Source of the DNA: a bacterium
Lineage (GTDB): Bacteria; Hydrothermota; Tepidihabitantia; B3-TA06
Length of the DNA stretch: 64,000 nt
NCBI GenBank assembly: GCA_012517375.1
Contig: JAAYVC010000037.1
Span: forward strand, 3,485 to 67,484
Reading direction: 5' to 3'
Shown here: in pieces, positions 1 to 64,000 of the stretch
How positions within the stretch are numbered: the first letter of the stretch is position 1
Layout of the letters: each line of letters starts with the position of its first letter
Made by a program: the position numbers and the translations under genes
Notes under the pieces: model-generated
The model's database searches: none
Told to the model about the DNA's origin: nothing
What the model saw: the letters and a program-made list of their open reading frames with translations, nothing else

Positions 1-705
1 GCCGTAATAGGCACCACCAAGTCCGACGCGTTCGATAACCTGTTCGAGGTATTCTCGTGCGTGAACGACCAGCCGTGGCGTCTCATCTGGTATCAGCTGC
101 TTCTGGGGATATTCGCCGTAGTCGGAATGGCGTTCCTCGCGTTCGCGAGCGTGAAGGCTCTGCAGCTGGGCCGCTGGATAGTCGGCATACTCATGAACGT
201 CTCGGCGGCGAAGAGCTCGGCGCAGGTGCTCTTCAAGCTCGACCTCATGATAAACGGCGCAGCGGACTACGTAAGACTCGTTCTGCCCGCCTGGCTCCAG
301 AACGTCTTGTTCTGGCTGCCGGTGCAGGTTCAGAACGCCTTCGGCTGGATAAAGGAAACGGTCAATCTGCCAAGCCTCATCCACACCGAGAACGTTGTAG
401 GTGCAGTCGGCAACTGGTCGGTTACCGTAGGCACCATTCTTTTGGCCATAACCTACCACTGCCTGATTCTCTTCGTGCTCGGTTTCGGGTCCGCCATATG
501 GTATTCGGGAAACACCCTCGTCTACCTCATCCTCGTGCGCAAAAAGGACGACCGCAACCTTCTTGAGATAAAGGACGAAGAGGTCGAGATACCCGAAAAG
601 CTTGAGGCCGAGACGCCCGCTCCGGAAGCCAAGCCCAAACGCACGGCAAAAGCCAAGAAGGCTCCGGCAAAGAAACCGGCTGCAAAAAAGCCTAAAAGGG
701 GTTAG
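1..705 (+). CDS. 5'-partial membrane protein with Lys/Ala-rich basic C-terminal tail (histone H1-like KAKKAPAKKPAAKKPKRG)
   Basis: Frame is open from base 1 (no stop before the first Met at 61). Hydrophobic segments and the KAKK tail were read from the track translation. The ORF ends at 705. Confidence 0.5.
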   Translation, partial: AVIGTTKSDAFDNLFEVFSCVNDQPWRLIWYQLLLGIFAVVGMAFLAFASVKALQLGRWIVGILMNVSAAKSSAQVLFKLDLMINGAADYVRLVLPAWLQNVLFWLPVQVQNAFGWIKETVNLPSLIHTENVVGAVGNWSVTVGTILLAITYHCLILFVLGFGSAIWYSGNTLVYLILVRKKDDRNLLEIKDEEVEIPEKLEAETPAPEAKPKRTAKAKKAPAKKPAAKKPKRG

Positions 706-756
706 GCTAAGCCCGGCCCCTGAACGCCCGAGCGCGCCGTAACACCCGCACTCGAT

Positions 757-3309
757 ATGTACTGCGTGCGCATACGGGTAACCGGGGCGGTTCAAGGGGT
801 AGGCTTCAGACCATTCTGTTACAGCCAGGCCGTAAAACACGGTCTGGCTGGTTTCGTTAAGAACGACCTTTCGGGCGTCGAGATAGCGCTCGAGGGTGAT
901 AGATCGGGGATTGAGGGGTTCATAGAAGCGTTGAGGAGCAAGCCGCCTCCTGCATCAAGGATATCGGGGATAGTGGTCGAGGAGGCACGCGCACAGGGAT
1001 TCGCGGGTTTCAAGATTATCGCAAGCGAGCGGGGCAACGCTTCGCAGGGGCTAGAGGTATCGGCAGACCTTGCAACATGCGAGGAGTGCAGGCGCGAGAT
1101 TTTTGACCCGGGCGACCGCAGATACGGGTACGCCTTCACCAACTGCACGGACTGCGGTCCACGATACACGATAATCAAGGACCTTCCCTACGACAGACCC
1201 ATGACTACGATGGAGGAGTTCAGGATGTGTTCGGACTGCCGCAGCGAGTACGAAAATCCTCTGGACAGGCGCTTTCATGCGCAGCCCAACGCCTGTAGCG
1301 TATGCGGTCCTGATGTGGCGCTGCTCGATTCCTCAGGCAGAGCGGTTGCATGCAGGAACCCTATTGAGGAGACCGCAGCCCTCATCGCCCGGGGTAGAAT
1401 CGTCGCGGTAAAAGGGCTTGGAGGCTACCACCTGGTCTGCGACGCATCAAGCGTCGGGGCGATACGCGAGCTGCGGCTGCGCAAAAAGAGACCGCACAAG
1501 GCGCTCGCACTCATGGCAAGGGATGTGGATGCGGCGAGAACGTACGCCCGCATAAGCTGGGAGGAGGAGAGGGTCTTGAAATCATCGTCCGCGCCGATAC
1601 TGCTCCTTGAGTGGAACGAACAGATGCCGCAGGAGCTCAAGGACGCCATAGCGCCCATGAGTCCGGGCGTCGGAATAATGCTCGCCTACACGCCCCTGCA
1701 TCACCTCTTGTTCACGCAGACCTTGGTCGACCCGTTGAGTACGGCTAAAGGTGTAGTCGTCGCGACGAGCGCCAACCGCGGGGACGAGCCCCTGATAGCG
1801 GATGAACGCGAGCTCTTCGAACGTCTCACAGGCGTCTTCGACGCGGCACTCGTGCACAACAGAAGGATAAAGAACCGCATAGACGATTCCGTCGGTTTCT
1901 TTCTGCCTCTCAACCGGGGCTTGAAGGCAGAGAGCCAGGCTGAGTCAGGAATAGTGTCCCCAAGTGAATCTCTAGGATTCGCTTGGGGTGATGGTTTCTA
2001 TCTCGTGCGCAGGGCGCGAGGGTTTGCTCCGCAACCGTTCCGGACCCCGTTCGAGTTTCCCCCGATGCTCTCCGTGGGCGCCGAGATGAAGGGGTCTTTC
2101 GCACTGTCTGAGGGTTCAAGGCTCTGGCTCTCTCCCCATGTAGGCGAGCTGACGAACCGCAGAACGATAGAGTTTTTCGAGGAGACGCTCGAGACCTACA
2201 TGAGATGGTTCAGGGTTAAGCCCGGCGTCGTCGTGGCCGACATGCACCCCGACTACCTCTCCACGCGCTGGGCCGAGCGCTTCTCGCAGGAGAAGGGGAT
2301 CCCCCTTGTGGGAGTCCAGCACCACCACGCGCACATAGCGTCCGTTATCTTCGAGCACACGCTCACAGAGCCCGTCATCGGTCTCGCGCTCGACGGAACC
2401 GGGTACGGAGCGCAACCCACAGAAAAGCAAGGCTTTTCTATGGGAACCCAAGCTAAAGAGATTGACCGCGGAGCAGATGCTGACAATCAAAGAAACGCCG
2501 TGATTTCGTCTGAAGAACCGAGTGGGGTAGGCAGTATTTGGGGCTGCGAGCTCCTCTACGTCCCAGACGAAGGCGCACGATATGAGAGGCTCGGTCATCT
2601 TTTGCCCCTGGCGCTCGCGGGCGGAGAGCTTGCCATCAGGAGACCGCGAAGGATGGCCGCAGGCGTGGTGGCAGACCTGTTCGGCTCCGACAAGGCAGTC
2701 GAACTCTTCGGCAGGGAGGCCGAGATAGTGTCCGCTCAGCTCGCAGGCGGGCGGACGGCGCGGGTAGCGCGGGTAGCGCGAGGAGGGCGAGGAGGGCTGG
2801 AAGTAGTGAGGGCATCGAGCGCTGGCAGGCTCTTCGATACGGTTGCCGGCATCCTCGGCCTGGTGGATGAGATAACGTACGAGGCACAGGCGGCCGTTGC
2901 GCTCGAATGGCTGGCGGTTTCCGCATTCGAGGATGGCCTGGGGGGCTATCCATTCGATATAACCCCGGAGCGGTTGATTGACCCGAAGCCGTGCCTTTCC
3001 GAGATACTCGCGGATTTAGAGAAGGGAAGGGACAAGAGCGTGATTGCGGCCCGGTTCCACAAGGGTTTTGCCGACGCGCTCGTCTTGTGGGCGCTTAAGG
3101 CCGCAGAGGAGAAGGGCGCAAGCACCATCGCGGCATCAGGCGGCGTGCTGGCGAACCGCTTGCTGCAGCGGTTTCTGGGCGCAGGCGCACAGGAGCGCGG
3201 ACTGCGTTTCTACACCACTAAGCTGGTGCCGTCTACGGACGGAGGAATCGCTGTCGGACAACTTCAAGTAGCAGCGAAACTTGCCCAACTGGGACTGATT
3301 AAGAAATAA
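757..3309 (+). CDS. hypF: [NiFe]-hydrogenase maturation carbamoyltransferase HypF
   Basis: 850 aa. N-terminal acylphosphatase motif (VRIRVTGAVQGVGFRPF). Two CxxC(x18)CxxC zinc-finger pairs (CEECRREI..CTDCGPRY; CSDCRSEY..CSVCGP). YrdC-like middle and Kae1/HypF-like C-terminal (GGVLANRLL..VPSTDGGIAVGQ). Contains a low-complexity insert with RVARVARGGRGG. Confidence 0.85.
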   Translation: MYCVRIRVTGAVQGVGFRPFCYSQAVKHGLAGFVKNDLSGVEIALEGDRSGIEGFIEALRSKPPPASRISGIVVEEARAQGFAGFKIIASERGNASQGLEVSADLATCEECRREIFDPGDRRYGYAFTNCTDCGPRYTIIKDLPYDRPMTTMEEFRMCSDCRSEYENPLDRRFHAQPNACSVCGPDVALLDSSGRAVACRNPIEETAALIARGRIVAVKGLGGYHLVCDASSVGAIRELRLRKKRPHKALALMARDVDAARTYARISWEEERVLKSSSAPILLLEWNEQMPQELKDAIAPMSPGVGIMLAYTPLHHLLFTQTLVDPLSTAKGVVVATSANRGDEPLIADERELFERLTGVFDAALVHNRRIKNRIDDSVGFFLPLNRGLKAESQAESGIVSPSESLGFAWGDGFYLVRRARGFAPQPFRTPFEFPPMLSVGAEMKGSFALSEGSRLWLSPHVGELTNRRTIEFFEETLETYMRWFRVKPGVVVADMHPDYLSTRWAERFSQEKGIPLVGVQHHHAHIASVIFEHTLTEPVIGLALDGTGYGAQPTEKQGFSMGTQAKEIDRGADADNQRNAVISSEEPSGVGSIWGCELLYVPDEGARYERLGHLLPLALAGGELAIRRPRRMAAGVVADLFGSDKAVELFGREAEIVSAQLAGGRTARVARVARGGRGGLEVVRASSAGRLFDTVAGILGLVDEITYEAQAAVALEWLAVSAFEDGLGGYPFDITPERLIDPKPCLSEILADLEKGRDKSVIAARFHKGFADALVLWALKAAEEKGASTIAASGGVLANRLLQRFLGAGAQERGLRFYTTKLVPSTDGGIAVGQLQVAAKLAQLGLIKK

Positions 3310-3421
3310 TATACTTGACAACGCTCCGAGAAAGAGTATATTTCATCTATCCCCAATCGTCCCGTTCATCGGGAGTGCCAGGGTCAAGCTTTTAAAAATG
3401 GTGATTTATGACTGATATGCG

Positions 3422-3442
3422 TGTGGATAACTTTGTGGATAA
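3422..3442 (+). promoter_or_regulatory. Two tandem DnaA boxes (TGTGGATAA x2, reverse complement of TTATCCACA) immediately upstream of dnaA
   Basis: Exact 9-mer TGTGGATAA at 3422-3430 and 3434-3442. Position is 35-55 bp upstream of the dnaA GTG start. Confidence 0.6.
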
Positions 3443-3475
3443 GTTTTTTATTTCGATGTCCGTGGAGGAGAACAA

Positions 3476-4798
3476 GTGACTGAAGCGACGCTTTGGAACA
3501 ACGTACTGGAAAGGCTCAGGGCGCGAATACCCGAAGAGGGGTTCAACACCTGGTTCAAACCGACGCGCTTCGTCGAGAAGCGTGAGAACACGATACTTGT
3601 CGAGGTGCCGAATCCGTTCTTCGTGGAGTGGATTGAAGAGTACTACGGCAAAGCGCTGGCAGAGGCCCTGGCTGATCTCGACTCGGGCGGCTTAAGGGTC
3701 GCTTTTCAGGCGCGCAAGGTAGACCCAGGTGCGGCAAGGCCGAAGTTCGTTCGCAGACGCATCGTTTACGCCCAGGACGGTTCAAGGCTGCAGGAGCGCT
3801 ACACGTTCACGAACTTCGTGGTCGGCGAACACAACCGTTTTGCCCACGCCGCTGCCCTGGCAGTTGCCGAGGCGCCATCCGATGTCTACAATCCTTTGTT
3901 CATCTACGGGGGGGTCGGGCTTGGCAAGACCCACCTGGTGCAGGCGATAGGCAATTATCTCGTCAGGACAAGGCCGAAGCTGTCAGTGGCCTACATACCT
4001 GCCGAAACGCTGTTCATAGAACTCATTGACGCCGTTGAGAAGAACACCAGGATGGAGTTCAAGAACCGCTACCGCTCGAAGGACATACTTCTCATAGACG
4101 ACATTCATTTCCTGAGAGGGAAGGAGTCTCTCCAGGAGGAGATTTTCCACCTGTTCAATCACCTGTACGAGGGCGGAAAGCAGGTGGTGCTGACATCGGA
4201 CCGGCCGCCGCGCGAGATACCGACTCTAGAGGAACGACTCGCTTCACGCTTTGCCGGAGGTCTTGTAGTCGATATCCAGCCTCCCGACATAGAGACGAGG
4301 ATAGCGATCCTTCGCTCCAAGGCTGACACCGAGGGCCAGGTTCTTCCCCAGGACGTCGCATACTTCATAGCCTCACGCGTTCGCTCCAATATCCGCGAAC
4401 TCGAGGGCACGCTCATAAGGCTTCTTGCGCTCTCCTCGCTGACAGGACGTTCCCTTACGACGAATCTTGCCGAGGAGGTCCTTCACGAGCTTTTGAGGAA
4501 CAGGCCTAAGACCACGCCTGCAAGAATAGCCAAGCACGTTGCAAGAACCTTTAATATCTCTACCGAAGAGATGCTCTCGCGCAGCCGCACCGCTAATCTT
4601 GCGCTTGCAAGACAGTCCGCGATGTTCCTCATGCGCAAGATACTGGGACTTCCGCTTAAGGAGATAGGCCGCTTCTTCGGCGGCAAGGATCACACCACTG
4701 TCATTCACGCCATTGAAAAGGTTCGGCGGCTTACCGAGGAGGACGCCGAGTTCAAAGACCAGCTCTTCGGAATCGAACAGAGAATAAACCGGAGCTGA
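3476..4798 (+). CDS. dnaA: Chromosomal replication initiator protein DnaA
   Basis: 440 aa, GTG start with GGAGGAG SD. AAA+ Walker A GGVGLGKTHL. C-terminal DnaA box-binding domain (LSRSRTANLALARQSAMFLMRKILGLPLKEIGRFFGGKDHTTVIHA). Confidence 0.95.
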   Translation: MTEATLWNNVLERLRARIPEEGFNTWFKPTRFVEKRENTILVEVPNPFFVEWIEEYYGKALAEALADLDSGGLRVAFQARKVDPGAARPKFVRRRIVYAQDGSRLQERYTFTNFVVGEHNRFAHAAALAVAEAPSDVYNPLFIYGGVGLGKTHLVQAIGNYLVRTRPKLSVAYIPAETLFIELIDAVEKNTRMEFKNRYRSKDILLIDDIHFLRGKESLQEEIFHLFNHLYEGGKQVVLTSDRPPREIPTLEERLASRFAGGLVVDIQPPDIETRIAILRSKADTEGQVLPQDVAYFIASRVRSNIRELEGTLIRLLALSSLTGRSLTTNLAEEVLHELLRNRPKTTPARIAKHVARTFNISTEEMLSRSRTANLALARQSAMFLMRKILGLPLKEIGRFFGGKDHTTVIHAIEKVRRLTEEDAEFKDQLFGIEQRINRS

Positions 4799-5029
4799 AC
4801 CGCGATGTGGAAATACCTGTTAAAAACATGTGTCGATTATTGTGGGCAGCCCAGGCAAGAAGGATATTTTCAACATCTATCCCCCGAATTCTACAAACTT
4901 TTCAACAATTCTCTAGGAAAGTAAGTTGCACATGAAAGTTATTTATAATAAAATCCACTATTTCAACATTGACAACAACAACAACAAGAGTAAGATTCAA
5001 TTTATGAATGTTGCTGAATTAGAGGAGGA
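4799..5029 (+). other. AT-rich dnaA-dnaN intergenic region, candidate oriC/DNA-unwinding element
   Basis: 231-bp spacer markedly AT-rich relative to the flanks (tttataataaaatccactatttcaacattgacaacaacaacaacaag). Contains a partial DnaA-box-like ATCCAC. Confidence 0.35.
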
Positions 5030-6133
5030 ATGATGTGGTTTAAACTTGAAAGAAATCTTCTTGAAGAGTTAATCGAAAGGGTAGTACCCGTCATTCCGTC
5101 GCGTACACCCTATCCTATCATTCAAAACATCCTTTGCTCCACCGAGCACGGAAAACTCAGTTTTCTGGCGACCGATCTTGATATCTACGTCAAGACATGG
5201 ACTGTTCTGAAAGCCAAAGAAGAGTCAAAGATACTTCTTCCCGGAAGAAAACTCCTGGGCATCGTCAAAGAAAGCAACGCCGACGAGATGGAGTTCACAA
5301 GGGAGGAAAACAAGATAATAGTCAAGGCCGGCAGAAGCGTATTCAAGATGCCTATCCTCGACGCCGAGGAGTTTCCAAGAATGTTTGAGCTGCCTCAGGA
5401 AACAAGATTCAGCGTTGACGGCAAGGATTTGAGGCGAATATTCGAAGCGGTCGAGTTTGCGGTCTCCAAAGGCGAGGACAGACCTGCAATGACAGGCATT
5501 TACTGGGAGCTTAAGAACGAACGAAACAGGATGGTCGCCACCGACGGCCATCGCATGGCAGTGAGCGAGGATAAGAACAGCGTACCGAAGATAGAGGAGC
5601 GCTCGCAGATTCTTCCCACTAAGATATTCAACTTCTTCCCCAAGGAGATTGACGGTCCTATAGATGTTTCAATGGACAACACGAAGATAGGTCTCTCCTT
5701 CAACTCAACAGAGGTCGTCTCAAGACTCATCGAGGGACCGTATCCGGACTATGAAAAGGTCATACCCAAGGAGATAAAAAACGTTCTCACTGTCAGCCGG
5801 GAAGAGTTTACGTCCGCTCTCCGCAGGATGATGATCTTCACTAACCAGGTTACGCGGCAGATAAAGCTCGTTTTAGGAAAGAAGACTCTTGAGATATCGT
5901 CCTTCTCTCCAGAGGGAGAGGAGGCGCACGAGGAGTTGACCGCCAGCTACAAGGGCGAAAGCTTCGAGGTCGCCTACAATGGCTCCTATCTTCTCGATAT
6001 AATGCGCCATATCGAGACGGAAGACGTTGTATTCGACATAACGGGCGCGCTTTCTGCAGCGCTCATTCACGGTTCGGGCACAAAAGATGAGCAGGTCCGC
6101 TTCTATCTCTTGATGCCCATACTTCTCGATTAA
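5030..6133 (+). CDS. dnaN: DNA polymerase III beta sliding clamp
   Basis: 367 aa, strong SD GGAGGAA. Three-domain beta-clamp pattern with conserved MTGIYWE and RMVATDGHRMA motifs. Canonical dnaA-dnaN synteny. Confidence 0.9.
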   Translation: MMWFKLERNLLEELIERVVPVIPSRTPYPIIQNILCSTEHGKLSFLATDLDIYVKTWTVLKAKEESKILLPGRKLLGIVKESNADEMEFTREENKIIVKAGRSVFKMPILDAEEFPRMFELPQETRFSVDGKDLRRIFEAVEFAVSKGEDRPAMTGIYWELKNERNRMVATDGHRMAVSEDKNSVPKIEERSQILPTKIFNFFPKEIDGPIDVSMDNTKIGLSFNSTEVVSRLIEGPYPDYEKVIPKEIKNVLTVSREEFTSALRRMMIFTNQVTRQIKLVLGKKTLEISSFSPEGEEAHEELTASYKGESFEVAYNGSYLLDIMRHIETEDVVFDITGALSAALIHGSGTKDEQVRFYLLMPILLD

Positions 6134-6204
6134 AAGAAAAGCCTGAGCGGGATGCGGGCAGGGCGCAGTAAAGCATTGAGATTGTAGCACGAATAAGAAA
6201 AAAC

Positions 6205-6232
6205 TTGACACGATACTAATTTATTCTACAAT
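6205..6232 (+). promoter_or_regulatory. Sigma70-type promoter for tRNA-Leu (TTGACA-16-TACAAT)
   Basis: TTGACA at 6205-6210, 16-bp spacer, TACAAT at 6227-6232. The tRNA 5' end lies ~14 bp downstream. Confidence 0.45.
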
Positions 6233-6245
6233 TGAGTTTTGAATA

Positions 6246-6329
6246 GCCGAAGTGGTGGAATTGGCATACGCGGCGGACTCAAAATCCGTTGGAGCTTGCT
6301 CCGTGAGGGTTCGACTCCCTCCTTCGGCA
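6246..6329 (+). tRNA. tRNA-Leu (anticodon CAA)
   Basis: 7-bp acceptor stem GCCGAAG/CTTCGGC plus discriminator A. Anticodon loop CTCAAAA. Long variable arm (GGAGCTTGCTCCGTGA) typical of Leu. T-arm GGGTTCGACTCCC. CCA not encoded. Confidence 0.85.
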
Positions 6330-6338
6330 TAAAAAAAT

Positions 6339-6371
6339 CCCACGTAAAAACACTATGTGTTTTTACGTGGG
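6339..6371. terminator. Perfect 15-bp-stem hairpin (CCCACGTAAAAACAC-tat-GTGTTTTTACGTGGG) downstream of tRNA-Leu
   Basis: Perfect inverted repeat with 3-nt loop, preceded by an A7 run. Could act as a terminator in either orientation. Same CCCNCGTAAAAA palindrome family as the hairpin at 34130. Confidence 0.4.
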
Positions 6372-6404
6372 GACCCTTGAAATAAATATTCCGGAGGATT
6401 ATAA

Positions 6405-7070
6405 ATGCCTATTCTTAGAGATGAAGACAAGAAATACATCACTGAACAATTCAACGCGAAGTTAACGAGTCAAGTAAAGATACTGCTTTTTTCACAGAAT
6501 CTTGAATGCGAGTACTGCAAGCCTACGGAAGAGATAATGACCGAGCTCGCATCACTCTCGGAAAAGCTCACGCTCGATATACGCAATCTCGCAATAGAAA
6601 GCGAGGATGCGAAGAGCTACGGCGTCGACAAGGTGCCTGCCGTAATCCTTCTCGGCGAAGGCGACAAGGATTACGGTATCAGGTTTTTCGGCGTACCCTC
6701 GGGCTACGAGTTTTCCACCCTTCTCGCGGACATAATAGACGTATCGAACGGAAAATCCGATCTCGATGCCGAGAGCGTATCAAAGATACAATCGGTTGCC
6801 TCGCCTGTGGACATTAAGGTCTTCGTGACTCCGACCTGTCCCTACTGCCCTGCCGCAGTCCGCGCCGCGCACAAGATTGCAATGGCAAATCCCGGGTACG
6901 TCCGCGCGGAGATGATAGAATCCGTCGAGTTCCCTCATCTTGCAAACCGCTATGCGGTGTACGGCGTTCCGAAAACGATAATTAACGAGAAGACCCAGTT
7001 CGAGGGCGCATTGCCTGACCAGGCCGTTGTCGAGCATGTGCTGAGCGCTCTTAAAGTATCGGGCGCATAA
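6405..7070 (+). CDS. Glutaredoxin-like protein disulfide oxidoreductase (two thioredoxin-fold units)
   Basis: 221 aa. Two redox motifs, CEYC (N-terminal unit) and CPYC (C-terminal unit, VFVTPTCPYCPAAV). Architecture matches PDO-type proteins. Sits directly upstream of trxB. Confidence 0.7.
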   Translation: MPILRDEDKKYITEQFNAKLTSQVKILLFSQNLECEYCKPTEEIMTELASLSEKLTLDIRNLAIESEDAKSYGVDKVPAVILLGEGDKDYGIRFFGVPSGYEFSTLLADIIDVSNGKSDLDAESVSKIQSVASPVDIKVFVTPTCPYCPAAVRAAHKIAMANPGYVRAEMIESVEFPHLANRYAVYGVPKTIINEKTQFEGALPDQAVVEHVLSALKVSGA

Positions 7071-7080
7071 GCGAGGCATT

Positions 7081-8043
7081 ATGGAGTTTTCGTTCTCGGT
7101 CGAGGCACCCAAGTCAACTGACGTCAAGGATTCATACGACGTCGTCATAATAGGCGGAGGACCTACAGGACTCACGGCAGCCATCTACTCCGCTCGCGCC
7201 AGCCTCTCCACCCTCGTCGTGGAGAAGGGAGTGACAGGCGGTCTTGTAACCGCGACTGAATTGATTGAGAACTACCCCGGATTTCCTGAAGGCGTTCAAG
7301 GCTCCGAACTCGGACGCTCGATGGAAGCTCAGGCTAAACGATTCGGCGCCGAGGTCTTCCACGGAGAACCGGGGATTGTAGATCTCACCTCAAGCCCTAA
7401 ACTCCTTAAAATAGGCGGAAAGGACGTCAAGGCGAGAGCGGTTATAGTCGCAACAGGCACCACCCATAAGAAGATAGGGGTCCCGGGAGAACGTGAGCTC
7501 GCAGGGCGCGGTGTTTCCTACTGCGCCACATGCGACGGACCATTCTTCAAGGATAAGGAAATAGTTGTCGTAGGCGCCGGAAACTCAGGCGTGCAGGAAT
7601 CGGTCTTTCTCGCCAAGTACGCATCAAAAATCACCATAGTCGAATTCCTGCCTACAATACAGGCCGAGCGCATACTCGTAGACCGTTTTCTTGCCACAGG
7701 CATCGGCTCGTTCATCACCAATCACGAGGTCGTAGCAATAGAAGGTTCGGAAAGCGTGACGGGCGTCCGCATTCGTTCGCGGGAGTCCGGGGAGGAGGAG
7801 AAGATTCCCTGCTCGGGCGTATTCATCTGGGTAGGTCTTCTTCCAGAGACCGGATCCTTCAAAGAGACGCTCGAGCTCGATAAATTGGGCTTCATAAAGA
7901 CCGATGAACATCTCAGAACGAGCATCGAAGGCGTTTGGGCCGCAGGCGACGTTGTTTCAGGAGCCACGCGCCAGATTGCCGCGGCAGTCGGTTCGGGTGC
8001 AACGGCAGCGATTGAGGTCGAACACTACCTCGCTTCGCGTTAA
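7081..8043 (+). CDS. trxB: Thioredoxin-disulfide reductase
   Basis: 320 aa. FAD-binding GGGPTGLTAAIY. Redox-active CATC (SYCATCDGPFF). NADPH-binding VVGAGNSG. Confidence 0.85.
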   Translation: MEFSFSVEAPKSTDVKDSYDVVIIGGGPTGLTAAIYSARASLSTLVVEKGVTGGLVTATELIENYPGFPEGVQGSELGRSMEAQAKRFGAEVFHGEPGIVDLTSSPKLLKIGGKDVKARAVIVATGTTHKKIGVPGERELAGRGVSYCATCDGPFFKDKEIVVVGAGNSGVQESVFLAKYASKITIVEFLPTIQAERILVDRFLATGIGSFITNHEVVAIEGSESVTGVRIRSRESGEEEKIPCSGVFIWVGLLPETGSFKETLELDKLGFIKTDEHLRTSIEGVWAAGDVVSGATRQIAAAVGSGATAAIEVEHYLASR

Positions 8044-8068
8044 CATCTTAATAATTGAGAGGATAAAC

Positions 8069-8638
8069 ATGAGATTTATCAACATTTTACTGGCTTCCCT
8101 TCTCGGGGCGGTCATACTCGCAGGATGCGGGGTAAACGGAAAGCCTAAGTCCGCTCAAAACACGGGCGATGTCACGGATGCCGCGTCCGGCTCGCAGTCC
8201 GGGGATGCGGAGAAGGAAAGAAAACTTGCTCCGGATTTCACGCTCGCAGATATGAACGGTAAAGCCCACACCCTGTCCAAGTACCAGGGCAAGGTCGTCC
8301 TTATCGATTTCTGGGCGTCCTGGTGCCCGCCGTGCAGGGCTGAGATTCCCCACCTCGTAAAGATTTACGAAAAGTATAAGAGCGACGGACTCGTAATCCT
8401 AGGGGTAGGGCTTGATAAAAAGGAAAATCTCGCTACAATCTCAAAGGAACTCGGAATAACCTACACCGTTCTCGTTGACGACCGGAGCGTAACGGGCAGG
8501 CTCTACGACGTAAAGGGGATTCCGAGAACGCTCATGCTCGACAGGAAGGGAAGAATAGCAGCCGACCACACCGGCTTCGCCGAAGGGATGGAATCGGAGC
8601 TGGAAGGCGAAGTCAAAAAGCTGCTTAGCGAGAAATAG
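8069..8638 (+). CDS. TlpA/ResA-like thiol:disulfide oxidoreductase lipoprotein
   Basis: Start chosen at the ATG at 8069 (MRFINILLASLLGAVILAGCG, lipobox LAGC). The track ORF starts at 7904 but overlaps trxB. Thioredoxin motif WASWCPPC. Confidence 0.75.
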   Translation: MRFINILLASLLGAVILAGCGVNGKPKSAQNTGDVTDAASGSQSGDAEKERKLAPDFTLADMNGKAHTLSKYQGKVVLIDFWASWCPPCRAEIPHLVKIYEKYKSDGLVILGVGLDKKENLATISKELGITYTVLVDDRSVTGRLYDVKGIPRTLMLDRKGRIAADHTGFAEGMESELEGEVKKLLSEK

Positions 8639-8933
8639 GCGAACGTAAGCCGCTCCTGAATCACGCATCAGTGAGAGGATACCTGGGCAGGCGTGAAGAT
8701 AATTGATTCGGGGGTAGTTCTGTAACGCCCCCGACTGGAAAACATAAAAAGGATTGCCTCACGTTATGGTTAATGGGACTCCTCATTATTATTTGAGGCA
8801 ACCCGTTGAATACAGGTTGCGTCTTAATGACTTGAAACCGGAGAGACACTTACCACCGGTTATCAAGACAAGAACAAAGACTCGGAAGCAAACAACTTTC
8901 GGGAATATGTAATTTAAGGAGGTTTTTAAGAAC

Positions 8934-10418
8934 ATGAAGGAACTATCTCCAAAGTGGGTAGGAGTAATGGTCGGTTCAGCCGCTGTTGCGGCGTTCGGAA
9001 TAGGACTGCTTCTTGCCGGCGTCCTGGGAATATTCCCCCGCGCCCAGGCACAGGAGCAGCCTCCCCAGAATTTATCAGGCATAGCGGCCGGCGACAGCCC
9101 GTTCGTGAAGATAGCGGACGAGGTTATCCCGGCTGTCGTCAACATTGGTACAACCCGCAAGGTCAAGGTCAGCGGCGTTTTCCCCTTCGATGATCCCATC
9201 TTTAGGCGCTTCTTCGGCGACGAGATGCCGGATGCTCCCCGCGAACAGACTCGGCAGAGTCTTGGTTCGGGCGTCATCTTCAGGCAGGACGGCTACATTA
9301 TAACCAACAACCACGTTGTCGAGGGCGCGGACGATATAACGGTCACCATGCACGACGGCAGGACATTCGCGGGCAAGCAGGTCAAGCTCATAGGCCGGGA
9401 CCCGCAGACCGATATAGCGGTAATAAAGATTCAGGTCTCAGAAGAGCTGCCCGTTGCAAGGCTCGGCAACTCAGACTCCATCCGCGTCGGAGACTGGGCA
9501 GTCGCTATCGGAAATCCTTACGGACTGGAGGGTACGCTCACAGTAGGAGTCATCTCCGCCAAGGGACGCACGAACCTTCCCCTGCCCTCCCAGCAGCGCT
9601 ACCAGAATTTCATCCAGACCGACGCTGCAATCAATCCAGGCAACTCAGGCGGACCCTTGTGCAGCATAAAGGGCGATGTGATAGGTATAAACTCAGCAAT
9701 TACGTCGCCTTACGGAGGAAACGTGGGCGTCGGCTTCGCAGTGCCCGTCAACATGGCCAAAAGCGTAGCCACCCAGCTTATAGATAAGGGAAAGGTAGAG
9801 CGCGGTTATCTCGGGATTCTTCCCCAGGAGATCACGTCCGACATGCGCAAGGGGCTCGGTCTCAAGGAAAAGGGCGGCGTGCTCGTCGGCAACGTTGTGC
9901 AAGGGACGCCTGCCGAGAAATCCGGGATACGCGACGGCGACGTGATTCTCGCCCTCAACGGAAAAGAAGTCGCAACGGTCGAGGAGTTCCGCGAGCGTGT
10001 CGCTGCGATGTCTCCAGGGACGACGGTCGATTTCAAGGTCTGGCGCAACGGTTCGACCATGAGCGTTAAAGCCAAGCTCATATCCTATCCCGAAGAGGAA
10101 CTCAGCCAGAAGAGCACGCAAGACAACATCGAAGACGCTCCGTTCGGCATAATGGTGCGTTCGCTCTCCTCCTCCGATATGGAGAATCTTGAAATCTCCT
10201 CGGGCGCGCTCGTCGTTGACGTCCGAAGCGGATCGGCCGCCGAGAGAGCCGGAATAAAGCCGGGCGACGTCATTCTCAAGATAGACAACCGCCAGGTAAC
10301 GGACGCCTCCTCGTTCGCCAAGGCGGCAGAAGAGTTAAAGAAATCGGGCAAGGAAGTGATGCTTGTCCAGGTATACCGCAGCGGACAGCGCTTCTTCATC
10401 ACCATGCGCCAGGAGTAA
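8934..10418 (+). CDS. htrA: Periplasmic serine endoprotease HtrA/DegP/DegQ family (trypsin-like domain + 2 PDZ)
   Basis: 494 aa. Signal/TM N-terminus. Catalytic triad contexts TNNHVV (His), GNSGGPL (Ser) and D in DIAVIKI. Two PDZ domains (GVLVGNVVQGTPAEKSGI.., GALVVDVRSGSAAERAGI..). SD AAGGAGG. Confidence 0.9.
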   Translation: MKELSPKWVGVMVGSAAVAAFGIGLLLAGVLGIFPRAQAQEQPPQNLSGIAAGDSPFVKIADEVIPAVVNIGTTRKVKVSGVFPFDDPIFRRFFGDEMPDAPREQTRQSLGSGVIFRQDGYIITNNHVVEGADDITVTMHDGRTFAGKQVKLIGRDPQTDIAVIKIQVSEELPVARLGNSDSIRVGDWAVAIGNPYGLEGTLTVGVISAKGRTNLPLPSQQRYQNFIQTDAAINPGNSGGPLCSIKGDVIGINSAITSPYGGNVGVGFAVPVNMAKSVATQLIDKGKVERGYLGILPQEITSDMRKGLGLKEKGGVLVGNVVQGTPAEKSGIRDGDVILALNGKEVATVEEFRERVAAMSPGTTVDFKVWRNGSTMSVKAKLISYPEEELSQKSTQDNIEDAPFGIMVRSLSSSDMENLEISSGALVVDVRSGSAAERAGIKPGDVILKIDNRQVTDASSFAKAAEELKKSGKEVMLVQVYRSGQRFFITMRQE

Positions 10419-10455
10419 GGAGTTATGTAAATGATGAAACGGAGGGGTTGAAACA

Positions 10456-11970
10456 ATGCTCAGATGGGCGTCTGACCGCTCGTTATCAAGGTACTTCAAG
10501 CAGATAATGCGGTATCCGCTCTTAACGCGCGAGGAGGAAGAGGAATACGCGATTCGCGCGAAGCTCGGAGACCTGATAGTCGAGGTAGAAGCTAAGCCCG
10601 CAAAAACGAGAGCGGTCCTCGTGCGTGCGATAAAAAAGGCAGGCGCCGGAGGCGTTTTAAGACTCGCCGTGCAAAGAAGCGGAAAGAGGATGGAAGTAAC
10701 CCTTTCTCTTCCCGCCTTGATTCCTACATATATGGCGAATACCGACAAGGCAATCCCGATTCTCGGAATGAAGCTGCTTGAACTCACAGAGCTGAACCAG
10801 GCTCAAAAAAGCTTTTTTGCAGATATCAAAGCCGGACTCGTCATAACCGAGATAGCCCCGGATTCCCCGGCGTCAAGCGCCGGTCTCATAGACTACAATA
10901 TGGAGGCCCGGGATAAGCTGATAGTGCACAATCTGCGCTGGGTCGTTACAATCGCAAAGCAGTATCAAAACAGGGGCCTGGCTCTTTCGGAACTCATAAA
11001 CGAAGGAAATCTCGGCCTTATACAGGCGGTCTCGAAGTTCGACGAGGCCCGCAAGACCCGTTTGACTACTTATTCAAACTGGTGGATACGCTACTACATA
11101 GTCACCGCACTCGCATCCAGGCACCTCATAAAGCTGCCCATTAAGATGCGGAATCTTGCCAAGAAGATACGCGACAGGTACGGCGTACTCGCTCAGCGGT
11201 TCGGAAGAACGCCGTCCATTGAAGAGCTCGCCCGCGAGCTCGAGGTCTCGCCCGAGGAGGTGTCATGCGCGTTCGACTGCGGTGTCGCGGAGCTATCCAT
11301 TGACGCCCTGCCCTTTGACGACTCGAAGGTTACATTCGAGGAGGTTCTAAAGGATACAACATCTCCCCTGCCCACAGAGCTTTCCGGCAAGGAGCAGATA
11401 GAGCGAGACGTTCGCTCGTCGCTTTACGAATCCCTTGCGGACAGGGAGCTGTATGTCGTTACCAGGCATTTCGGAATCCCTCTGCCCCAGGGCCGCTTCA
11501 ACATGAAGAGGATCTCCGAAATATTCGGCCGCCCGAAAGACCAGATTCAGCAAATACTCTGCGCTGCATCGAGAAAGCTTCTTTCAAGACTGCGCCGCAG
11601 CCTGGGCGATGAGGGACTCAGGCAGTACGCCAAGCTCTCGACAGCGCAGTCCGGGATGCTTCCGGAACTCCTGAAGAAGACGGATGATGCTTCGAGAAAA
11701 GCGGTTTTGAAGATAATGAGCAAGGTCGTGAGAAACATGCCCGCCATTCTTTCCGATCAGTTCGAGGGTTTCGAACTGATTGAGTCGGAGGTGATGGCTT
11801 TGTTCTGGAGTTTCGGACCGACGCAGCCCGAGCTGAATCTTCGTGAAATCGGCGACCTTCTGGGCATCTCCCGCGAAGCCGCACGCCAGATTAAGGAGCG
11901 TTCAATTAAAAAACTAAAGAAGTATCTTAGGCCGCAGGCGTTCGACAGTTTCTTTCGGGAGGCGATATGA
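10456..11970 (+). CDS. Sigma-70 family RNA polymerase sigma factor with a PDZ-like insertion between regions 1.2 and 2 and an apparently duplicated region 4
   Basis: Region 1.2 (LSRYFKQIMRYPLLTREEEEEYA). Region 2 (LIVHNLRWVVTIAKQYQNRGLALSELINEGNLGLIQAVSKFDEARKTRLTTYSNWWIRYYI). Region 3. Region 4 HTH (YVVTRHFGIPLPQGRFNMKRISEIFGRPKDQIQQILCAASRKL). Then a second region-4-like HTH (LNLREIGDLLGISREAARQIKERSIKKLKK). The ~110-aa insert contains PDZ-like motifs (GLVITEIAPDSPASSAGL; GDLIVEVE..GGVLRLAVQRSGKRMEVTL). Confidence 0.75.
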   Translation: MLRWASDRSLSRYFKQIMRYPLLTREEEEEYAIRAKLGDLIVEVEAKPAKTRAVLVRAIKKAGAGGVLRLAVQRSGKRMEVTLSLPALIPTYMANTDKAIPILGMKLLELTELNQAQKSFFADIKAGLVITEIAPDSPASSAGLIDYNMEARDKLIVHNLRWVVTIAKQYQNRGLALSELINEGNLGLIQAVSKFDEARKTRLTTYSNWWIRYYIVTALASRHLIKLPIKMRNLAKKIRDRYGVLAQRFGRTPSIEELARELEVSPEEVSCAFDCGVAELSIDALPFDDSKVTFEEVLKDTTSPLPTELSGKEQIERDVRSSLYESLADRELYVVTRHFGIPLPQGRFNMKRISEIFGRPKDQIQQILCAASRKLLSRLRRSLGDEGLRQYAKLSTAQSGMLPELLKKTDDASRKAVLKIMSKVVRNMPAILSDQFEGFELIESEVMALFWSFGPTQPELNLREIGDLLGISREAARQIKERSIKKLKKYLRPQAFDSFFREAI

Positions 11971-12145
11971 GAACAGCGTTTCTTTCGGGCTGCTTATGCA
12001 AACGTCTGGGCGACCCGAGACGGGTCGCTGCCGCGATTATTGACATGGGACTCTGTAAATCTATAATCAATCCTTGAATTCTGAAGGACTCTTCGGGTCC
12101 TCGTTTGAAATTTAATTCATAAAATCGGAAGGAGTCAGACAGCAT

Positions 12146-13528
12146 ATGAAGAAGTTCTTCAATTGGTTAGATAAAACCTTCGTGAAGCCTGTCGAGGAAT
12201 CAAAGATGTCCCTCGGCGCCTTCATTCTTATCGCCGCAGGCTACATACTCGCGCGCAATCTCTTTGAAGGCGCATTCGAATCCCTTCACCTCATAGGACT
12301 CTCCTCTATCACGCTCTTCGGGATCGAGGAGATGTTCCTGCATCTCATGTTCTCCTGGCTTTATTTCTTCATGATAGTAGCCATTCTCCTGAAATTTACG
12401 ACCGGACACGATATGAAGAAGATAACGCGCGTACTCCTGGCCTACTCCTTCATAGTGCTTATACCGCCGTTTATCGATTTCCTCTTTATGCCCGGCGGTT
12501 TCAGGCTTGCCTACCCGACCGATATAAGCATAGTCGGAAAGGTGATATGGTCTATGTTGAGGCCCTGGATACTCTTTAACCCGCGCATGGTCTATGAATA
12601 CTCGGCAAAGATCCCTTACGGAGGCTCCCCCGGTATGATAATAGAGGTCTTCGTCGCGTTGATTCTGATAATCGTTTACTCGTGGATCCGCACGCCTTCG
12701 CTGAAGCGCAGGATTATAGCCGTTCTGCTCACTCCTGCAATTCTTGCGGCGACCATAATCATAGCCGGCGGAGCGCAGGTGCTCGTATCCAATATCCCCG
12801 GAGACCCCCTTACCGGAAAATCGGTATACTTCACGGGCGGCCTCATAACATCCGCAACGCGCAAATACGCCCTCATCGTCTTAATCCCCTTCCTTATCGT
12901 TCTCTTCATCGGTCTTCTGCTCTACAACAAGCAAAAGACATTAAAGCTTGTAAAATCGATAGACCCTTTCAGCGCAATCCTTGCCGCCGTCGCCGCAGGC
13001 GCGGGCTTCCTTTTTGCATGGCTCGGTCTCAAGGACATACTTACCGGCGTTCCGAGAAGCCCTTTCGACTACGTTGCCCTTTTCGGTCTCTTAGTTATGG
13101 GCGCTGCGTCAGCCGTTACAAGGCTTTATCTTTCGCAAAGCTGGTCTGAGAAGAACTCCGAGGAGGATAAGAAAACCTTCCGGCGCGGGGCGTGGGGCAT
13201 GTTCATACTCACGCTGGCGCTCGGATGGAGTCTGGGGTACGCAAACCTGTTCATACTGCTCGTCTCGCTCGTATTCGGGCTGGTGCTGGCCGTACCTCCG
13301 CTGCGTCTCGAACGCTGGAGCGTGCCGTCATCCCTTGGCAACGGACTGGCCGTTTTCATGCTGGTCTATTGCGGATACTCGCTTTTCGCGACCGAGCGAA
13401 CCTTCAGTATTTTCCCATGGCAGCTCTCAATAGTCGTATTTGCTACACTGTGGCTTTCTTTCCTGGTCCGCGAACTCATAATAAGACATAAACCAAAGCG
13501 TATCCAGACGGGGGAAGCAGCCCAATGA
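12146..13528 (+). CDS. Polytopic integral membrane protein (>=10 predicted TM segments), unknown function
   Basis: 460 aa, highly hydrophobic throughout. Overlaps the next gene by 4 bp (operon with TPR protein). Confidence 0.5.
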   Translation: MKKFFNWLDKTFVKPVEESKMSLGAFILIAAGYILARNLFEGAFESLHLIGLSSITLFGIEEMFLHLMFSWLYFFMIVAILLKFTTGHDMKKITRVLLAYSFIVLIPPFIDFLFMPGGFRLAYPTDISIVGKVIWSMLRPWILFNPRMVYEYSAKIPYGGSPGMIIEVFVALILIIVYSWIRTPSLKRRIIAVLLTPAILAATIIIAGGAQVLVSNIPGDPLTGKSVYFTGGLITSATRKYALIVLIPFLIVLFIGLLLYNKQKTLKLVKSIDPFSAILAAVAAGAGFLFAWLGLKDILTGVPRSPFDYVALFGLLVMGAASAVTRLYLSQSWSEKNSEEDKKTFRRGAWGMFILTLALGWSLGYANLFILLVSLVFGLVLAVPPLRLERWSVPSSLGNGLAVFMLVYCGYSLFATERTFSIFPWQLSIVVFATLWLSFLVRELIIRHKPKRIQTGEAAQ

Positions 13529-14706
13529 ACGAAACGAATACAAAAATCCCGCCGCTCATTCTGATAATCGGTTCAGCGGCCGCGCTTGCCATGGCGGTTC
13601 TTCCGCCGCTCGTTCTCGGGGCCGCATTCTTATGGTTTATTACGCCTTTTCTCGGTCTCCTTCTTCTTGCCGGAGTGTTCGCGCGGCGTTCATGGCTCGC
13701 TTGCATCTCGGCAACATTGGAGCTTGCCGCTCTGGTTGCCGTACTTGCCAGGTTTCCGCTTTCTTTGTCCGCGGAGCAAACAAGGAACCTTTATTCCACG
13801 GGCCAGGTAGTAAAAGCCGACGTATACTACCTCCGCGCCGACTACGTAAACGCCCTTGCCGCTTACAGGCAAAGCATTTCATCGGGGTTAGAAGACCCCT
13901 GGCTTTACTACCAGATGGGAAAGTGCTACAACTACCTTGGTCAGAGCCAGCCAGCGTTTGAGACGTTCGTCTATGTAGACAAATATCCGCAAAAGGTGCC
14001 TCAGGAGTTGCTCAGGCTGGATTTTGCCCTGGCATGCATCAAGTCGAATTTCGAGGAGGAGGGAGCCAATGCATTCAAGGATGCGATAAAGTCGAACTAT
14101 AATCCAGGGTACTGCTACTATCAATTGGGCGTTTACTATACATTCAAGAGGGACCCCGATAAGGCTGAGGAGATGTTTTCAAACGCGCACTTTCTAGGCT
14201 ACCAGCGCTCGGAATGCTCATCCCTTCTCGGCGGGATAGCCGAAGGCCGCAAGGACTACGCAAAAGCGGAGAAGCTCTACAGGAGAGGCTTAAGGGAAAG
14301 CTTCGAGAACCTCACGCTATACGCAAAACTCGGCAGCCTTCTTCACCGCACGGGAAGGAATGACGAAGCGGTGTCAATCCTGCTCGACGGGTTCAATCTC
14401 TCCGCTTTGGTTCGGTACAATCCGCGCGCCGCCGCGATGATACTCAACAACCTGGGATTCGTTTACGCTGACCAGCGCAAGACAGGTCAGGCTATCATGG
14501 CGTTCAAGCAGTCGATACACACGGACGCAGGCTTCATGGAGTCCTACTACAATTTAGCCTACGTCTTAATGCAGGAAAAAAGGAACACCGAGGCGCTCGA
14601 GATTCTCAGGATGGCGCTTGATAAAGACCCGAACGATGCAACCGCCAGGGAGATGATAGCGCAGATCCTCGGATCAGGTAAGCCCCAGGATCAAGGAACA
14701 AGATAA
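13525..14706 (+). CDS. Membrane-anchored TPR-repeat protein
   Basis: 393 aa. N-terminal TM helices followed by multiple TPR-like repeats (AYRQSISSGLEDPWLYYQMGKCYNYLGQ.., AIMAFKQSIHTDAGFMESYYNLAYVLMQEKRNTEALEILRMAL). Confidence 0.55.
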   Translation: MNETNTKIPPLILIIGSAAALAMAVLPPLVLGAAFLWFITPFLGLLLLAGVFARRSWLACISATLELAALVAVLARFPLSLSAEQTRNLYSTGQVVKADVYYLRADYVNALAAYRQSISSGLEDPWLYYQMGKCYNYLGQSQPAFETFVYVDKYPQKVPQELLRLDFALACIKSNFEEEGANAFKDAIKSNYNPGYCYYQLGVYYTFKRDPDKAEEMFSNAHFLGYQRSECSSLLGGIAEGRKDYAKAEKLYRRGLRESFENLTLYAKLGSLLHRTGRNDEAVSILLDGFNLSALVRYNPRAAAMILNNLGFVYADQRKTGQAIMAFKQSIHTDAGFMESYYNLAYVLMQEKRNTEALEILRMALDKDPNDATAREMIAQILGSGKPQDQGTR

Positions 14707-14827
14707 AAGCCGAACTCCCGTATAAGTTCACGCATCAGCCGGCATCTTCAATGCTCCGGTAGGCTTAATTCAAAGACAACACATATTCAATGAATAGTCG
14801 GGACATATAGCTCTAGATTGCCCACTC

Positions 14828-14850
14828 ATCCAGGGAAAAACCTGGATTTA
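14828..14850. terminator. Weak hairpin (ATCCAGG-gaaaaa-CCTGGAT) in convergent intergenic region
   Basis: 7-bp stem with 6-nt loop between the convergent TPR gene and the first rSAM gene. Poor U-tract on either strand. Confidence 0.25.
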
Positions 14851-14855
14851 CACAC

Positions 14856-16223
14856 TCACACTTTGTCATGTTTCATCTTGGGAAAGAATACTTGCTTTCG
14901 ATCGTCAACCACCGCCGCAACCACCGGGCTCTTCAGGATATCGTCCCAGATGAAGCCGAGCCCGTGCCTGGCGAACCGCTCCCTTATGAGTCTCGCAAAA
15001 CCCTTGAAGTAGATGTCTCTAGGCCTGTTAAGGTAAGCGATAATCGCATTGAGAAGGTATCTCATTTGAGCGGCGGAGATATGCGGATGGTTCCATACGA
15101 GGTGCTTTGCGCTGTAGTGACGGTAGTTTGTGTCCGTTATCCCGTAACGCATCCGGATGTCGTCCCATAAGGGCGTTTTTGGGAAGGGGGTCAGCACGTT
15201 AACCTGATGGGCGTCGAAACCCGCCTTCTTCACAAGCGCCGCGTCCTCCAGCGTCTGCTCTGCGGTCATGCCCTCGTAGCCTATCATATAGTAGACCATG
15301 CGGTACATATCGCCCTTCTCCCTCGTCTTTCGGGAAAACTCCATAATCTCCTCAACCTTCTGCTTCTTGTCTATGCTGTCCAGGGCGCCCTGCTTCATCG
15401 TCTCAAGACCAATAACAGGAAAACGCAGCCCCCGCTCGTACCAGGTTTCAAGATTTCTCAAGTAAATGCCTGCCCGCGATTGCGACCACCAGCGCAGGCC
15501 GTAGCGGGCAAAAAGTTCAGAAAGCTTGTCCGCGTAGGCAGGGAACGTTCCGAAGAGCTCGTCCATAACGAACACGTCCTTTATTCCAACCTTGCGATAG
15601 TGCTTCACGACCCGCTCGACGCTCTCGAAGTTGACTGTAAACCGTCTGTCCTCATATGCAGGCGTCTGGCAGAACGTGCACCTGAAGGGGCAGCCGCGCT
15701 CGGTGTACAAAAGACCCATCATCAGATAAGGAATTGAGCCCGGCTTGAACCTGAAAGGCATCATCAAGGAGGGATGTTCTACCTCCTCGTCCCGTACCCT
15801 GTATCCGAACGCCTGCGCCACCTGATCCTCTGCAGCGCCCGAAAAGACCCTGTCGCAAAATTCGGCAACGTGTCCGTCAAGCGCGCCGTGTCCGCCAGCC
15901 CATATCTCGCGAACCCCGTGCCTGCGAGCCTCATCCGCCATGCGCTCCACCTCGGCTATCTCGTTCTGAAAAAAGGAGAAGCCTACAACGTCCCAGCCCT
16001 CCTTGAGTCTCTCGACATATTCAGGCCACATAGGATACTCGAGTATCTCTATCTCAGGCACGTTCTGCTTCAGGAAGCGCAGCCCGAAGCCTATGCGTCT
16101 TGGATTAGAGATTCGTGGAACCCCGTAAACGTTCTCGCCTATGTAATCGAGATAATCGTCTGCGAAACGCCTGTAGGCGTTGCATAAAAGCACCTTTGGT
16201 GCAGTCTTCAATGCTCCTCTCAC
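14856..16223 (-). CDS. B12-binding-domain radical SAM protein (class B rSAM), paralog 1 of 4
   Basis: 455 aa. N-terminal B12-binding-like domain (~150 aa). rSAM cluster motif ERGCPFRCTFCQTP (CxxxCxxC). ~60% identical to the 17884-19212 paralog. Confidence 0.75.
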   Translation of the reverse strand: MRGALKTAPKVLLCNAYRRFADDYLDYIGENVYGVPRISNPRRIGFGLRFLKQNVPEIEILEYPMWPEYVERLKEGWDVVGFSFFQNEIAEVERMADEARRHGVREIWAGGHGALDGHVAEFCDRVFSGAAEDQVAQAFGYRVRDEEVEHPSLMMPFRFKPGSIPYLMMGLLYTERGCPFRCTFCQTPAYEDRRFTVNFESVERVVKHYRKVGIKDVFVMDELFGTFPAYADKLSELFARYGLRWWSQSRAGIYLRNLETWYERGLRFPVIGLETMKQGALDSIDKKQKVEEIMEFSRKTREKGDMYRMVYYMIGYEGMTAEQTLEDAALVKKAGFDAHQVNVLTPFPKTPLWDDIRMRYGITDTNYRHYSAKHLVWNHPHISAAQMRYLLNAIIAYLNRPRDIYFKGFARLIRERFARHGLGFIWDDILKSPVVAAVVDDRKQVFFPKMKHDKV

Positions 16224-16425
16224 GGTATCAGTCTAAAAATCCTGTATGCTAATCTTCTTCCTGCTCTTTATACATTCTACACCGTGTGCTTGCGCTGTCA
16301 AGACCTTGTTTGAGGTTATTCCTCAAGACTTACGCTGAGGATTGTCCGGGATTTGATCTTATATCATCTTCTTTGCACGTTAGATTGGTAAAAAACCTCG
16401 CCACCGTCTCTCGCACTCTCGTGTT

Positions 16426-17784
16426 TTAAGAACCGAGCCTCTTAAAGAAGATCTGCTTGCGGTCGTCGTACAGGCTGGCTGCAAGAGGTCCCTTGATGAG
16501 GTCGCGCCACACGAACTCGAAGCCTTTTTCGCGCAATCTCTCCCGAACGATCCGGGAGAAGGGTCGTATGTATGCATCGAATGGATTGTTGAGATAATTG
16601 ATGAGCGAAGCGCGCAGATAAAGCATCTGGGAGGGCGTTATCTCGGGATGGTTCCATACGAGGTGGCCGGTATCGAAATCCCTGTAATTATCCTTGATTA
16701 TCCCGTACTTTGAATCAAGCTCCTTCCAGAGAGGGGTCCCGGGAAAGGGAGTGAGTACGCTTACCCCGTGCGCATCGAAGCCCATGCGCTTGAGCTGTAC
16801 TGCGTCCTGGATGGTCTCATCCCGGCTCATGTTCTCGTAGCCTATCATCCAGTCCACTATCCTGTAGATGCCGGGTTTTTCCTTCGTTCTTTCAGCATAT
16901 TCCTCAATCTCCGCGGTCTTCTGGCGCTTCTTGATGATATCCAGAGACTTTTGAACGGTAGACTCGAGGCCTATCATGGGAAAGCGCAACCCCTTCTCGT
17001 ACCACTCGTCGAGATGGTCAAGGATAAGGGATATGCGCGACTGGGCCCACCATCGAAACTTGTATCTCGCGAACATCCCGGTGAGTTTTTCGGAAAGCCG
17101 GGGATTGTACCCGAAGAGTTCGTCCGCGATGAAAAGATCGGTAAGTCCCTTGCTCCGGTAGTGCTTAATGACGCGCTCGATGCTTTCTATATTTATGGGC
17201 AGGGGTCTGGTGTCAAGAGCGGGCGTCTGGCAAAAGCTGCATTCGAAAGGACACCCGTGCTGCGTGTACAGGAGGCCAAGCGTCAACAGAGGTATGTTGC
17301 CGGGTTTTATCGTACCCGGCCAGCACATTACCGGATGCTCTATCGAGTCGTCCGGGATGCGGTATCCGAAAACCCTGGCTACGGCGTCCTCTGAGGCTCC
17401 AGTAAAAACCCTGTCCACTATCCGGGGGATTGCAGGATTCAGCGCTCCGTACCCTCCCGCCCACAGCTCGCGGATTCCATGACTGCGCGCCTCTTCAGCC
17501 ATCCTCGCTATCTCCGCTATCTCGTTCTCGAAAAAAGTGAAGCCCACCACGTCCCAACCCTCCCTGAGTCTCTCGACATATTCAGGCCACATCGGATACT
17601 CGAGTATCTCGACCTCGGGAACGTTCTGCTTTAAGAACCTCAGGCTCATCGAGACCCGGCGGGGCGAGGCAACCCGGGGAAGGCCGAAGACCTGGCCTCC
17701 GATTACATCCCAGTAGTCGTTGCGGAATCGCCTGTAGGCCGTACACAAAAGAACCCGGGGGTTAGCGCTCAAAGCGCCTTTCAC
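16426..17784 (-). CDS. B12-binding-domain radical SAM protein, paralog 2 of 4
   Basis: 452 aa. Motif QHGCPFECSFCQTP. Colinear with the other three paralogs. Confidence 0.75.
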   Translation of the reverse strand: MKGALSANPRVLLCTAYRRFRNDYWDVIGGQVFGLPRVASPRRVSMSLRFLKQNVPEVEILEYPMWPEYVERLREGWDVVGFTFFENEIAEIARMAEEARSHGIRELWAGGYGALNPAIPRIVDRVFTGASEDAVARVFGYRIPDDSIEHPVMCWPGTIKPGNIPLLTLGLLYTQHGCPFECSFCQTPALDTRPLPINIESIERVIKHYRSKGLTDLFIADELFGYNPRLSEKLTGMFARYKFRWWAQSRISLILDHLDEWYEKGLRFPMIGLESTVQKSLDIIKKRQKTAEIEEYAERTKEKPGIYRIVDWMIGYENMSRDETIQDAVQLKRMGFDAHGVSVLTPFPGTPLWKELDSKYGIIKDNYRDFDTGHLVWNHPEITPSQMLYLRASLINYLNNPFDAYIRPFSRIVRERLREKGFEFVWRDLIKGPLAASLYDDRKQIFFKRLGS

Positions 17785-17883
17785 GGCACCGACCTGCTCA
17801 ACGATGCACCCTTCTCAGGCTGACAGAAAAAAGAAATCGAGTTGAATTCCATCCCTTGCTTACGTCTCATAACGACCCGATGC

Positions 17884-19212
17884 TTACTTGCCTTGCTCCA
17901 TGAGATTTCTCACCATGGATTCAAAAGGTGTTCGAATTATATCTCGCCATACGAACCTTAGACCTTCCGCTGTAAACCTCTCCTTTACGAGCCTTGCAAA
18001 ACCCCTTGCGTATATGTCGAAGGGATTGTTGAGATAGGATATTGCGAGCCTTAAGAGATAATGCATCTCGGCTGGACTTATATGAGGGTGGTTCCAGACC
18101 AGATGCTTCGCGTCGTAGTGCCTGTAGAACTTATCTCTTATCCCGTACCTGGATTCGGTCTCGCTCCACAACGGCGTTTGGGGGAACGGCGTTATCACGT
18201 TTACCTGAAAAGCGTCGAACCCGACTGACTTGAGCGCGCGGACGTCGTCCCAAAGCGTCCGGGCGTCCTGGCTCTCGTAGCCTATCATGTAGTAGACCAT
18301 GCGGTACATGGCTTTCTTTTCACTCGTCCTCCGCTCGAACTCGACTATCTCCTCTATCCTCTGTTTCTTGTCGATTGAATCGAGAGAGGACTGCGACATG
18401 GCCTCGACCCCTATCAGAGGGAATCTGAGCCCGCGCTCGTGCCAGGTATCAAGATGCCTCATGAAGAGCGCCGCGCGCGACTGCGCCCACCAGCGGAGCT
18501 TGTATCGGGCCAACAGAAGGGTCAGCCTGTCCGCGAACCCGGGGCTTATCCCGAAGAGCTCGTCGAGCACCAGGACGTCGGTCACACCGGTCCTTGAGTA
18601 CTCGCGTAACACCCTCTCGATGCTGTCTATGTTGACGTTAAACCGGACCTTGTCGTAGGAGGGCGTCTGGCAGAAAGTGCATTTGTACGGGCAGCCGCGC
18701 TCGGTATAGAGAATTCCCATCCTTAGATAAGGGATATTGCCCGGTATGAAATCCATAGGCCATATTATCGACGGATGCAGGACGTCCGTTACCCTTTTAC
18801 CGAAGACCTGTGCGACAGCGTCCTCCGACGCACCGGTGAAGACCCTGTCCACCTCTCGCGGTACCGCCTCGTCCAGCGCTCCGTACCCTCCGGCCCATAT
18901 CTCCTTCACTCCATGCCTGCGGGCCTCGCGAACCATCTCGAAGACCTCCGCAATCTCGTTCTGGAAGAACGAGAAGCCGACTACGTCCCAACCCTCCTTA
19001 AGCTTTTTAACGTAGTCCCGCCATAAGGGGTACTCGAGTATCTCAAGTTCGGGCACGTTGCGCTTAAGGAACCGGAGCGCCGGCGACTGTTTGCGCTTGA
19101 GCGAAACCCTCGGTTTAAGATACACGTTCTCGCCCACATAATCCAGAAAGTCGTCCCTGAATCGCCTGTATGAGGTGCAGATGAGAATCCTCGGGTTGCT
19201 TGAGAGCGCCAT
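17884..19212 (-). CDS. B12-binding-domain radical SAM protein, paralog 3 of 4
   Basis: 442 aa. Motif ERGCPYKCTFCQTP. Confidence 0.75.
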   Translation of the reverse strand: MALSSNPRILICTSYRRFRDDFLDYVGENVYLKPRVSLKRKQSPALRFLKRNVPELEILEYPLWRDYVKKLKEGWDVVGFSFFQNEIAEVFEMVREARRHGVKEIWAGGYGALDEAVPREVDRVFTGASEDAVAQVFGKRVTDVLHPSIIWPMDFIPGNIPYLRMGILYTERGCPYKCTFCQTPSYDKVRFNVNIDSIERVLREYSRTGVTDVLVLDELFGISPGFADRLTLLLARYKLRWWAQSRAALFMRHLDTWHERGLRFPLIGVEAMSQSSLDSIDKKQRIEEIVEFERRTSEKKAMYRMVYYMIGYESQDARTLWDDVRALKSVGFDAFQVNVITPFPQTPLWSETESRYGIRDKFYRHYDAKHLVWNHPHISPAEMHYLLRLAISYLNNPFDIYARGFARLVKERFTAEGLRFVWRDIIRTPFESMVRNLMEQGK

Positions 19213-19215
19213 CCT

Positions 19216-20631
19216 CTAAACCCGTCCATCCAGGAAGACCTGCTTGCGCTCGTCGTATGCGAGGGAATGCAGGAAAGGTCTGGCAATATCGTCCCACAGG
19301 AAACCGAGGCCTTTCTTGTAAATCCTCTTCTGAGCCATTCTTATCACGCCAGCCCCGTAGTTCTTCATCGGTATGTTGAGGGAAGCCATGCCCACACGCT
19401 TGAGAAACTCCATGCTCCCGGCAGAGATGCGAGGGTGGTTCCAGACGAGAAACCGAGCGTCGAACTTGCGGTAGTCCTTCTCGAATATCCCGTAGCGCTC
19501 CTTAATCTCGAACCATTGAGGCGTCTTCGGGTAGGGGGTCAGCACTGTGAGCTGGTGGGCGTCAAAGCCAATCTCCCTAAGAATCTCGTAGTCCGAAAGC
19601 ACGGACTCGACCGTATCCTCCTCATAGCCTATCATGTAGAAAGCCATTGTGAACACCTTTCGCTCCCTGGTGGCGCGCCTGAACTCCCTCATCACATCAA
19701 GACTCGTCCGCTTGCCAATCCGCTTCAATATCTCGTCGTTCACGCTCTCGACCCCGAAACCTACGTTGACCATGCCCCGCTCGGTCCAGGAATCTATGTG
19801 CTTTAAGGTCAAGTCGGCCCTTGACTGCACCCACCAGTGAAACCCGTAGCGGGCAAGCATATCGAGCACCTGTTCCGAATGAGAAGGGAACGTATAAAAG
19901 GTCTCGTCGAGTATAAAAAGCTCATTTATACCGTGGGAGCGGTAGTATCTTAAAACCTCCTCTATCGACTCAAGAGGCAGTCTTGCCGGATGAGGCGAGT
20001 GTACGGGAGTCTGGCAGAACGTGCACCTATAGGGACATCCGCGCTGGGTGAAGAGGAGCCCTATCTTCTTGTAAGGCACGGCTGGGGGCAGGACAACCCT
20101 GACAGGTATAACAACCGGAGGGTGCAGGGTTCTTTCAAGCTTCCTGCCGAAGCATTCCTCAAGAACCTCTGCCTCTACGTACCCGTACCAGATTCTGTCT
20201 GCAAACCCCTCCGCCTCCTCCGATAACCCGCCGTAGCCGCCCGCCCATATCTCCCCGACCCCCTGCCTGCGCGCCTCCTCCACCATCTCCAAAATCTCTG
20301 CCAGATCGTGCTGGAAGAACGAGAAGCCCACGACATCCCACCCTTCCCTGAGCTTTGCCACGTACTCATGCCACAGGGGAAACTCCATAATCTCGAGTTC
20401 AGGCACGTTCTGCTTCATGAACCTGAGAGAGGTTGAAACCGTTCTTATGAAACCGAAGCGCGGGGTGCGGAAAAAGTTAGCGCCAACGGCATCGTAATAA
20501 TCACGGGGGCTGTGCCTGTAGGCGGTTGTCAATAAGATTCTTGGCGAGGAAGTCAAGGGGCGCGGGGAGGGCAAGGAGGGCGAGGAGCTTGGGGGCATTT
20601 CAGCCGAGACTCCCTCTCGCGATGGACTCAA
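19216..20631 (-). CDS. B12-binding-domain radical SAM protein, paralog 4 of 4 (most divergent; Pro/Ser-rich N-terminal extension)
   Basis: 471 aa. Motif QRGCPYRCTFCQTP. N-terminal 35 aa low complexity (PPSSSPSLPSPRPLTSSP), so the true start is uncertain. 3-bp gap to the downstream paralog. Confidence 0.7.
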   Translation of the reverse strand: MSPSREGVSAEMPPSSSPSLPSPRPLTSSPRILLTTAYRHSPRDYYDAVGANFFRTPRFGFIRTVSTSLRFMKQNVPELEIMEFPLWHEYVAKLREGWDVVGFSFFQHDLAEILEMVEEARRQGVGEIWAGGYGGLSEEAEGFADRIWYGYVEAEVLEECFGRKLERTLHPPVVIPVRVVLPPAVPYKKIGLLFTQRGCPYRCTFCQTPVHSPHPARLPLESIEEVLRYYRSHGINELFILDETFYTFPSHSEQVLDMLARYGFHWWVQSRADLTLKHIDSWTERGMVNVGFGVESVNDEILKRIGKRTSLDVMREFRRATRERKVFTMAFYMIGYEEDTVESVLSDYEILREIGFDAHQLTVLTPYPKTPQWFEIKERYGIFEKDYRKFDARFLVWNHPRISAGSMEFLKRVGMASLNIPMKNYGAGVIRMAQKRIYKKGLGFLWDDIARPFLHSLAYDERKQVFLDGRV

Positions 20632-20678
20632 AATACCCGGTTATTCCCGATGATTTTACAGCCCTCAAATCAGACACC

Positions 20679-22439
20679 CTACTTATCAATGGGCAGAAGA
20701 AGCCATGAGGTGTAATCCGCGACTCCCAGGTAGGCTTCTGATGCGGCAACGGAGAGGGCTTTTCCGGGTGTATCTATGTAGCCGAGAATCCGTGGCGAAT
20801 GAGGATCACTCACGTCAACCTTCAGCACGCCCTTCTCGCCGCAAGCCAGATACAATGTGGAGCCAGAGAGCGCGAGACCATAAGGTCTTGAACCAAGCAT
20901 GGTGAAAGAAAGCTGTCCGGGCTCTTTCGGATTGCTTATATCGAGCGCCGCCAGAGCGCCTATCGAGTCGGCAACGTACAGCCTGTCCTGTTCAACCAAA
21001 AGCGACCGGGGGCTTACTGTCCCGGGATACAGGGAAAGCGTTACCGGCGTTTCGCCCTCCTTCCTTAAAGCCACTACCCACAGTCCAGAATCCGGATCTG
21101 CCACGTAGACGATGGAATCCTTAACGGCAACGTCAACCGCCTTGATTCCTTCAAGCTTGCCCTTCTCCTTCAGGGGCCCGCAAGGGCATATCCAGAGCAC
21201 CCGCAGCCCTTTTTCGCCCGCCGCATCAAGAATGAGTTCATTGGAGAGCGCGATTCTCGAAAGGTCTCCTGCCTGGTTTATGGTGAAATCCGGTTTCGTA
21301 ACAGGGAACTCCTTCAAGGAAAAGATGCTTAGCAGGGAGCGTCCGGGATCAACCACGTAAAGATTGGTTCCGGAGAGAAGCACGCCGGCGGCGTTATCGG
21401 GCTTCGGGTCAGCGAAACCGACGACGAGCTTTTCGGGCTCGGGCTTTACAACCTTTGCACCGTCCCTGCCCTGCGCGATAGCCCAGAACTCGCCGCCCCT
21501 TGCCGTGTGAACGGAGGGAGCATTCTTGGGAAGTCTCTTCGTGATCTCCATGTTCGCGAAATTCTTTCCCTCAAGGAATACGATTCCTTTGTCCCTGAGC
21601 GCAAGATAAAAGCCTTTCTTTGAGGGCAGGATATCGGCCACATATCCTTCAGCAAAGCCTCGGGAAGCGTCAAGCCTTTTTCCTTTGGCATCGAATACGG
21701 CATATCCTTGATAACCCAGCGCCGCAAACAGTTTCTTCGACTGAAAACAAAGCGCCACTGGTGAAGCGGGCGCATCAAAAACACTTTCCTCTTTTGGCTC
21801 CTTAGGGTCCTTCAGCGAAAAGACCGCTATCTTTGACTCGCTTAATCCCGCATAGAGCCTTGAATCGCCTGCGGCAAGGGTTTTTACTCCCGGAAGAGAA
21901 GTCTCCTTAATGATTTTCGGTGCTTTTTCGCAGGTAATTACATATATGCTCCCGCCTGCGGCGGCGTAAAAATAACCATTCCAGAAGACGATGCTTTCAA
22001 CCTTTGAACCGAGATTGACACTTGCCGGTGCATCGTTCTTTGAAGACAAGTAGATAACGGCGAATAAGCCGGATTCTGTTCCTGCGGCAACGAAACCCTG
22101 GCCGCAAGAAAGCGCCGTTACTTCTGAACCTATCTCATAACTTCCAAGATTAGAGCCTGACGCGTCGAACAAGGCGACTGATTCTGCGTCAGAAAGACAG
22201 AGCTTGCCGTCGTCGCACGAGCGGACTTTTCTCGAATAACCGAGGGTAGGGAAATGTCCGACCGCTTTAAGCTCCGTATCCATCGCTGCAAGACCGTATC
22301 CGGAAGCGGCATACAGCCTGCCGCCCATCTCGACCAGATTCCAATAATCACCCGATATAAAATGACTGGCGGCTCCCTCGGGCAGGATACTTTTGCCTTC
22401 CTGGACCCCGAAAAGGAACGTAAGTATCGAAAACAGCAT
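20679..22439 (-). CDS. Exported beta-propeller repeat protein (LVIVD-like repeats), paralog A
   Basis: 586 aa. N-terminal hydrophobic signal (MLFSILTFLFG). Recurring ~40-aa repeats with hydrophobic-x-V-x-D cores (IVYVADPDSGLWVVAL, LYVADSIGALAALDISNPKEP). Conserved WICPCGPLKEKG motif shared with paralog B. Confidence 0.6.
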   Translation of the reverse strand: MLFSILTFLFGVQEGKSILPEGAASHFISGDYWNLVEMGGRLYAASGYGLAAMDTELKAVGHFPTLGYSRKVRSCDDGKLCLSDAESVALFDASGSNLGSYEIGSEVTALSCGQGFVAAGTESGLFAVIYLSSKNDAPASVNLGSKVESIVFWNGYFYAAAGGSIYVITCEKAPKIIKETSLPGVKTLAAGDSRLYAGLSESKIAVFSLKDPKEPKEESVFDAPASPVALCFQSKKLFAALGYQGYAVFDAKGKRLDASRGFAEGYVADILPSKKGFYLALRDKGIVFLEGKNFANMEITKRLPKNAPSVHTARGGEFWAIAQGRDGAKVVKPEPEKLVVGFADPKPDNAAGVLLSGTNLYVVDPGRSLLSIFSLKEFPVTKPDFTINQAGDLSRIALSNELILDAAGEKGLRVLWICPCGPLKEKGKLEGIKAVDVAVKDSIVYVADPDSGLWVVALRKEGETPVTLSLYPGTVSPRSLLVEQDRLYVADSIGALAALDISNPKEPGQLSFTMLGSRPYGLALSGSTLYLACGEKGVLKVDVSDPHSPRILGYIDTPGKALSVAASEAYLGVADYTSWLLLPIDK

Positions 22440-22454
22440 CTTTCTTCTCCTGAA

Positions 22455-24215
22455 TCAATTGATTGAATACAGTTCAACGGCGTACGGAGTCGAAACCAGC
22501 AAACGCTGTCCGGTTAAGCCTACGCCTCTTGCGCCGTATACGTCTATCCTCGAGATAATCCTGGGTTTTGCCCTGTCGCTGATATCGAGAACGTATACAC
22601 CCTCCTTGCCCGCAGCCACATAAAGCGTATCGCCTTTAATCGCAAGCGCCGAAGGCGTGCCGTCAAGCTCCAATGCAGCCTCTTCCTTGAGTTTTGAAGG
22701 TCTCGATGCGTTAATCAATCCCAGACCGCCCTTCTTGTCAAGACCGACAAGAAGATTCCCTTCAAGGTAAAGCCTGTCGTACGTTCTGGAAAGATCAGCG
22801 CTTGATACGGTTTCGAGTTTTGTGCTGTCCTTCCAGGAAACCGTATAAATCTTATTGCCTGAACCCGAGACAAGTACGAGCCTTGTATCGGGTATAATCT
22901 TTACGTCGAGCGCGCGGCCTTCAATCCCAAGCCTGCCCAGCTCCTTGAATGGGCCGCACGGGCAGCGCCAGTACGAACCGACGCCTCTTGTATCCTCGGC
23001 GGTGAGAACGATTTCTCCTTCGGCATCAAGACCAGAAAGCATGGACTCGTACTGAATGAACGAGCGCCTTTCGGGCCGAGAGGGGTCTTTTATATCGACT
23101 ATCTTGAGCAGGTTGGTTGCGGTAACTGCATATATCTGCGTTCCGAAAAGGTACAAAATCCTCGCGTCATCAATATCCTTATAGGCTCCGAGATAAGCGA
23201 GCGTATCGCCTATGTTTATCGTCCTTATCCCGCCCTGTCCTACCGCGGCTACGGCGATATCTCCCACGCAAAGAAGCTCGTAACCGTCGCCGACACTCTT
23301 GTAGAAGATTCCGTTCAGGAAAGGCGGGCCTATGGAAAGGTCAACCTTTCCGAAGCCCTGGGTGGTCATGACCAGGAGAAGAGAGTCCTTAAGCGCGAGG
23401 CTGGTTGCCAAGCCGTACATATCCATTTCCTGGGAAAGAAGGGGTTTGCGAGGTTCCGCAATGGAAAAAATCAAGAGATCGGCCGTGCCGGCCGCGGCGG
23501 CAAGTCTGTCCTTGTAAGCATCCAGCCTTCTTATCTCTCCTTTCGCTTCAACCTTCGCGACTACCTTCGCGGAGTTTCGTTTGGGTTCAACTACCCACAG
23601 TCCTTCGTCTCCTGCTGCAAGATAGATGATATTGTTCGCGGGAAAAACGTCGAGAACGGCCGGGTCGCCGTCTACAGACAGCTTCACGCACTCAACCTTT
23701 TTTTGAGAGAAGTCGACGGCATAAAGACCTGCGGTGTCGGATGCGAGATAAAGCGTTGCGCCCGAGGGGACAATTCTCGCGGGCGGAGCAGCAAGCATCA
23801 CGGGAGACGGCTCAATCTGCGCTCCCGATGAAAGGTCTATTCCGTAAAGTCTCAGTGAATCATCCGCGAACCACAGCGTATCTCCATCAAGAGACATTGC
23901 TGACACCGCTTCGTCAAAGATTGTTGCCGCATCTGTGACCTGTTTATCGGCTGGGTCTAGCGTTAAAGCCGTTATGCCTCTCGAACCTGCGACATAAAAT
24001 GTGCCGTCGTAGCGGACAATGGTATGATTCCTGCCTGGAAGGAGTCTATCAGAAAGGCGAAGCATGTCCGATAATCTGAAAGCGGTAAAGCCTCTTCCGT
24101 CAGCCATGTAAATAGCCTCGCCATCCATTACGGAGGACGAGAATTCGCCGCCGACAACCAAACCGGTTTCGTATTCGACATTGCCCAAGAGAGGCAGAAG
24201 CAAGAGAACCGACAT
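22455..24215 (-). CDS. Exported beta-propeller repeat protein (LVIVD-like), paralog B
   Basis: 586 aa. Signal peptide (MSVLLLLPLLG). Same repeat organisation and CPCGPFKELG motif as paralog A. 15-bp gap to paralog A. Confidence 0.6.
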   Translation of the reverse strand: MSVLLLLPLLGNVEYETGLVVGGEFSSSVMDGEAIYMADGRGFTAFRLSDMLRLSDRLLPGRNHTIVRYDGTFYVAGSRGITALTLDPADKQVTDAATIFDEAVSAMSLDGDTLWFADDSLRLYGIDLSSGAQIEPSPVMLAAPPARIVPSGATLYLASDTAGLYAVDFSQKKVECVKLSVDGDPAVLDVFPANNIIYLAAGDEGLWVVEPKRNSAKVVAKVEAKGEIRRLDAYKDRLAAAAGTADLLIFSIAEPRKPLLSQEMDMYGLATSLALKDSLLLVMTTQGFGKVDLSIGPPFLNGIFYKSVGDGYELLCVGDIAVAAVGQGGIRTINIGDTLAYLGAYKDIDDARILYLFGTQIYAVTATNLLKIVDIKDPSRPERRSFIQYESMLSGLDAEGEIVLTAEDTRGVGSYWRCPCGPFKELGRLGIEGRALDVKIIPDTRLVLVSGSGNKIYTVSWKDSTKLETVSSADLSRTYDRLYLEGNLLVGLDKKGGLGLINASRPSKLKEEAALELDGTPSALAIKGDTLYVAAGKEGVYVLDISDRAKPRIISRIDVYGARGVGLTGQRLLVSTPYAVELYSIN

Positions 24216-24235
24216 GTTTGGGTTACCTGTGTATG

Positions 24236-24997
24236 TTATTGATTCTGGATAAATTGACTGCGAATGTCGAACTCCCTGTTCATCCTGAATGGAAGAGGTT
24301 TTTCAAGTAATTCCCGGTTTTTATTTCTCTTAAAATTTACATCCGTAGTCTTGATGACCGTCAAATTCGTGCCCGGAATGATGGAACCGGCATAAAGCTC
24401 TATCTCCTTAGGCCAGGTCTTACTGCCCGACTCGGCAAACTCCTTGAAAACGATCCTCGAGGCTTCATTTTGAATGCTTATAGGCTGATGGGTCGCGGCG
24501 TCGTATTCGTAAACGTTTCCGGACTTGGCCTTAATGACAAGTTTGTTTTCCTGATTGTAAAATGTGTCGATGTCGCCTACGCCTCCGGGCAGGAGATTAA
24601 AAACAGAAAGTATATCTTCCGGAGAAAAAGGAATCGAGACACCGTAGCCGCTCTTCTGATTCAGGAGTGTAGTAAGCTTAACGCCCCTGATGAAGTCGCA
24701 GATCCATATGGTATCGGCTACGCCCTTGAAGAATCCCGCAGGACCTCCGCCAGCCGAGCGAATATCGAATATGAACGAGCCCTTTTCCCAGTAAAAAAAA
24801 TAGGGGAGGAGCATCTGCGAAACTCCTGAGCTGTCTTTTGCCTCCAGGGTGCCCATTATTGAGAGGTAGTCGGGCGGTTTTTCACTTGTTAGGAACTGCA
24901 ACTCCTTGGGCATGTCCGCCGCGGCGTTTACTATCGTGAATGCAAGAAGCAGCCCGAATAGTATTGTGGCTGCCTTGAACTTGAAACTTTGATTCAT
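24236..24997 (-). CDS. Secreted hypothetical protein
   Basis: 253 aa. Clear signal peptide (MNQSFKFKAATILFGLLLAFTIVNAAAD). First gene of the co-directional minus-strand cluster. Confidence 0.5.
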   Translation of the reverse strand: MNQSFKFKAATILFGLLLAFTIVNAAADMPKELQFLTSEKPPDYLSIMGTLEAKDSSGVSQMLLPYFFYWEKGSFIFDIRSAGGGPAGFFKGVADTIWICDFIRGVKLTTLLNQKSGYGVSIPFSPEDILSVFNLLPGGVGDIDTFYNQENKLVIKAKSGNVYEYDAATHQPISIQNEASRIVFKEFAESGSKTWPKEIELYAGSIIPGTNLTVIKTTDVNFKRNKNRELLEKPLPFRMNREFDIRSQFIQNQ

Positions 24998-25114
24998 TAT
25001 TATCCTCCTAAAAACGAGTCGTGAATGCTTAAAAGAACAATTATAGAAGAGCCTCGAGATATGTCAAGCCGGGATCCTTGCCTTAAGATTATTAAAAATG
25101 TATGCTTAGAGAGT

Positions 25115-25474
25115 CTAATATGCCTCTAGGCCTTCTATTTTGAGGCCTGGGTTTTTTGCAGCGAGCTTTTTCAAAGTATCTAAAACTTCCCAGGTTTTAC
25201 CCCAGGCAAGGTTTGTGTCGATTATTACGGCTATGGCACCTTTTTTCTGGCCCGAGTAACGTTTCCATAAAAAATCAACATCTATGGCGCTGTCGTTAAG
25301 CGCCAGACCAGCTTTGGTCACGCGCAGCGTATCCTGTTCCAGCTTCTCTTTCGATTGGTTCTGGAGTATCTTCATGGTTACAACCAATGCCAGAAGCACT
25401 GCCGCAGCTATAAGCACTGGTCCTTGAAAAAAACTCAGGCGCATAAGCCTGTTCCTGCGTTCGGGCAAGCTCAT
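25115..25474 (-). CDS. Small membrane-anchored hypothetical protein
   Basis: 119 aa. Single N-terminal TM (VLIAAAVLLALVVTM). 117 bp upstream of, and co-directional with, the cluster. Confidence 0.4.
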   Translation of the reverse strand: MSLPERRNRLMRLSFFQGPVLIAAAVLLALVVTMKILQNQSKEKLEQDTLRVTKAGLALNDSAIDVDFLWKRYSGQKKGAIAVIIDTNLAWGKTWEVLDTLKKLAAKNPGLKIEGLEAY

Positions 25475-25776
25475 GCCGTTATTATAGGCATTTTGTTCCC
25501 GAGGTCAAAGAAACCATGAATCCCAAGAGCAAGAGGGGTTGACACAAAGGAATTATTTACTATCATTAATAATAGATTTTAACAGGAGTTGTTTTAAAGA
25601 GGGCGTCCTGCCCGAACACAAGAACCTTTCTTTAATGGAGCATGTGGACGGGTTTCCCCTTTAAAACAATTACAAGGATTATAATTAAAAAGGCTGATTG
25701 TCTGACCTGCTAAGACAATAAAAAAAATCGTCTTCGGTGGTGTTTTAGTGAAATTACTATCTGGAAGGAGGGCAAA

Positions 25777-26337
25777 TTGCCTGGAGTCAGAGGCAATTCC
25801 TTCGCCACCATAAACAGGTGGCTGGGTCAGAATCTGAGCGTTGAGGATTACCGTGAGTTAATCTCATCGATGAGGCCTCCAGTAACGCGCATTCTGACGA
25901 AACCTGAGGGGTGGTCGTGGTATCCCCTTGAGTATCTATCAGAGATCCTCCTCAGTCTGAAGGATTCCAAAAATCTCCGCAACGGCGAAACGCTAGACCA
26001 GCTTGGAAGGTTCCTGGCCGATGAGGACATGGGCGGCGCGCCAAAGACAACAACATCCTTTATGCCGATGCCGAGGGTGCTTCCCCGGGTTCCCTTTCTC
26101 TGGTCAAGGTCAATGGACTGCGGCGATTTCAATATCCTTCTCGTTTCGGAATCGGAGAACAAGGCTTCTATCTGTCTTTCAGGATACGACGGAGGACCCA
26201 TGCACTGCGCGCTCATCCGCGCTTGGCTCGAGCGCACGTTCGAGCTTATGAGCGGCGGCAAGGTCAGCGTTGAAGAAACCTCTTGTCGCTACGCCAACGG
26301 CGGCAACGCCTGTCACTGGGAAGTGAGCTGGGAATAG
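25777..26337 (+). CDS. Hypothetical protein (Cys-containing C-terminus)
   Basis: 186 aa, no recognised motifs. Preceded by an AT-rich intergenic region with a TTGACA element. Confidence 0.4.
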   Translation: MPGVRGNSFATINRWLGQNLSVEDYRELISSMRPPVTRILTKPEGWSWYPLEYLSEILLSLKDSKNLRNGETLDQLGRFLADEDMGGAPKTTTSFMPMPRVLPRVPFLWSRSMDCGDFNILLVSESENKASICLSGYDGGPMHCALIRAWLERTFELMSGGKVSVEETSCRYANGGNACHWEVSWE

Positions 26338-26424
26338 CAAAATACCCACGCAAACGCTCCACTTTTTTTAATGTTCGTAACGAATTGAAATTTTAGCAAA
26401 AGACCTGAGACTAAGATCTTTTTC

Positions 26425-27579
26425 TCAACGGAAGGAGAGCATCTTTTCCTTCTTAGCTCTTACCCCTTCTATTCTAATTTCGATGATGTCCATTTTGACA
26501 AGCGAATTAAGATCGCGAGAAATAGTTTTTGCGGTCTTACTTGCATAGGATTCGGCCACTCTGGGGCTGAGTTCGCGAATTTCGGATTTCGGAATGATTT
26601 GTCCCTTATTTGAAATAGCCAAAGCCAATTGTCGTTGCCTTCTAGCCGTTTTCCCCTTCTTATCTCTGAATGCTTCGTGTACATAATCCTTCCATGCGAT
26701 ATCTAAAACCTCTATAGAAACCTTTTGCATCTGTTCGCCCAACCCATCCAGAAACCCTTCTATTGCATACTGGATGAAGGGTATTACGTTTCCGCCGGAT
26801 TTTGAAGCTTGGTCAAGATGTTTGTAATACTCATTTCGGGTTTGATTGTAGTGGTTGCTTAGAAGATGTGCAGCAATTGTCGGTATACCAGCATCTAATA
26901 ATATCTGAAACTCCACCAATCTTGCGGTTCGGCCGTTTCCGTCACCGTAAGGATGTATCCACGCCAGATAAAGATGCGCGAGGACAGCTCTTATCAAAGC
27001 AAATGCGAGTTTGTGCCCCTTGGGCGCCCTGGAACGTTCTTGATTGAGCCAATCACACAGGCGTTTTAACAAGTATTCGCAATCATCTGGGGGCGCAGCA
27101 CGGTAACGGACAAGTTCAACCCCGACAGAATAGTTTCTTATCTTACCAGGAACTATTTGTTCGGGCAATTCTAAATTCTTTAGGACCAGATCATTAAACT
27201 CGTTGATTTTCTTAACAGATAGAAGCCCGCGATTGGTCCCCGTTAATAGTTCAGTTCCAATGATATTGCAGGCTTCAATTATATTGTTTATTTCTTGAGA
27301 AAGATACTCTTTGGAAGGAGGAAGGCTAAGCCTCCCTTCAACAAGTTTTAAGGCATCTTCCTCTGTAAGTGTATTCCCCTCAATAGCAGTTGTAGCTAAA
27401 GCCCCCTTGGCTAGATATAACTCATGCAATCTTTTAGCCGTTGCTGGACGTAGCGGCAAGTTTGCTAGATATTCGCACTTGGCTTGCGCTTCACCAAGCA
27501 TTAACCACAAATCATGCCTAGCTCGGCCGAGGTCGAGTGTAAATGTCAACCACGGATGTGTCTTTTCAAATGTCCGCAC
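26425..27579 (-). CDS. Fic family protein (AMPylation/filamentation domain) with N-terminal inhibitory motif and C-terminal wHTH-like domain
   Basis: 384 aa, GTG start. Fic motif HPYGDGNGRTAR (variant of HPFx[DE]GNGR). Inhibitory-helix motif TAIEGN ([ST]xxxE[GN]). Lower GC and AT-rich flanks (27580-27720). Confidence 0.85.
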   Translation of the reverse strand: MRTFEKTHPWLTFTLDLGRARHDLWLMLGEAQAKCEYLANLPLRPATAKRLHELYLAKGALATTAIEGNTLTEEDALKLVEGRLSLPPSKEYLSQEINNIIEACNIIGTELLTGTNRGLLSVKKINEFNDLVLKNLELPEQIVPGKIRNYSVGVELVRYRAAPPDDCEYLLKRLCDWLNQERSRAPKGHKLAFALIRAVLAHLYLAWIHPYGDGNGRTARLVEFQILLDAGIPTIAAHLLSNHYNQTRNEYYKHLDQASKSGGNVIPFIQYAIEGFLDGLGEQMQKVSIEVLDIAWKDYVHEAFRDKKGKTARRQRQLALAISNKGQIIPKSEIRELSPRVAESYASKTAKTISRDLNSLVKMDIIEIRIEGVRAKKEKMLSFR

Positions 27580-27747
27580 TTATGTCCTCAAAGATGTCCA
27601 ATTGATTTGATTATTATATATATGTAAATATAAAAAGTTACAACAACAAGTAATCTTATGATCCCCTTTTTTTGTCTAACAATATATCCCTATTATAGTC
27701 CTCGTTTTGGGTATTGTCAAGTAACGATTCACTCTCCGCTATTCTCC

Positions 27748-27776
27748 TTGACAACCTCCACCTCCTCCCCTATAAT
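27748..27776 (+). promoter_or_regulatory. Consensus sigma70 promoter TTGACA-17-TATAAT driving the cobalamin riboswitch/TonB receptor
   Basis: TTGACA 27748-27753, 17-bp spacer, TATAAT 27771-27776. Perfect consensus hexamers. Confidence 0.55.
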
Positions 27777-27784
27777 CTTCTAAC

Positions 27785-28015
27785 AACTTGCGTGTAAAGG
27801 CGGAGGCCAGGGAAGGCCGTGAGAATCGGCCGCGGTGCCGCCACTGTGATCTGGAAACTGCGTTTCCTCCGGGGTTTTCATCGAAAAAACTTCCGGGTAG
27901 ATTGAAACAAGGATGCGTCCTCGTTTCTCAAGTCACTATCTGCAGGAAGCAGATGGGAAGGCTGGAGACGCAACGAGACCAGTAAGCCAGGAGACCTATC
28001 CGCCACTATCCCGCA
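27785..28015 (+). ncRNA. Cobalamin (B12) riboswitch
   Basis: Leader contains the conserved cobalamin-riboswitch core elements GGGAAGGCCGTGAGAATC, GGTGCCGCCACTG and a B12-box-like AAGCCAGGAGACC..GCC. Lies 5' of a TonB-dependent receptor gene. Boundaries approximate. Confidence 0.7.
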
Positions 28016-28078
28016 CCACCCATTCCGGGCCAGGATGGGGGTGTGGTTATCCTAACTCTTACAACTTGGAGGTTTACA

Positions 28079-30067
28079 ATGGTCAAGGCCCTTATCATAT
28101 CATTTCTTTTCGGGCAGGCGCCTCTGGCAGATACATCGACAACTGGAGCCGTAAGGCTGCCGGAGGTCGTCGTGACCGCGACGAGGCTCTCGCTGCCTGC
28201 CAATCTATCGCTATGGCCTGTTGAAGTCATAGAAACAGACGATGAACCCGATCTTGCGGCGGTGCTTGAGGAGAAGAGCCCTGCAACGGACGTACGCTCC
28301 TACGGTCTTACGGGCCAGCCGGCCTACTTCTTTCTCGCAGGAGTTACTTCGACGCGCGTGCTCGTTCTCTCGGACGGCGTTCCTATGAACTCGCGTACAA
28401 ACGGCGTCATCGATCTCGGCATGCTTCCTTTGTCCCCGGGTTCACGGATAGAAATCGTGCGCGGTCCGCTTTCAGCCTTATACGGTTCCACAGCGATAGG
28501 CGGCGTGGTGAACATAATTCCCTCCTACGAAAACGGTATCGCTGCAGGACTCGAACTCGATCAGCATCTGGGTCTTTCCGCCGCTGTTGCGACCTCGAAT
28601 CGGATCAAGAACACCGGTCTCAGGCTTGGTGGTTCCTACCTGACGTCTCCAGGTCTCAGAAGCAACGATTCTACAAAAAGATACAGCGCTCATGCGGGTA
28701 TTGAATTCAACCTCAAAAAAGGCTTCATGCTTGGCGGCGGTTTGGAGATAGTATCACGCGATATGGGCGTGCCCGGTCCTCTGCCCGATGTTTCATCCGG
28801 ACTTCCTAGGTTCGGAGACTCCACCTGCACCTCCCTGTACGACCGGGAACTCGACGATCTCTACTCCTTTAATATCAAAGCAGGCTGGAACCCTGTAGCT
28901 AACTTCTCCTCCTTGCTCAAGCTTTACGGACTTTCTCAGATAACCTTTTTCGACTGGAGATACCTTGACTACTCGATGAACGTCATCAGGGAGATTGACG
29001 ATTATCAAGACGCCAAGCTCGGAGCCGACCTGCTTGTATCGGGAAGACTCAACTGGCTCAATCTTGCAGGAGGGGTTAATCTCGAGCACGAGGCCGTAGG
29101 CGTCCTGACCCTTGCACAGGACAGCGCAACCGGCGATACTGTGTCACGTTCGGCGTGGAACGCCGAAGACCTCCACCTGGGCGCCTGGGCTGAAGGCATT
29201 GCGGAGCTGGGAATGTTTGCGCCGACAATTGCCGTAAGACTCGACTATTCGCCACAGTACAACCTGGCGCTTTCTCCTGAAGCCGGACTTGCTGTAACTA
29301 TCATACCTGAGCGCCTTAAACTCTCCGCCGCTTACGGAAGGGCATTCCGCGCGCCGTCTTTCAACGACCTCTACTGGCCTTATATGGGCGACTCCACTCT
29401 GGAACCCGAGCGAGGCCAGTCCGCATCGCTTTCCGCAGATGCACAACCCCTCGATTTTCTTAAACTTAATGTTTCCGGTTTCTGGAAGGATATAAAGGAT
29501 ATGATCTCGTGGTTGCCCGATTCGCAGGGCATCTGGAAGGCGACGAACGTGGACAGGGTTCAGATCTTTGGAACAGACGCAGATGTTAAACTTAGGATCG
29601 CAGACAGCGTAGTTAACGCATCACTCGGTGCGGCGTACAACTTCGCCGCGGAGACTCGCACCATTGTGGTCTATTCGGACTGGATATCGGGCGAGACCCG
29701 CGATTCCACAGTAACGCGGCAAGCTGCATTTATTCCGCCACTTGTGCTTAAGGCTAACCTGGCGCTTCGACTGTGGAAGGGCGGCAGGATAGCGGCCAAC
29801 GCCGCGTGGACCGCCGGACGCGTCAACTACTACTCCGACTACTCCGCCTCCCCGGTTGTCGGTGTACTCACAAAGCGCATAAATCCGTCGCTTAAACTCA
29901 ACGCATCCATCTCGCAGACGCTTTTCAAGATGCTTACGATAGAGGCTGGCGTGCGCAACATCACCGATGACCGCACGCCAGAGCAGTTCGGTACGGAATA
30001 TACCGACCTCAACTATCCCACGCCTTCACGAAACTTGTACGCCAAGCTGTCCATTCAATATCGATAA
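28079..30067 (+). CDS. btuB: TonB-dependent outer-membrane receptor (BtuB-like cobalamin/corrinoid receptor)
   Basis: Start taken at the ATG at 28079 (SD GGAGG 6 nt upstream; signal MVKALIISFLFGQAPLA). The track GTG at 28043 lies inside the riboswitch. TonB box/plug (VVVTATR; plug domain LSDGVPMNSRTNGVIDLGMLP). Long beta-barrel. Riboswitch context. Confidence 0.8.
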   Translation: MVKALIISFLFGQAPLADTSTTGAVRLPEVVVTATRLSLPANLSLWPVEVIETDDEPDLAAVLEEKSPATDVRSYGLTGQPAYFFLAGVTSTRVLVLSDGVPMNSRTNGVIDLGMLPLSPGSRIEIVRGPLSALYGSTAIGGVVNIIPSYENGIAAGLELDQHLGLSAAVATSNRIKNTGLRLGGSYLTSPGLRSNDSTKRYSAHAGIEFNLKKGFMLGGGLEIVSRDMGVPGPLPDVSSGLPRFGDSTCTSLYDRELDDLYSFNIKAGWNPVANFSSLLKLYGLSQITFFDWRYLDYSMNVIREIDDYQDAKLGADLLVSGRLNWLNLAGGVNLEHEAVGVLTLAQDSATGDTVSRSAWNAEDLHLGAWAEGIAELGMFAPTIAVRLDYSPQYNLALSPEAGLAVTIIPERLKLSAAYGRAFRAPSFNDLYWPYMGDSTLEPERGQSASLSADAQPLDFLKLNVSGFWKDIKDMISWLPDSQGIWKATNVDRVQIFGTDADVKLRIADSVVNASLGAAYNFAAETRTIVVYSDWISGETRDSTVTRQAAFIPPLVLKANLALRLWKGGRIAANAAWTAGRVNYYSDYSASPVVGVLTKRINPSLKLNASISQTLFKMLTIEAGVRNITDDRTPEQFGTEYTDLNYPTPSRNLYAKLSIQYR

Positions 30068-30075
30068 GATTTCCT

Positions 30076-30127
30076 GGGGACCCCGTTAACCCTCGGGGTC
30101 CCCACAAAGCTGCGGAGCAGCTTTGTG
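30076..30127 (+). terminator. Two consecutive perfect hairpins immediately after the btuB-like stop
   Basis: GGGGACCCCG-ttaaccct-CGGGGTCCCC (30076-30103) and CACAAAGCTGC-gga-GCAGCTTTGTG (30103-30127). No strong T-tract. Confidence 0.4.
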
Positions 30128-30129
30128 GG

Positions 30130-30203
30130 GTGACAAAAGCTGGTCAAAAGCTGGTCAAAAGTGGGACAAAAGCTGGTCAGAAGTTGGTCAAAACTTGGAC
30201 AAA
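30130..30203. repeat. 11-bp tandem repeat array, ~7 units, consensus TGGTCAAAAGC
   Basis: tgacaaaagc / tggtcaaaagc / tggtcaaaagt / gggacaaaagc / tggtcagaagt / tggtcaaaact / tggacaaa. Period 11 bp (one helical turn). Non-coding context. Confidence 0.7.
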
Positions 30204-30773
30204 TTTCACCCTCAAAAGAGTCAGGATTAATGGAAGAAGGCCAGATTTCGAGAAGTACGCAAGGAAAATCGAAAATGTCATTGCGAGGTTGTTTCGAGCA
30301 ACCGAAGCAATCGCCCAAATGGAATGCAATCCTTTCGGATGCTCTGCAACCTCAGGATAACATGTTGCATGTTACCCACCATCGCCAGAGGAGAGGGGTC
30401 GGAGAAAGAAAAATGTCTTTGGCTGAACTCGCGCTGTTAGCACTCCCGTTCGGCAGGCAACCAAGGTGACGGGATGAAGCTCCGAAGGGTGAGCGGAGGG
30501 AACCATCTCAAGGCAGTATCTGAAAACATGTGGAATCGACTCATGTGTTTTAAAATAGTGCTAGGAGATTGCCACGACTTCCTTTGGAAGTCTCGCAATG
30601 ACTATGGGGAGAACAAACGTAGGGGCCAGCTTTAACGCCTCTGGCGTTCGCTGCGCGTCAGGTGCTTCGCTCCTCCGCCTGTCATTCTGAGGAGCAACGT
30701 AGTTGCGACGTGAGAATCGCCTTTATGATCTGCCAACACCTTTGGTGTTCGGTGCTCAACGAGTCGACCCGCT

Positions 30774-31529
30774 TCATTCGTCAATAAAGTTCCCTTTAGC
30801 TCCGTATTTTTGGAGCCAAGCTAAGGCGGTTTGAATGAACCGAAGACTGAAATCTTTTTCCAACGCAAGATCAAGGGCGTTTATGTTATGAAAACAGGTG
30901 ACAATTGAGTTGCTTGCACTGAAAGTCATAGAAGTTAGTGTCATGAGCGCCAAATGCAATTTGTCTATATCCAAGAAAGGTTCAGAGTAGATAAGATTAT
31001 TCTTTTGGCCCACAAGCATTCTTAGAATTCCTTTCCATGTGGGGTGGGAGCCTAAAGTGGAAAAATGCCCGTATAAGATTCTTTCATCATCGGCGTTTCC
31101 TTTCGTAACCACATTTTCATACTCTTTCAAAAACTTTCGATTATCGCCTGCTGAAAATTCTTTTCCGTTTTTCCATCTTTGAATTGCTGACGTATCTAAG
31201 GCAAATCTTCTAATAAGCAAAGAACTTTCCTGGATGTCCCTTGTAATCATTAACGAAGCCTGGTAAAAGCCTGATATAATCAACCCAAAAGCGACCGAGA
31301 CATCATTATAAGTTCTTACGATTAATCCCAAAACAACGAGCTCGTCGTCCGTTTTGTGTTTCCGATCAATTCCAATCTTCCAAATCCATTCCACGGATTC
31401 ACTCAGAATCTTCAAGTGGTCTTGGCACTCATCATCCGCGCCAGTAGCCATAAGGATTTGCTCGCGCATCTTTTTCTCGGCTTCCAGCATGTTCGCAAGG
31501 TTTTCCGGCAAGGGCAGCACAATACTCAT
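30774..31529 (-). CDS. Hypothetical protein, paralog 1 of a tandem pair (unknown family)
   Basis: 251 aa. ~30% identity to the 31790-32566 product over full length (VVLGLIVRTYNDVSVAFGLIISGFYQ vs ITLLGLGTSLYNDCATAWLLMMQGFYQ; HPTWKGILRML vs HPTYRGIALML). Low GC. Confidence 0.55.
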   Translation of the reverse strand: MSIVLPLPENLANMLEAEKKMREQILMATGADDECQDHLKILSESVEWIWKIGIDRKHKTDDELVVLGLIVRTYNDVSVAFGLIISGFYQASLMITRDIQESSLLIRRFALDTSAIQRWKNGKEFSAGDNRKFLKEYENVVTKGNADDERILYGHFSTLGSHPTWKGILRMLVGQKNNLIYSEPFLDIDKLHLALMTLTSMTFSASNSIVTCFHNINALDLALEKDFSLRFIQTALAWLQKYGAKGNFIDE

Positions 31530-31532
31530 TTC

Positions 31533-31591
31533 TTCCTCCTCTTTTACGGTTCAGTTATAGTATAATTTAGGTTGCGGATGTCAATCCCCCC
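31533..31591 (-). promoter_or_regulatory. Promoter/5'UTR cassette (copy 1): TTGACA-16-TACTAT plus AGGAGG SD, identical to the cassette at 32572-32630
   Basis: 59 bp identical between the two copies. On the minus strand reads GGGGGGATTGACATCCGCAACCTAAATTATACTATAACTGAACCGTAAAAGAGGAGGAA then ATG. Confidence 0.5.
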
Positions 31592-31659
31592 TCCCCCCTC
31601 TCGCAGGAAGGACCTTCATCCAGTCAGCGTGAGATGGCTCCCTTCGTTCGCCCTGCGGA

Positions 31660-31750
31660 CTCACGTCCTTCCGGTCATACGACCGTCAGTCCTCAGAATG
31701 ACTAAGCAAGCCCCCTCCCTCTCCCTTTCTCCCTCCCCCGGAGGGGGAGG
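31660..31750. repeat. Dispersed ~90-bp intergenic repeat (copy A) with internal CTCCCTCCCCCGG/AGGGGGAGG hairpin
   Basis: Near-identical to 33997-34088 (ctcacgtccttccggtcatacgaccgtcagtcctcagaatgactaagcaagccccctccctctccctttctccctccccc..). A related, rearranged fragment lies at 30612-30718. Confidence 0.7.
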
Positions 31751-31789
31751 ATAGCCAACGTAGGGGCCAACCTTCAGGTCGGCCCGCTT

Positions 31790-32566
31790 TTACAAATCGT
31801 GCCCTTCATTTCTTAAAGCTCCAAATGATGGAAAATCCCTGTAGAGTTTCAACCATTTTGAAAGCCAAGAATTGAATTTTGAATAAGCGATGCCAAAGTC
31901 TTCATTGGCGTTTTTTAGGTTTTCTTCCCCGTATGCCTTAACCAGTTGTTTTGTCGCATACGATGAAATCCGGGCCAGCCAAGTTAAACCATTTTGCAGA
32001 GGTATTTGCTCGACATAAGGACCTAGATGTAAGTTTCCGTGAGGATCACCTAACATCAACGCGATTCCGCGATAAGTGGGGTGTACGTTCATATCACACA
32101 GAAGTGCATGGGTGGCTTCGATAGGATGTTCCTTTATTCTTAAGCGGTCTTTGACTTTTCTTAACGCATCGGAAAGTAGCCCCCTCCTAGTTGAATAGAT
32201 TGCTTTTTTCCAAGCTTGGATCGCAGAACGTTCCATTGAAAAAAACTCAAAAAGAATTGAGCATTCAAGCATATGCCGCTGAGGCATGAAAGACATTTGA
32301 TAAAATCCTTGCATCATTAGAAGCCATGCGGTTGCACAATCGTTGTACAAGCTAGTTCCTAGGCCTAAGAGAGTAATATCGTCTTCGTTGTTATGTTTGT
32401 GGATTGTTGATATAGCTTTTATTAAGAGCATTGAATTTTCGATTGAACTGAAATGATCACCAAATTCTTTAATGTGAGAGTATATCATTTCACGGGAACT
32501 TTGCACTAATGGTACTCCGTTGGTCAATACCCTTTCTAGGATATCGGGAATAGCTGGTTTAAGCAT
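31790..32566 (-). CDS. Hypothetical protein, paralog 2 of the tandem pair
   Basis: 258 aa. Paralogous to 30774-31529. Preceded by the identical promoter cassette. Confidence 0.55.
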   Translation of the reverse strand: MLKPAIPDILERVLTNGVPLVQSSREMIYSHIKEFGDHFSSIENSMLLIKAISTIHKHNNEDDITLLGLGTSLYNDCATAWLLMMQGFYQMSFMPQRHMLECSILFEFFSMERSAIQAWKKAIYSTRRGLLSDALRKVKDRLRIKEHPIEATHALLCDMNVHPTYRGIALMLGDPHGNLHLGPYVEQIPLQNGLTWLARISSYATKQLVKAYGEENLKNANEDFGIAYSKFNSWLSKWLKLYRDFPSFGALRNEGHDL

Positions 32567-32571
32567 GAATT

Positions 32572-32630
32572 TTCCTCCTCTTTTACGGTTCAGTTATAGT
32601 ATAATTTAGGTTGCGGATGTCAATCCCCCC
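32572..32630 (-). promoter_or_regulatory. Promoter/5'UTR cassette (copy 2), identical to 31533-31591
   Basis: 59/59 identity with copy 1. Same -35/-10/SD arrangement. Confidence 0.5.
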
Positions 32631-32805
32631 TTATCAAGGAGGACGCCTGAAGGGCGAGGGGTATTACGGGTCCCCCTTATACTGCGCTCCCTCGATTCCT
32701 CCCACCAGGAGAGGGAGAATTCAATTTCCTCTCAGGAGATAGTCATTGCAGTGACGCATAGATGGGGTCCTCACAGAAATACTCGATATCTTTACGGGGA
32801 TGAAA

Positions 32806-33810
32806 CTACCACCAGACGGAGAAATACGAGCAGCGGTCGCAGGGCGGGGAAAGGCCCACCTTGCGGGCAGCCAGGTGCCTTTCTCTATAGAACTTCATTT
32901 TTTTGCCGTGCCAGATCGCGTAAAGGCTTTCGCTGCCTTGCACGCCCACGCTGCCCTCAGCATCGTAATCAAGACAACACACGGGAACGGTGCCGTCCCA
33001 GTAGACGCTGAGCTGCGTAAAAGGGTAGATACACGGCGGCCACGCGCCCTCTCGTCCGCGATGAGGGGTGTAAACCACGGGGTCAAGACTTACGCTTTTA
33101 AGCCAGTCCTGCGGCTGGCGAACCAGGATTGAATCGGCAACCCGAGCCCACTCTCTTCGGAGAGCGGGTATCTGGGATGAGTTGGATCCCAGGAGCACCA
33201 TCTCGATTTGAATCCTTGGCCTTCCGCCTCGTCTTGCAAACGCCAATGTTCGCACATTCTCCACGACCGAATCAAAGTCAAGTCCCGTGCGGATACGGTT
33301 GTAAACCTCGGTGCTCGCGCCGTCCAACGAGATGTTTACCTCGTCCAGGCCGGCTTCGATAAGCCCCAGCGCCCGCGAACGGTCGAGGAGAGAAGCGTTC
33401 GTAACGATAGAGGTTTTTACCCCCTTGGAATGAGCGTAGGAAACCTTCTGCTCCAGCCCTTTGTCGAGGAGCGACTCGCCGAACCCCGAAAGATAGAGCT
33501 TTTGGACCCCGTGCTCGGCGCATTCATCCGCGATATCGGCGAAGCGGGACCATGACATTATTCCTTTTGTGCGACTCATTGTGGAGGAGGGGCACATGAT
33601 GCATCTGGAATTGCAGTATGCGGATGATTCAACGGCCACCGTTTCGGGAAATTCCTCGTGCGCGGAGATGATCCGTTTTATTCGGCGGCGGTAAAAGTAA
33701 TTGTAGAAGGAATTTCCGTTAAGCGATTTCGTCTTCAGTAATTTGTAAAAGAGCTCACGAGAAACCGCAGACATCTTGACGCGTTCCCTCAACTGGTCGA
33801 TAAAATCCAT
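32806..33810 (-). CDS. Radical SAM protein with C-terminal SPASM/twitch-like Cys-rich domain
   Basis: 334 aa. CxxxCxxC (AYCNSRCIMCPS). C-terminal cysteines (WPPCIYP..VPVCCLDYD..PPCDRCSYF). Own TTGACA-17-GATAAT promoter upstream. Confidence 0.75.
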   Translation of the reverse strand: MDFIDQLRERVKMSAVSRELFYKLLKTKSLNGNSFYNYFYRRRIKRIISAHEEFPETVAVESSAYCNSRCIMCPSSTMSRTKGIMSWSRFADIADECAEHGVQKLYLSGFGESLLDKGLEQKVSYAHSKGVKTSIVTNASLLDRSRALGLIEAGLDEVNISLDGASTEVYNRIRTGLDFDSVVENVRTLAFARRGGRPRIQIEMVLLGSNSSQIPALRREWARVADSILVRQPQDWLKSVSLDPVVYTPHRGREGAWPPCIYPFTQLSVYWDGTVPVCCLDYDAEGSVGVQGSESLYAIWHGKKMKFYRERHLAARKVGLSPPCDRCSYFSVWW

Positions 33811-33996
33811 ATCTGGTTCCGCCTTTTTTCAAGCACTTGTTTCTATTATCCATGCGGAGCGGTGGATTGTCAATACCTTTACCTGAAAAATTCGCAGGCC
33901 GACTTTATCCGGGGAACCCCTCCCCCCTTATAGAAAGGGGGGGCCGAAAAAAGTCCCACTTATTATTAAGGGGGATTTCCCATCCTTCATGAGATT

Positions 33997-34088
33997 CTCA
34001 CGTCCTTCCGGTCATACGACCGTCAGTCCTCAGAATGACTAAGCAAGCCCCCTCCCTCTCCCTTTCTCCCTCCCCCGGGGGGAGGGGA
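33997..34088. repeat. Dispersed ~90-bp intergenic repeat (copy B)
   Basis: Matches 31660-31750 almost base-for-base, including the CCCTCCC..GGGGGAGGGG hairpin. Confidence 0.7.
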
Positions 34089-34129
34089 GAAGAATTATTG
34101 AACTAGTTATTGCTGTGACGAAAAGCGGG

Positions 34130-34160
34130 CCCCGTAAAAATACTCCGTGTTTTTACGGGG
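34130..34160 (-). terminator. Hairpin CCCCGTAAAAA-tactccgtg-TTTTTACGGGG overlapping the fusA stop codon
   Basis: 11-bp stem. Followed on the minus strand by CCCGCTTTTCG. Confidence 0.45.
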
Positions 34161-36219
34161 TTAGTATCAGGTACTGGAAGAGTTTTCTGCGCTCCTCCTC
34201 GGGCAGGAGGCTGTAGTGCGAGAAGTGCATGGCGAAGGAGGCGCGGCCCTGGCTTACGGAGCGCAGCGCGGTCGCGTAGCCGAAGCTCTGCGAAAGGGGC
34301 AGAAACGCTTTAACAAGCTTCTGCTCCTTAATGTTCTCTAAAAGCTCAATCTTGCCGCGGCGCGAGCCCAGGTCGGAGATGACGTCGCCCAGATACTCCT
34401 CGGGCGTTATTATCTCGAGGTCCATTATCGGCTCGAGAAGCGCGGGCGACGCCTGCTCGTACGCCTCCCGGAACGCCTGCGATGTCGCGGCCTTGAATGC
34501 GATGTCGGACGCTTCCTCCTCCCTGAACTCGACCTCGGTGACTGTAGCGCGCACGTTCGCGACAGGAAAGCCGAGAAGCTGTCCTGCAGAGAAGGATTCT
34601 GAAAGCGTCGTCTCAATCGCCTGCAGGAACTCGCGCGGAATCTCATCCTTCAGCTTGACCCTCGCGTCCTTTCCACCCTCGTGAGGCTCCACCCTCACCG
34701 TGACTGCGGCATAGTGGCTCTTTGTACCAATGACCTTCGCGAATGTAGCCTTGCGCTCCACCTTCTCCGTTACGGTCTCCCTGTACGATACCTGCGGCTT
34801 GCCCACGCGCACGGGGACCCGGAACTCCTTCTGAATCCGGTCAACGATAATCTCCAGATGAAGCTCGCCCATTCCCGAAACGAGCGTCTGTCCGGTCTCG
34901 GGGTCTATTCGGACGCCGAATGTAGGGTCCTCGAGCTGCATTATCTCTAGCGCGCGGCCGAGCTTTGCCTCGTCCGCTTTCGTGTGCGGTTCAACTGCCT
35001 GGTGGATGACGGGCTCCGGAAAGCGCATTGCCTCGTACACTATTGGGTGCTTCTGGTCAGAAAGCGTTGAGCCTGTGGTTATGTGCCGCAGACCGGACAA
35101 AAGACCTATCTCGCCTGCCTCGAGCTTCGCAACCTCCTCGAAGTGATTGGAGTGGGGGAGAAAGAGCTTTTGCACCCTCGAGCGCTTGCCTCCCGGAAAA
35201 CCGAGTACGGTCTCGCCCTGCTTTACGGTTCCGGAGTAAAGACGAGTGAATGCAAGAGGACCCATATGCTGGTCGTATGCGAGCTTGAACACGAGCGCGG
35301 ATAATGGCTCGTCGGGCAGGGGTTTGAATTTAATCTTTCGCTCCTCGCGCTCAGGATCAGAACCCTCGAGCGCTGCAACGTCCAGCGGCGATGGCAGGTA
35401 ATGGATGACCGCATCCAGGAGCGGCTGAACGCCCTTGTTCTTGAGCGCCGAGCCGCACAAGACGGGCACAATCTTTCCTTCAAGCGTGAGCGAGCGCAGC
35501 GCTGCTCTGAGTGGTCCCGGCTCGCTCTTGCGACCGGCCATGTAATCTTCTAGAATCTCATCCTCCACCTCTGATGCGACGTTCACGAGCCTCTCGCGCC
35601 AGTGCTTTGCAACGGCGACGTGCTCGGCCGGCATCTCTTCCACGATGAACTCCGAACCCTGGGCCTCGTCCCTCCACCTGATAGCCTTCCACTCCACCAG
35701 GTCTATGACGCCCTTGAAGCCCTGCTCCGAGCCGAGCGGTATCTGCACCGGGACGGGGAGCTGGCTGAAGCGAGCCTCCATCATGTCAATGACCCGCTCG
35801 AAGTCGGCGCCCGTGCGGTCCATCTTGTTCACGAATGCGATCCTCGGGATATGGTAGCGGTCCGCCTGATGCCACACGGTTTCAGACTGAGGCTCAACGC
35901 CTCCTACAGCGCAGAAGACGACTACTGCTCCGTCCAGCACCTTGAGCGAGCGCTCAACCTCTATCGTGAAGTCCACATGACCCGGCGTATCGATTACATT
36001 TATCCTTATGTCCTTCCAGTAAACAACTGTCGCAGCTGAAGTTATAGTAATGCCCCTCTCGCGTTCCTGCTGCATCCAGTCCATTGTAGCGGCGCCGTCG
36101 TCGACCTCTCCCATGCGGTGTATCCTCTTAGCGTAAAAAAGAATCCTCTCCGTAGTGGTGGTTTTTCCCGCATCTATATGTGCGGCTATACCTATGTTGC
36201 GAAGCTTCGACAGATCCAT
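34153..36219 (-). CDS. fusA: Elongation factor G (EF-G paralog, not in an str-operon context)
   Basis: 688 aa. G-domain [30 protein letters not shown]. Full five-domain EF-G length. Start codon 7 bp after the stop of the upstream REC-DUF4388 gene, with no SD. Confidence 0.9.
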
Positions 36220-36226
36220 TGTAAGG

Positions 36227-37699
36227 TTAACGGGCGATTTCCTTGGCTAAATCCTTAAGGATTCCTGCGGATTTGATGCGATCCGAAGGCAGGCAGGTCA
36301 TTGTGCGGGTGCCGCGGAATTCGTTGCCCAGCTCTATTTCGGGTTTTGTCGGATCGGTGTTAATTATTACGGCAGGTCCTGAGACGCGCTCCCTCAAGAG
36401 AGCGAGGGCGAACTTGAGATTGGACACCTCCTCCTCGACTGCGGAGTTGGCAAGAAGGATCATCCCCTGGACTTTAGCCACGAATGTCTGCCACAGGGGA
36501 GCAAAGCGCTTGGCTCCTGGCAGGCCGTACATGTTGAACTGGTAAGGGCCTATAATCACCTTCCCGAAGTTCAGTACCTTGTCCTCCGGCCTTTCGGCCT
36601 CTTCCTCGCCCGAAATGGTATGAATGAAGATGTTGCGGGAATCGCGGTCGGTTCCTATCACGACGAGGTTGAATACGTGTGTAACGGGCTGCGGCTTCGT
36701 GTCGAACGACTCTTCTTCCTCTTCCTTCGCCTCGGTCTTCTCATGCGCCGCCTTGCCTGCAAGCTCGACCGCGCCCGATGCGATCATCGATTTCAGCGCC
36801 TCAAGCGTATCGAAATCCGATAAGGGACTCTCAAGAAGCATCTCTCTTACGCTAATCTTTCCGTCCGCCAGTTCGCAAACGACTCGCTCTCCGTCTGTAG
36901 ACGGCTCGCTTCCGGGCTTGAGCGCGGGAACAGCATCGATATCGAGCTCCTGCTTTATCCGCTCCGCCTCGTCAAGCTCCCTTAAGGACTCGAATATCGC
37001 TTCGTCGGTCTGGTTCTCAATGGACGGGATAACGGAAAGGCTCTCCGTAAGCTTGACCTTGAAGGTTCCGTCCGACCATGAAAGGAGCGTAGGAAGCGCC
37101 GCTAGGCCGTGCTTGTTCCTGTAGTTGGCGGCTATCAGCCTCCCGGCCGCGAGATAGAGCGCTCCCTGTTCGCCCGACGATTCAAGGCTCACCTCGCCGG
37201 TCTTCTGGCCGAAGGAAAGCATCTGCAGGAGATCGATGACTCCCAGATCCTCAATCCTTCCAGATGTCGCAACTTCGGACTCCTCTTCGCGCTTGAACGT
37301 CTCGCGGTAGCGGGAATAGCGGTCGAGCAGTATCTCGATTCGCGCAAGAAGCTCGCGGAACTCGAACGGCTTCGTGAGATAGTCATCGGCGCCCAATCTT
37401 AAACCTTTAACCTTGTCCTGAGTATCGGCGAGCGCGGAAAGAAAGATGAAGGGGATGTTGTGCAGGTTTTCGGATGCCCTTATCTTTCCGCACAGGGCGT
37501 AGCCGTCCATGCCCGGCATCATTATATCGGCGATGACTATGTCCGGCGGGTTCGCAATCGCCTTCTCGAGCGCGACGTTCGCACTCGAAGCCACGGTCAC
37601 GTCAAAACTCTGTTCTGAGAGCCTTATCTCCAGAAGATTCAAGAGATGCGGGTCGTCGTCTACGACGAGGACCTTGTGCTGAGGCGGCTTGGCGTTCAC
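36227..37699 (-). CDS. Response regulator receiver + DUF4388 (PATAN-like) domain protein with C-terminal P-loop-less nucleotide-binding-like domain
   Basis: 490 aa. REC ([25 protein letters not shown]). DUF4388 signature ([42 protein letters not shown]). Confidence 0.75.
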
Positions 37700-38082
37700 T
37701 TTCCCTGCTCCTTCAGGTGGCGCTCGAGCACTGCTGCTATGTCCTGGGCCACCTGGCGCGTATCAATAGGTTTTGAGATATAGCCGTCGCAGCCGCATGC
37801 CCTAAGAACCTCCTCGTCGTGCCTGTCCGAGATTGCGGTAACGGCAATGACCGGCACCATCTTCAGCTCTTTATCCTGCTTTAATAACCTCGTCGCTTCG
37901 TATCCGTCCATGCCGGGAAGGTGCATATCCATCAATATAAGGTCAGGATGCATCAAGCGGGCGAGCCTTAGCCCCTCGTCCGCGCTCGAAGCGCACGTTA
38001 CCTTGTGCCCCGCCATCTCCAGAAGCACCCGCAGGAGCTCCTGGTTGCCCTCGTTGTCTTCAACCACGAGAATGGAGCTCAC
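37696..38082 (-). CDS. Single-domain CheY-like response regulator
   Basis: 128 aa. VEDNEGN..DLILMDMHLPGMDGY..ISKP. 4-bp overlaps with both neighbours. Confidence 0.8.
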   Translation of the reverse strand: MSSILVVEDNEGNQELLRVLLEMAGHKVTCASSADEGLRLARLMHPDLILMDMHLPGMDGYEATRLLKQDKELKMVPVIAVTAISDRHDEEVLRACGCDGYISKPIDTRQVAQDIAAVLERHLKEQGK

Positions 38083-39617
38083 GTTTCTTCCTCCGCCTTA
38101 TGACCGAGAAGGTCTCCAATCTTCTTGCGCAGCGAGGTGCGGTCGAGCTGGGCCTTTGTGAATATATCGCGGATGTTGTGGCTAAGGTTCGCCCTGTCTA
38201 TCTCGGTCAGGTCTTTTGCGGTAAAAAGGATGACGGGCAGGCCTTTCGTTACCTCATCCGACTCCATGAGCCTCATTACGTCGAACCCGTCCAGATCGGG
38301 CATCATCAAATCAAGAACAACCAGATCGGGCTTGTCTGCGCGAGCCTTTTTAAGTCCCTCAACCCCGCTTGCCGCTTTGAGGACCTCGTAGCCGTCCAGC
38401 TTCAGCATCTCCTCTATAAGGCTTATATCGGCAGGGTTATCGTCAATAACAAGCACCCGCTTTGTCCGCCGGCCCGATCTGGCTAGCTTTTCAATCTTTG
38501 AAAGAAGCTCTACCCTGGCAACAGGTTTGACCATGTAGTCGACGGCGCCCAGAGAAAGTCCGAAGCTCTTGTCCTCCACGATTGAAACGACGATAATCGG
38601 AATGTCCTTTGTCTCGGGAATCTCCTTCAGCCTGTGCAGAACCCTCCAGCCATCCATCTCCGGAAGCAGAATATCCAGTGTAATGGCCGCTGGTATAAGG
38701 GTCAAAGCCTTGCTCAAGGCCTCCTCTCCTGTTGTTGCGACCTCCACCTTGTAGCCAGCTTCGCCCAGCCACACGGACATTAGGTTGGCTGCGAGGGGAT
38801 TATCCTCAACGACTAGAATAGGTTTATCCGTGACAGGCGGAAGCTTTCCTTTAAGCTCCTCCTTATCCTTTGGATGCGCGGGCTGCTCGAAGCGTACGTA
38901 CGGAAGCTTTACGGTGAATGTAGAACCGGCTCCTGGAGCGCTCTTGACGTCAATGGAGCCTCCCTGTATCTCAAGAAGCTTCTTCACGAGCGCCAGACCG
39001 AGCCCGGTTCCCTCATACCTCCTGGTAGTAGTGCCGTCCACCTGGTGGAAAGCCTCGAAAACCTTCTTTACCTCCTCCTCCTCTATCCCTATCCCGGTAT
39101 CAGATACCGAAACAAGCAATTTATCGCCCACCTTACCTGCCTTAATCACTATGGTTCCCTTTTCAGTGAACTTAACGGCGTTGGAGAGGAGATTATCCAC
39201 TATCTGCGCAAGCTTGCGGCGGTCGGTAAGAATCGTTTCGAGAGGCTCAACCTCGACCTTGAGCTCTATTCCCTTTCGTTCGGAGATAACGTTGTATGCC
39301 TTAAGCACTTCCCAGATGACGGTCGAGATCTCAGTAGGCTCGTTGAATATCTCAAGCATGCCCGCCTCGAGACGGGAGTAGTCAAGGATGTCGTTTACCA
39401 GCCTCAGCAGGTGAGAGCCCGAGGAATGGATTATACTTATGTAGTGGCGCTGCTTTTCATTAAGGTCGCCCACAAGACCGTCCATCAACAGTTCGCTGAA
39501 CCCGATTACGGAGTTCAGGGGCGTGCGCAGCTCGTGACTCATGCTCGCAAGAAACTGCGACTTAAGCCTTGCGGCTTCTATTATTTCCTGCGCCTTCTTG
39601 TTTTCGTCCTGTTTCAA
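38079..39617 (-). CDS. Cytoplasmic hybrid sensor histidine kinase (HisKA-HATPase-REC-REC)
   Basis: 512 aa. H-box SHELRTPLNSV. G-boxes DTGIGI and GTGLGLALV. Two C-terminal receiver domains. No TM segments. Confidence 0.85.
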   Translation of the reverse strand: MKQDENKKAQEIIEAARLKSQFLASMSHELRTPLNSVIGFSELLMDGLVGDLNEKQRHYISIIHSSGSHLLRLVNDILDYSRLEAGMLEIFNEPTEISTVIWEVLKAYNVISERKGIELKVEVEPLETILTDRRKLAQIVDNLLSNAVKFTEKGTIVIKAGKVGDKLLVSVSDTGIGIEEEEVKKVFEAFHQVDGTTTRRYEGTGLGLALVKKLLEIQGGSIDVKSAPGAGSTFTVKLPYVRFEQPAHPKDKEELKGKLPPVTDKPILVVEDNPLAANLMSVWLGEAGYKVEVATTGEEALSKALTLIPAAITLDILLPEMDGWRVLHRLKEIPETKDIPIIVVSIVEDKSFGLSLGAVDYMVKPVARVELLSKIEKLARSGRRTKRVLVIDDNPADISLIEEMLKLDGYEVLKAASGVEGLKKARADKPDLVVLDLMMPDLDGFDVMRLMESDEVTKGLPVILFTAKDLTEIDRANLSHNIRDIFTKAQLDRTSLRKKIGDLLGHKAEEET

Positions 39618-40093
39618 CTGGCCTCCTTGCCGAATGCATACAGCCTGCGTGAAATTAAAGTTTAAGCCGTCTTTTCAAAAAGTCAAGCAGGATTTGCGCT
39701 GTAAGATCAGCAAAAAACGCGGATACGCGAACATCTGCATCCGCACCTTCTGCAGAAATCAAAGGATTTTCTATCGCCTTACGCTGGCCTCCAGATGTCG
39801 CCGCTATCTCATAAACGTGTAGGCATCGCGATAAAATGCGTTTGTCAGCGCGCCATCGCCCGGAACCCTGAAACCGTTGCATGATGATCTAAGGACTTGA
39901 ATATAAGGCCTTAGACTCATTAGTCGTTTATAAAAAGCGAGATTGACCTCCGGGGTCTTGACATACCCTAGTATTTTTCTATAATTAGCTTGATGATTTC
40001 AAAGAGAAGCGCAAGTCCCTTTAAAAGGTTTCAAAATCCATCGATATATGATGACGAGATTAATGGACTTAGCGATAAGCGCATATTAAAGCT

Positions 40094-40132
40094 TGACATG
40101 CGCCTTGACATGCCGTATATCCATCCTATACT
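40094..40132 (+). promoter_or_regulatory. dfx promoter region with tandem CTTGACATGC direct repeat; second TTGACA-16-TATACT
   Basis: CTTGACATGC at 40093-40102 and 40104-40113. TTGACA 40105-40110, 16-bp spacer, TATACT 40127-40132. SD AAAGGAGG before the ATG at 40203. Confidence 0.4.
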
Positions 40133-40202
40133 AGGATTGAAGGAGCGGCGTGTTCAGGTAAAAATTTGTCAAAAAATCCCTTTTTAGGCCAAAGGAGGAA
40201 TA

Positions 40203-40586
40203 ATGGCTCAACACTCAAAGATATACAAGTGCGAGGAATGCGGAGACATGATCGAGGTCATAAAGGAAGGTTGCGGCAACTACACCTGCCACGGGCAACC
40301 CATGATGCTTCTGGTGGAGAACACCACCGACGCGGCAAAGGAGAAACACGTACCCGTCATCGAGAAGATCGCGTCGGGATACAAGGTCAAGATAGGCAGC
40401 GTGGCACATCCTATGGAAGAAAAACACTTTATAGAATGGGTTGAACTCTCCGACTCCGAGGGCCGTGTTTACCGCAAACAGCTCAGGCCGGGCGATGCGC
40501 CCGAGGCCGAGTTCCTGATGCCTGCCTCGTCCTCCGTCACCGCACGCGAACACTGCAACATTCACGGTCTCTGGAAAGGGGAATAA
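40203..40586 (+). CDS. dfx: Desulfoferrodoxin (2Fe superoxide reductase)
   Basis: 127 aa. N-terminal desulforedoxin-like Cys motif ([19 protein letters not shown]). C-terminal SOR centre residues ([25 protein letters not shown]). Confidence 0.85.
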
Positions 40587-40587
40587 G

Positions 40588-41142
40588 ATGATCTCGAAGA
40601 AGATAGAAGAAGGCTTCAACAAGCAGCTTAACGCCGAGCTTTACGCGGCGTACCTCTATTTCGCCATAGGAGCGTGGTTCGAGGAGCGCAACCTCGACGG
40701 TTTTGCACATTGGATGAAGGCTCAGGCGTTCGAGGAGACGAGCCATGCCATGCGCTTCTACAAGCATGTTCTGAACCGCGGCGGGCATCCCACGTTCTCG
40801 GCTATAGCAAAGCCCGAGGGCGCCTGGAACACGCCTCAAGAGGCGTTTGCTGCAGCATACGAGCACGAAGTAAAGGTCACGAAGATGATAAACGACCTCG
40901 TTGACCTTGCTCAGGCTGAAAAAGACAACGCCGCGCTGCGGGGAATCCTCGACTGGTTCGTAAACGAGCAAATCGAAGAAGAGGAGCAGACCATGGTCGC
41001 CGTGGACCGGCTCAAGATGCTCGGAGACGACAAGCAGGCGCTCTACCTCCTAGACAAGGAGTACGGTGCCCGGCCTCTTGTCACGACCGCTTTCATTATA
41101 AACCCCAACGCTGCCGGCGCTGCAGCCGACGCAGGAGCGTAA
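40588..41142 (+). CDS. ftn: Ferritin (non-haem bacterial ferritin)
   Basis: 184 aa. Ferritin diiron ligands (ELYAAYLY..EETSHAMRFYKHV..EHEVKVT..). Confidence 0.85.
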   Translation: MISKKIEEGFNKQLNAELYAAYLYFAIGAWFEERNLDGFAHWMKAQAFEETSHAMRFYKHVLNRGGHPTFSAIAKPEGAWNTPQEAFAAAYEHEVKVTKMINDLVDLAQAEKDNAALRGILDWFVNEQIEEEEQTMVAVDRLKMLGDDKQALYLLDKEYGARPLVTTAFIINPNAAGAAADAGA

Positions 41143-41143
41143 G

Positions 41144-41638
41144 ATGGGTATCAGCTTCAATGCGGAAGAGATACTCGGAATAGCGGTGCAGATAGAGCGC
41201 AACGGCCAGAAGTTCTACAAACAGGCGGCGTCCAACATCGCTAACGAAGAACACAAAAAGCTTCTTGAGGAGCTTGCCGCGATGGAAGTCGCGCACGAGA
41301 AATATTTTTCAGGGATGCTCAACTCTCTCTCCCCTGACGAGCGCGGCACCAAGGACTACGACCTCGATAACGAAGCCGCAGGATACCTCAAGAACGTGGC
41401 CGACGGCAACGTATTCGACTACCGCAAGGACCCAACAGAACTCCTCAAGGGTATCGAATCCATAGACGATATTCTCAGAACGGCAATCGGCATGGAGAAG
41501 GAATCGGTGGTCTTCTACTCAGGAATCAGGCAGATGGTCCCCGAGCATATGGGCTCGGAGCGCATCGACGAGATAATAAAAGAAGAGCTCTCGCACATCA
41601 GCCTCCTGTCCCGAGAGCTCATAGCCGTAGGGAAGTAA
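41144..41638 (+). CDS. Rubrerythrin-family ferritin-like diiron protein (no rubredoxin domain)
   Basis: 164 aa. Two ExxH motifs (EVAHE, EELSH) in a four-helix ferritin-like pattern. Confidence 0.65.
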   Translation: MGISFNAEEILGIAVQIERNGQKFYKQAASNIANEEHKKLLEELAAMEVAHEKYFSGMLNSLSPDERGTKDYDLDNEAAGYLKNVADGNVFDYRKDPTELLKGIESIDDILRTAIGMEKESVVFYSGIRQMVPEHMGSERIDEIIKEELSHISLLSRELIAVGK

Positions 41639-41725
41639 CGAGGCCAGAATGAAGCCTCGCTACGACCTGCATGAAAGAGAAAGGGAGGAGCACCCAGGCT
41701 CCTCCCCCTCATCCGGGGGCAACGA

Positions 41726-43228
41726 GTGAAACTAAGTCCCAAGACGAGAGTGGGCGAACTTCTTGACGCCTACCCGTTTCTCCTCGACTTCCTGCCTGAC
41801 TATAATAAACATTTTGAGAAGCTCCTTAACCCGGTGGCGCGCGCGACCATTGCGAAGGTCGCCACTCTGGAGATGGCCGCCCAGAACAACAATCTCGATT
41901 TGAAAAGGTTTCTTGAGGATTTAAGAACAGCGATACTCGAAAACACGGGCGAAGAGCTTGTAATCATGTCCGACGAAGAGCTGAGAGCGAGAGCAAAAAA
42001 GATAAAGTCCATTCTTGCCGAACTGCACGAGAAGGGCCCATCCTCACGAGAGTCGCTTGAGCGCCGTTTCGCGGAAGAGATAAAGGACATAACCCCGGGC
42101 GAGATTGGCGAGATAGAGCAGGAGCTCGTACGGGAAGGAATGACGCCCGAAGATATAACCTCCATGTGCGACCTTCACGTTGCCGTGATGCGCTCCGGTC
42201 TTGAATCGTCACCCGACATGCCTGCCGGACACCCCGTGCATACGGCAAGGCTTGAAAACCGCGAGTTCGAAAAGCTTGCAAGGACGCTCTCCGGGCTTGC
42301 AAGGGAACTGGGCAAGGCATCGCTTAAAGAAAAAGCGCCCGCGCTCGAAAAGACGCTTTCTTCGCTCAGCCTTGTTGAAAAGCACTACCTGAGGAAGGAG
42401 CACGAGCTGTTCCCGCGCCTTGAGAAACACGGCGTGACAGCTCCTCCTCAAGTGATGTGGGCCGTTCACGACCAGGTGCGCGCGCTATTAAAAGAAACGA
42501 AGGGATTGCTCGAAAAAACCAGTGTCAAAGAGTTTTCCGAGAAAGCGAGAAAACTTTCCGCAACAGTGCTCGATATGATATATAAAGAGGAGCAGATTCT
42601 TTTCCCTATGGCGCTTGAGCACCTGTCGTCCCAGGAGTGGCTCGAGATAAAGAGGGGGGAGGATGAGATCGGCTACAGCCTTGTAACCCCGGGCGCGGAT
42701 TGGAATCCTCAAACTTCCCCTGAGCCCGGCGCTCAAGACGGCTCAATAAAAAAAGATCTGGGAGAACAAGGAGAAACAATGGAGCTTAACGAGTTTGCAG
42801 AAAATCTCAAGAAAAATGCGAGACTGCCGCTCAGCGTCGGCGGTCTTACGCTTGAACAGATAGACCTCATGCTCAAAAATCTTCCCGTTGACATATCGTT
42901 CGTCGATGAGCACGACGAGCTTCGCTACTACTCCGACACGCCCGAACGCATCTTCACGCGCACGCCCGGAGTCATAGGCCGCAAGGTGCAAAACTGCCAT
43001 CCGCCCAAGAGCGTGCACGTGGTTCAAAAGATTATAGACGAATTCCGCAAGGGGACAAAAGATGTCGCCGAGTTCTGGATTGAGCTTTCAGGCAAGTTCA
43101 TCCATATACGCTACTTCGCAATGAGGGACAGTAATGGTCGCTACCGCGGCACCCTGGAGGTGTCGCAGGACGTGACAGGAATCCGCAAACTCGAGGGACA
43201 GAAAAGGCTTCTGGATTGGAAGGAATAG
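41726..43228 (+). CDS. DUF1858 / hemerythrin-like (HHE cation-binding) / PAS-like domain protein (DUF438 family)
   Basis: 500 aa. N-terminal DUF1858-like (MKLSPKTRVGELLDAYPFLLDFLPDYN). Central hemerythrin-like HxxxE/HxxxH-rich helices. C-terminal PAS-like region repeated in the next ORF. Confidence 0.6.
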   Translation: MKLSPKTRVGELLDAYPFLLDFLPDYNKHFEKLLNPVARATIAKVATLEMAAQNNNLDLKRFLEDLRTAILENTGEELVIMSDEELRARAKKIKSILAELHEKGPSSRESLERRFAEEIKDITPGEIGEIEQELVREGMTPEDITSMCDLHVAVMRSGLESSPDMPAGHPVHTARLENREFEKLARTLSGLARELGKASLKEKAPALEKTLSSLSLVEKHYLRKEHELFPRLEKHGVTAPPQVMWAVHDQVRALLKETKGLLEKTSVKEFSEKARKLSATVLDMIYKEEQILFPMALEHLSSQEWLEIKRGEDEIGYSLVTPGADWNPQTSPEPGAQDGSIKKDLGEQGETMELNEFAENLKKNARLPLSVGGLTLEQIDLMLKNLPVDISFVDEHDELRYYSDTPERIFTRTPGVIGRKVQNCHPPKSVHVVQKIIDEFRKGTKDVAEFWIELSGKFIHIRYFAMRDSNGRYRGTLEVSQDVTGIRKLEGQKRLLDWKE

Positions 43229-43680
43229 TGGACAAAGCCGCCTTAGACCTTGGTTCGGGAACGCTCACTCTCGAAGAGCTGAGAATGATGCTTCGCTCCC
43301 TGCCCCTCAATATCGACTACGTCGATGAGAATGACGCCTTTCGCTACTATTCCAACGGCGACAGGCTATTCAAGCTATCGACAGACGAGCTCGGCAAGAA
43401 CCTTGAGGAGTGTCATTCAGAAAAATCAATGCCAATGGTCAAGGAGATTACAGGCGCGTTCAGGAAAGGAAGAAACGAACCCTACAGGTTCGTTAACTTA
43501 AAAGAAGGCCGCTGGCTGGAAGTGCGGTATATCCCTTTACGTGATGAAAAGGGAGACTATAAAGGAATCCTTGAACTCTCTCAGGATATCACCGAGGCCT
43601 GCAACATCAAGACCCCGTATGTCCCGCCGGAGTTCGGGGAGCTCCTTGAGCAGTCAAGGAGGAACAATGAACACCCGTAA
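43216..43680 (+). CDS. PAS-like domain protein (paralog of the C-terminus of the upstream DUF438 protein)
   Basis: 154 aa. LTLEELRMMLRSLPLNIDYVDENDAFRYYS.. parallels LTLEQIDLMLKNLPVDISFVDEHDELRYYS.. of the preceding gene. 13-bp overlap. Confidence 0.5.
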   Translation: MEGIVDKAALDLGSGTLTLEELRMMLRSLPLNIDYVDENDAFRYYSNGDRLFKLSTDELGKNLEECHSEKSMPMVKEITGAFRKGRNEPYRFVNLKEGRWLEVRYIPLRDEKGDYKGILELSQDITEACNIKTPYVPPEFGELLEQSRRNNEHP

Positions 43681-43975
43681 CACCCGTAACACCCGTAACA
43701 CCCGTAACACCCGCAGCGCCAGCAGCGCCAGCAGCCCCAGCAGCCCCAGCAGCGCCGGTAGCGCCCGTAGCGCCCGCAGGGTTACCATTCCAGCTATAAG
43801 CTGCACCTACTGTTCCAGGCTCATCAAAAGAGAGCTTGAAACCATAGAGGGGGTCAAGGTAGTTGTCGTTAACCTGCCTTTGAGAGAGGTCGTTGTTGAA
43901 TGGCAGCCTCCCGCTACGTGGGAGGCAATTGTGCGAATGCTCAAGGAAATAGAGTATCCGCCGAAGGAGAACTGA
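43667..43975 (+). CDS. HMA-domain (CopZ-like) metallochaperone with N-terminal (NTR)5-(SAS/SPS/SAR)n low-complexity extension; CTYC metal motif
   Basis: Start at the ATG at 43667 (AAGGAGG upstream). The track ORF 43541-43975 extends 5' into the previous gene. HMA fold pattern IPAISCTYCSRLIKRELETIEGVKVVVVNL..VVEWQPPATWEAIVRMLKEIEYPP. Confidence 0.7.
   Translation: MNTRNTRNTRNTRNTRSASSASSPSSPSSAGSARSARRVTIPAISCTYCSRLIKRELETIEGVKVVVVNLPLREVVVEWQPPATWEAIVRMLKEIEYPPKEN
43670..43786 (+). repeat. In-frame 9-bp tandem repeats: (AACACCCGT)4-AACACCCGC followed by AGCGCCAGC/AGCCCCAGC/AGCGCCCGT variants (13 units)
   Basis: Read directly from the sequence. Encodes (NTR)5 SASSAS SPSSPS SAG SARSAR. The first unit overlaps the stop codon of the upstream gene. 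Confidence 0.85.
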
Positions 43976-43978
43976 TTT

Positions 43979-44185
43979 ATGGAAGAAAGAAAAATAAAGA
44001 TACCTGCAATCAGCTGTCATCACTGCAAGATGACCATAGAGCGCGCGCTTTCGGAGCTTGCGGGCATTCGCTCCGTCGAAGTCGATGAACAGGCAAAGAC
44101 CGCACTCATCGTCTGGGATGCCCCACTTACGTGGGAGCTGATAGCCCAGACACTTGCGGAGATTGGATATCCGCCCGAAGCATAG
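43979..44185 (+). CDS. copZ: HMA-domain copper chaperone (CopZ-like), CHHC motif
   Basis: 68 aa. IKIPAISCHHCKMTIERALSELAGIRSVEVDEQAKTALIVWDAPLTWELIAQTLAEIGYPP. Paralog of neighbours. Confidence 0.7.
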   Translation: MEERKIKIPAISCHHCKMTIERALSELAGIRSVEVDEQAKTALIVWDAPLTWELIAQTLAEIGYPPEA

Positions 44186-44206
44186 AAGATTACCGAGGAG
44201 GTAATT

Positions 44207-44419
44207 ATGGAAAAGAAGATATTCAAGGTGAAAAAAGTTGAAGGCTTCTCCACGTACCTTGAACTCAAGAACGAATTCTCTAAGATAGAAGGATTCAAGG
44301 ACGTAAAGGTCGATATCACGACAAAACAGATAAGGGTTTTATGGGACGCTCCGGCGACATGGAACGATTTCGAGCTTGAGCTGACACGGATGGGTTACCA
44401 GCCTGTCTTTTTAGATTGA
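44207..44419 (+). CDS. HMA-like domain protein lacking metal-binding cysteines (degenerate CopZ paralog)
   Basis: 70 aa. Same fold pattern (..VDITTKQIRVLWDAPATWNDFELELTRMGYQP) but the CxxC position reads EGFSTYLE. SD GAGGAGG. Confidence 0.55.
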   Translation: MEKKIFKVKKVEGFSTYLELKNEFSKIEGFKDVKVDITTKQIRVLWDAPATWNDFELELTRMGYQPVFLD

Positions 44420-44487
44420 AGGACTTCGTAAGAAGAGGAGCCTTGAACCGAAGGAAGAGTGGAAGGACAGGGAATGAATAGTAAAAT

Positions 44488-46791
44488 GTGAAAGAAATGA
44501 AGTTGGATAAAAAGAATCCGGATAATCGGGCAATGGGAGAGAAAGTTCCAGGCAAAACAGAAACCGTGAAGGAGCGCATTGAACTACCCATTATAGGTAT
44601 GACGTGCGCCAACTGTGTGCTTACAATCGAGCGTAATCTTCGAAAAAAAGTTCCCGGCTTAATATCCGCCACAGTCAACCTTGCCACCCAACGAGCATCG
44701 GTCGAGTTCGATCCCCGACTCGCGAGCCCGAAACTCATTGCAGAAGTCATAGATAGTGCGGGTTACAAGGCGATACTTCCGACCGAGAAATCCAGGGACG
44801 AGGAAGAGCGCGCCCGCGACAGGGAAGAAAGAAAGGAGAGGCAGGCTTTCTGGACAGGCGTTGCCTTTGCCGCTCCGCTCTTCGTCCTGAGCATGCTTCG
44901 CGATTTCGGGGCGCTGGGGCACTGGTCGCACGCATTATGGTTTAACTGGGTTTTCCTCGGCCTTGCTTTGCCTGTTCAGTTCTATACGGGTTTTGGTTTC
45001 TACAAAGGAGGGTTTAAGTCGCTGCGTTCGGGTTCTGCGAATATGGACGTCCTCGTGGCCATGGGTTCCTCGGTCGCGTTCATCTACTCCGCCGCCGTCA
45101 CCATCTTTCCCCAGGCAGGTAATCACGTTTACTTCGAGACCTCGGCTTTAATAATCACTCTCATCAAGCTCGGCAAGATGCTCGAGGCACGAGCTAAGGG
45201 TCGCGCTTCAGGGGCTATCCGCAAGCTCATGGATCTGGCTCCGAAGGTTGCGCACATTGTGATGTCCGACGGACTCGAACGCGAGGTGCCGGCAGAGCAG
45301 GTCAGGCCAGGAGATATAGTTGTTGTCAGACCTGGAGAGCGCATACCGGTGGACGGCGAGGTGGTATCGGGTTCATCCTCGGTCGATGAAAGCATGCTTA
45401 CCGGCGAGTCAATGCCCCAGGACAAGAACGTTGGAGCAAAGGTGTTCGGAGCGACTATCAATCTGGAGGGCCTCGTAAAAATCAAAGCCGAAAGCATCGG
45501 CTCCGATACGGCTCTTGCGCAAATCGTCAGGCTTGTTCTGGCCGCTCAGGCTTCAAGGGCGCCAATCCAGAGGCTGGCGGACAGGGTTTCAGCCGTATTC
45601 GTCCCGGTCATAATCGCAACGGCCTTCGTTACCTTTATCCTGTGGTGGCTCGCAGGAGGCCAGTTCGCGCCTGCCATGCTGCGCCTTGTTGCCGTTCTCG
45701 TTATAGCGTGCCCCTGCGCCCTCGGCCTCGCCACGCCAACGGCCATAATGGTCGGAACCGGCCGAGGAGCCGGAATGGGCATACTCTTCAAGTCGAGTGA
45801 GGTGCTGGAGACCGTTCACAAACTCGATATCGTCATGTTCGATAAGACGGGCACAATCACAGAGGGCAAGCCAGTTCTTACGGACTGGATTCCGCTTGAC
45901 TCCGGCGATGAAGGTCTTGTTTTAGCCGCATCCGCCGAGCAGGGCTCCGAGCACCCGATTGCAAAAGCGGTTGTCGAGGGAGCCCGTGCAAGAGGCTTGC
46001 ATCTCAAGGAGCCTCAGGATTTCAAGGCGGAACCAGGATTCGGGATAAAGGCTCTAATCGCGGACAGGAAGGTGCGCGTGGGCAAGCGCGCCTGGTTCGA
46101 GCTGAGTGAGGATGCAAAGGAAATGTCGGACGAACTTGCCTCTCTGGGCAAGACGGTCATGATCGCCGAGATAGACGGTCGAATCGCCGGGCTTCTTGCC
46201 GTAGCAGACTCGGAGAAGAAAACCTCAAGGCAGGCTATTTCGGCCCTGCACGCCCTCGGTCTCAAGACCGTTATGCTCACAGGCGACAGCCGCGAGGCTG
46301 CCCATGCAATAGCCTCAAAGGTAGGGATAGACGAAGTGAGGGCCGGCGTTCTGCCCGGTGACAAGGAAAGACTCGTGCACGAAGAACTGGATAAGGGAAG
46401 GAAGGTTGCCATGGTCGGAGACGGGATTAACGACGCGCCTGCGCTAACTCGAGCCGACGTAGGCATAGCGATAGGCACAGGGTCGGATATCGCCTTGGAG
46501 GCATCTGATGTTACGCTTGTGAAGGGCGACCTCCGGGATGTCGTGCGGGCGATAGCACTTTCCAAAGCCACCATGAGCGCCATAAGGCAGAACCTTTTCT
46601 GGGCCTTCTTTTACAACATCCTCCTCGTTCCCGTTGCTGCGGGCGCGCTGCACTGGTTCGCGTGGCTGCCATCCCTAATACGCGACCTGCATCCCGTGCT
46701 TGCTGCCGCGGCAATGGCATTCTCCTCCGTCACGGTAGTACTGAACAGCCTCAGACTCTCAAGAAAGAAGGTAGAGTATGAACCACAATGA
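44488..46791 (+). CDS. copA: Copper-translocating P1B-type ATPase
   Basis: 767 aa. N-terminal [14 protein letters not shown] (ACPCALG). [13 protein letters not shown]. Eight TM pattern. Confidence 0.9.
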
Positions 46792-46889
46792 GCGTCTCGC
46801 TGCCAAAAAACATAGCAAAGCAACAACGCGGTTGTTGCGCTCCAAAAAGGGAGCAAATCGTCTTAAGGCTTTCTAAAAAGGAGAATCTG

Positions 46890-47354
46890 ATGCCTGAAAA
46901 AATGCGCGTTCTATTTCTCTGCACGGGCAACTCCTGCCGCTCGCAGATGGCCGAGGGACTGCTGCGCCGTCTCGGCGGAGAAAAGTTCGAAGCCCGCTCG
47001 GCGGGAACAATTCCATCCTTCGTCCACCCGAGAGCGGTAGAGGTCATGGCTGAACTCGGGATTGACATCTCCCAGCATCGCTCAAAGCACGTTTCGGAGT
47101 TCGCGGGCGAGACTTTCGATTTCGTAATATCCTTATGCGGCGAGTCGAACTGCCCATCCTTTATCGGCAAGACAGGTACAAGCCTTCACTGGCCCTTTCC
47201 TGACCCGGTTGGTGCCGCAGGAAGCGATTACGACGTGCTCAAAGGGTTCCGCAGAGTCAGGGATGCTATTAAAGCGAAGATCGAGGAGTTCGTCGGAAAC
47301 CCCGAATCTTTTGTATCACGCAGCCCCGATTTCTTTGTTAAACGTCCGGATTAG
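46890..47354 (+). CDS. arsC: Arsenate reductase / low-molecular-weight protein-tyrosine phosphatase family (thioredoxin-coupled ArsC)
   Basis: Start at the ATG at 46890 (SD AAAAAGGAG). The track ORF starts earlier at 46788. P-loop LCTGNSCRSQMAEG. Downstream Cys residues (CGESNC). Confidence 0.75.
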   Translation: MPEKMRVLFLCTGNSCRSQMAEGLLRRLGGEKFEARSAGTIPSFVHPRAVEVMAELGIDISQHRSKHVSEFAGETFDFVISLCGESNCPSFIGKTGTSLHWPFPDPVGAAGSDYDVLKGFRRVRDAIKAKIEEFVGNPESFVSRSPDFFVKRPD

Positions 47355-47389
47355 TCGGGAATTCCTCGAATAATTGATCTCGGTAAGGC

Positions 47390-48358
47390 CTATTCCGTCG
47401 ACCACTCTGTGGGCCACTCGTTTTCCAGGAAATATCCTTTAGGATTGACGGGAATGCCGGCGATCCTTACCTCGTAATGCAGATGGACCCCTGTCGTTCG
47501 TCCGGTTTCACCCATCACGCCTATGGCTTCATTCCGGCGTACTTTCTGACCTGGCTTTACTAAGAATGCATCAAGATGACCGTAAACGGTTTCGATGCCG
47601 TTTCCGTGTGCGACTACGACGGCGTTTCCGTATCCCGACAGCTCGCCTGCTTGCGTAACGGTTCCGTCGGCGCTTGCCATTACAGGCGTGCCTTTTTTAT
47701 TGGCAATGTCGATTCCCGGATGAAAAGCCGGCGTGTGCAGGAATGGGTCTATGCGGAATCCGAATCCGCTCGAGACGTAACCCTCAGTAGGTTTAATCGA
47801 AGGCGTATGATCCAGCAGATTCTGGTCTGTGGTAAGCCTGCCATCGACTTCTCCGAAGCTTTTCTCAAGGAAAAGGGCCCTGCGGGAAAGCTTATCTATT
47901 GACTGCTCGATATCGAAAACTTCCTCGTAACGCTTGCTGCCCATCATGCGCAGCTCCTCCATAGAAGGTTTCTCTACAGCGGGACCGCCGACGCCCAGCA
48001 AACGTTCATCCGGTAATGCGATATCCATGCCTTTGTATGTGCGAATCTGGGCATCGTGGAACTCCATGAAGGCAAGCATAATAGACATAGAATCCGCGTA
48101 CTCTCTGAGACAAGAGAAGCGGTCCATGAGTTCGAGATTCTCCTCTTCAAGATGTTTCAGTTGAGAACCAGCTATTTGTTTGCTGGCGCAGCTTAGAATG
48201 GATTCGCCGCCTCCCACAAAGAACGAAAACAGGAATAAAGCTCCGCAAAAGAGAGCCCACATCGGAGCGGAAAATCTTAAGGACCTTAACCTTGGTCCGG
48301 CATCGACTATAATCGTTATCTTTCTTTTTATTATATCTTTAACACGCTTCACCATCAT
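47390..48358 (-). CDS. Membrane-anchored M23 family metallopeptidase (LytM domain)
   Basis: 322 aa. N-terminal TM. Coiled-coil middle. M23 motifs HPGIDIA.. and HLHYEV. Confidence 0.8.
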   Translation of the reverse strand: MMVKRVKDIIKRKITIIVDAGPRLRSLRFSAPMWALFCGALFLFSFFVGGGESILSCASKQIAGSQLKHLEEENLELMDRFSCLREYADSMSIMLAFMEFHDAQIRTYKGMDIALPDERLLGVGGPAVEKPSMEELRMMGSKRYEEVFDIEQSIDKLSRRALFLEKSFGEVDGRLTTDQNLLDHTPSIKPTEGYVSSGFGFRIDPFLHTPAFHPGIDIANKKGTPVMASADGTVTQAGELSGYGNAVVVAHGNGIETVYGHLDAFLVKPGQKVRRNEAIGVMGETGRTTGVHLHYEVRIAGIPVNPKGYFLENEWPTEWSTE

Positions 48359-48402
48359 AAATTATACATCTAACCGGACGGCTGTCAAAGGCGATCAGGA
48401 AA

Positions 48403-49227
48403 CTAAAGCCTGGCTACATCCTCGACTACAAGATTCAAAATCCTCGCCGCATCGCTTTGCGGGTGCTCCAGCACGTAGGGCTTTCCGCCGTCGGAAGCCT
48501 TAACTATCTCAGGATCAAGGGGTATTGCTCCAAGGAAAGGAACCGCCAGGTCCAGAGACGCTTGCTTGCCGCCTCCCTGCTTGAAGACGTCTATCACCTT
48601 CCCGCAATGCGGGCAAACGAGTCCGCTCATGTTCTCCACAATTCCGAGTGTCGGCACGTTCAACTGATTCAGGAAGCTCAGACATTTGCGTGAGTCAAGA
48701 AGAGCCACGTCCTGGGGAGTCGTTACTACCACCGCGCCAGATATATCGGGGATAAGCTGGGCAATCGACAGCGGTTCGTCGCCTGTTCCAGGCGGAGAGT
48801 CAATCACAAGAACATCGAGTTCTCCCCAGCGCACCTCGGCAAGAAACTGCTTCAAGAGGCCCATCTTTAACGGTCCCCGCCATATCACCGAATCGTCCCT
48901 GGATTTCAAGAGAGATGCGGTGCTTACGGCAACCAGGTTATCCATTACGGTTATGGGTTCTATGGTATTGTCCTCCGATACGCCCAAAGGCATTCCCTCG
49001 AACCCAAGAAGGTGCGCTACGGACGGTCCGTGGATGTCGGCATCCAGAATCCCGGTCTTAAGCCCTTTTTCCGCAGCAATGAGCGCGATGCTCGTAGCCA
49101 CGAAGCTCTTACCGACCCCGCCCTTGTTCGAAAGCACGAGCAGCTTCCTTTTGATGCGTCCGAGATTCGCCTCGAGTTTGCGGTCAAGCTCCTCCTGTCT
49201 CCTCATCTGTTCTTCGGATTGTATCAT
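48403..49227 (-). CDS. apbC: Mrp/NBP35/ApbC-family Fe-S cluster carrier ATPase
   Basis: Start at 49227 (MIQSEEQ, SD AGGAGA). The track N-terminal extension to 49395 was rejected. Deviant Walker [10 protein letters not shown]. CxxC (CPHCG). Confidence 0.85.
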
Positions 49228-49279
49228 TTGAATATCTCCTTGGCTCCTGATCAGCTTTTTTCGGAGAAGTTTCCTGTTT

Positions 49280-49660
49280 CTAGTGGTGTCCGCAGTCTGG
49301 CTGACTGCACTCCTTAAGCGTGCCGTTCGAATAGGCGCGAGCGGCCTCTTCGGCGTTTTCCGTCTCGGTGAAAACCGGCTTGATTCCGGCTCCAACCAGG
49401 TCCGCTACAGCTCTTCTGCCCATCCCGCGGGCGATTATGACCTCTGAACCAGCGAGGAGGGCAACGAATCTTTCGTGACTGTGGTGGACGCCGTGCTCGT
49501 GAGCGGAATCGTGACCGTGATCGTTGTGGTACGGGTTGTTCTCGACAAGTTCCTTTTGAAGTATTTTACCTTTTTCCGCTTCGAATATAATAAAATACCT
49601 GGCCCTGCCGAAATGGGGGGCAATCGTTGCTCCGTCATCCGAAGGTAGCGCTATTTTCAC
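49280..49660 (-). CDS. NifX/NafY/NifB-C-terminal family (dinitrogenase FeMo-cofactor biosynthesis domain) protein with His-rich insert
   Basis: 126 aa. [24 protein letters not shown] core. [19 protein letters not shown] insert. C-terminal CSQPDCGHH. Confidence 0.8.
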
Positions 49661-49672
49661 ATGTTCTCCTTG

Positions 49673-49876
49673 TTATTCGTTTATGTCATCGAGACAGCAC
49701 TCTATGCATTCATCGTAGAGCGCTTGCATCTTTTCGACGTGTTCTACTATGCAATCGAGTTTGTGACCTGCGGTTCCCGCTATACGCTCCCGGTTCAGAA
49801 CTTCCTCTGCGGCTTTGACAGCCTCGCCCATCGCGAAAAGCGCTTTTATTTTCAGATGCAGCCTTTCCGATTGCAT
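49673..49876 (-). CDS. Small Cys-containing hypothetical protein (CIECC motif)
   Basis: 67 aa. AAGGAG SD. Sits between the DUF5320 and NifX-like genes in the same operon. Confidence 0.4.
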   Translation of the reverse strand: MQSERLHLKIKALFAMGEAVKAAEEVLNRERIAGTAGHKLDCIVEHVEKMQALYDECIECCLDDINE

Positions 49877-49896
49877 GATCCATCTCCTTCATTTTG

Positions 49897-50118
49897 TCAG
49901 GCCTGCAACTCCTCTATTAACTTCTTTAGTCTGCGGGCCTGGGCTTCGACAAAACGTAAACGCTCTCTAAGCAGTTCCGTGTCGGTTTCTCCTGATGTCT
50001 CCCCACTAAATCCTTTGATTCCCCAACCGAGGCACCTGTATCCTCTCATGCGATATCCCATATTCGATCTTGATAATCTCCTGCCCCATAAAGGACCTGT
50101 TCCATCTCCACAAGGCAT
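49897..50118 (-). CDS. DUF5320 family protein
   Basis: 73 aa. N-terminal MPCGDGTGP..GRR..GYR Gly/Arg-rich motif with C-terminal coiled coil. Typical partner of DUF134/NifX-like genes. Confidence 0.55.
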   Translation of the reverse strand: MPCGDGTGPLWGRRLSRSNMGYRMRGYRCLGWGIKGFSGETSGETDTELLRERLRFVEAQARRLKKLIEELQA

Positions 50119-50120
50119 AG

Positions 50121-50492
50121 CTACTCCTTTCTTTCTTCTGAACTTTTAACCGCATTCCTTCCCCAGCATCTGCGCCGACCGTGAAAACCCGAAGCGGCCG
50201 ATTCTACAAGGTAATTGCCGCCGTTTACCTCGATGCCCTTGCCATCTATTACCGCACTAACGATTTTCTTGCGTGCAATCTCCAGAAGTCTCGACAAGGT
50301 GGGCCTCGATATCTCCATCCTCGAGGCCGCTTCCTCAAGATACATTGCCTCCATATCGACCAGGCGCAAGGCCTCGAGCTCATCATGTGTTACTATCACA
50401 ACCTCGAGTTCCCTCATCGGGATTCCCTTGGGCCCGAAGAAACCTATTCCGTACTCGCTAGCTATTCTTCTGCATTTACAGGGGCGGGGCAT
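50121..50492 (-). CDS. DUF134 (UPF0251) family predicted DNA-binding protein
   Basis: 123 aa. Hallmark N-terminus MPRPCKCRR. HTH-like LEEAASRMEISRPTLSRLLEIARKKI. Confidence 0.7.
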   Translation of the reverse strand: MPRPCKCRRIASEYGIGFFGPKGIPMRELEVVIVTHDELEALRLVDMEAMYLEEAASRMEISRPTLSRLLEIARKKIVSAVIDGKGIEVNGGNYLVESAASGFHGRRRCWGRNAVKSSEERKE

Positions 50493-50629
50493 CGCAAATT
50501 CTCATTATGAACATATGTTCATTATAACAATCAAGAACGCGAAGTCAAGGTTCACTAAATCCAGGAGATCTCCTGGTCTTGCGTTATCGTTTATATGGGT
50601 TAGAATATCCCAAAACTAAAGGAGAATGA

Positions 50630-51142
50630 ATGACTGTTGAAGAAGCAATCAAGACGGCTATTGAATACGAGACCAAAGTCCGGGATCTTTACAACGAGGC
50701 TTTGTCTAAAGCGACCGATCCGGACGGCAAACGTATCTTTTCGTTGATGGCGTCAGAGGAACAGCATCATCTCGACTACCTCTACGCGAAACTCGCGAAG
50801 TGGCAAGCATCCGGAGAATTGACCATTGAGGGCCTCAGAACGGCCCTGCCGTCCAGAAAGAGAATCGAAGAGGGCGCAAAGGCCATGCAAGCCCAGGTAA
50901 GCAAGAGGGACTACGGAGAAGAGATTAACATGCTCGAGGAGGCGCTCGAGGCCGAGAAGGTAACCTCCGCTTTCTACCGCAAGATGGTCTCCGAACTTGC
51001 AGGCGAGGCGCAGAAGATGTTCGCGCACTTCGTCGAGATAGAAGAAGGCCATCTGGCGCTCGTGCAAGCGGAGCTGGACTCCGTAGGCAGAATGAGCTAC
51101 TGGTTCGGCCTAAGAGAGTTCGATCTCTATGGGGATAAATAA
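50630..51142 (+). CDS. Ferritin-like diiron (rubrerythrin-family) protein
   Basis: 170 aa. Paired E..EEQHH and EIEEGH motifs in a four-helix pattern. Confidence 0.6.
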   Translation: MTVEEAIKTAIEYETKVRDLYNEALSKATDPDGKRIFSLMASEEQHHLDYLYAKLAKWQASGELTIEGLRTALPSRKRIEEGAKAMQAQVSKRDYGEEINMLEEALEAEKVTSAFYRKMVSELAGEAQKMFAHFVEIEEGHLALVQAELDSVGRMSYWFGLREFDLYGDK

Positions 51143-51248
51143 TACTCCAAGAAATTCCACGGGAATTTCTTGGAGACCCCGAATAAGTATATGAGTTTGT
51201 GATTCAGCCATGCCCTTGGAAACAAGCAAGCTGTAGAGATCTGTTGAG

Positions 51249-51599
51249 ATGAATGACATCGAAGATTTCAAGAAAGAACGTGAGCGGCTTCACAAGAAGG
51301 TAATGGAGTTCGCCGGAAAGAACATGAAGGCGTTCCATCATCTGGATTTCGAGACCTACGGTCCGGGAGCGCTGGACGCGAAGACCAAGGAGATGATGGG
51401 GCTGGTTGCCTCGCTTGTTCTTCGTTGCGAGGACTGCATAACCTACCACCTCTCAAGGTGCAAGGAGGAGAAGGTATCCTCTAAGGAGCTTGAGGAGGCA
51501 ATGATGATAGCGCTTATGGTAGGCGGTTCTATCGTTATTCCTCATCTCCGTAAAGCGGTTGATGAATGGTACGAAATGAATCCAGAGGAGGAAAGTTGA
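51249..51599 (+). CDS. Carboxymuconolactone decarboxylase / AhpD-like family protein
   Basis: 116 aa. AhpD core motif CEDCITYHLSRC (CxxCxxxH). Confidence 0.75.
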   Translation: MNDIEDFKKERERLHKKVMEFAGKNMKAFHHLDFETYGPGALDAKTKEMMGLVASLVLRCEDCITYHLSRCKEEKVSSKELEEAMMIALMVGGSIVIPHLRKAVDEWYEMNPEEES

Positions 51600-52093
51600 A
51601 GCTCACCGAAGAAGAAAAGAAAATGCTTTTCTCAACCCTTATCCACGAAGTTAGCTCCGCGGCGCGGAGCTCAGAAGACCCCAGAGTAGTATTGAAGTCA
51701 GTTTGCGATCTTCTCAAGGACAAAGTTCCGTACTACGACTGGGTAGGATTCTACCTGACCAATCCGGACGCTGAAAGAGAGCTTGTTCTCGGCCCTTTTG
51801 CTGGCGCACCCACAGAACACGTGCGCATCTCTTTCGGTCAGGGGATATGCGGACAGGCTGCCGAACGCAAGCAGACCTACGTCGTGCCCGACGTCTCAAA
51901 AGAAACCAACTATCTTTCATGCAGTCCGACAGTCAAATCCGAGATAGTACTGCCTATCCTCAAAGAAGGCGAGGTAATGGGCGAGCTTGACATAGACTCC
52001 CATACTGTTGACGCCTTCTCCGAGGAGGACAGGGCGTTTCTCCTGAAGGTCTGCCTTGCGGCGTCCAGGCTCCTTTACCGCGCTCGGGGATAG
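51566..52093 (+). CDS. GAF-domain protein (free methionine-R-sulfoxide reductase-like, fRMsr/YebR family)
   Basis: YDWVGFYL..GQGICGQAAERKQTYVVPDV..CSPTVKSEIVLPI..GELDIDS. The true start is probably internal (TTG at 51596 or ATG at 51623) because the track start overlaps the AhpD-like gene. Confidence 0.65.
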   Translation: MVRNESRGGKLKLTEEEKKMLFSTLIHEVSSAARSSEDPRVVLKSVCDLLKDKVPYYDWVGFYLTNPDAERELVLGPFAGAPTEHVRISFGQGICGQAAERKQTYVVPDVSKETNYLSCSPTVKSEIVLPILKEGEVMGELDIDSHTVDAFSEEDRAFLLKVCLAASRLLYRARG

Positions 52094-52372
52094 AAAGGTT
52101 ATTTCACCTTTCCCTGACTCCTTCCTGTGTATGGCGAAGCGAAGAAATACTAAAAGGGAAGCACTTTCCCCTGAGTCCGGGCGAGCAGCCTGGAATGGTC
52201 CTGCGAATCCATCTCAAAGCTGCACGCTCAGTCGTTGTAAAGGTCTGCGGAACAGCCCATGAATGCAGGGTAATCACGAGAAGGATGATCTGAAGCGAAC
52301 GCTTGTTAACATTGGGTGCGTATCTTGACAACTGGGAAAGGCTAGGTATCCTAACAACCCGAAAGGATATAT

Positions 52373-53392
52373 ATGGATGAGACAAAGAAGAAAGTAAGGC
52401 TGCTTACGAAACAGGTGCTCATGAGGCGAGTTATTATCGCCATTATCCCATGCGTGCTTGCATCCATTTATTTCTTCGGGTGGCGCTCGCTCGTCATGGT
52501 TGTAGTTTCGTGCGTTACCGCCTTCCTTGTCGAGTTCATATTCACCCGGGTGCGCAAACCGCAGGAGCCAGTCTCAGAGGCTGTTTTCGTCTCGGGAATC
52601 ATCTACGCCCTTATCATGCCGCCGACCGTGCCCTGGCACGTTCTCGTGATAGGAATCTCATTCGCTATCCTCTTCGGCAAGATGGTTTTCGGAGGTTTCG
52701 GCCGCAACATATTCAATCCGGCCATGGCAGGCAGGGCGTTCGTCTACATCTGCTTTCCTGTGGCTCTCACTTCGCAGTGGGCAAGGCCAGCCGCTTTCCC
52801 CTGGGGTGCGCTCAAGATGTGGAGCACATCATCCCTTCCCGATGCAATTACTGCAGCAACCCCTCTCGCACTCGTCAAAGCCGGCGCCGCCCCCCCTCCG
52901 CCCCTCCTCGACCTTTTATTCGGCAACATTGCCGGCACGATGGGTGTTACCAGCGTTATCGCCATTCTTGCAGGAGGGCTCTACCTTTTCATCTCCGGCA
53001 CTGCAAACCGCTGGCTTACGCTCGCAACCATCGCGGCGTACGCCGGGTTCGACTTCCTGTTCGTCCTTCTGGGAGTCAAGACAGCCATGCCCGTACTGCC
53101 TGCCCTGCTGGGCGGCGGCTTCCTTTTCGGCGCATTCTTCATGGTTACTGATCCCGTATCCGCTCCGCAGACCACCCAGGCAAAGATTATCTACGCCGCG
53201 ATAGTGGGAACCGCGGCATCCGTGATCGGAACACTCTCCGTATTCAACGGCGGCTTCATGTTCGCGCTCCTTTTGGGAAACATGTTAGGCCCCATAATCG
53301 ATTACGTCTTCAAGGAACGCGCAAAGCGAAAAAAGGAACGCCAGAAATCAGAAGCAAAGCCCGCAGAGCAGCCGGCAGGGGGACCGTCATGA
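52373..53392 (+). CDS. nqrB: NqrB/RnfD-family membrane subunit of Na+-translocating NADH:quinone (or ferredoxin:NAD) oxidoreductase
   Basis: 339 aa polytopic. Conserved NPAMAGRAF and TAATPLA motifs. Confidence 0.8.
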   Translation: MDETKKKVRLLTKQVLMRRVIIAIIPCVLASIYFFGWRSLVMVVVSCVTAFLVEFIFTRVRKPQEPVSEAVFVSGIIYALIMPPTVPWHVLVIGISFAILFGKMVFGGFGRNIFNPAMAGRAFVYICFPVALTSQWARPAAFPWGALKMWSTSSLPDAITAATPLALVKAGAAPPPPLLDLLFGNIAGTMGVTSVIAILAGGLYLFISGTANRWLTLATIAAYAGFDFLFVLLGVKTAMPVLPALLGGGFLFGAFFMVTDPVSAPQTTQAKIIYAAIVGTAASVIGTLSVFNGGFMFALLLGNMLGPIIDYVFKERAKRKKERQKSEAKPAEQPAGGPS

Positions 53393-54006
53393 GCACACCC
53401 TTAAAGGAGAGGGGCTGGTTCTCTATAGTCTTCATGTTCAGCCTTACCGCTATAGCGAGCGCAATCCTCATCATGCTCGCCGGCCTCACCAGGCAAAGGG
53501 TCGATGCAAACCAGAAGCTTTCCTTTGAGCGGTCGGTGCTGGAAGCTGTCGGCGAGACGGTTCCTAAGGGAGCATCCGGAATCGAGGTTAACAAGATTTA
53601 CAACTTACGCGTTAAAGATACCGTGGTCGCTAAAGACACATTCCTCGTGTATCATGCCAGCGATTCAACACTTTCATACATCATTCCGCTCTCAGGCGCA
53701 GGTTTCTGGGACAAGATTTCGGGCGTCATCGCGCTCGCCCCGGACAGGAGAACGGTTATCGGCATCTCCTTCTACCAGCAGAACGAAACGCCCGGACTGG
53801 GCGGCGAAATAATGAAGCCCTATTTCAAGAACCAGTTCAAGGGGAAGAAGCTTGCGGAAAGCGGAATCCCTATCGAGCTAAGACCGGTCGGAGCGCCTCT
53901 GGACTCAAGCTCGGTTGAAGCTATAACGGGCGCCACGCAAACCTCCACCAGACTCATGAAGTTCGTCAACGCAAGGCTCGACGCCTGGAGAAGGAGCGCA
54001 AAGTGA
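53389..54006 (+). CDS. nqrC: NqrC/RnfG-family FMN-binding subunit
   Basis: 205 aa. N-terminal TM. FMN-attachment motif ITGATQTS. Confidence 0.8.
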   Translation: MSTPLKERGWFSIVFMFSLTAIASAILIMLAGLTRQRVDANQKLSFERSVLEAVGETVPKGASGIEVNKIYNLRVKDTVVAKDTFLVYHASDSTLSYIIPLSGAGFWDKISGVIALAPDRRTVIGISFYQQNETPGLGGEIMKPYFKNQFKGKKLAESGIPIELRPVGAPLDSSSVEAITGATQTSTRLMKFVNARLDAWRRSAK

Positions 54007-54644
54007 ACTCGTCTCCCAAGAGCGCGTCCAAGATAATATCCGACGGTTTGTGGGGCGACAACCCGGTTTTCCGCCAGATTCTCGGTATATGCAGCTCGCT
54101 CGCGGTAACCAACCTCGTTCTCAACACGCTTGTCATGGGTTTCGCGCTCACCCTGACGCTGGGGCTTTCGAGCATAACGGTTTCGCTGCTGCGCAACCTT
54201 ATACCGCGCAGGGTCAGAATGATGGTCGAAACGCTCATAATGGCGTTCTATGTCATCCTCTTCGACCTTGCCTTGAAGGCCTACTGGCCGGATATGAGCC
54301 GCAACCTTGGACCGTATGTCGGATTAATCATCACCAACTGCATACTCATGGGCCGCGCCGAGGCTTTCGCCATCTCTCAAAAACCGTGGCCTTCCTTTCT
54401 CGACGGCATCTTTAACGGGCTCGGCTACTCGTTCGTGCTTCTCGTCATCTCCGTTTTCCGCGAGATCATAGGCATGGGCAGCCTCCTGGGCATCCCGATG
54501 CCGTTCTTCTCCACACCGGCCTGGGACCGCTGGATTATCATGGTCATGCCTCCAGGCGCGTTCTTCACCCTTGCCGTTGTCGTATGGATATTCCGCTCCG
54601 TAAAGAAACCTCAATCCGATGAAACAAAGAAAGGAGCTTCATGA
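54003..54644 (+). CDS. nqrD: NqrD/RnfE-family membrane subunit
   Basis: 213 aa. DGLWGDNPVFRQILGICSSLAVT hallmark. Confidence 0.85.
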   Translation: MNSSPKSASKIISDGLWGDNPVFRQILGICSSLAVTNLVLNTLVMGFALTLTLGLSSITVSLLRNLIPRRVRMMVETLIMAFYVILFDLALKAYWPDMSRNLGPYVGLIITNCILMGRAEAFAISQKPWPSFLDGIFNGLGYSFVLLVISVFREIIGMGSLLGIPMPFFSTPAWDRWIIMVMPPGAFFTLAVVVWIFRSVKKPQSDETKKGAS

Positions 54645-55243
54645 ACTTCGGGAACGAGATGCTTGGCGCAGTAGCGATACTCTTCGCAGCAGTATTCACG
54701 GATAATATTCTCCTCGCCCGCTTCCTGGGTATGTGCTCGTTCCTCTCCGTATCGAGGGAGGTAAAGACCGCACTCGGTCTTGGAACGGCTGTCGTGTTCG
54801 TTATGACCTTCACGAACCTTCTGAACTGGCTCGCTTACTACTACATACTAGTTCCCCTGCACCTCGAGTTCCTCCGCTTCATCCTCTTCATCATCATCGT
54901 CGCCGCCTTCGTGCAGTTTCTCGAGATGGTCATCGAGCGCTACTCGCCAACCCTATACCAGAACCTCGGGATATTTCTGCCGCTCATAACAGTAAACTGC
55001 GCGATACTTGGCGCGGCGCTCTTCATGGTGATTCGCGAATACAACCTGCTGCAGGCGGTCGCCTTCGGGCTTGGCGGCGGTCTTGGCTGGATGCTTGCGA
55101 TTGTCGCGATGTCGGGCATAAGACAGAAGCTTGCGAACTCGCGAATACCTCTGGGGCTCCAGGGACCGGGAATAACCCTCATCATCGCTGGGTTCATGGC
55201 GCTTGCATTCATCGGTTTTACGGGCGTTCTTTCGGGAAGATGA
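54641..55243 (+). CDS. nqrE: NqrE/RnfA-family membrane subunit
   Basis: 200 aa. Six-TM NqrE/RnfA pattern. 4-bp overlap with nqrD. Confidence 0.85.
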   Translation: MNFGNEMLGAVAILFAAVFTDNILLARFLGMCSFLSVSREVKTALGLGTAVVFVMTFTNLLNWLAYYYILVPLHLEFLRFILFIIIVAAFVQFLEMVIERYSPTLYQNLGIFLPLITVNCAILGAALFMVIREYNLLQAVAFGLGGGLGWMLAIVAMSGIRQKLANSRIPLGLQGPGITLIIAGFMALAFIGFTGVLSGR

Positions 55244-55348
55244 TACAAATGCCTCTTTTCGTCGAAGGGAAGAAAACCGGAGTTATACTTGGTAGCCGGG
55301 AAAGACGCAGCACCCTTGACCTTTTGCGCTTCAGAGACTTCCTAATCC

Positions 55349-56482
55349 TTGAAAAAACCAAGAAGGAATCGAATGGCTAATGCGCTGATCTCGATACTCG
55401 TAGTGAGTGCGGTAGGTGCATTTCTCGCGGCGCTTCTTGTAATAGCCGAGCGCTTCATTGCAAACTACGGAGAAGTCGAGATAGACATAAACGCAGGCGA
55501 GAGAACGTTTTCCGTAAAGGGAGGCAGTTCGCTGCTCGAGACTCTCAAGGCTCAGAAGATATTCATACCATCGGCATGCGGCGGCCGCGGCACCTGTGCG
55601 TACTGCAAGGTCAGGGTTCTTGAAGGCGGCGGACCCCTGCTTCCTACAGAGGAACCCTACATCGACAACAAAGCCCGGTCGGAAGGCGTACGCCTTTCAT
55701 GCCAGGTCAAGGTACGCAGCAATCTAGCCATCCGGATACCGTCGGAGCTCTTCTCAATCAAGGAATACGCTGGCGTCTGCGAAAAGATAACGGACTACAC
55801 CTACGATATAAAAGAATACCGCATTAAGCTTACCGATCCAGGGGAGATAGCCTACACGCCCGGCCAGTACGTTCAGTTCCTTGCGCCCGCCTACAAGGGC
55901 AGCCCGGAGGAGGTATACCGCGCGTACTCCATCTCCTCAGACCCTTCCGAGAAGGATCACCTCGAATTGATTGTCCGCCGGGTCACGGGCGGAATATGCA
56001 CAACCTATATGTTCGATCATCTTAAAGAGGGTTCCGAAGTCCGCATAAACGGTCCGCACGGCGAGTTCTACCTGCGCGATACGCAGGCGCCGATAATCTT
56101 CATTGCGGGAGGTTCGGGCATTGCGCCTATAAAGTGCATGCTTCACCATATGCATAATACCGCCAATTCCCGCAAGTCAATCTTTTTCTTCGGCGTGAGG
56201 ACTCTAAAGGACCTCTTTCTTTCAGACCGGATGAGCGCATTCGAGAAGGAACTGGCGGAATTCCGTTTCGTGCCGGTCGTATCCGAACCGGAAAGCGCGG
56301 ACTGGAGGGGCGAGAGAGGGAGGGTAACGGATGCTGCAAAGAAATACCTGGAGTCGCAACCTGATGCCGGAAATTACGAGGGATACCTTTGCGGAAGCCC
56401 GGGCATGATTGATTCCGCTATAGCCGTGCTTACCTCTCTCGGGATACCCCTCGATAAAATCTATTATGACAAGTTTTCATAG
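55349..56482 (+). CDS. nqrF: NqrF-type subunit (TM anchor + 2Fe-2S ferredoxin + FAD/NAD(P)-binding reductase)
   Basis: 377 aa. 2Fe-2S CGGRGTCAYCKV. FAD RAYSIS. NAD GGSGIAP. Confidence 0.85.
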   Translation: MKKPRRNRMANALISILVVSAVGAFLAALLVIAERFIANYGEVEIDINAGERTFSVKGGSSLLETLKAQKIFIPSACGGRGTCAYCKVRVLEGGGPLLPTEEPYIDNKARSEGVRLSCQVKVRSNLAIRIPSELFSIKEYAGVCEKITDYTYDIKEYRIKLTDPGEIAYTPGQYVQFLAPAYKGSPEEVYRAYSISSDPSEKDHLELIVRRVTGGICTTYMFDHLKEGSEVRINGPHGEFYLRDTQAPIIFIAGGSGIAPIKCMLHHMHNTANSRKSIFFFGVRTLKDLFLSDRMSAFEKELAEFRFVPVVSEPESADWRGERGRVTDAAKKYLESQPDAGNYEGYLCGSPGMIDSAIAVLTSLGIPLDKIYYDKFS

Positions 56483-56491
56483 GTTGGAGAG

Positions 56492-56947
56492 ATGAAGAAA
56501 TCACCGCAGATGAAGAAGCTTGAGGAGACGCTTCGGGAATCCAAGCTCTCCCTGGCGGGATTCCTCGGCAACGACGCCAGAGACCTCACGGAGATCCTCG
56601 ACGCAGACGCCCGCGAGGTCGCCTCGCTCGGTCTTACCATGGAAGAGATAGCCGAAAGGATGCATGAGCTTACCGAACTCGCAAAAGCGGAGCTAGGCGC
56701 AAGCTGCAGCGTATCTGGTAATATCGAGGTCTGCGCGGATGACAACCGCGGCCTCATACCCTGTCCGTGGCCTCACGGCGCGCTTTGCCAGAAGACGGTT
56801 ACGACAGCCACGCGTGTCGACCTTGGGAAAAAAATACAATGGTCCGATCTTTCCATACATCTTATCATGGAGCACGGATTCTTTCAGGGCAAGGGCTCTC
56901 CCTTCAGGCTGGAGCCTCGCGAGCTGGTTGAAATTATCTTCGGATAG
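56492..56947 (+). CDS. Hypothetical protein downstream of nqrF
   Basis: 151 aa, no recognised motif. 10 bp after nqrF. Confidence 0.4.
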   Translation: MKKSPQMKKLEETLRESKLSLAGFLGNDARDLTEILDADAREVASLGLTMEEIAERMHELTELAKAELGASCSVSGNIEVCADDNRGLIPCPWPHGALCQKTVTTATRVDLGKKIQWSDLSIHLIMEHGFFQGKGSPFRLEPRELVEIIFG

Positions 56948-57027
56948 AGTATCATTTGATGCGATTGTCTAATCCTTCCGCACTCATAAAGAAGGATAAT
57001 CTGAAATATTAAAACATGGAGTTAGTG

Positions 57028-57189
57028 ATGAAAAGATACGTATGCAACGTTTGCGGATACGTTTACGACCCGGCAGAAGGCGATCCTGAGCACGATATAT
57101 CTGCTGGTACACCCTTCGAGGAACTGCCTGCGGACTGGACCTGTCCGGTTTGCGGAGCCTCCAAAGACGAATTCTCGCCGGAAGATTGA
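57028..57189 (+). CDS. rub: Rubredoxin
   Basis: 53 aa, not in the ORF track (<60 aa). [38 protein letters not shown]. Two CxxCG knuckles. SD GGAG. Confidence 0.8.
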
Positions 57190-57729
57190 TTTGTGAATAA
57201 CTACATTCGACATTGAAGGGCAACATCAAGTTTAGCGACTTCAGATAACAAAGCGGCCTTGCTTTGCCGCGATGCCTGACGAAGCCGGTTCGTCTTATGC
57301 GAACCTGCGTGTCCGGCTCCCAGTCTCCGAACCTCGCTTTCGCCTCGACCTCAACGGGTCTCCCATCTATCTCTATGCGCTTGATTATCTTAGACTTATG
57401 CTTGCGGGAGGCATGCCCTTTCCGCTTGCGTCGCTTGTGAGAGCGTCGAAGACAATCTATAAGCGCTTCCCGGTCAGGAGTTGTGTGGCGGTGAATAGAG
57501 TGGCAGATGGCCTCATGACTGATGGATAAGCCAGGCTTATCTATCCTGCCCGCTATCTGCTCCGGCTGTCAGTCTTCCTTGAGCTTAACGGCTACATATT
57601 CCCCGCTTGCATCGCTCTTCAACCTCTCCTTGAGGATTTCAAAGTTTATTCGTAAAAACCCTCTGCCAGGGTTCATTAATCATATGATGAGTTAAGCCGC
57701 TCAATAAACCGTGAAAGAGTAAGCTGTCG

Positions 57730-59415
57730 CTACCTTACAAGAACTACGCGCTCCCTCAAGCTTGCTTTTCCGGTTTCGAACCTGATGAAGTAGACGCCCG
57801 AACTCAGATGATGCCCTCGGTCATCGGTTCCATCCCAGACGACCTTGTAACAACCCTGGGTTTTTGGACCGTCAACAAGGCTTCTTACTACCTGTCCTGC
57901 TGCATTATATATCTTAATCGAAGCATTGCCTTCAAGACCAAGCTCGTATGAGATCTCCACATTGTTCCTTAGAAGGTAGGAGGAGAGCGTCAACTGAATC
58001 TCCTCATCTCGCTCTAGCTCGCTCACACCAGGCACCGAATCATCCGGATAAAGCTCTACGTGCTTTCCAGGTGCCATGTCTCTTCCCGCAAAGGCTGGAT
58101 AATCGGGTGCGTAGCGCCGTATCTTGAAAACAGAATTGCTGTAAACTGAATCTCCCTGCCAGACCGGGCCGCTGTCCGTGACCGGATCGATATAACGCCA
58201 AACGATATCGCCCTCCGGAGTCACCTCGAAGAACTCGCCAGAGGGTCCTTTGCAGGCAAGCGTATTGCCGTTAGGCAGACGCTGCGCCCCGCAGATGTAG
58301 GGGACGAAGAAATCCCCTGGAATCGGCGCGGTATAAGTCCATGCGAGTCCGGTCGGACCCCATGGCTGCTTGCCGATATAATTGCCTTCTTCGTCGACCG
58401 GAGGCTTGAATTCATCCAGCGACGAGTAGGGTCTGCCGGACTGAACAGAACCGTTGTTGAAGAAGATGATGTTGCCTTCTCCTGGACAGCCGGGCTCTAT
58501 CCAGTTGGCGTCGTGCCCGCCGAAGATCTTCTGGTCGTAAGAATAACCCCTGTCGTAATATGCAGGATTTCCCCAGCGGTACAGCAGGTCGCCGCCCCTT
58601 CCGTACCTGCCGCCTGTATGCCCTTTAGCCTCTTGTGTTGTCGTGGAGTGATCGATTACCCATACTTCGTTGTAGAAGGGGGTAGTCAGGATGATCTGGT
58701 CCAGTTCCTTGTTGTATTTGACGGAGTTGAGGTGAATGAAATCGGATGTGAATACGTTGCGCGCGTTGAGGTCAATTCGTTCGGGATGGTCCGCTACTTT
58801 CCCGTAGTTGTTAACCATTGAATCGTAGTCCTGCACAAGGTGATCCCAGGCATGCCACTGCCATACGATGTTGCCGCTGTCCGCACCTACTGGTTCAACT
58901 TCTATGACGTAATCGGGGTAAAGGGACAGACCGTGCAGCTTGCTTATATCTGCGCCTGCCAGAATGGCTTCCGTGTTACTTTTTATCTCCCACGCTATCA
59001 TCAGCACGTTTCCTGAGGGAAGTATCTCAATGTCGTGGTGCGAAAGGTATTTGTCTCCTGAGTACTCGAAATTCCATACCATATTGCCGTCCCAGTCGAA
59101 CTTCTGAATTCCGCCCGTAGCCCCTCCCCCGTTTAACACGGGATGCTGGCCTGTATACATGGACCGGTAAAGGTAACCGTCATCTGACAAATATGCCACT
59201 CCGCCAAGTCCCGGAATATGGTCTGATTCCCATGAACGTATCTTTCTGCCTTCGTTGTTTATGAGATAGGTTTCATACCAGTAGGCAGGCGAAAACAGCG
59301 TGTAACCCTTGAAAGAGGCTGAATCGTTTACAAACACGCCTACCGTCTGCTTTACTGCGGAAAATAGGCAAGTAGTCAGTATTAAATAAACCAAGACTAA
59401 AACTTTCTTTTGCAT
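57730..59415 (-). CDS. Secreted ASST-like (arylsulfotransferase-family) beta-propeller protein with Por/T9SS-type C-terminal sorting domain
   Basis: 561 aa. Signal peptide. HHDIEILPSGNVLM and NWIEPGCPGEGNIIFFNNG motifs (family call tentative). C-terminal tail ..SGVYFIRFETGKASLRERVVLVR resembles Por_Secre_tail. Confidence 0.5.
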   Translation of the reverse strand: MQKKVLVLVYLILTTCLFSAVKQTVGVFVNDSASFKGYTLFSPAYWYETYLINNEGRKIRSWESDHIPGLGGVAYLSDDGYLYRSMYTGQHPVLNGGGATGGIQKFDWDGNMVWNFEYSGDKYLSHHDIEILPSGNVLMIAWEIKSNTEAILAGADISKLHGLSLYPDYVIEVEPVGADSGNIVWQWHAWDHLVQDYDSMVNNYGKVADHPERIDLNARNVFTSDFIHLNSVKYNKELDQIILTTPFYNEVWVIDHSTTTQEAKGHTGGRYGRGGDLLYRWGNPAYYDRGYSYDQKIFGGHDANWIEPGCPGEGNIIFFNNGSVQSGRPYSSLDEFKPPVDEEGNYIGKQPWGPTGLAWTYTAPIPGDFFVPYICGAQRLPNGNTLACKGPSGEFFEVTPEGDIVWRYIDPVTDSGPVWQGDSVYSNSVFKIRRYAPDYPAFAGRDMAPGKHVELYPDDSVPGVSELERDEEIQLTLSSYLLRNNVEISYELGLEGNASIKIYNAAGQVVRSLVDGPKTQGCYKVVWDGTDDRGHHLSSGVYFIRFETGKASLRERVVLVR

Positions 59416-59461
59416 TAATCCTCCTTGGAGGTTAAGTGACGTTTACTAAGCGCATGCGATT

Positions 59462-61093
59462 TTAATTTACCAGAACTATTCGTTTCGTCAGACTTGTCTT
59501 GCCGGTTTCAAGCTTTATGAAATATACCCCCGATTCCAGGCTTCGACCTCTGAAATCGGTTTCATTCACATCTATCTGGTAAGAACCGGACGTCTTATTC
59601 TCATTTGCGAGCGTCTTTACCAGTTGACCGGTGGCGTTGTATAGCTTTATTGAGACATTTCCGGGAAAGTCAATCTCGTATGAGATTGCCGCGAAGCCTT
59701 TGGCAATGCCGGGAGCGTATAGCGAAGCACCGCTCTCGGGCACCGACTCCGTAACCCCCGCCAGCTCGATGGGTTCCTTTGGGGTCATATCCCGACCGCT
59801 GAATGCTGGATAGTCGGGCGGATACCTTCGTATCTTGAAAACAACATTGTTCACGATTGAATCGCCCTGACGAGCCGGTCCGTATTCGTTGACCGGGTTG
59901 ATGTAAAGCCACACGACTTCGCCTTCAGGAGTAACCTCGAAAAACTTGCCCAAAGGACCGTTGCAGATAAGGGTATTTCCGTTCGGGAGTCTCTGGGCGC
60001 CCGATATAACCGGCGCAAAAAAATCACCTGGGTTAGGCGCTGAGTAGGACCAGTAAAGCTCATCGGGGCCGAATCGGGAACCGTCAAGAACGTAGTTGCC
60101 GCTGGAATCTACCGGGGTGGCGATTTCATCCGCAGAAGAAAAGCCACGTTCGGGGCCGTTGTTGAATACAAGCATGTTGCCGGATCCGGGCACGCCTTCG
60201 GCAATCCACTGGGCGTCATGCTGCTGGAAAAGGATTTGATCCTCTGGAGTACCACTGTCGTATATCTGCGGATTACCCCATCTGTAAAGCAAATCGCCGC
60301 CCTTTCCTCTCTTGCCTCCTGAATGTCCCTGGGCTTCAGCCGTAGTAGTACCATGATCGATTACCCATATCTCGCTGTAAGTGCGGCTCGAAAGAGCTAT
60401 CTGATCCAGCTCTTCATTATAATCGATGGAGTTTAAGTGGATGAAATCGGGCTGGTAAAAAGTCTGTGCGTTAATATCAATCAGTTCTGGATGGTCTCTC
60501 ACTATCCCGTAGTTACCCTTCGAAGGGTCATAGTTTTGAACCAGGTGGTCCCATAAGCGCCATTGCCATACTATGTTACCTTCAGAACTACCTGTCGGTT
60601 CGACCTCAACGATGTATTCAGATAACAAATCCCCAGTCAGAAAATCGGGATTCGCTCCAGCCTCGATTGCCTGGTCGCGTTTGATTGTCTCCATGGCTAT
60701 AATGAGTACGTTGCCCGAAGGCATAACCTCAATATCGTGGTGGGAGCCAGGAATCTCATAATGCCACACCACATTGCTTTGCCAGTCCAGCTTCTCCACC
60801 CCTCCTCCTGAAGAGCCTACAGGCGGTGAACCGGGAACAACAATAGCCCGGTAAAGATAGCCGTCCGGTGCAAGATACGCCATGAGCCCCGGCTTATAGC
60901 CTGAGTTCCAGGAGTGGACCAGGTTGCCGTCATTATCTATAAGGTAGGTTACATAATTTGTGTTGGGCGAGAAAAGGGTGTAGCCTTTGGAGGATTCCTC
61001 CGAGTTGATTAAAAGCCCTATAGTCTTTTTTGCATGCAAGTTAAACGCCGCAATGAGCAAAAAAATATACGCCGAAAGGGCTTTATTACTCAT
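59462..61093 (-). CDS. Secreted ASST-like beta-propeller protein with Por-type C-terminal sorting domain (paralog)
   Basis: 543 aa. ~50% identical to the 57730-59415 product. C-terminus ..SGVYFIKLETGKTSLTKRIVLVN. Confidence 0.5.
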   Translation of the reverse strand: MSNKALSAYIFLLIAAFNLHAKKTIGLLINSEESSKGYTLFSPNTNYVTYLIDNDGNLVHSWNSGYKPGLMAYLAPDGYLYRAIVVPGSPPVGSSGGGVEKLDWQSNVVWHYEIPGSHHDIEVMPSGNVLIIAMETIKRDQAIEAGANPDFLTGDLLSEYIVEVEPTGSSEGNIVWQWRLWDHLVQNYDPSKGNYGIVRDHPELIDINAQTFYQPDFIHLNSIDYNEELDQIALSSRTYSEIWVIDHGTTTAEAQGHSGGKRGKGGDLLYRWGNPQIYDSGTPEDQILFQQHDAQWIAEGVPGSGNMLVFNNGPERGFSSADEIATPVDSSGNYVLDGSRFGPDELYWSYSAPNPGDFFAPVISGAQRLPNGNTLICNGPLGKFFEVTPEGEVVWLYINPVNEYGPARQGDSIVNNVVFKIRRYPPDYPAFSGRDMTPKEPIELAGVTESVPESGASLYAPGIAKGFAAISYEIDFPGNVSIKLYNATGQLVKTLANENKTSGSYQIDVNETDFRGRSLESGVYFIKLETGKTSLTKRIVLVN

Positions 61094-61336
61094 TCGTTCT
61101 CCGCAAGAAGTTTATTATCAAAACATACATCCTTCAATTAAAAAACCGCAAACACAACCCAACCACTTTTTTAATTCACCCGTTTCCACCTCACCATAAA
61201 AGATGCGAAAGATTCTACCTCGATTATAGGGGTTGGGGTAAGCATGTCAATACGTACTATTAAATACAGTATGGATTACATGAAAGTTTGTAGCGTTCAA
61301 CACTTGACAGGAATTCATTATACATTACAATAGACC

Positions 61337-62485
61337 GTGAATTTTTCCAACCAAGTCTTAAAGAAGATACTATGGGCGGTTTCAGGCACATTGATATTCA
61401 TTGCTTGTTTTCCTGCGCTGCCCTTTTCAGTTATATATGTTGAAATAACCCCTCCAGGAGATACTTCAGGCACTACGTTGAAGGCGAGCATCGAAACCGA
61501 AGGTAAGGGAAAAATCACAGTAGAATGGATGAACGCCCGTTACGATTCGGTTAAGGTTGCGAAAAGGGAAGATATTGTAACAGATACGGCAGGCGTTTAC
61601 TCCTCAATCATCTCGTCCGACCTCGGCTGGTACTGGATAAATATCTATAACGAAGGTGATTCGCTGCTTTGGCAGACGGACAGCGTCTTCTGCGGACCGG
61701 ATAGCTCCCTGCCCATCGTTCATTTTTCGCCTAATCCTGAATCGGGCGCAGTACCGCTGACGGTGACTTTTTCAAATGTAACCAAAAAAGACGCTTATAC
61801 TAGATGCCGCTGGGACTTCGGAGACGGGGCCGCGTCATCGGACTGGGAACCAGTCCATACGTACGACAGTCCTGGAGTGTTCGTTGTAAAACTAAGCGTC
61901 TGCAATCTAGCCGGCTCTTCGTCGGATTCAGCTGTAATAAAGGTCACCGAGCCCTTATCGGTGAGTTCAGTAGAGATTAACCCGCACGGAAGTTCATCGA
62001 AAACATTACTTACCGCTTCGATTCAGGTCAAGGGCGGAGGTGATCTCAAGGTTTGCTGGCTCAACGCCGTGTACGACAGCGTCAAAACCGTTTTTACCGA
62101 TGTTATAACGGTAGACTCTAACGGCGCTTACGAATCAACGTTCGACTCCGATCTAGGCTGGTACTGGATCGATATCTTCGATGAGGAAAACTCGCTTTTA
62201 TGGCATACGGATTCTGTTTTCTGCGGTCCTGACTCCACCGTACCCGAGGTTGTATTTGCGCCCAGCTGGCTCTACGGATCGCATCCTTTGACCGTGGATT
62301 TCTACAACCAAACCAGCAAGAACGAATACACAAAATGGTTGTGGGACTTCGGGGACGGATTCACCACCAACTCCGACTGGGAACCCACTCACACTTACGA
62401 AAACGCCGGACAGTTCATGTCCAGGCTCTACGTTTACTGCCTGGCAGGCTCATCCGTCGATTCGACACTGATATTCGTCTGGTGA
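61337..62485 (+). CDS. Secreted protein with two PKD-like domains (internal ~190-aa tandem duplication)
   Basis: 382 aa. Signal/TM N-terminus. PKD signatures WDFGDGAASSDWEPVHTY and WDFGDGFTTNSDWEPTHTY. The two halves are alignable. Confidence 0.65.
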   Translation: MNFSNQVLKKILWAVSGTLIFIACFPALPFSVIYVEITPPGDTSGTTLKASIETEGKGKITVEWMNARYDSVKVAKREDIVTDTAGVYSSIISSDLGWYWINIYNEGDSLLWQTDSVFCGPDSSLPIVHFSPNPESGAVPLTVTFSNVTKKDAYTRCRWDFGDGAASSDWEPVHTYDSPGVFVVKLSVCNLAGSSSDSAVIKVTEPLSVSSVEINPHGSSSKTLLTASIQVKGGGDLKVCWLNAVYDSVKTVFTDVITVDSNGAYESTFDSDLGWYWIDIFDEENSLLWHTDSVFCGPDSTVPEVVFAPSWLYGSHPLTVDFYNQTSKNEYTKWLWDFGDGFTTNSDWEPTHTYENAGQFMSRLYVYCLAGSSVDSTLIFVW

Positions 62486-62586
62486 ATAAACCCAGAAATA
62501 ACGCCGGGAGGTTTTTCTGGATACCAGCATTCGTTTGATGGGAATATTCGCGATAAAATCGAAAACGATTTAGGCAGGTCCTGAAT

Positions 62587-63306
62587 TCACTCTTTTTTTG
62601 CGGAATAGACTTCAAGTTTTGCAATCATCCCCCTAGCCCAGCGTTCTAGAAGCCCTATGTAGTATGAAGGCCGCGTTTGGAGATCGTCCTGAATATCATA
62701 CCAGTCCCTGGCTACACTCACGACTTGCTTATCGATTAAATCGTCAAGGTAATCAAGAATGTCATTTTTTCGTTCAAAGTATCTGCCGCGGACGACTAAA
62801 ATCCAGTTCTGAAGAGCGAAGAAGCAACTGTAGAAATTGGACCTCAGGCCTGATACAATACTGGACAAGCTTTCGCCGAACATCAAAAGATGCCGGGCAA
62901 TATGCAGGTTATCGCACGCTTTCATCTTGATATCGATAACAAGATCTTCGGCGCTTGGTGCAGGTATTAATCCTTCGACTGACCCGTAAACGGGCTTGCA
63001 GCCATTAAAGAAAAGCTGAGCCATGTGAAACGGAGGAGTCTGCTTAAGTTCTTTTACTGAGACAAGAATTCCTCCTGGTTTGAATTCGTCGGATGAGAGT
63101 TCACTGAAGATATCACGAAGGGTTCGTATATCATTATCGGCACAAACATCCAGCATTACCAGGCAGTCGATATCGCTTTTACGGTGGGGTTCCCCGCGAG
63201 CCCAACTTCCTATGTGGCCTATGAATTTGAGTCTTTCCCCGAAGGCAGCCATTAACTTTACTAAGAGCGCTTCGAGCCATGCGTCAACCTGCGATTGATT
63301 AAGCAT
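62587..63306 (-). CDS. Nucleotidyltransferase-domain protein (minimal Pol-beta-like NTase + C-terminal helical domain)
   Basis: 239 aa. NTase motif GSWARGEPHRKSDIDCLVMLD. Confidence 0.6.
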   Translation of the reverse strand: MLNQSQVDAWLEALLVKLMAAFGERLKFIGHIGSWARGEPHRKSDIDCLVMLDVCADNDIRTLRDIFSELSSDEFKPGGILVSVKELKQTPPFHMAQLFFNGCKPVYGSVEGLIPAPSAEDLVIDIKMKACDNLHIARHLLMFGESLSSIVSGLRSNFYSCFFALQNWILVVRGRYFERKNDILDYLDDLIDKQVVSVARDWYDIQDDLQTRPSYYIGLLERWARGMIAKLEVYSAKKE

Positions 63307-63321
63307 TAGCCTACTTCCGGC

Positions 63322-63720
63322 TCATTTTTTTTCTCTCGAACCGAAATAGCCAATGGTAAAAAAAGCTGCAAGAATCGCCTGCATAACCCACGATAAGATC
63401 ATCCGGGAAGCGGATATCAATCCTGTGATAACGCTGTAGATGTTAGCTGCGGCAATCCCCAGTATCACGACGATGGTAAGGAGAGCAACTCCACGTCTTT
63501 CAATCGGTTTTATACAGGCCCAGATGAGCAGAAGAGTCCAGCCCAGCATGAGCGCCGCGCCCATCATCATGGCGTAGCGGTAAGTCGGGCTGAAGCCGGA
63601 AAACCCCCAGAGCACTCGCGCCAGCTCGGGGATAAGCATTACAGGAACCATCACTGCATCTATTAAGGCTCCGAGTATGTATGCCGCTCTCAGCCATGCT
63701 CTTGCCTTGTGCTCTTTCAT
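63322..63720 (-). CDS. Small integral membrane protein (4 TM), unknown function
   Basis: 132 aa, hydrophobic throughout. Confidence 0.45.
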   Translation of the reverse strand: MKEHKARAWLRAAYILGALIDAVMVPVMLIPELARVLWGFSGFSPTYRYAMMMGAALMLGWTLLLIWACIKPIERRGVALLTIVVILGIAAANIYSVITGLISASRMILSWVMQAILAAFFTIGYFGSREKK

Positions 63721-63728
63721 GCATCCTC

Positions 63729-64000
63729 CTAGCAGGCGCGTTCTTTTGCGCCTTCAATCATCGCCCGGAGCGCCTGGATTCTGCCTATGTGAAGGGCGGT
63801 GTGGCAGGCTGTTATAAAGAGCCAGTGCGCTATTGAAAGCTTATCCTCAGAGCTTGCAGGGACGTTGTGGAAATCCGACGAGGTAAGCGAATCGATATAT
63901 TGGTGCGATTTCCGGCGAACATCCTTGACCCATTCAAAGACATCCTCCAGAGGTTCAACCCACTTGCGAAGGTGTTCGGAAGGACACCATTCAACACCAA
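63729..64000 (-). CDS. 3' end of a hypothetical gene running off the window (C-terminus ..HWLFITACHTALHIGRIQALRAMIEGAKERAC)
   Basis: Open minus-strand frame from the window edge to TAG at 63729-63731. His-rich motifs. Not in the track because there is no start within the window. Confidence 0.3.
   Translation of the reverse strand, partial: GVEWCPSEHLRKWVEPLEDVFEWVKDVRRKSHQYIDSLTSSDFHNVPASSEDKLSIAHWLFITACHTALHIGRIQALRAMIEGAKERAC

Follow-up and report, generated by a model that had tools for sequence, protein, structure and literature searches.

The DNA analysed here (the window, 64 kb in length) carries a gene for a sigma-70 family protein directly downstream of an htrA gene. The string trx-trxB-tlpA-htrA-sigma, whose genes were identified with Pfam, is conserved and lies beside dnaA-dnaN. 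Only 37 nt separate the stop codon of htrA from the start of the sigma gene, and no terminator-like site was found between them. The following features were assigned:

6205..6232, + strand: promoter-like sequence TTGACA-N16-TACAAT, 5′ of trx-trxB-tlpA-htrA-sigma (consensus scan, 11/12 positions)
8934..10418, + strand: htrA, encoding a trypsin-like protease domain followed by PDZ1 and PDZ2 (Pfam; synteny at loci L001, L002, L003 and L084-L089)
9936..10256, + strand: segment of htrA coding for aa 335-441 (107 aa; C-terminal half of PDZ1, linker and N-terminal half of PDZ2), bounded by two 'GDVIL' motifs (hmmsearch, sequence)
10443..10449, + strand: Shine-Dalgarno-like GGAGGGG, 6 nt 5′ of the ATG (read from the sequence)
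10456..11970, + strand: sigma-70 family gene of group-1/2 type without region 1.1, 504 aa (ORF, Pfam, NCBIfam, Foldseek)
10480..10572, + strand: region 1.2 (aa 9-39), closing with the sigma 'GD' turn, which doubles as a PDZ 'GDxI' motif (Pfam PF00140, alignment with PDZ-less relatives)
10567..10893, + strand: insert of 109 aa (aa 38-146) at the position of the sigma non-conserved region (NCR), a predicted circularly permuted HtrA-type PDZ (re-ordered Pfam, AF2, Foldseek, PDB profile search)
10567..10710, + strand: first half of the insert (aa 38-85), corresponding to a PDZ C-terminal half with GDxI strand, long helix and two strands (Pfam, DSSP)
10711..10761, + strand: variable linker (aa 86-102) from the putative old PDZ C-terminus to the old N-terminus (alignment A3, pLDDT)
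10762..10893, + strand: second half of the insert (aa 103-146), corresponding to a PDZ N-terminal half and ending in 'SPAxxAGL' (alignment A3, HtrA PDZ motif match)
10918..11121, + strand: region 2 (aa 155-222; Pfam PF04542, alignments)
11164..11376, + strand: region 3 (aa 237-307; Pfam PF04539)
11431..11598, + strand: first region-4 module, r4a (aa 326-381), with a well-conserved 4.1 helix, LADRELYVVTRHFG, and a degenerate HTH, GRPKDQIQQIL (weak Pfam, hhalign, NCBIfam)
11599..11781, + strand: helical linker between r4a and r4b (aa 382-442; AF2 helices, alignment)
11782..11931, + strand: second, canonical region-4 module, r4b (aa 443-492), with invariant R473, E474, R477 and Q478 (Pfam, alignments)
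11932..11967, + strand: C-terminal tail PQAFDSFFREAI, also present in PDZ-less relatives (alignments)

In the 6.2-kb scan, four promoter-like sites were found against 4.1 expected, which is not above chance.

Pfam placed region 1.2, a half-match to PDZ_2, region 2, region 3 and region 4 in this order along the protein. All sigma regions scored above their gathering cut-offs: 33.4 bits against 22 for PF00140 (region 1.2, aa 9-39), 51.2 against 24 for PF04542 (region 2, aa 155-222), 33.0 against 25.3 for PF04539 (region 3, aa 237-307) and 52.5 against 24.1 for PF04545 (region 4, second copy r4b, aa 444-489). The top 50 Foldseek matches of the full-length model were sigma-A or sigma-S chains in RNAP complexes (E about 1e-10, probability 1.00). 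Region 1.1 is absent, as only eight residues precede region 1.2 in the Pfam assignment; the primary sigmas of the FCB group also lack it. No match to Trypsin or Trypsin_2 was found in the sigma with Pfam, and the protease domain is confined to the upstream gene. Reading the sigma sequence by eye, we spotted no obvious hydrophobic signal or membrane segment, and the PDZ insert is therefore presumably cytoplasmic. The best NCBIfam matches were RpoD/SigA and RpoS models, all below cut-off (the best, TIGR02997, with 183 bits against 384.5; RpoD_Cterm with 164 against 354). However, the Bacteroidota short sigma P0047, which we take to be of the kind that serves as primary sigma in that phylum, also misses the RpoD cut-off (250 against 354), so these cut-offs do not discriminate in this part of the tree.

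Comparison with PDZ-less relatives delimited the insert as 109 aa between the 'GD' turn that follows region 1.2 and the 'EAR..L..NLRW' of region 2.1. The PDZ_2 match on aa 36-85 covers only profile positions 31-80 of 80, the C-terminal half, and in the whole protein it reaches 26.8 bits against a cut-off of 27. When the two halves of the insert were re-ordered in silico, PDZ_2 scored 42-52 bits in four out of four proteins, with matches starting at positions 1, 2, 8 or 12 and running to 76-80, compared to half-profile matches of 27-38 bits in the native order of the same four. For the window insert taken alone, the score rose from 29.4 to 42.3 bits. The cut-off is thus passed only when the permutation is taken into account. 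The order of secondary structure elements is non-canonical, with the C-terminal half preceding the N-terminal half (Pfam, profile searches), as the preliminary description of this DNA had proposed. The domain search and structure prediction named there as checks pointed the same way: besides the PDZ_2 half-match, AF2 folded the isolated insert with confidence (pLDDT 86, pTM 0.81, lower pLDDT in the linker aa 86-102; DSSP of the first half E40-44, H52-62, E67-74 and E77-84), and its Foldseek matches were almost all PDZ domains (HtrA, DegP, DegQ, RseP, MamP and similar). These alignments covered either ~47-53 columns at an rmsd of 1.2-1.6 Å, or ~110 columns at 16-20 Å spanning PDZ1 to PDZ2. Foldseek compares folds by sequential alignment only and is not permutation-aware; half-domain or PDZ1-to-PDZ2 alignments are the pattern expected of a permutant. 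A profile search of the PDB gave the same picture: insert positions 4-110 aligned with DegP 305-401 and DegQ 282-382, whereas the single-PDZ proteins DegS and HhoA matched positions 4-58 only.

The second half of the insert aligns with the 'LG(I/V)...G.lV..V..gSPA..AG' motif of HtrA PDZ domains. This half opens with the carboxylate-binding loop, kept as L103-G104-M105 (nt 10762-10770), the corresponding columns L71, G72 and M73 of alignment A3 being invariant or ≥90% conserved, and the linker is the least conserved, length-variable part of that alignment. From sequence and model, the insert is predicted to be a circularly permuted HtrA-type PDZ with both ends at the AGL-x-x-GD loop, and these ends would lie near enough together to fit a tight turn. 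We know of no natural PDZ permutant that is cut here, and the searches run for this analysis did not bring one up either.

The C-terminal part of the protein holds two copies of region 4. With hhalign, the two aligned in register as homologues (50 columns, probability 87.5%, E 3.6e-6). NCBIfam RpoD/RpoS models align as far as about aa 381, the end of r4a, and r4b aligns with region 4.2 of canonical sigmas. A normal region 4 followed by a second HTH had been described before; the two copies stand, but their roles are reversed, since r4a is the degenerate one (Pfam E 0.034, 14 bits; matched in 11 of 17 family members, best 5.9e-6) and the C-terminal copy the canonical one (52.5 bits). Nor could the idea of two −35-recognition HTHs be upheld. 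The R-E-x-x-R-Q contact residues occur in r4b only, and the 'GRPKDQIQQIL' segment of r4a is variable and acidic across the family. We propose that r4b is the −35 reader, while r4a and the linker, for which AF2 predicted helices H396-407, H411-427 and H429-436, would form an accessory module. In one sub-branch, the linker contains an extra Rho_N/SAP-like motif.

The architecture is real and conserved in uncultured WOR-3/TA06 bacteria. We found ~25 orthologue clusters with full coverage and 58-79% identity in independent WOR-3/TA06/Stahlbacteria assemblies from Logan, JGI, ENA and NCBI (58-100% over the 25 clusters). All 25 carry PF13180 together with the sigma domains, the ORFs of all orthologues are uninterrupted, and the layout is identical at all five PDZ-sigma loci looked at, the window included. 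Genomes that encode the protein include a TA06 bin with TKJ42766.1 and WOR-3 contigs of 166 kb with P0010 and P0021. A chimeric mis-assembly, a recent recombination with htrA or a frameshift that fused a separate HTH gene to the C-terminus had been considered, as htrA adjoins the sigma gene and the insert looks like PDZ sequence. The full-length architecture shared by 25 independent clusters rules out an assembly artefact, and the intact orthologue ORFs rule out a frameshift fusion; moreover, PDZ-less relatives already hold the second region 4 in a single ORF. A nucleotide alignment of the insert with htrA, suggested earlier as a check for recent duplication, revealed none: with htrA and all other window DNA as subjects, blastn at word size 7 gave chance matches only (best E 0.77 against htrA), and the insert and the neighbouring HtrA share 24-25% pairwise identity in BLASTP. 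This excludes recent recombination, and the probability we leave to an artefact of any of these kinds is negligible. As Pfam, alignments, AF2, hhalign and Foldseek agree on a sigma-70 protein with a PDZ-fold module at the NCR position and two region-4 modules, we hold with high confidence that the architecture, the permutation and the region-4 homology are jointly correct.

Relatives from sister lineages form a stepwise series. P0029 is a canonical sigma of 295 aa, P0026-28 (~380 aa) have the double region 4 without PDZ, and the PDZ family follows; each of these genes directly follows htrA. Outside the PDZ-sigma clade, 388-396-aa sigmas including P0095 (labelled Thermoanaerobaculia), P0098 and P0114 have the tandem region 4 as well. 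We found no description of double-region-4 relatives without PDZ in the literature, and this arrangement appears to be undescribed. More distantly, htrA was found directly upstream on the same strand at 14 of 80 FCB-group short-sigma loci. We take short FCB-group sigmas next to htrA to be rpoD. In Porphyromonas gingivalis, htrA is PG0593 and rpoD is PG0594 (PMC2637884). Because PDZ-less sister lineages and FCB short sigmas also adjoin htrA, the linkage between htrA and the sigma gene predates the PDZ. The same adjacency, together with the lack of any signal or membrane segment seen by eye, counts against the envelope-stress sensing put forward in the preliminary description. Proximity to htrA does not tie the PDZ to envelope stress, and we judge such a role unlikely.

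Is this sigma the primary sigma of its lineage? The best relatives outside the family are short FCB-group sigmas with 35-40% identity and the JGI label 'RNA polymerase primary sigma factor', and no other sigma-70 gene was found within the 64-kb window. Between the genes of the window, near-perfect TTGACA-N16/17-TATAAT-type sites are ~14-fold enriched, in keeping with the R-E-x-x-R-Q that r4b conserves; one such site, TTGACA-N16-TATAAT, lies at 12040-12067. Since the sigma series lies directly downstream of htrA, like rpoD in many FCB-group bacteria, the window sigma is probably the primary sigma of the lineage and an orthologue of the short FCB RpoD. Region 2.4 counts against this assignment. 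Here the family has 'WWIRYYIV' in place of the usual 'WWIRQAI', and the alignments show Q437 replaced by Y and T440 by V (E. coli sigma-70 numbering), which we take to be positions that read −12 and which depart from group 1.

The deviating region 2.4 and the missed RpoD/RpoS cut-offs would instead suit an alternative stress sigma of group-2-like type. Its PDZ would sense proteotoxic signals in the cytoplasm, for example tagged proteins or hydrophobic C-termini that have become exposed, as a cytoplasmic analogue of DegS-type sensing, and switch on a proteostasis/redox regulon. HtrA-type PDZ domains, such as those of DegS and DegP, are sensors of C-terminal peptides, and the conserved gene string without a terminator before the sigma gene suggests co-expression with thioredoxin, thioredoxin reductase, a TlpA-like redoxin and HtrA. 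However, the PDZ-less FCB short sigmas and sister lineages have the same htrA neighbour, the string lies beside dnaA-dnaN and the nearest outgroup consists of short FCB sigmas that JGI labels as primary. Hence, we regard a stress sigma as unlikely.

With a primary sigma as the favoured assignment, we turn to the source of the insert. Both halves had been likened to PDZ2 of the upstream HtrA. The likeness to HtrA stood, but the best match is the PDZ1-PDZ2 junction: insert profile positions 6-109 are collinear with aa 335-441 of the window HtrA at 40.3 bits (hmmsearch), whereas PDZ2 reached only 10.8 bits. An exhaustive search among 1.84 billion representatives gave multi-PDZ proteins as its best non-sigma matches, about half of them aligned across a PDZ-to-PDZ junction (best stretch, profile positions ~4-110). 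A local re-search of 153 proteins (149 top library matches and four HtrAs) returned a junction-spanning match in 123. The sigma-adjacent HtrAs of PDZ-less sister lineages scored 57.1, 50.3 and 48.4 bits over the junction; FCB HtrAs reached 20-36 bits and DegP 41-42. Identities were 24-27% to neighbouring HtrA junctions, 22% to FCB HtrAs and up to 30% to unrelated stand-alone tandem-PDZ proteins. Profile scores thus favour the sigma-adjacent HtrAs of sister lineages as donors, but pairwise identities do not separate unrelated tandem-PDZ proteins from them. Because the insert has no nucleotide similarity to the adjacent htrA, any transfer from that gene must be ancient. A plausible origin is that a segment spanning a PDZ1-PDZ2 junction, perhaps that of htrA, was captured long ago, and a duplication-then-truncation route fits the matches to tandem-PDZ junctions. 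That the adjacent htrA itself was the donor may be the case, at somewhat less than even odds from the sequence comparisons.

Our best explanation, comprising orthology, order of steps, donor and docking, has as a whole a probability of roughly 0.5. The sigma would be orthologous to the short FCB RpoD, which has ~290 aa and lacks region 1.1, and would have been elaborated in steps. A tandem duplication of region 4 would have come first, after which r4a kept the 4.1 helix and lost the DNA-contact residues, and r4b kept the −35-reading HTH and the C-terminal tail. Later, a segment of ~107 aa from a tandem-PDZ protein, comprising the C-terminal half of a first PDZ and the N-terminal half of the PDZ that follows it, would have entered the 'GD' turn between regions 1.2 and 2.1, with the adjacent htrA as the most economical donor. 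The captured segment would fold as a single circularly permuted PDZ on the outer face of sigma domain 2, where other sigmas have their NCR. There it could act as a protein-docking module for the C-terminal tail or a beta-hairpin of a lineage-specific regulator or RNAP subunit. Docking, which presupposes that the PDZ binds a ligand, is the role we favour, albeit tentatively.

No other part of the protein evolves as fast as the PDZ insert, whose function may therefore be under loose constraint. Towards the 79%-identical orthologue, identity is 98% in regions 2-3, 62% in the helical linker and 50% in the insert; synonymous sites are saturated in this comparison (pS about 0.75), and only the differences in pN between segments are usable. 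Within the family, insert identity is only 31-52%. Such rates agree with a passive filler, in which the permuted PDZ is a compact lineage-specific NCR with a vestigial groove and no peptide ligand, for example bracing sigma-2 against the beta-prime clamp or upstream DNA. NCRs of different phyla are structurally unrelated and often dispensable in vitro. On the other hand, the PDZ fold is kept in all 25 clusters, and the motifs that form the PDZ binding site, the L-G-M loop and 'SPA..A(G/D)L', have stayed (nearly) unchanged in an otherwise drifting sequence. We therefore consider a passive role rather unlikely, and a docking module remains our preferred reading.

One candidate ligand lies in the protein itself. 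Every PDZ-bearing member has a conserved C-terminus with a hydrophobic last residue (...FFRxA[V/I/L]-COOH). Bound by the PDZ, the tail could tie r4b to sigma domain 2 in free sigma and mask DNA binding until core RNAP is bound, which would provide a stand-in for the missing region 1.1. However, a similar tail occurs in PDZ-less relatives and hence did not arise as a ligand for the PDZ, and AF2 predicted a helix (H493-503) instead of an extended peptide. Moreover, PQAFDSFFREAI is presumably homologous to the tail of ordinary group-1 sigmas, such as 'PSRSEVLRSFLDD' of E. coli sigma-70. Given the tail of the PDZ-less relatives, one purpose-evolved for the PDZ is unlikely, and auto-regulation of this kind seems quite improbable.

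The most far-reaching reading would be that a WOR-3/TA06 housekeeping sigma gained its NCR by capturing the PDZ1-PDZ2 junction of the neighbouring htrA, that the new permutant still binds C-terminal peptides and thereby gates or targets global initiation, and that the duplicated sigma-4 offers a second, non-DNA-binding docking surface. We consider it a long shot that all of this holds. If it did, the peptide signal could come from a dedicated activator, through its tail, or from damaged or tagged proteins, through their C-termini, and the sigma would have a ligand-sensing domain of its own. Group-1/2 sigmas are usually regulated by separate proteins such as anti-sigmas, Crl, RbpA and GrgA, and to our knowledge none with an integrated peptide-recognition domain has been known. 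In the literature searched (PDZ or NCR insertions in sigmas, two copies of region 4, WOR-3 sigmas), we found no description of a PDZ-bearing double-region-4 sigma. A PDZ at the exact surface where other lineages dock regulators would represent a different wiring of signals into initiation, and the sigma wired in this way may be the primary one of an uncultured lineage. The locus would furthermore be a natural example of domain insertion enabled by circular permutation of a mid-array segment, and of two sigma-4 modules that arose by duplication and then divided the labour, with intermediate forms surviving at the same genomic position in sister lineages. A further question is how promoters with a 16-17 bp spacer are still read despite the ~115 additional aa that separate regions 3.2 and 4.

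Among known systems, the Bacteroidota/FCB short RpoD/sigma-A (~285-300 aa) has the same order of regions 1.2-2-3-4 without region 1.1, and its gene lies 3′ of htrA in many lineages, as here. It lacks the 109-aa PDZ insert, the second region 4 with its linker and the 'WWIRYYIV' of the window sigma. The Bacteroidota promoter consensus is TTTG / TAnnTTTG, in contrast to the TTGACA/TATAAT of the local promoter-like sites. The double-region-4 sigmas P0026-28 and those of 388-396 aa share r4a ('RHFG/LRHG ... GRPxxEI'), the helical linker and the canonical r4b with the window sigma, but have no insert at the 1.2/2.1 turn, which reads 'GDxEAR' in P0026.

With PDZ1-PDZ2 of HtrA/DegP/DegQ, which were among the top Foldseek matches, the insert shares the motifs GDxI, LG(I/M) and SPA..AG, and it is collinear with the C-terminal half of PDZ1, the linker and the N-terminal half of PDZ2 (E. 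coli DegP 305-401, window HtrA 335-441). Unlike these proteins, it would be one domain of swapped halves, without a protease domain and with identity of only 24-27%. The PDZ fold also tolerates an altered strand order in the permutation that separates bacterial HtrA/RseP-type from eukaryotic PDZ domains, although the cut point differs: the termini of the sigma insert lie in the AGL-x-x-GD loop, which leads from the short helix to the next strand.

Finally, the insertion point between regions 1.2 and 2.1 is that of the group-1 NCR in E. coli sigma-70 and in Chlamydia sigma-66, where it is the docking site of GrgA. A surface-exposed, lineage-specific role in interactions is probably common to this NCR and the insert. 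The folds are unrelated, since the NCR of E. coli consists of a ~245-aa helical domain and the insert matches PDZ domains almost exclusively. The docking of GrgA, RbpA and Crl on sigma NCRs or sigma-2 surfaces provides the model for the putative docking by the PDZ of the window sigma.

The gene of the PDZ-sigma is an uninterrupted ORF that starts 37 nt past the stop codon of htrA, with the ribosome-binding site GGAGGGG ahead of its start. The features of the locus are as follows.

Features of htrA and PDZ-sigma (window positions, then residues of PDZ-sigma)
8934-10418, + strand: htrA with two PDZ domains (Pfam)
10456-11970, + strand: PDZ-sigma, 504 aa (ORF reading)
aa 9-39: sigma-70 region 1.2 (Pfam)
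aa 155-222: sigma-70 region 2 (Pfam)
aa 237-307: sigma-70 region 3 (Pfam)
aa ~326-381: first region-4 module (r4a), its 4.1 helix, L-x-D-R-E-L-Y-V-V-x-R-H-F-G, being very strongly conserved
aa ~443-492: second region-4 module (r4b), Pfam region 4 at 52.5 bits, with invariant R473, E474, R477 and Q478
aa 444-489: the sole sigma-70 region 4 found by Pfam, far C-terminal

Pfam also placed PDZ_2 on aa 36-85, at 26.8 bits (cut-off 27); this match is confined to positions 31-80 of the 80-position profile. The NCBIfam models RpoD, SigA and RpoS aligned from ~aa 148 to ~381, although PDZ-sigma reached none of their cut-offs. Since these alignments extend to ~aa 381, a region-4-like stretch is already present N-terminal to the Pfam region 4. 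The PDZ-like insertion and the second region 4 noted in the preliminary description are both present.

The same description had considered a chimeric gene or an assembly artefact created by recombination with htrA. When searching 5.8 billion clustered proteins, we found 25 clusters with 58-100% identity across the full length (482-551 aa), except for one truncated cluster (364 aa, 73% coverage, without a region-4 match). PF13180 accompanies the sigma domains in the full-length clusters. The sequences stem from Logan, JGI, ENA and NCBI assemblies, the named members being WOR-3, Stahlbacteria and TA06, and the ORFs are continuous in all orthologues. Comparison of the insert DNA with htrA and with the remaining window by blastn gave chance-level matches only (best E 0.77), which speaks against a recent duplication; as protein, the insert is 24-25% identical to the neighbouring HtrA. 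An assembly artefact, a recent recombination with htrA and a frameshift fusion of two genes are ruled out by the 25 multi-source clusters, the blastn result and the unbroken ORFs.

Alignment with relatives lacking it delimits the insert to 109 aa (aa 38-146), placed exactly at the 'GD' turn that joins region 1.2 to the 'EAR..L..NLRW' of region 2.1. It represents a PDZ domain in circularly permuted order. In four proteins, we cut the insert in silico at the variable linker, exchanged the halves and reran Pfam. The native order matched half of the PDZ_2 profile (positions 33-80, 27-38 bits), whereas the swapped order matched nearly all of it in 4/4 proteins (start at 1, 2, 8 or 12, end at 76-80, 42-52 bits); the PDZ_6 and PDZ matches improved likewise. 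AlphaFold2 predicted the insert with a pLDDT of 85-91 over most of its length within the full protein and of 86 (pTM 0.81) alone, in the order strand, long helix, two strands, linker, strand, helix, strand, short helix. Domain searches and structure prediction thus both support a PDZ fold. Foldseek against the PDB returned PDZ domains almost exclusively, the few exceptions not described as PDZ including 9hmf, 4fgm and 3rle. Single PDZ domains (RseP, HhoA, S. pneumoniae HtrA, MamP) aligned over ~47-53 columns at an rmsd of 1.2-1.6 Å, and two-PDZ proteases (DegP, DegQ, H. pylori HtrA) over ~110 columns at 16-20 Å, a sequential aligner being forced there from PDZ1 into PDZ2. For the predicted model, this twofold pattern is what a permutant should give. 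Against PDB sequences, positions 4-110 of the insert profile aligned with DegP 305-401 and DegQ 282-382, while the match was limited to positions 4-58 for the single-PDZ DegS and HhoA and to positions 75-111 for HTRA2 and HTRA3.

To trace its origin, the insert profile was searched against 1.84 billion representatives. Among the 150 best matches listed, P0023 is the only sigma representative and all others are multi-PDZ proteins. In about half of these the best stretch spans the junction of consecutive PDZ domains, and a local re-search found a junction-spanning match in most of them; six that were checked are stand-alone tandem-PDZ proteins. Such matches fit the classical route to circular permutation, in which an internal segment of a tandem array is taken over. 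The HtrA of the window is collinear with the profile over aa 335-441 (40.3 bits), a stretch of 107 aa that equals G38-L144 of PDZ-sigma in length and has a 'GDVIL' motif at either end.

Scores of HtrA PDZ junctions against the insert profile
HtrAs adjoining PDZ-less sister sigmas (loci L086, L087, L002): 57.1, 50.3, 48.4 bits
HtrAs adjoining PDZ-sigmas (window, L001, L084): 37-40 bits
E. coli DegP and similar: 41-42 bits
FCB-group HtrAs adjoining rpoD: 20-36 bits

Pairwise identity of the insert is 22-27% to HtrAs versus up to 30% to unrelated tandem-PDZ proteins. Since these identities fail to single out htrA, we consider the neighbouring gene a plausible, not an established, donor, at somewhat less than even odds. 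Whatever the donor, the transfer is ancient.

The two region-4 modules are homologous: hhalign aligned the profiles of aa ~312-385 and ~436-504 in register across 50 columns (probability 87.5%, E 3.6e-6). The helix-turn-helix of r4a (GRPKDQIQQIL) is degenerate, being variable and acidic across the family, and r4a matches Pfam region 4 weakly (E 0.034 in PDZ-sigma; 11/17 members match). In r4b, the four invariant residues presumably correspond to the -35 contacts R584, E585, R588 and Q589 of E. coli sigma-70. The C-terminal tail RPQAFDSFFREAI, directly after r4b, corresponds to the group-1 sigma tail HPSRSEVLRSFLDD. In canonical sigmas, 4.1 aligns with r4a and 4.2 with r4b.

Relatives form a stepwise series: P0029 (295 aa) is canonical, P0026-28 (377-383 aa) possess two region-4 modules but lack the PDZ, and the PDZ family has both features. 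One sub-branch (543-551 aa; P0013, P0014, P0016, P0018, P0021, P0022, e.g. L089 6001-7632) carries in addition ~40 aa at aa ~445-487, ahead of r4b, with a Rho_N/SAP-like helix-extended-helix motif (isolated segment, Pfam Rho_N 25.5 bits, E 1.3e-5). The lineage has thus accreted modules repeatedly. P0095 (Thermoanaerobaculia by NCBI label), P0098 and P0114 (388-396 aa) share the double region 4 and its 'GRPxxEI' signature, in the order region 4.1, degenerate HTH, helical linker and canonical region 4, without PDZ. The doubling therefore either predates the PDZ insertion or is more widespread, and the tandem region 4 seems to define a wider, undescribed sigma sub-family with at least one member outside WOR-3.

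The whole series lies directly downstream of htrA, usually in the string thioredoxin-like, thioredoxin reductase, TlpA-like redoxin, htrA and sigma, which is conserved in related genomes and, both in the window and at L084, adjoins dnaA-dnaN. The context of dnaA-dnaN places the sigma locus beside a probable replication origin. In the window, 757-8638 holds hypF, dnaA, dnaN, a two-domain thioredoxin-like protein, thioredoxin reductase and a TlpA/AhpC-like redoxin. A small ORF without Pfam match lies between htrA and sigma in L088 (3089-3691, 200 aa) and L089 (5732-6001, 89 aa), touching or overlapping the sigma start; the window has none there. We also noted two adjoining ~450-aa radical-SAM proteins at 14856-17784(-), downstream of a TPR protein (13525-14706) and a polytopic membrane protein without Pfam match (12146-13528, 460 aa).

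Outside the family, PDZ-sigma is closest, at 35-40% identity, to sigmas of ~285-300 aa from Bacteroidota, Gemmatimonadota, Ignavibacteria and others, many of them labelled 'RNA polymerase primary sigma factor' by JGI. In 14/80 retrieved loci of these short sigmas, the next gene upstream encodes an HtrA homologue and has the same orientation; the 14 span Bacteroidia, Flavobacteriia, Calditrichota and Latescibacterota. The corresponding genes of Porphyromonas gingivalis are PG0593 (htrA) and PG0594 (rpoD) (PMC2637884). This gene neighbourhood is thus long established at the rpoD locus and predates the PDZ domain. It gives no sign that the PDZ ties the sigma to envelope stress, as had been proposed. 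A stress-sensing alternative sigma is a less likely reading of PDZ-sigma. No further sigma-70 family gene was found within the window. PDZ-sigma is probably the orthologue of FCB-group rpoD, and we put the probability that it is the primary sigma at roughly 0.6.

Near-perfect TTGACA-N16/17-TATAAT sites are ~14-fold denser in intergenic than in coding DNA of the window (24 in 11 kb versus 8 in 53 kb), with 16 bp as the commonest spacer among the clearest examples.

Examples of promoter-like sites
6205-6232, + strand
12040-12067, + strand
25067, - strand
27720, - strand
27748, + strand
39958, + strand
48388, - strand
50548, - strand
61250, - strand

Judging from these sequences, the host evidently uses a very consensus-like -35/-10 code; that of Bacteroidota differs from such sites. 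An identical 28-nt promoter-like sequence, TTGACATCCGCAACCTAAATTATACTAT, at 31584(-) and 32623(-), precedes the similar-sized ORFs 30774-31529(-) and 31790-32566(-), which suggests a recent tandem duplication of gene plus promoter. If PDZ-sigma reads the TTGACA/TATAAT sites, r4b would take the normal sigma-4 position and r4a with the ~60-aa helical linker would form an accessory loop-out.

We came across no account of a PDZ insert or a tandem region 4 in a sigma in the literature searched, and the few names that databases assign are non-specific ('sigma-70 family RNA polymerase sigma factor', 'RNA polymerase primary sigma factor', 'hypothetical protein'). The combination is apparently an undescribed architecture of the known sigma-70 family. 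The insert is the fastest-evolving segment of PDZ-sigma, as purely structural filler might be. Inserts of the family are 31-52% identical, while the carboxylate-binding-loop motif L103-G104-M105 and 'SPA..A(G/D)L' show no or almost no variation. Given these conserved binding-site motifs, the likeliest role of the PDZ would be that of a docking module for the C-terminal tail of a partner protein. Auto-inhibition through the sigma's own tail is less attractive, as PDZ-less relatives bear a similar tail. The PDZ would sit on the surface where other sigmas bear the non-conserved region, and docking there would resemble known regulators that bind on or beside this surface: GrgA on Chlamydia sigma-66, RbpA on actinobacterial sigma-A and Crl on domain 2 of sigma-S.

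Follow-up and report, generated by a model that had tools for sequence, protein, structure and literature searches.

Four tandem radical-SAM (rSAM) genes lie behind the genes for two putatively exported propeller proteins and a secreted protein in the window, i.e., the whole 64,000-nucleotide stretch of DNA analysed here, which comes from an uncultured bacterium of the WOR-3 type. This arrangement raises the question of whether the seven genes serve one function and on what substrate the rSAM enzymes act. We tentatively favour a composite locus, in which a conserved envelope operon carries an appended accessory rSAM array that tailors an envelope lipid.

Organization of the locus

An ORF check of the window confirmed seven co-oriented genes at 14856-24997, all on the minus strand. 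The first, S (24236-24997; 253 aa), encodes a secreted protein with a predicted LolA/LolB-superfamily fold and is followed by BP2 (22455-24215) and BP1 (20679-22439), which encode paralogues of equal length (586 aa) with a motif at the same position. R4 is the first rSAM gene after BP1. Its longest ORF extends from 19216 to 20631 (471 aa); the true start is likely Met12 at 20598, which gives a gene at 19216-20598 and a 460-aa product matching the length of database protein P0001. R3 (17884-19212; 442 aa), 3 bp downstream of R4, R2 (16426-17784; 452 aa), and R1 (14856-16223; 455 aa), the last gene of the array, are paralogues of one type, and R4 belongs to a distinct clade.

The intergenic gaps from R1 to S were 202, 99, 3, 47, 15, and 20 bp, in order; the range of 3-200 bp given originally thus measured 3 to 202 bp. 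A sigma-70 promoter with perfect consensus (TTGACA-16-TATAAT; 25040-25067, minus strand) was located 43 bp upstream of S, and a promoter motif scan of the S-to-R2 interval revealed no comparable site. This promoter is likely the start of an S-BP2-BP1-R4-R3-R2 transcript; with gaps of 3-99 bp, R4 and R3, and probably R2, are predicted to be under its control. R1 has its own predicted sigma-70-type promoter (TTGACA-16-TAGAAT, 11/12 matches; 16274-16301, minus strand) in the 202-bp gap upstream of it.

The seven genes stood as described, but the cluster was wider than these. On the plus strand, c9 (12146-13528), preceded by a sigma-70 promoter with perfect consensus (12040-12067), is the first of a pair of genes converging on the rSAM array and encodes a 460-aa polytopic membrane protein that has approximately 10-12 hydrophobic segments and matched nothing in Pfam or NCBIfam. 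The second, c8 (13525-14706, plus strand), overlaps the end of c9 and encodes a membrane-anchored TPR protein with 2-3 N-terminal hydrophobic segments and TPR repeats. On the other side, c12 (25115-25474, minus strand; own promoter at 25481-25508) encodes a protein of 119 aa that carries a single membrane anchor at its N-terminus, and the divergently transcribed c19 (25777-26337, plus strand) encodes a soluble protein of 186 aa whose C-terminal part weakly matches the V4R domain (PF02830, E 1.2e-5, under the cut-off). The cluster in the window contained no lipid-synthesis gene.

Conservation of the locus and copy number of the rSAM array

The propeller and secreted-protein genes were syntenic with rSAM genes in approximately eight independent relatives. 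The frame conserved in relatives comprised the carrier-propeller-propeller module, the membrane/TPR pair, and the two small genes, with the rSAM array in between. Next to the array or its relic, c9 has orthologues with 46-69% identity in L002, L009, L011, L016, L021, L088-L097, and L098-L100, and c8 was kept together with c9 in the loci where c9 is conserved. Orthologues of c12 were found in L002, L009, L088, L093, and L096 as well as in a TA06 locus (L003). c19 was 50-53% identical to its orthologues in L009, L088, L096, and L003, in the last of which it sits directly upstream of the TA06 rSAM gene, and was also present in L100.

The number of rSAM genes per array among the relatives was 0, 1, 2, 3, 4, or 5, a range that makes the rSAMs an optional add-on. 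In the zero-copy cases, eight contigs (L088-L092 and L095-L097), deletion relics of 360-700 bp lie beside intact S, BP2, and BP1, each relic being an R4-type N-terminal piece joined directly, without Ns, to a C-terminal piece of the R1/R2 type. The whole array was lost with S, BP2, and BP1 intact; therefore, the envelope module does not need the rSAMs. The original prediction allowed that the assemblage may be a novel pathway; these eight contigs, together with a family that lives without propellers in many phyla, indicate that the seven genes do not form a single indivisible one.

An R4-type gene directly follows BP1 in 6/6 co-oriented arrays, including orthologues with 72-86% identity in L001, L002, L009, L099, and L100. 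The orthologues of R1 and R2 in L099 were L099_r3 (82% identity) and L099_r4 (69%), respectively, and R3 was 65% identical to L002_r2 and 66% identical to L099_r2. The array was founded by R4, which is conserved; R1-R3 arose by lineage-specific duplication within a second clade, which stands alone in other phyla. The set of c9, c8, rSAM, S, and two propeller genes was still together after rearrangement or inversion in L093 and L021; the rSAMs of L021 form a third clade, and the adjacency thus spans three rSAM clades.

The same genomes allow the principal alternative to be weighed, namely that the genes are neighbours by descent. The rSAMs would then act on a substrate common to many anaerobes (RNA, protein, a cofactor, or a metabolite) with no tie to S or the propellers, and the S/propeller module would be an accessory of outer-membrane biogenesis or lipoprotein sorting whose BP1-TPR slot tolerates duplication and deletion. 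Family members usually occur alone or in tandem pairs, as in Methanothrix, Acidobacteriota, Zixibacteria, TA06, Stahlbacteria, and Desulfobacterales, and no partner gene recurs among them. Each family gene in TA06 and Stahlbacteria has its own strong predicted promoter, as does R1, and the eight relic contigs point in the same direction. In addition, wider synteny (sigma/PDZ, HtrA, c9, c8, and others) is conserved in L100; therefore, adjacency within the lineage could be simple inheritance. However, R4, R3, and probably R2 appear to share the S promoter, the R4 clade immediately follows BP1 in six arrays (the exceptions, in L101 and L016, are R4-like genes of 54-58% identity in other contexts), and the adjacency outlasted the inversions in L021 and L093, with three rSAM clades involved. 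We consider neighbourhood by descent alone somewhat unlikely.

The rSAM enzymes belong to a discrete family

As originally described, R1-R4 are diverged, colinear paralogues; their mutual identity was 43-63% (R1 to R3, 63%; R1 to R2, 57%; R1 to R4, 45%), and all four matched PF04055 above the cut-off of 29.5 bits (39.7-76.2 bits; R1, 52.8 bits). C-x3-C-x2-C within GCP[FY]xC[TS]FCQTP was present in 4/4 enzymes at residues 174-206. The longer form assigned to each of them, RGCP[FY]xC[TS]FCQTP, held for this core in all four, but R2 has HGCP rather than RGCP (HGCPFECSFCQTP). R1-R4 contained no SPASM/twitch auxiliary-cluster domain and no conserved cysteine beyond C-x3-C-x2-C.

We compared the enzymes with characterized families, BchE among them, and found none to which they belong. 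None of the NCBIfam matches of R1-R4 exceeded 75 bits, with cut-offs ranging from 251 to 775; they were mostly to B12-rSAM families, the best being PhpK at 74.7 (cut-off 600), HpnJ at 70.5 (577.6), BchE at 65.6 (481), and HpnR at 52.8 (650). Membership in the HpnJ, HpnR, BchE, PhpK, and ladderane B12-rSAM families was rejected on account of these scores far under the curated cut-offs and confined to the rSAM core. The AprD4-family diol dehydratases (NF033070) were likewise rejected (R4, 60.8 bits against a cut-off of 500; R1-R3, no match). R1-R4 are members of a small, discrete family without a name that is common to anaerobic Bacteria and Archaea, with members in WOR-3, TA06, Stahlbacteria, Zixibacteria, Acidobacteriota, Desulfobacterales, Methanothrix, Thermoplasmatota, and Hadesarchaea.

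In the rSAMs, a Rossmann-like domain at the N-terminus is followed by an rSAM barrel and a helical domain at the C-terminus. In a Foldseek search, the AlphaFold model of R4 (pLDDT 92.9) was most similar to AprD4, TsrM, MgmA, CysS, and OxsB; it aligned full-length with the last four as well as with cobalamin-free AprD4, suggesting, at the level of the model, a class-B architecture. The original prediction of B12-binding class-B enzymes was thus upheld for the fold; the B12-binding signature was absent. PF02310 gave no match at E <= 0.01 in R1-R4, and a precomputed match was present in only 1/120 homologues. A profile of the N-terminal domain searched against the PDB matched no cobalamin-binding domain, the sole match being 4Q37 (E 0.024).

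AprD4, the apramycin rSAM 1,2-diol dehydratase (PDB 6FD2), ranked first in the PDB by sequence (E 2.5e-15 across the rSAM core) and also by structure in the Foldseek comparison with the R4 model (E 4e-18, TM 0.64). Its architecture has the same three parts, including an N-terminal Rossmann-like domain without a recognizable cobalamin-binding signature. AprD4 has been placed in a B12-rSAM similarity network, yet it binds no cobalamin (PMC12931638). Nevertheless, identity to AprD4 was approximately 17%, the N-terminal domains could not be aligned by sequence, and the window has neither an aminoglycoside context nor an AprD3-like partner gene.

These results bear on the possibility that R1-R4 are four cobalamin-dependent class-B methyltransferases performing stepwise C-methylation or C-C coupling on a large lipid, with a corrinoid importer nearby. 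The modelled architecture, the cobalamin enzymes among the top structural matches, and the weak matches to B12-rSAM families agree with it, and so does the predicted import of corrinoids by the organism. A cobalamin riboswitch (RF00174; 27785-28017, plus strand; 52.2 bits, cut-off 31.5) indeed precedes the gene for a Plug/TonB-dependent receptor (28043-30067, plus strand). However, this riboswitch-BtuB pair lies on the strand opposite to the cluster, behind a Fic gene and with its own promoter, and no TonB-dependent receptor was found in the flanks of L001, L002, L098-L100, or L088-L097. The close relatives L001 and L002 lack this adjacency, which had been read as consistent with a high corrinoid demand; it is therefore uninformative on the demand of the cluster. 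Moreover, elsewhere in the family no gene has a cobalamin or SAM riboswitch upstream of it, and no specific support for stepwise C-methylation was found. Together with the missing PF02310 and the cobalamin-free nearest enzyme, this makes cobalamin-dependent methylation improbable; the sequence evidence on the rSAMs leans to cobalamin-free chemistry.

The secreted protein and the propellers

S has a classical signal peptide, in keeping with its earlier description as secreted. Its model (pLDDT 63, moderate confidence) suggests an open antiparallel beta-barrel as in the LolA/LolB lipoprotein carriers, a fold that holds the acyl chains of lipoproteins and lipids. S had no Pfam or NCBIfam match to any Lol family, its identity to LolA/LolB and LolA-like carriers (P. 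gingivalis LolB/DUF4292, LolA3, DUF1329, and 3BK5) was 8-12%, and no LolCDE genes are adjacent. Proteins of the S family are very rare; a set of 5.8 billion proteins contained 5 clusters of them.

The description of BP1 and BP2 as paralogous LVIVD-like propellers sharing a CPCGP motif was borne out by PF08309 (47.3 and 32.4 bits, respectively; cut-off 20.2) and by alignment (28% identity, CPCGP at residue 418 in both). As in BamB/PQQ-like and LVIVD propellers, respectively, the N-terminal half carries PQQ-type repeats and the C-terminal half LVIVD repeats; the two propellers are, however, fused in one protein, which has neither a lipobox nor a PQQ-enzyme catalytic signature. The proteins also carry an invariant W-x-C-P-C-G-P (BP1 residues 416-422), which had no annotated counterpart in the searches run and is the sole invariant block between BP1-type and BP2-type proteins, otherwise 20-25% identical. 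Export of both is predicted from a short, uncharged hydrophobic N-terminus.

This block could be the target of protein maturation, R4 and perhaps its paralogues modifying the propellers before export, for example at the cysteines of W-x-C-P-C-G-P, much as the anaerobic sulfatase-maturing rSAM acts on a neighbouring sulfatase. The position of R4 directly after BP1 in a presumed common transcript is consistent with this, and Hadesarchaea and Zixibacteria have secreted propellers of other families (PQQ_2 and NHL) next to rSAM family members; however, these propellers are without the motif. Furthermore, the relic loci, which were found via W-x-C-P-C-G-P, retain it with no intact rSAM gene next door, most members of the rSAM family have no propeller gene beside them, and auxiliary-cluster domains and additional conserved cysteines are missing from the rSAMs. 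Maturation of the propellers is therefore quite improbable. A RiPP or small-molecule cluster, or corrinoid capture with BtuG-like propellers, is highly improbable: RiPP loci commonly contain tandem rSAMs, and in Bacteroides the propeller BtuG, encoded next to BtuB, binds corrinoids, but, in line with the original prediction, no precursor-peptide gene was found next to the modifying enzymes (no conserved ORF >= 15 aa in the inter-rSAM or upstream gaps of the window or of eight related loci, L001, L002, L003, L004, L006, L009, L099, and L100), no peptidase, transporter, or RiPP-recognition gene occurs at the cluster, and the propeller module never adjoins BtuB in the relatives examined.

A possible role in envelope-lipid tailoring

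Gene context in other clades of the rSAM family touches on lipids. L012 and L021 have operons of overlapping genes in the order rSAM-rSAM-UbiA(-rSAM); in L013, two rSAM genes enclose a UbiA gene. Two Thermoplasmatota loci (L038 and L061) carry a gene of the geranylgeranyl reductase family 40-57 bp downstream of the rSAM gene; such a gene is convergent with the rSAM gene in L059 and occurs within 6 kb in Hadesarchaea. In L101, an operon runs from a PlsC-type acyltransferase through a PI-PLC-like gene to the rSAM gene. The UbiA and geranylgeranyl reductase links weakly favour tailoring of prenyl or acyl envelope lipids. No Pfam family occurred more than 3 times among the 143 immediate neighbours of family members (approximately 60 loci); therefore, the lipid theme rests on few loci, in clades other than those of R1-R4.

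R1-R4 were set beside the archaeal Grs, Gmm, Ted, and Tes and the bacterial Mss enzymes by distribution and gene context only. Like lipid-modifying rSAMs, the family is present in GDGT-making Archaea and brGDGT-making Acidobacteriota; Methanothrix, which is rich in the family, is not known to make ringed or methylated GDGTs. Several characterized archaeal lipid-tail tailoring enzymes (Grs, Gmm, GDGT methylases, and Ted) have been described as B12-binding rSAMs (bioRxiv 10.1101/2025.10.20.683597). The domain architecture of the cobalamin-dependent (class B) lipid-tailoring rSAMs, namely the archaeal GrsA/GrsB, Gmm, the GDGT methylases, and Ted, and of the bacterial HpnP, HpnR, and HpnJ, is the same as that of R1-R4, and GrsA followed by GrsB, paralogues acting in series, may parallel the tandem arrays. 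In contrast, R1-R4 scored 34-71 bits with the HpnJ, HpnR, and BchE models (cut-offs 481-650) and lack PF02310.

AprD4 and HpnJ, the closest enzymes by sequence, act on sugar-type substrates and not on hydrocarbon chains, an observation that speaks against a lipid substrate.

In the composite locus that we favour, the S promoter likely drives an envelope operon of the S carrier and two paralogous exported double-propeller proteins, with the anchored 119-aa protein, the V4R-like protein, and the polytopic membrane and membrane-bound TPR proteins as conserved partners. The accessory, copy-number-variable rSAM array is attached at the 3' end of this operon. At the cytoplasmic face, the rSAMs would use the 5'-deoxyadenosyl radical to tailor an envelope lipid, most likely a prenyl-derived lipid and less so an acyl lipid or glycolipid, in its hydrocarbon part or its head group. 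The paralogues may act at different positions or chain types, by analogy with GrsA/GrsB in Archaea, and candidate chemistries include methylation, which needs cobalamin, and cobalamin-free rearrangement, dehydration, or desaturation. In the periplasm, handling of the modified lipid, or of lipoproteins bearing it, would fall to S and the propellers, and the coupling would be facultative, i.e., the envelope module would work without the rSAMs.

A bolder proposal, which we regard as distinctly unlikely, is that R1-R4 represent an unrecognized Archaea-Bacteria family tailoring prenyl-derived or membrane-spanning lipids, wired in WOR-3-type bacteria to a dedicated periplasmic delivery route to the outer membrane; this route would consist of the LolA/LolB-like carrier, the two double propellers, and the polytopic membrane/TPR pair. 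If true, the locus would encode a new lipid-modification-and-transport pathway in a phylum without cultured members, and unexplained lipid variants in the environment could originate from it.

Gene content and transcription of the cluster

The seven open reading frames (ORFs) of the original prediction were all present on the minus strand. They comprise four radical SAM (rSAM) paralogues, R1 (14856–16223), R2 (16426–17784), R3 (17884–19212) and R4 (19216–20631, likely start at 20598); two double-propeller proteins of 586 aa with CPCGP at residue 418, BP1 (20679–22439) and BP2 (22455–24215); and S (24236–24997), a LolA/LolB-like protein with a classical signal peptide. Intergenic gaps from R1 to S were 202, 99, 3, 47, 15 and 20 bp. 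The public MAG record (proteins NLI97907–NLI97917, locus tags GX441_045xx) is annotated only with 'radical SAM protein' or 'hypothetical protein', and the best-named relatives belong to candidate division WOR-3. The cluster was wider than predicted: the genes for a polytopic membrane protein (c9, 12146–13528) and a membrane-anchored TPR protein (c8, 13525–14706) converge on the rSAM array, those for a 119-aa anchored protein (25115–25474) and a V4R-like protein (25777–26337) lie upstream, and all four are conserved in relatives. In a TA06 genome without propellers, the latter two flank the single rSAM as well.

This genome uses near-perfect sigma-70 promoters, whose positions agree with gene starts. 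A site matching the consensus at 12 of 12 positions lies just upstream of S (25040–25067), and further sites precede the 119-aa gene, R1 (in the 202-bp gap), the membrane-protein gene at 12146, a Fic-domain gene and a riboswitch; none was found between S and R2. This pattern points to two likely transcripts, S-BP2-BP1-R4-R3-R2 and R1 alone.

Elsewhere in the window, dnaA and dnaN (3476–6133, plus strand) place the cluster roughly 10–20 kb from the probable replication origin, and a tRNA-Leu(CAA) gene lies at 6246–6329. An HtrA-type protease gene (8934–10418) adjoins that of a sigma-70-type factor (10456–11970, plus strand) with regions 1.2, 2, 3 and 4 and a PDZ-like segment at residues 36–85, just under the Pfam cut-off; the same pair, PDZ match included, was found again in the related locus L100. 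Two arylsulfotransferase-like proteins with FlgD-Ig or type IX secretion C-terminal sorting domains are encoded at 57730–61093 (minus strand), and the R4-like gene of another relative, L101, is likewise flanked by arylsulfotransferase-like genes.

Expansion and collapse of the rSAM array

Neighbourhood conservation, the refuting check proposed with the original prediction, gave a mixed outcome. The order S-BP2-BP1-rSAM(s) recurred in relatives, with one rSAM in L001, two in L009, three in L100, four in the window and five in both L002 and L098/L099. The first rSAM was R4-type in all six loci (72–86% identity), the remainder being R1–R3-type or extra R4-like copies. In L093 and L021, the parts were rearranged yet adjacent; the rSAMs of L021 form a third, UbiA-linked clade, closer to archaeal sequences. 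However, eight metagenome contigs (about six distinct loci) retained S, BP2, BP1, c8 and c9 intact with just 360–700 bp, free of Ns, between BP1 and c8, a stretch containing rSAM fragments (L088:12492–13187, also L089; L090:7820–8179; L091:8106–8530; L092:3013–3394; L095:12337–12937; L096/L097:11729–12384). In these relics, which have at least two shapes, an N-terminal piece of R4 type directly adjoins a C-terminal piece of R1/R2 type; in L088, R4-type residues 39–74 (67% identity) abut R2-type residues 359–451 (58% identity). The arrangement resembles what would be left by a deletion that began within the first gene of the array and ended within its last.

The comparison shows an envelope operon that is stable, has flanking partners conserved alongside it, and carries at its 3' end an accessory array of a small unnamed rSAM family in zero to five copies, with R4 as the conserved founder. 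The relic contigs argue against obligate coupling of the envelope genes and the rSAMs. Inherited adjacency, with no functional tie between the two, would accommodate these relics and fits less readily with the parts that stay together when rearranged; we consider it rather unlikely, while giving it real weight.

Distribution and genomic contexts of the family

A profile search of 1.84 billion representatives yielded just 188 proteins at E <= 1e-30; approximately 45 full-length 50%-identity clusters scored above roughly 280 bits, after which scores fell to about 175 bits. In a scan of one genome per species, 489 matches were confirmed, and the best 80 of these came from WOR-3, Stahlbacteria, Zixibacteria, Coatesbacteria, Acidobacteriota, Desulfobacterales, Verrucomicrobiia, Eremiobacteraceae and Limnocylindrales as well as, at 38–44% identity, Methanothrix, Thermoplasmatota and Hadesarchaea. 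A TA06 member was found by protein search. It lies 3 kb from a gene (L003:14466–15467) with 59% identity to an rSAM/SPASM protein of the window (32806–33810, minus strand; C-terminal end ...SYFSVWW), a pair that may be another trace of gene order inherited from a common ancestor. Tandem pairs were common, for example in Methanothrix, Hadesarchaea, Stahlbacteria and Desulfatibacillaceae. The Methanothrix pair (about 460 + 490 aa; L030, L044, L047, L055, L062, L070, L073, L075, L082 and others) is conserved, and in a rough NJ tree its copies fell into two deeply separated clades; its neighbours include DUF2240, two large secreted proteins, a GT2 glycosyltransferase and a phosphomannomutase-like gene. 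No universal partner gene emerged when 1,290 ORFs from 87 loci were clustered and the 143 immediate neighbours were scanned with Pfam, and no neighbour family occurred in more than three loci.

Genes of lipid metabolism recurred as hints in other clades of the family. A UbiA-superfamily prenyltransferase gene lies inside rSAM arrays with overlapping genes in L012 (9983–14438) and L021 (6827–10394), the latter also carrying S-BP-BP and c9-c8 genes, and sits between two rSAMs in L013 (81–4304). A geranylgeranyl-reductase-family gene was found 40–57 bp downstream of the family member in two Thermoplasmatota loci (L038:3897–6123 and L061:5842–8413), convergent with it in a third (L059:8715–10972), and within 6 kb in Hadesarchaea (L027 and L032). 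In addition, an R4-like gene (54% identity) closes an operon whose first gene encodes a PlsC-type acyltransferase and which also encodes a PI-PLC-like protein.

Class and cofactor of the rSAM enzymes

R1–R4 share 43–63% pairwise identity, R4 being the outlier (43–45%), and all passed PF04055. The predicted RGCP[FY]xC[TS]FCQTP motif was retained as C-x3-C-x2-C within GCP[FY]xC[TS]FCQTP in all four; its leading arginine was not, since R2 has HGCP. Searches of Pfam, NCBIfam and the PDB, by sequence and by fold, placed the enzymes in no known family: NCBIfam matches (HpnJ, PhpK, BchE, HpnR, AprD4 and others) reached at most 75 bits against cut-offs of 251–775 and were nearly all limited to the rSAM core. 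R1–R4 are an uncharacterised family inside a well-known architecture. Among the published groups considered (Tes, Mss, Gms, Gmm, Grs and Ted), Gms is recognised by a COG4001 domain and has AhbD as the outgroup of its tree, which suggests an rSAM of another kind, and Mss is reported from taxa that differ from those of this family.

The original prediction had described four B12-binding class-B enzymes and called tandem arrays of such enzymes typical of stepwise C-methylation or C-C coupling. The class-B architecture was confirmed by the R4 model (pLDDT 92.9), whose best PDB matches were AprD4, the rSAM diol dehydratase of apramycin biosynthesis, followed by TsrM, MgmA, CysS and OxsB. The B12-binding part fared worse: PF02310 was detected in none of the four and recorded in just 1 of 120 homologues, and AprD4 was far ahead in the PDB sequence search (E 2.5e-15 vs 2.4e-6 for the second-best match). 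A profile of the N-terminal domain matched no cobalamin-binding domain in the PDB, its sole match being the N-domain of 4Q37, an uncharacterised rSAM protein. AprD4 and ArsL homologues sit in the B12-rSAM similarity network, yet bind no cobalamin (2026 review, PMC12931638). Cobalamin dependence of R1–R4 is thus unproven, and their sequences speak rather against it; B12-dependent serial methylation, although compatible with the class-B layout, appears improbable.

Envelope proteins

A signal peptide was present in 12 of 12 S orthologues and a lipobox-like L-x-G-C in two. The S model remained of moderate confidence (pLDDT 63, pTM 0.56; built from just five sequences) because the protein collection contained only five clusters to align. 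BP1 and BP2 share 28% identity and both passed the LVIVD cut-off; in the propeller-protein profile, PQQ/BamB-type repeats occupy residues 65–275 and LVIVD repeats the C-terminal part. Their export is predicted from a conserved but short, uncharged hydrophobic N-terminus. Among ten BP1-type and BP2-type proteins of about 20–25% identity, W-x-C-P-C-G-P was invariant except for one C-S-C variant.

Maturation of the propellers by the rSAMs at this C-P-C motif is a further reading, which we regard as quite unlikely. Secreted or anchored propellers of other families also adjoin family members (L017:3416–6602, L024:3645–5784, L004:7813–9462, L027:6592–8019 and L032:6645–8114), namely NHL in Zixibacteria and PQQ_2 in Zixibacteria and Hadesarchaea, and these lack C-P-C-G-P; their recurrence may be chance in propeller-rich genomes. 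Literature searches found no papers linking LVIVD with radical SAM and nothing relevant combining LolA, rSAM and propeller.

Precursor peptides, regulatory RNAs and corrinoid uptake

A RiPP reading was rejected: none of the ORFs of >=15–20 aa from all inter-rSAM and upstream gaps of eight loci was conserved, and the upstream DNA common to the compared loci was a sigma-70 promoter only. Rfam detected no regulatory RNA 5' of family members in seven loci, one long upstream gap among them holding a tRNA; the rSAM-family genes of TA06 and Stahlbacteria lack any Rfam element and are each preceded by a strong promoter of their own. The predicted riboswitch-controlled, BtuB-like importer is real, consisting of a cobalamin riboswitch (RF00174) followed by a Plug/TonB-dependent receptor (27785–30067, plus strand). 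It lies on the opposite strand to the cluster, beyond the Fic-domain gene (26425–27579, minus strand), under its own perfect consensus promoter (27748–27776), back-to-back with the equally perfect promoter of the Fic gene. The pair is missing from the flanks of all relatives examined; a corrinoid link was rejected, and the pair is uninformative about the rSAM cluster and any high corrinoid demand of it. A RiPP locus or corrinoid-capture system is highly improbable.

Discussion

The observation underlying the original prediction was confirmed, and its interpretation was supported in part. We tentatively propose that these rSAMs modify an envelope lipid or glycolipid, prenyl-derived or of another kind, which S and the propellers would handle in the periplasm. 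In favour of this proposal are the probable co-transcription, an association that has survived rearrangements and involves three rSAM clades, the predicted lipid-binding fold of S, and the UbiA, geranylgeranyl-reductase and acyltransferase contexts; class-B-type rSAMs that tailor the tails of archaeal lipids provide a precedent. Against it stand the relic loci, a window cluster containing no lipid gene, context evidence that is thin and clade-specific, and nearest enzymes, AprD4 and HpnJ, with sugar-type substrates.

We found no description of this gene assemblage in the searchable literature. The outcome is a concrete, testable hypothesis together with a neat illustration of an array that expands and collapses; no new mechanism is demonstrated. 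It also cautions that class-B architecture alone is no proof of B12 dependence.

If the enzymes do tailor an envelope lipid, they would extend the set of membrane-lipid-shaping rSAM enzymes by a new activity, with a reach extending over Methanothrix, Thermoplasmatota, Hadesarchaea, Acidobacteriota and several candidate phyla. Such membrane lipids serve as environmental and palaeoclimate biomarkers, and several steps by which bacteria make them are, to our knowledge, still without an assigned enzyme. The WOR-3 cluster would then be the first hint of periplasmic handling of such a lipid. Whatever its function, the locus clearly illustrates how a set of enzyme genes can grow to five copies and collapse to a fused relic beside a stable operon.

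Follow-up and report, generated by a model that had tools for sequence, protein, structure and literature searches.

The spacer that follows the btuB-like gene consists of intergenic repeat modules, dispersed and specific to WOR-3/Stahlbacteria, that together form a mosaic. Its first part is an element in which very stable hairpins are joined to seven 11-bp units, and we interpret this element as a copy of a lineage-specific, polar and modular intergenic repeat (REP/BIME/BOX-like) with a core that functions as DNA, either as a helically phased curved segment or as a protein-binding platform on one face of the helix. We assign this reading a probability of about 0.55. All positions refer to the 64,000-nucleotide stretch of DNA that was analysed (hereafter, the window).

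Structure of the spacer downstream of btuB

The btuB-like gene (28079..30067, forward strand; Pfam Plug and TonB_dep_Rec_b-barrel) encodes a TonB-dependent receptor, starts at an ATG at 28079 with GGAGG just ahead, and lies downstream of a cobalamin riboswitch (27785..28017, forward strand; Rfam RF00174, 52.2 bits versus a gathering score of 31.5). The repeat mosaic begins directly past its stop codon, which ends at 30067, and the right boundary of the spacer is a convergent low-GC ORF of 251 amino acids (30774..31529, reverse strand). The neighbours identified with Pfam are btuB, two unknown ORFs, a radical-SAM gene and EF-G. The locus is chromosomal, with the riboswitch and btuB on one side and the radical-SAM gene and EF-G on the other, and this synteny from btuB to EF-G around the array is common to relatives. 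A low-GC gene island lies downstream of the array. The nearest named relatives of the EF-G and BtuB of the window are WOR-3, which places the window organism in this phylum. The exact BtuB protein is found on 23 public contigs and the exact 251-aa ORF protein on 10, an independent ENA contig carries the identical sequence, and Logan contigs from both sides enter the array with the same bases; the locus sequence is not an assembly artefact. No Pfam match was obtained for the ORFs that overlap the spacer (30161-30469, 30130-30360 and 30055-30318), and a period of 11 bp does not keep the reading frame; the array does not qualify as protein-coding sequence.

The two perfect hairpins that the first-pass annotation had placed after btuB are present, but their stems are 11 and 14 bp long and they overlap. 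Hairpin 1 (30075..30104, forward strand) has an 11-bp perfect stem with arms at 30075-30085 (TGGGGACCCCG) and 30094-30104 (CGGGGTCCCCA) and a loop of 8 nt. In hairpin 2, 30100-30113 pairs with 30117-30130 (CCCCACAAAGCTGC-GGA-GCAGCTTTGTGGGG), giving 14 bp and a 3-nt loop. This second hairpin forms part of a module that we term H (30095..30130, forward strand), which reads GGGGT followed by CCCC-ACAAAGCTGC-GGA-GCAGCTTTGT-GGGG, has a 14-bp stem and a C-GGA-G triloop in the context GCGGAGC, and belongs to a dispersed hairpin family. Because the two hairpins share 30100-30104, they cannot both form in full: the minimum-energy fold as DNA contains the whole of hairpin 1 and 9 bp of hairpin 2, and that as RNA contains the whole of hairpin 2 (z = -4.1 and -4.3, respectively; 0 of 200 shuffles as good). 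The hairpins are very stable as RNA, the fold of 150 nt having an energy of -61.7 kcal/mol. Since the 3' arm of hairpin 1 (CGGGGTCCCCA) equals the constant 5' part of H, hairpin 1 looks like an inverted duplication of this part. Neither hairpin is followed by a U-tract (CAAAGC and TGACAAAAG follow), and a terminator scan detected no intrinsic terminator at 30068-30210.

The array, or B module (30129..30205, forward strand), consists of seven units with the consensus N-T-G-G-W-C-A-A-A-A-G, which decays 3'-ward. In order, the units are GGTGACAAAAG, CTGGTCAAAAG, CTGGTCAAAAG, TGGGACAAAAG, CTGGTCAGAAG, TTGGTCAAAAC and TTGGACAAATT, spaced by exactly 11 bp, confirming the seven-unit array with one-helical-turn phasing that had been noticed earlier and correcting its span. 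TRF reported a period of 11 with 6.4 copies, and also a period of 33 with a score of 116. The sequence CAAAAGNNGGNCAAAAG was matched 4 times versus 0.01 expected and the two-unit pattern 6 times versus 0.12 expected; the 64-kb window contains no second array and no copy of the A module described below. Neither a promoter scan nor reading of the sequence revealed a promoter on either side of the array, which sits between convergent genes. The predicted bend of the array is 77 degrees for relaxed DNA and ~140 degrees at 11 bp per turn. Compared with 659 segments of the window, it comes first when the twist is set to 11.0 bp per turn and within the top 0.3-0.8% when the DNA is relaxed, so that the curvature prediction suggested by the first-pass annotation places the array among the most curved DNA of the window. 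The array is unstructured (single-stranded) in the predicted folds. Rfam 15, run over the window at the gathering score, yielded only a tRNA and the cobalamin riboswitch, and a scan of 29900-31000 at E<=10 gave nothing relevant (best score 22.6 bits versus a threshold of 50).

The remainder of the spacer contains other modules. A GTCATTGCGAG-hairpin-CGAAGCAATC module (30277..30312, forward strand) represents a separate dispersed hairpin family, with 85-87% matches in two WOR-3 loci (L025 and L092). A composite repeat, CCGAAGG..GGAACCATCTCA ... GGAGATTGCCACG-hairpin-CTCGCAATGAC (30480..30602, forward strand), has blastn matches in five loci (L035, L090, L114, L048 and L011); its CCGAAGG and ATCT blocks are invariant in the alignment (A1), and its right end is an inverted copy of the module at 30277, with the inverted GTCATTGCGAG at 30592-30602. 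Two segments, 30275-30330 and 30450-30665, match dispersed repeats of WOR-3 loci. Further downstream are a GTAG-headed REP-like remnant (GTAGGGGCCAGC...; 30619..30665, forward strand), of which a better copy is present at 31760-31785, and a GTCATTCTGAGGA...GACGTGAGAATC module (30681..30718, forward strand), which is the inverse of part of a 92-nt repeat at 31660-31751 and 33997-34088; positions 30681-30693 are a perfect 13-nt inverse of 31690-31702 and 34027-34039. In addition, 30608-30633 is 81% identical to 31749-31774. GTAG-headed REP-like elements, separate from H and located at 30619 and 31760 in the window, also occur in related loci, and REPIN-like GTAGGGGCCGG...CCGGCCCCTAC doublets are present in WOR-3 loci. 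The repeat-family fragments reported earlier for this spacer are therefore real, though short within the window. Self-similarity within the window is only weak, and the family is thus invisible from the window alone.

A dispersed repeat family in WOR-3/Stahlbacteria

A three-unit pattern, for which ~0.07 chance matches were estimated in 596 Gb, matched 114 stretches. The search for other arrays that had been proposed in the first-pass annotation thereby placed 79 of these stretches in eight WOR-3/Stahlbacteria MAGs (19, 15, 14, 10, 9, 8, 3 and 1 per MAG), whereas other taxa and phages contained single, perfect arrays only. The family comprises 93 arrays of 3-7 units each from at least nine species, all with an exact period of 11.0 bp, and its members are always intergenic. 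The arrays are always co-oriented with hairpin H or with a second module, A (GTCAGGTTT...CGTCRC-AAAAAAG). The order is A or H, followed by 3-7 B units and then by G, C or H modules, and chains such as A-H-B-H-A occur; H is joined to B through an A-run. The composite is polar, with A or H at one end and various modules at the other, and neither terminal inverted repeats nor target-site duplications were evident in the loci inspected. A HepT/MNT toxin-antitoxin pair lies between two direct repeats of 165 nt that include arrays.

The H modules follow the pattern GGGGT-CCCC-variable stem-C-GNA-G-stem-GGGG, in which a constant clamp is combined with a hypervariable, complementary inner stem. We found 55 copies in 0.55 Mb of WOR-3 loci plus the window. 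The loop is G-N-A in 45 of these, and the closing pair is C:G in 38 of the 40 distinct hairpins. The stem shows covariation, with 111 double-sided changes versus 37 in shuffles (0 of 500 shuffles reached 111). A G:T at stem position 5:27 is conserved in 34 of the 40 hairpins; it would be a normal G:U pair in RNA, which makes an RNA role for H possible. No description of the unit sequence or of the Stahlbacteria repeats was found in Rfam or in the literature searched, and a composite of a very stable hairpin and an 11-bp tandem array has apparently not been described before.

These modules interrupt assemblies. The short-read contigs of the window species and of three related species break within modules; on the left side of the locus, 9 of 9 Logan contigs end within the hairpins or the array, and on the right side they start within the array or at other modules, which points to several copies of the modules in the community of the window species. 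A scan of metagenomes for the window-specific junction returned 0 matches.

Conservation and turnover of the repeats

Within the unit, conservation reaches 90% or more at positions 2-4 and 6-11; position 1 is unconstrained, and A and T are about equally frequent at position 5. A comparison of orthologous arrays (63 matched units) showed the same contrast: positions 6-10 (CAAAA) differ at 1 of 315 sites, position 1 in 33 units and position 5 in 18. The CAAAA core is therefore near-invariant while the flanking DNA diverges by 3-17%. The orthologous arrays also differ by 13 indels of whole units. Two adjacent units resemble each other no more than random pairs do (16% versus 12%), indicating that the arrays are not fresh products of slippage. 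Modules, hairpin stems and unit number turn over fast at orthologous spacers whose flanks are 93-97% identical.

The site downstream of btuB carries a member of the family in six further species (48-63% BtuB identity) besides the window species. In the nearest of them (BtuB 63% identical), an A module and an array are found, and both flanking contigs end in array sequence; this species apparently has an array at the same place as the window. Species at 58% and 49% BtuB identity have A modules there, and those at 48-49% have H modules without the array. Absence or variability of the array among close relatives had been named in the first-pass annotation as an outcome that would refute its reading, and the outcome is divided: the array is identical wherever it is assembled in the same species and apparently persists in the nearest one, but more distant relatives have the hairpin module only. 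No copy-number polymorphism was seen in the window species where contigs reach the array, which short-read contigs rarely span. A canonical terminator separates btuB from the A-B element of the nearest relative, which places the element outside the btuB transcript.

Genes and promoters around the repeats

The family members show no consistent orientation with respect to the genes beside them, which in related loci are crude ORF calls. Orientation also showed no link to local GC or AT skew (30 versus 39), a weak test made on 8-kb pieces. The placement of promoters around the arrays is strongly asymmetric. Among 89 arrays, near-consensus sigma70 promoters (at least 10 of 12 consensus positions matched) read away from the array on its 5' side in 30 cases and toward it in 0, compared with 5 and 0, respectively, on the 3' side. 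When the 5' neighbour is divergent, such a promoter is present in 35 of 52 cases. The array-linked promoters include those of tRNA-Ala (locus L022) and tRNA-Met genes, as well as TTGACT-17-TAGAAT at locus L085, and the strand bearing the T-tracts always lies in the direction of transcription. Conversely, 30 of 82 arrays, about a third, have a co-oriented gene on the 5' side and come straight after its stop codon; for the window copy and those of the three nearest relatives, the gene on this side is btuB, with its 3' end toward the element. In the family, the composite abuts at its 5' end a stop codon or else the -35 box of an outward-reading promoter, which often places the arrays in the upstream-activating or boundary zone of promoters.

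The promoter spacers are unrelated between loci, and therefore the promoters are not part of the repeat. The distance to the -35 box varies from 0 to 28 nt for A, and array distances take all values modulo 11, which argues against a rigid activator or curvature geometry. No enrichment of strong promoters was found next to arrays (61% versus a 50% baseline, for genes preceded by 100 nt or more of spacer). Two further candidates were rejected. Module A as a promoter showed no consistent -35/-10 pair by eye, except in one variant (TCGTCA-18-CATAAT), and H as a terminator or mRNA stabiliser showed no orientation preference with respect to gene 3' ends, its loop strand being sense in 18 cases and antisense in 18.

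Comparison with known repeats

The family resembles the REP, BIME and REPIN elements of Proteobacteria, which are short, imperfect intergenic palindromes (about 20-40 nt) in many copies that form mosaics with other motifs and often lie at gene ends or between convergent genes. E. coli REP elements contain gyrase and IHF sites, and RAYT (HUH) transposases, which act on the hairpins in single-stranded form, mobilise them. H is likewise a dispersed intergenic palindrome of many copies, chained with A, B and other modules. However, its head is GGGGT instead of a conserved 5' GTAG, its inner stem is hypervariable instead of conserved while the C-GNA-G triloop is fixed, and it is coupled to an 11-bp tandem array that REP and BIME elements lack. 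The BOX elements of Streptococcus pneumoniae (boxA-boxB(n)-boxC) are also modular, polar, dispersed and intergenic, with a variable tandem middle module, and the A-B(n)-C architecture found here is of this type. The likeness is one of analogy only, without sequence homology (no Rfam match); the boxB unit is ~45 bp long and not helically phased, the phylum is different, and BOX elements probably function as structured RNA.

Direct repeats spaced by 11 bp are known from ParR-parC of plasmid R1 and from PhoB/OmpR-type pho boxes. Their repeats combine a conserved 6-7-bp part with an A/T-rich part, and the cognate proteins occupy them cooperatively along one face of the curved DNA, with one protomer or dimer per turn. 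In contrast to these single loci beside their genes, the WOR-3 family occupies tens of loci per genome, in both gene contexts and within a composite repeat. Helix-phased A-tracts confer intrinsic curvature and make DNA responsive to supercoiling, and they are frequent upstream of bacterial promoters (PMC9825172). The bacterial cases, however, are diffuse statistical signals or contain few A-tracts, and lack an exact 11-mer with a conserved non-A part. In C. elegans, Helitron PATC minisatellites of 10-bp period, derived from selfish elements, are sequence-encoded insulators (bioRxiv 10.64898/2026.08.08.743475), but in eukaryotic chromatin.

The C-GAA-G and C-GGA-G triloops of H are identical to the exceptionally stable d(GCGNAGC) motif of the mini-hairpins in phage single-strand origins and N4 virion RNA polymerase promoters, and the N4 promoter sequence quoted in a review (PMC13037366) is the GCGGAGC of the window. 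GCGNAGC DNA mini-hairpins melt at 70-76 C, whereas the RNA mini-hairpin r(GCGAAAGC) melts at 39 C, far below its DNA counterpart (PMC13037366). Those mini-hairpins have stems of 2-7 bp at unique functional sites, in contrast to the dispersed 12-14-bp stems of H.

Possible functions

If the core acts at the DNA level, the seven A4-tracts of the window array, one per turn, would form an intrinsically curved segment that presents a repeated sequence on one face of the helix. A protein could wrap or coat this segment, with one protomer bound at each turn; a nucleoid-associated, winged-helix-type or gyrase-like protein is a putative candidate. The earlier proposal of a binding-site array for a regulator stays alive in this form, as a putative genome-wide architectural element and not as a local operator. 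Because the unit equals one helical turn, gain, loss or exchange of whole units leaves the rotational setting of the flanks unchanged, and whole-unit change is the observed mode of array evolution. H would be a REP-like hairpin whose features fit single-stranded DNA better than RNA, and it is probably a handle for copying or recombining the composite between loci. The window copy may mark off a variable gene island as a structural or topological boundary at its edge, or may be a neutral passenger.

The strongest competitor is a purely selfish or neutral REPIN/MITE-like repeat that spreads and recombines in intergenic DNA, with no host function and an incidental 11-bp period. The fast turnover of modules, stems and unit number between species with 93-97% identical flanks is as expected for selfish DNA, and the absence of a fixed orientation to genes or GC skew, the canonical GTAG-headed REPIN-like doublets in the same spacers, the array-containing repeats around the toxin-antitoxin pair and the functionless position of the window copy between convergent genes all agree with it. 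Moreover, conservation of the core could reflect concerted evolution or copying from master copies and not selection for binding. We nevertheless consider this reading on balance unlikely, because CAAAA has stayed near-invariant beside diverging flanks, the exact period is kept in all 93 arrays, promoter polarity is so asymmetric (30, 0, 5 and 0), the site after btuB is occupied in six further species, and no terminal inverted repeats or target-site duplications were evident in the loci inspected. The promoter data would also suit an upstream activating element, in which phased T-tracts form UP/UAS-like curved DNA that boosts or tunes adjacent sigma70 promoters and the window copy is a relic that lost its promoter. 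Phased A-tracts of this kind have a precedent upstream of bacterial promoters (PMC9825172), the predicted curvature is strong, and the outward promoters, those of tRNA genes included, have the T-tract strand along transcription. Yet the helical phase between array and -35 box is not conserved, promoters of equal quality occur without arrays ahead of half of the genes in these loci whose upstream spacer is 100 nt or longer, a stop codon immediately precedes about one array in three (30/82), and the window copy, which has no promoter at all, has its 5' side toward the btuB 3' end, as in the three nearest relatives; we therefore regard this role as rather improbable.

Less probable still is an element acting in RNA, with the array as a 3' UTR or small RNA whose UGGWCAAAAG motifs titrate an RNA-binding protein and hairpins that stabilise or terminate the transcript. 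The element begins only 8 nt past the btuB stop, its hairpins are very stable as RNA, the H stem keeps a G:U-compatible pair, and the array is single-stranded in the predicted folds. However, the U-tract and terminator expected downstream of the hairpins are missing, the terminator of the nearest relative precedes the A-B element, and the GNA triloop is a stability motif of DNA, not of RNA. GGA is the core CsrA-binding motif, and half of the units have GGU (GGT in the DNA) instead, for which reason a CsrA-type sponge was rejected. The small structured RNA that the first-pass annotation had considered for the array is not supported, given its predicted lack of structure, the absence of an Rfam match even at E<=10 and the occurrence of family members in either orientation to flanking genes. 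The same annotation had considered iterons or a partition site, and the centromere (ParR/parC-like) or iterons of an integrated plasmid or phage would explain direct repeats at one per helical turn, as in R1 parC, the perfect related arrays of phage contigs, such as (GGGGACAAAAG)n and (GCGGTCAAAAG)n, and the low-GC gene island that follows. This origin is largely refuted and extremely improbable: the array lies within the chromosomal btuB to EF-G synteny shared with relatives, no rep, par or integrase gene is adjacent, the 79 loci in eight MAGs do not correspond to one per replicon, and the units are degenerate at two positions instead of identical.

Implications

The modules break short-read WOR-3 assemblies, every Logan contig examined ending in one, and they mark spacers with differing gene content among relatives; knowledge of them will therefore aid binning, scaffolding and annotation in an uncultured phylum. 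The family unites a unit of one helical turn with a near-invariant A-tract core, free turnover of whole units and a hairpin signature of the single-stranded DNA type. It thus offers a clean natural setting in which to ask if repeats dispersed through bacterial genomes can work via DNA shape (curvature, wrapping or supercoil trapping) as opposed to RNA or a local operator, and the fixed polarity toward promoters makes this question testable by simple reporter and binding assays. A bolder and doubtful extension is that a DNA-organising protein specific to WOR-3, or else gyrase or RNA polymerase itself, lands on the arrays throughout the genome, and that the arrays serve as sequence-encoded curved boundaries insulating promoters and convergent gene ends, with the GNA-loop hairpins, recognised as single-stranded DNA, moving these landing sites. 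If this were true, the family would be the bacterial equivalent of the insulators that selfish elements have given rise to.

The intergenic spacer downstream of btuB

The non-coding spacer at 30068-30773 agrees in sequence with its first-pass annotation, and the hairpins and seven 11-bp units reported there are present. It follows btuB (28079-30067, plus strand; Plug and beta-barrel; stop codon TAA at 30065-30067), which has a cobalamin riboswitch upstream (27785-28017), and its right boundary is a convergent low-G+C ORF of 251 aa. Hairpin 1, which begins eight bases past the btuB stop codon, has an 11-bp stem (30075-30085 paired with 30094-30104), and hairpin 2 has a 14-bp stem (30100-30113 paired with 30117-30130) and a GGA loop. 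Because bases 30100-30104 are common to both, the two hairpins compete; hairpin 1 is intact in the best predicted DNA fold and hairpin 2 in the best predicted RNA fold. Both folds of the hairpin region surpass those of shuffled sequences widely (z about -4.1 for DNA and -4.3 for RNA). The array (30129-30205) consists of seven units at a spacing of exactly 11 bp (TRF score 116), and the unit pattern gave 4-6 matches there, versus 0.01-0.12 expected, and none elsewhere in the 64 kb. No ORF with protein-family support was found in the spacer, and no Rfam model matched it.

The spacer also contains a GTCATTGCGAG-hairpin-GAAGCAATC module (30277-30312), a composite repeat (30480-30602) at whose end that module recurs in inverted orientation, a degenerate REP-like unit headed by GTAG (30619-30665) and a GTCATTCTGAGGA module (30681-30718) inverse to a 92-nt repeat at 31660 and 33997. 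This direct repeat (31660-31751 and 33997-34088; 97% identical) holds a GTCATTCTGAGGA-type module and C-rich runs, and its copies flank a low-GC island and a radical-SAM gene. H-like hairpins (CCCCGTAAAAA...TTTTTACGGGG; 34130-34160 and 32766-32799) lie at the stop codons of EF-G and the radical-SAM/SPASM gene, that of EF-G with a C-GGA-G loop on the sense strand of the gene. The island itself (30774-32631) comprises two minus-strand ORFs of 251 and 258 aa (about 40% GC, no assigned function), each preceded by the same 60 nt (31533-31592 = 32572-31631), which include a TTGACA-16-TACTAT promoter. In relatives (L157, L160 and L162), one unrelated plus-strand gene of 357-359 aa lies at this place, and the region thus looks like a variable island between repeat mosaics. 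Elsewhere in the window, 15083-20423 contains four gene-sized, paralogous repeats in tandem (period about 1.35-1.56 kb, segments 60-83% identical, direct-repeat families D1-D5).

Dispersal of the repeat in WOR-3

The exact BtuB protein was found on 23 contigs. One ENA contig spans the spacer region and is identical in sequence to the window, and all nine of the listed Logan contigs with BtuB end 36-105 bp past the stop codon, within the hairpins or array. Contigs found via the convergent ORF begin within the array or elsewhere in the spacer and are identical to the window wherever they cover the array. The breaks in the hairpins and array indicate that k-mers of these elements are shared with other places; breaks also fall at the other spacer modules.

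When 185,579 species genomes were scanned for a run of three units (22 specified bases; about 0.07 chance matches estimated), 114 stretches matched, 79 of which lie in eight MAGs of WOR-3/'Ca. Stahlbacteria' (19, 15, 14, 10, 9, 8, 3 and 1 loci per MAG). In the remaining 35, as well as in 15 viral contigs, there is a single array whose units do not differ from one another (GGGGACAAAAG and GCGGTCAAAAG, for example); these are ordinary iteron/VNTR-like arrays. On phage contigs (L135, L138, L142, L145; L136/L137; L144/L146), perfect 11-bp arrays, namely (GGGGACAAAAG)n, (GCGGTCAAAAG)n with up to 11 or more copies and (TCGGTCAAAAG)n, have the same CAAAAG core and conserved flanks, and are probably iteron- or pac-type protein-binding arrays. 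The nearest named relatives of the window's EF-G paralog (72-73% identity) and BtuB (about 50%) are WOR-3 proteins, and the window organism belongs to WOR-3.

Array units and module architecture

The WOR-3 loci and the window together contain 93 arrays of 3-7 units. The family unit is N-T-G-G-W-C-A-A-A-A-G, in which position 1 is unconstrained, A and T are equally frequent at position 5 and all others are at least 90% conserved. Eight of the conserved positions belonged to the search criterion; position 2 did not and is 90% T. At the variable positions, 16% of neighbouring units agree, versus 12% of random pairs, and the arrays are therefore not products of recent slippage. They are polar, with a first unit that is mostly CTGGW and a last unit of (A/G/T)TGGACAAAA. 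An A-run (AAAAAAG) links the array (module B) to a preceding module, either A or H. Module A (cGTCAGGTTT-N10-CGTCRC) is built from a 20-bp unit present about 1.5 times and includes a small palindrome that covaries. Further modules follow 3' of the arrays, one of which, as read by eye, is (TGGGGnATTTT)n, also with an 11-bp period. The hairpin module H and the array are co-oriented in all cases, and chains such as A-H-B-H-A exist.

In several WOR-3 loci, including L085, L087 and L093, canonical REPIN-like doublets (GTAGGGGCCGG..CCGGCCC ... GGGCCG..CGGCCCCTAC) share spacers with arrays. Translations read by eye place a HepT (DUF86-like)/MNT nucleotidyltransferase toxin-antitoxin pair at L048 (SOJW01000059.1; 1-1348 of the locus), flanked by 165-nt direct repeats that are 99% identical, each with a five-unit array; these repeats may mediate cassette gain.

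The hairpin module

The 55 copies of H have in common GGGT-CCCC ... GGGG and stems of 12-14 bp, and 45 have a G-N-A loop (GAA in 35, GCA in 5, GTA in 4 and GGA in 1, the window copy). Among the 40 distinct 31-mers, 93% of cells pair, and 111 double-sided changes were counted versus 37 in shuffles (0 of 500 shuffles as high). Of the 40, 38 have a C:G closing pair. C-GNA-G is a DNA mini-hairpin motif of extraordinary stability: GCGNAGC has a melting temperature of 70-76 C, and the RNA mini-hairpin r(GCGAAAGC) used for comparison melts far lower than its DNA counterpart, at 39 C (PMC13037366; PMC3201870). Position 5:27 is G:T in 34 of the 40, which would be a normal wobble pair in RNA and is a point in favour of an RNA element. 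However, the loop strand is sense to the nearest gene 3' end in 18 copies and antisense in 18 (19 have no gene end nearby), and this absence of a preferred orientation fits a single-stranded-DNA hairpin better than an mRNA element. H may be likened to REP, attC and IS200-type ends, hairpins that matter as single-stranded DNA.

Predicted curvature of the array

Curvature was predicted with a wedge-model script using Bolshoy-Trifonov and AA-wedge parameters. For the 97-bp array segment, the net bend predicted at relaxed twist is 77 degrees, versus 25-29 for shuffles and other window segments, a rank within the top 0.3-0.8% of the 659 segments evaluated. With the helical repeat set to 11.0 bp per turn, as expected of underwound DNA, the predicted bend rises to about 140 degrees and exceeds that of every other segment. 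With one unit equal to one turn, gain or loss of units would leave the rotational register of the flanks unchanged.

Position relative to genes and promoters

By crude ORF calls, the arrays are always intergenic, with a modest bias to antisense relative to neighbouring genes; about one-third directly follow a stop codon. The asymmetry is sharper for promoters. Counting sigma70-type sites within 160 nt that match 10 or more of the 12 consensus positions, we found promoters reading away from the 5' (A/H) side at 30 of 89 arrays and toward it at none; on the 3' side, five read away and none toward. With a divergent 5' neighbour gene, the promoter fraction is 35/52. Some of these promoters belong to tRNA-Ala and tRNA-Met genes. 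The promoters are not part of the repeat, since their spacers show no relationship from one locus to another. However, the distance between repeat and -35 box is not phased, and equally good promoters precede about half of the genes whose spacer measures 100 nt or more, so that promoter prediction seems unusually reliable in WOR-3. We conclude that the 5' end of the composite is defined and abuts a -35 box or a stop codon, and that its 3' side continues into more repeats. The window copy has no promoter and belongs to the class located after a stop codon and between convergent genes.

Other short repeats were seen in the window. Two 9-bp tandem repeats at 43670-43779 (AACACCCGT x5, then GCAGCGCCA x7) appear coding: downstream of a GGAGG motif and an ATG, they would give a plus-strand ORF the N-terminal sequence (Asn-Thr-Arg)n(Ser-Ala-Ser)n. 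In the WOR-3 loci L084, L093 and L115, -35 boxes are preceded by similar GTAACACCC repeats. Two perfect DnaA-box nonamers (TTATCCACA, minus strand; TRF unit TGTGGATAACTT) lie 12 bp apart at 3422-3442, and the same box adjoins arrays in WOR-3 loci L032 and L122.

Evolution and persistence

Orthologous spacers compared between MAGs (flanks 83-97% identical) differ in module content and array unit number, and their hairpin stems differ completely. Across the 63 units matched between 15 pairs of orthologous arrays, position 1 is mismatched in 33 units and position 5 in 18, positions 6-10 show one change in 315 positions, and there are 13 whole-unit indels. The units are thus exchanged and shuffled fast, while the A-tract core is fixed, which could reflect selection, homogenisation or both.

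The family is positionally persistent 3' of btuB. In the nearest species (BtuB 63% and EF-G 83% identical), the btuB contig terminates in terminator-A-array, and the contig that bears EF-G and the radical-SAM gene breaks off within the 3' portion of an array. Species with 58% and 49% BtuB identity have A modules 3' of btuB, and species with complete assemblies and 48-49% identity have one or two H modules there without an array; beyond these modules lie a canonical terminator, a promoter and a gene of 357 aa absent from the window.

Interpretation

The window element represents a single copy of an intergenic repeat that is lineage-specific, polar and modular, and the earlier proposal of iterons or partition sites was not borne out. 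As the preferred mechanism, we infer that module B would act as a curved DNA-level platform for protein binding on one face, joined to H as a REP-like single-stranded-DNA hairpin. The main rival is a purely selfish repeat. No description of this family was found in Rfam or the searchable literature; it is an addition to the dispersed intergenic repeats already known in bacteria.
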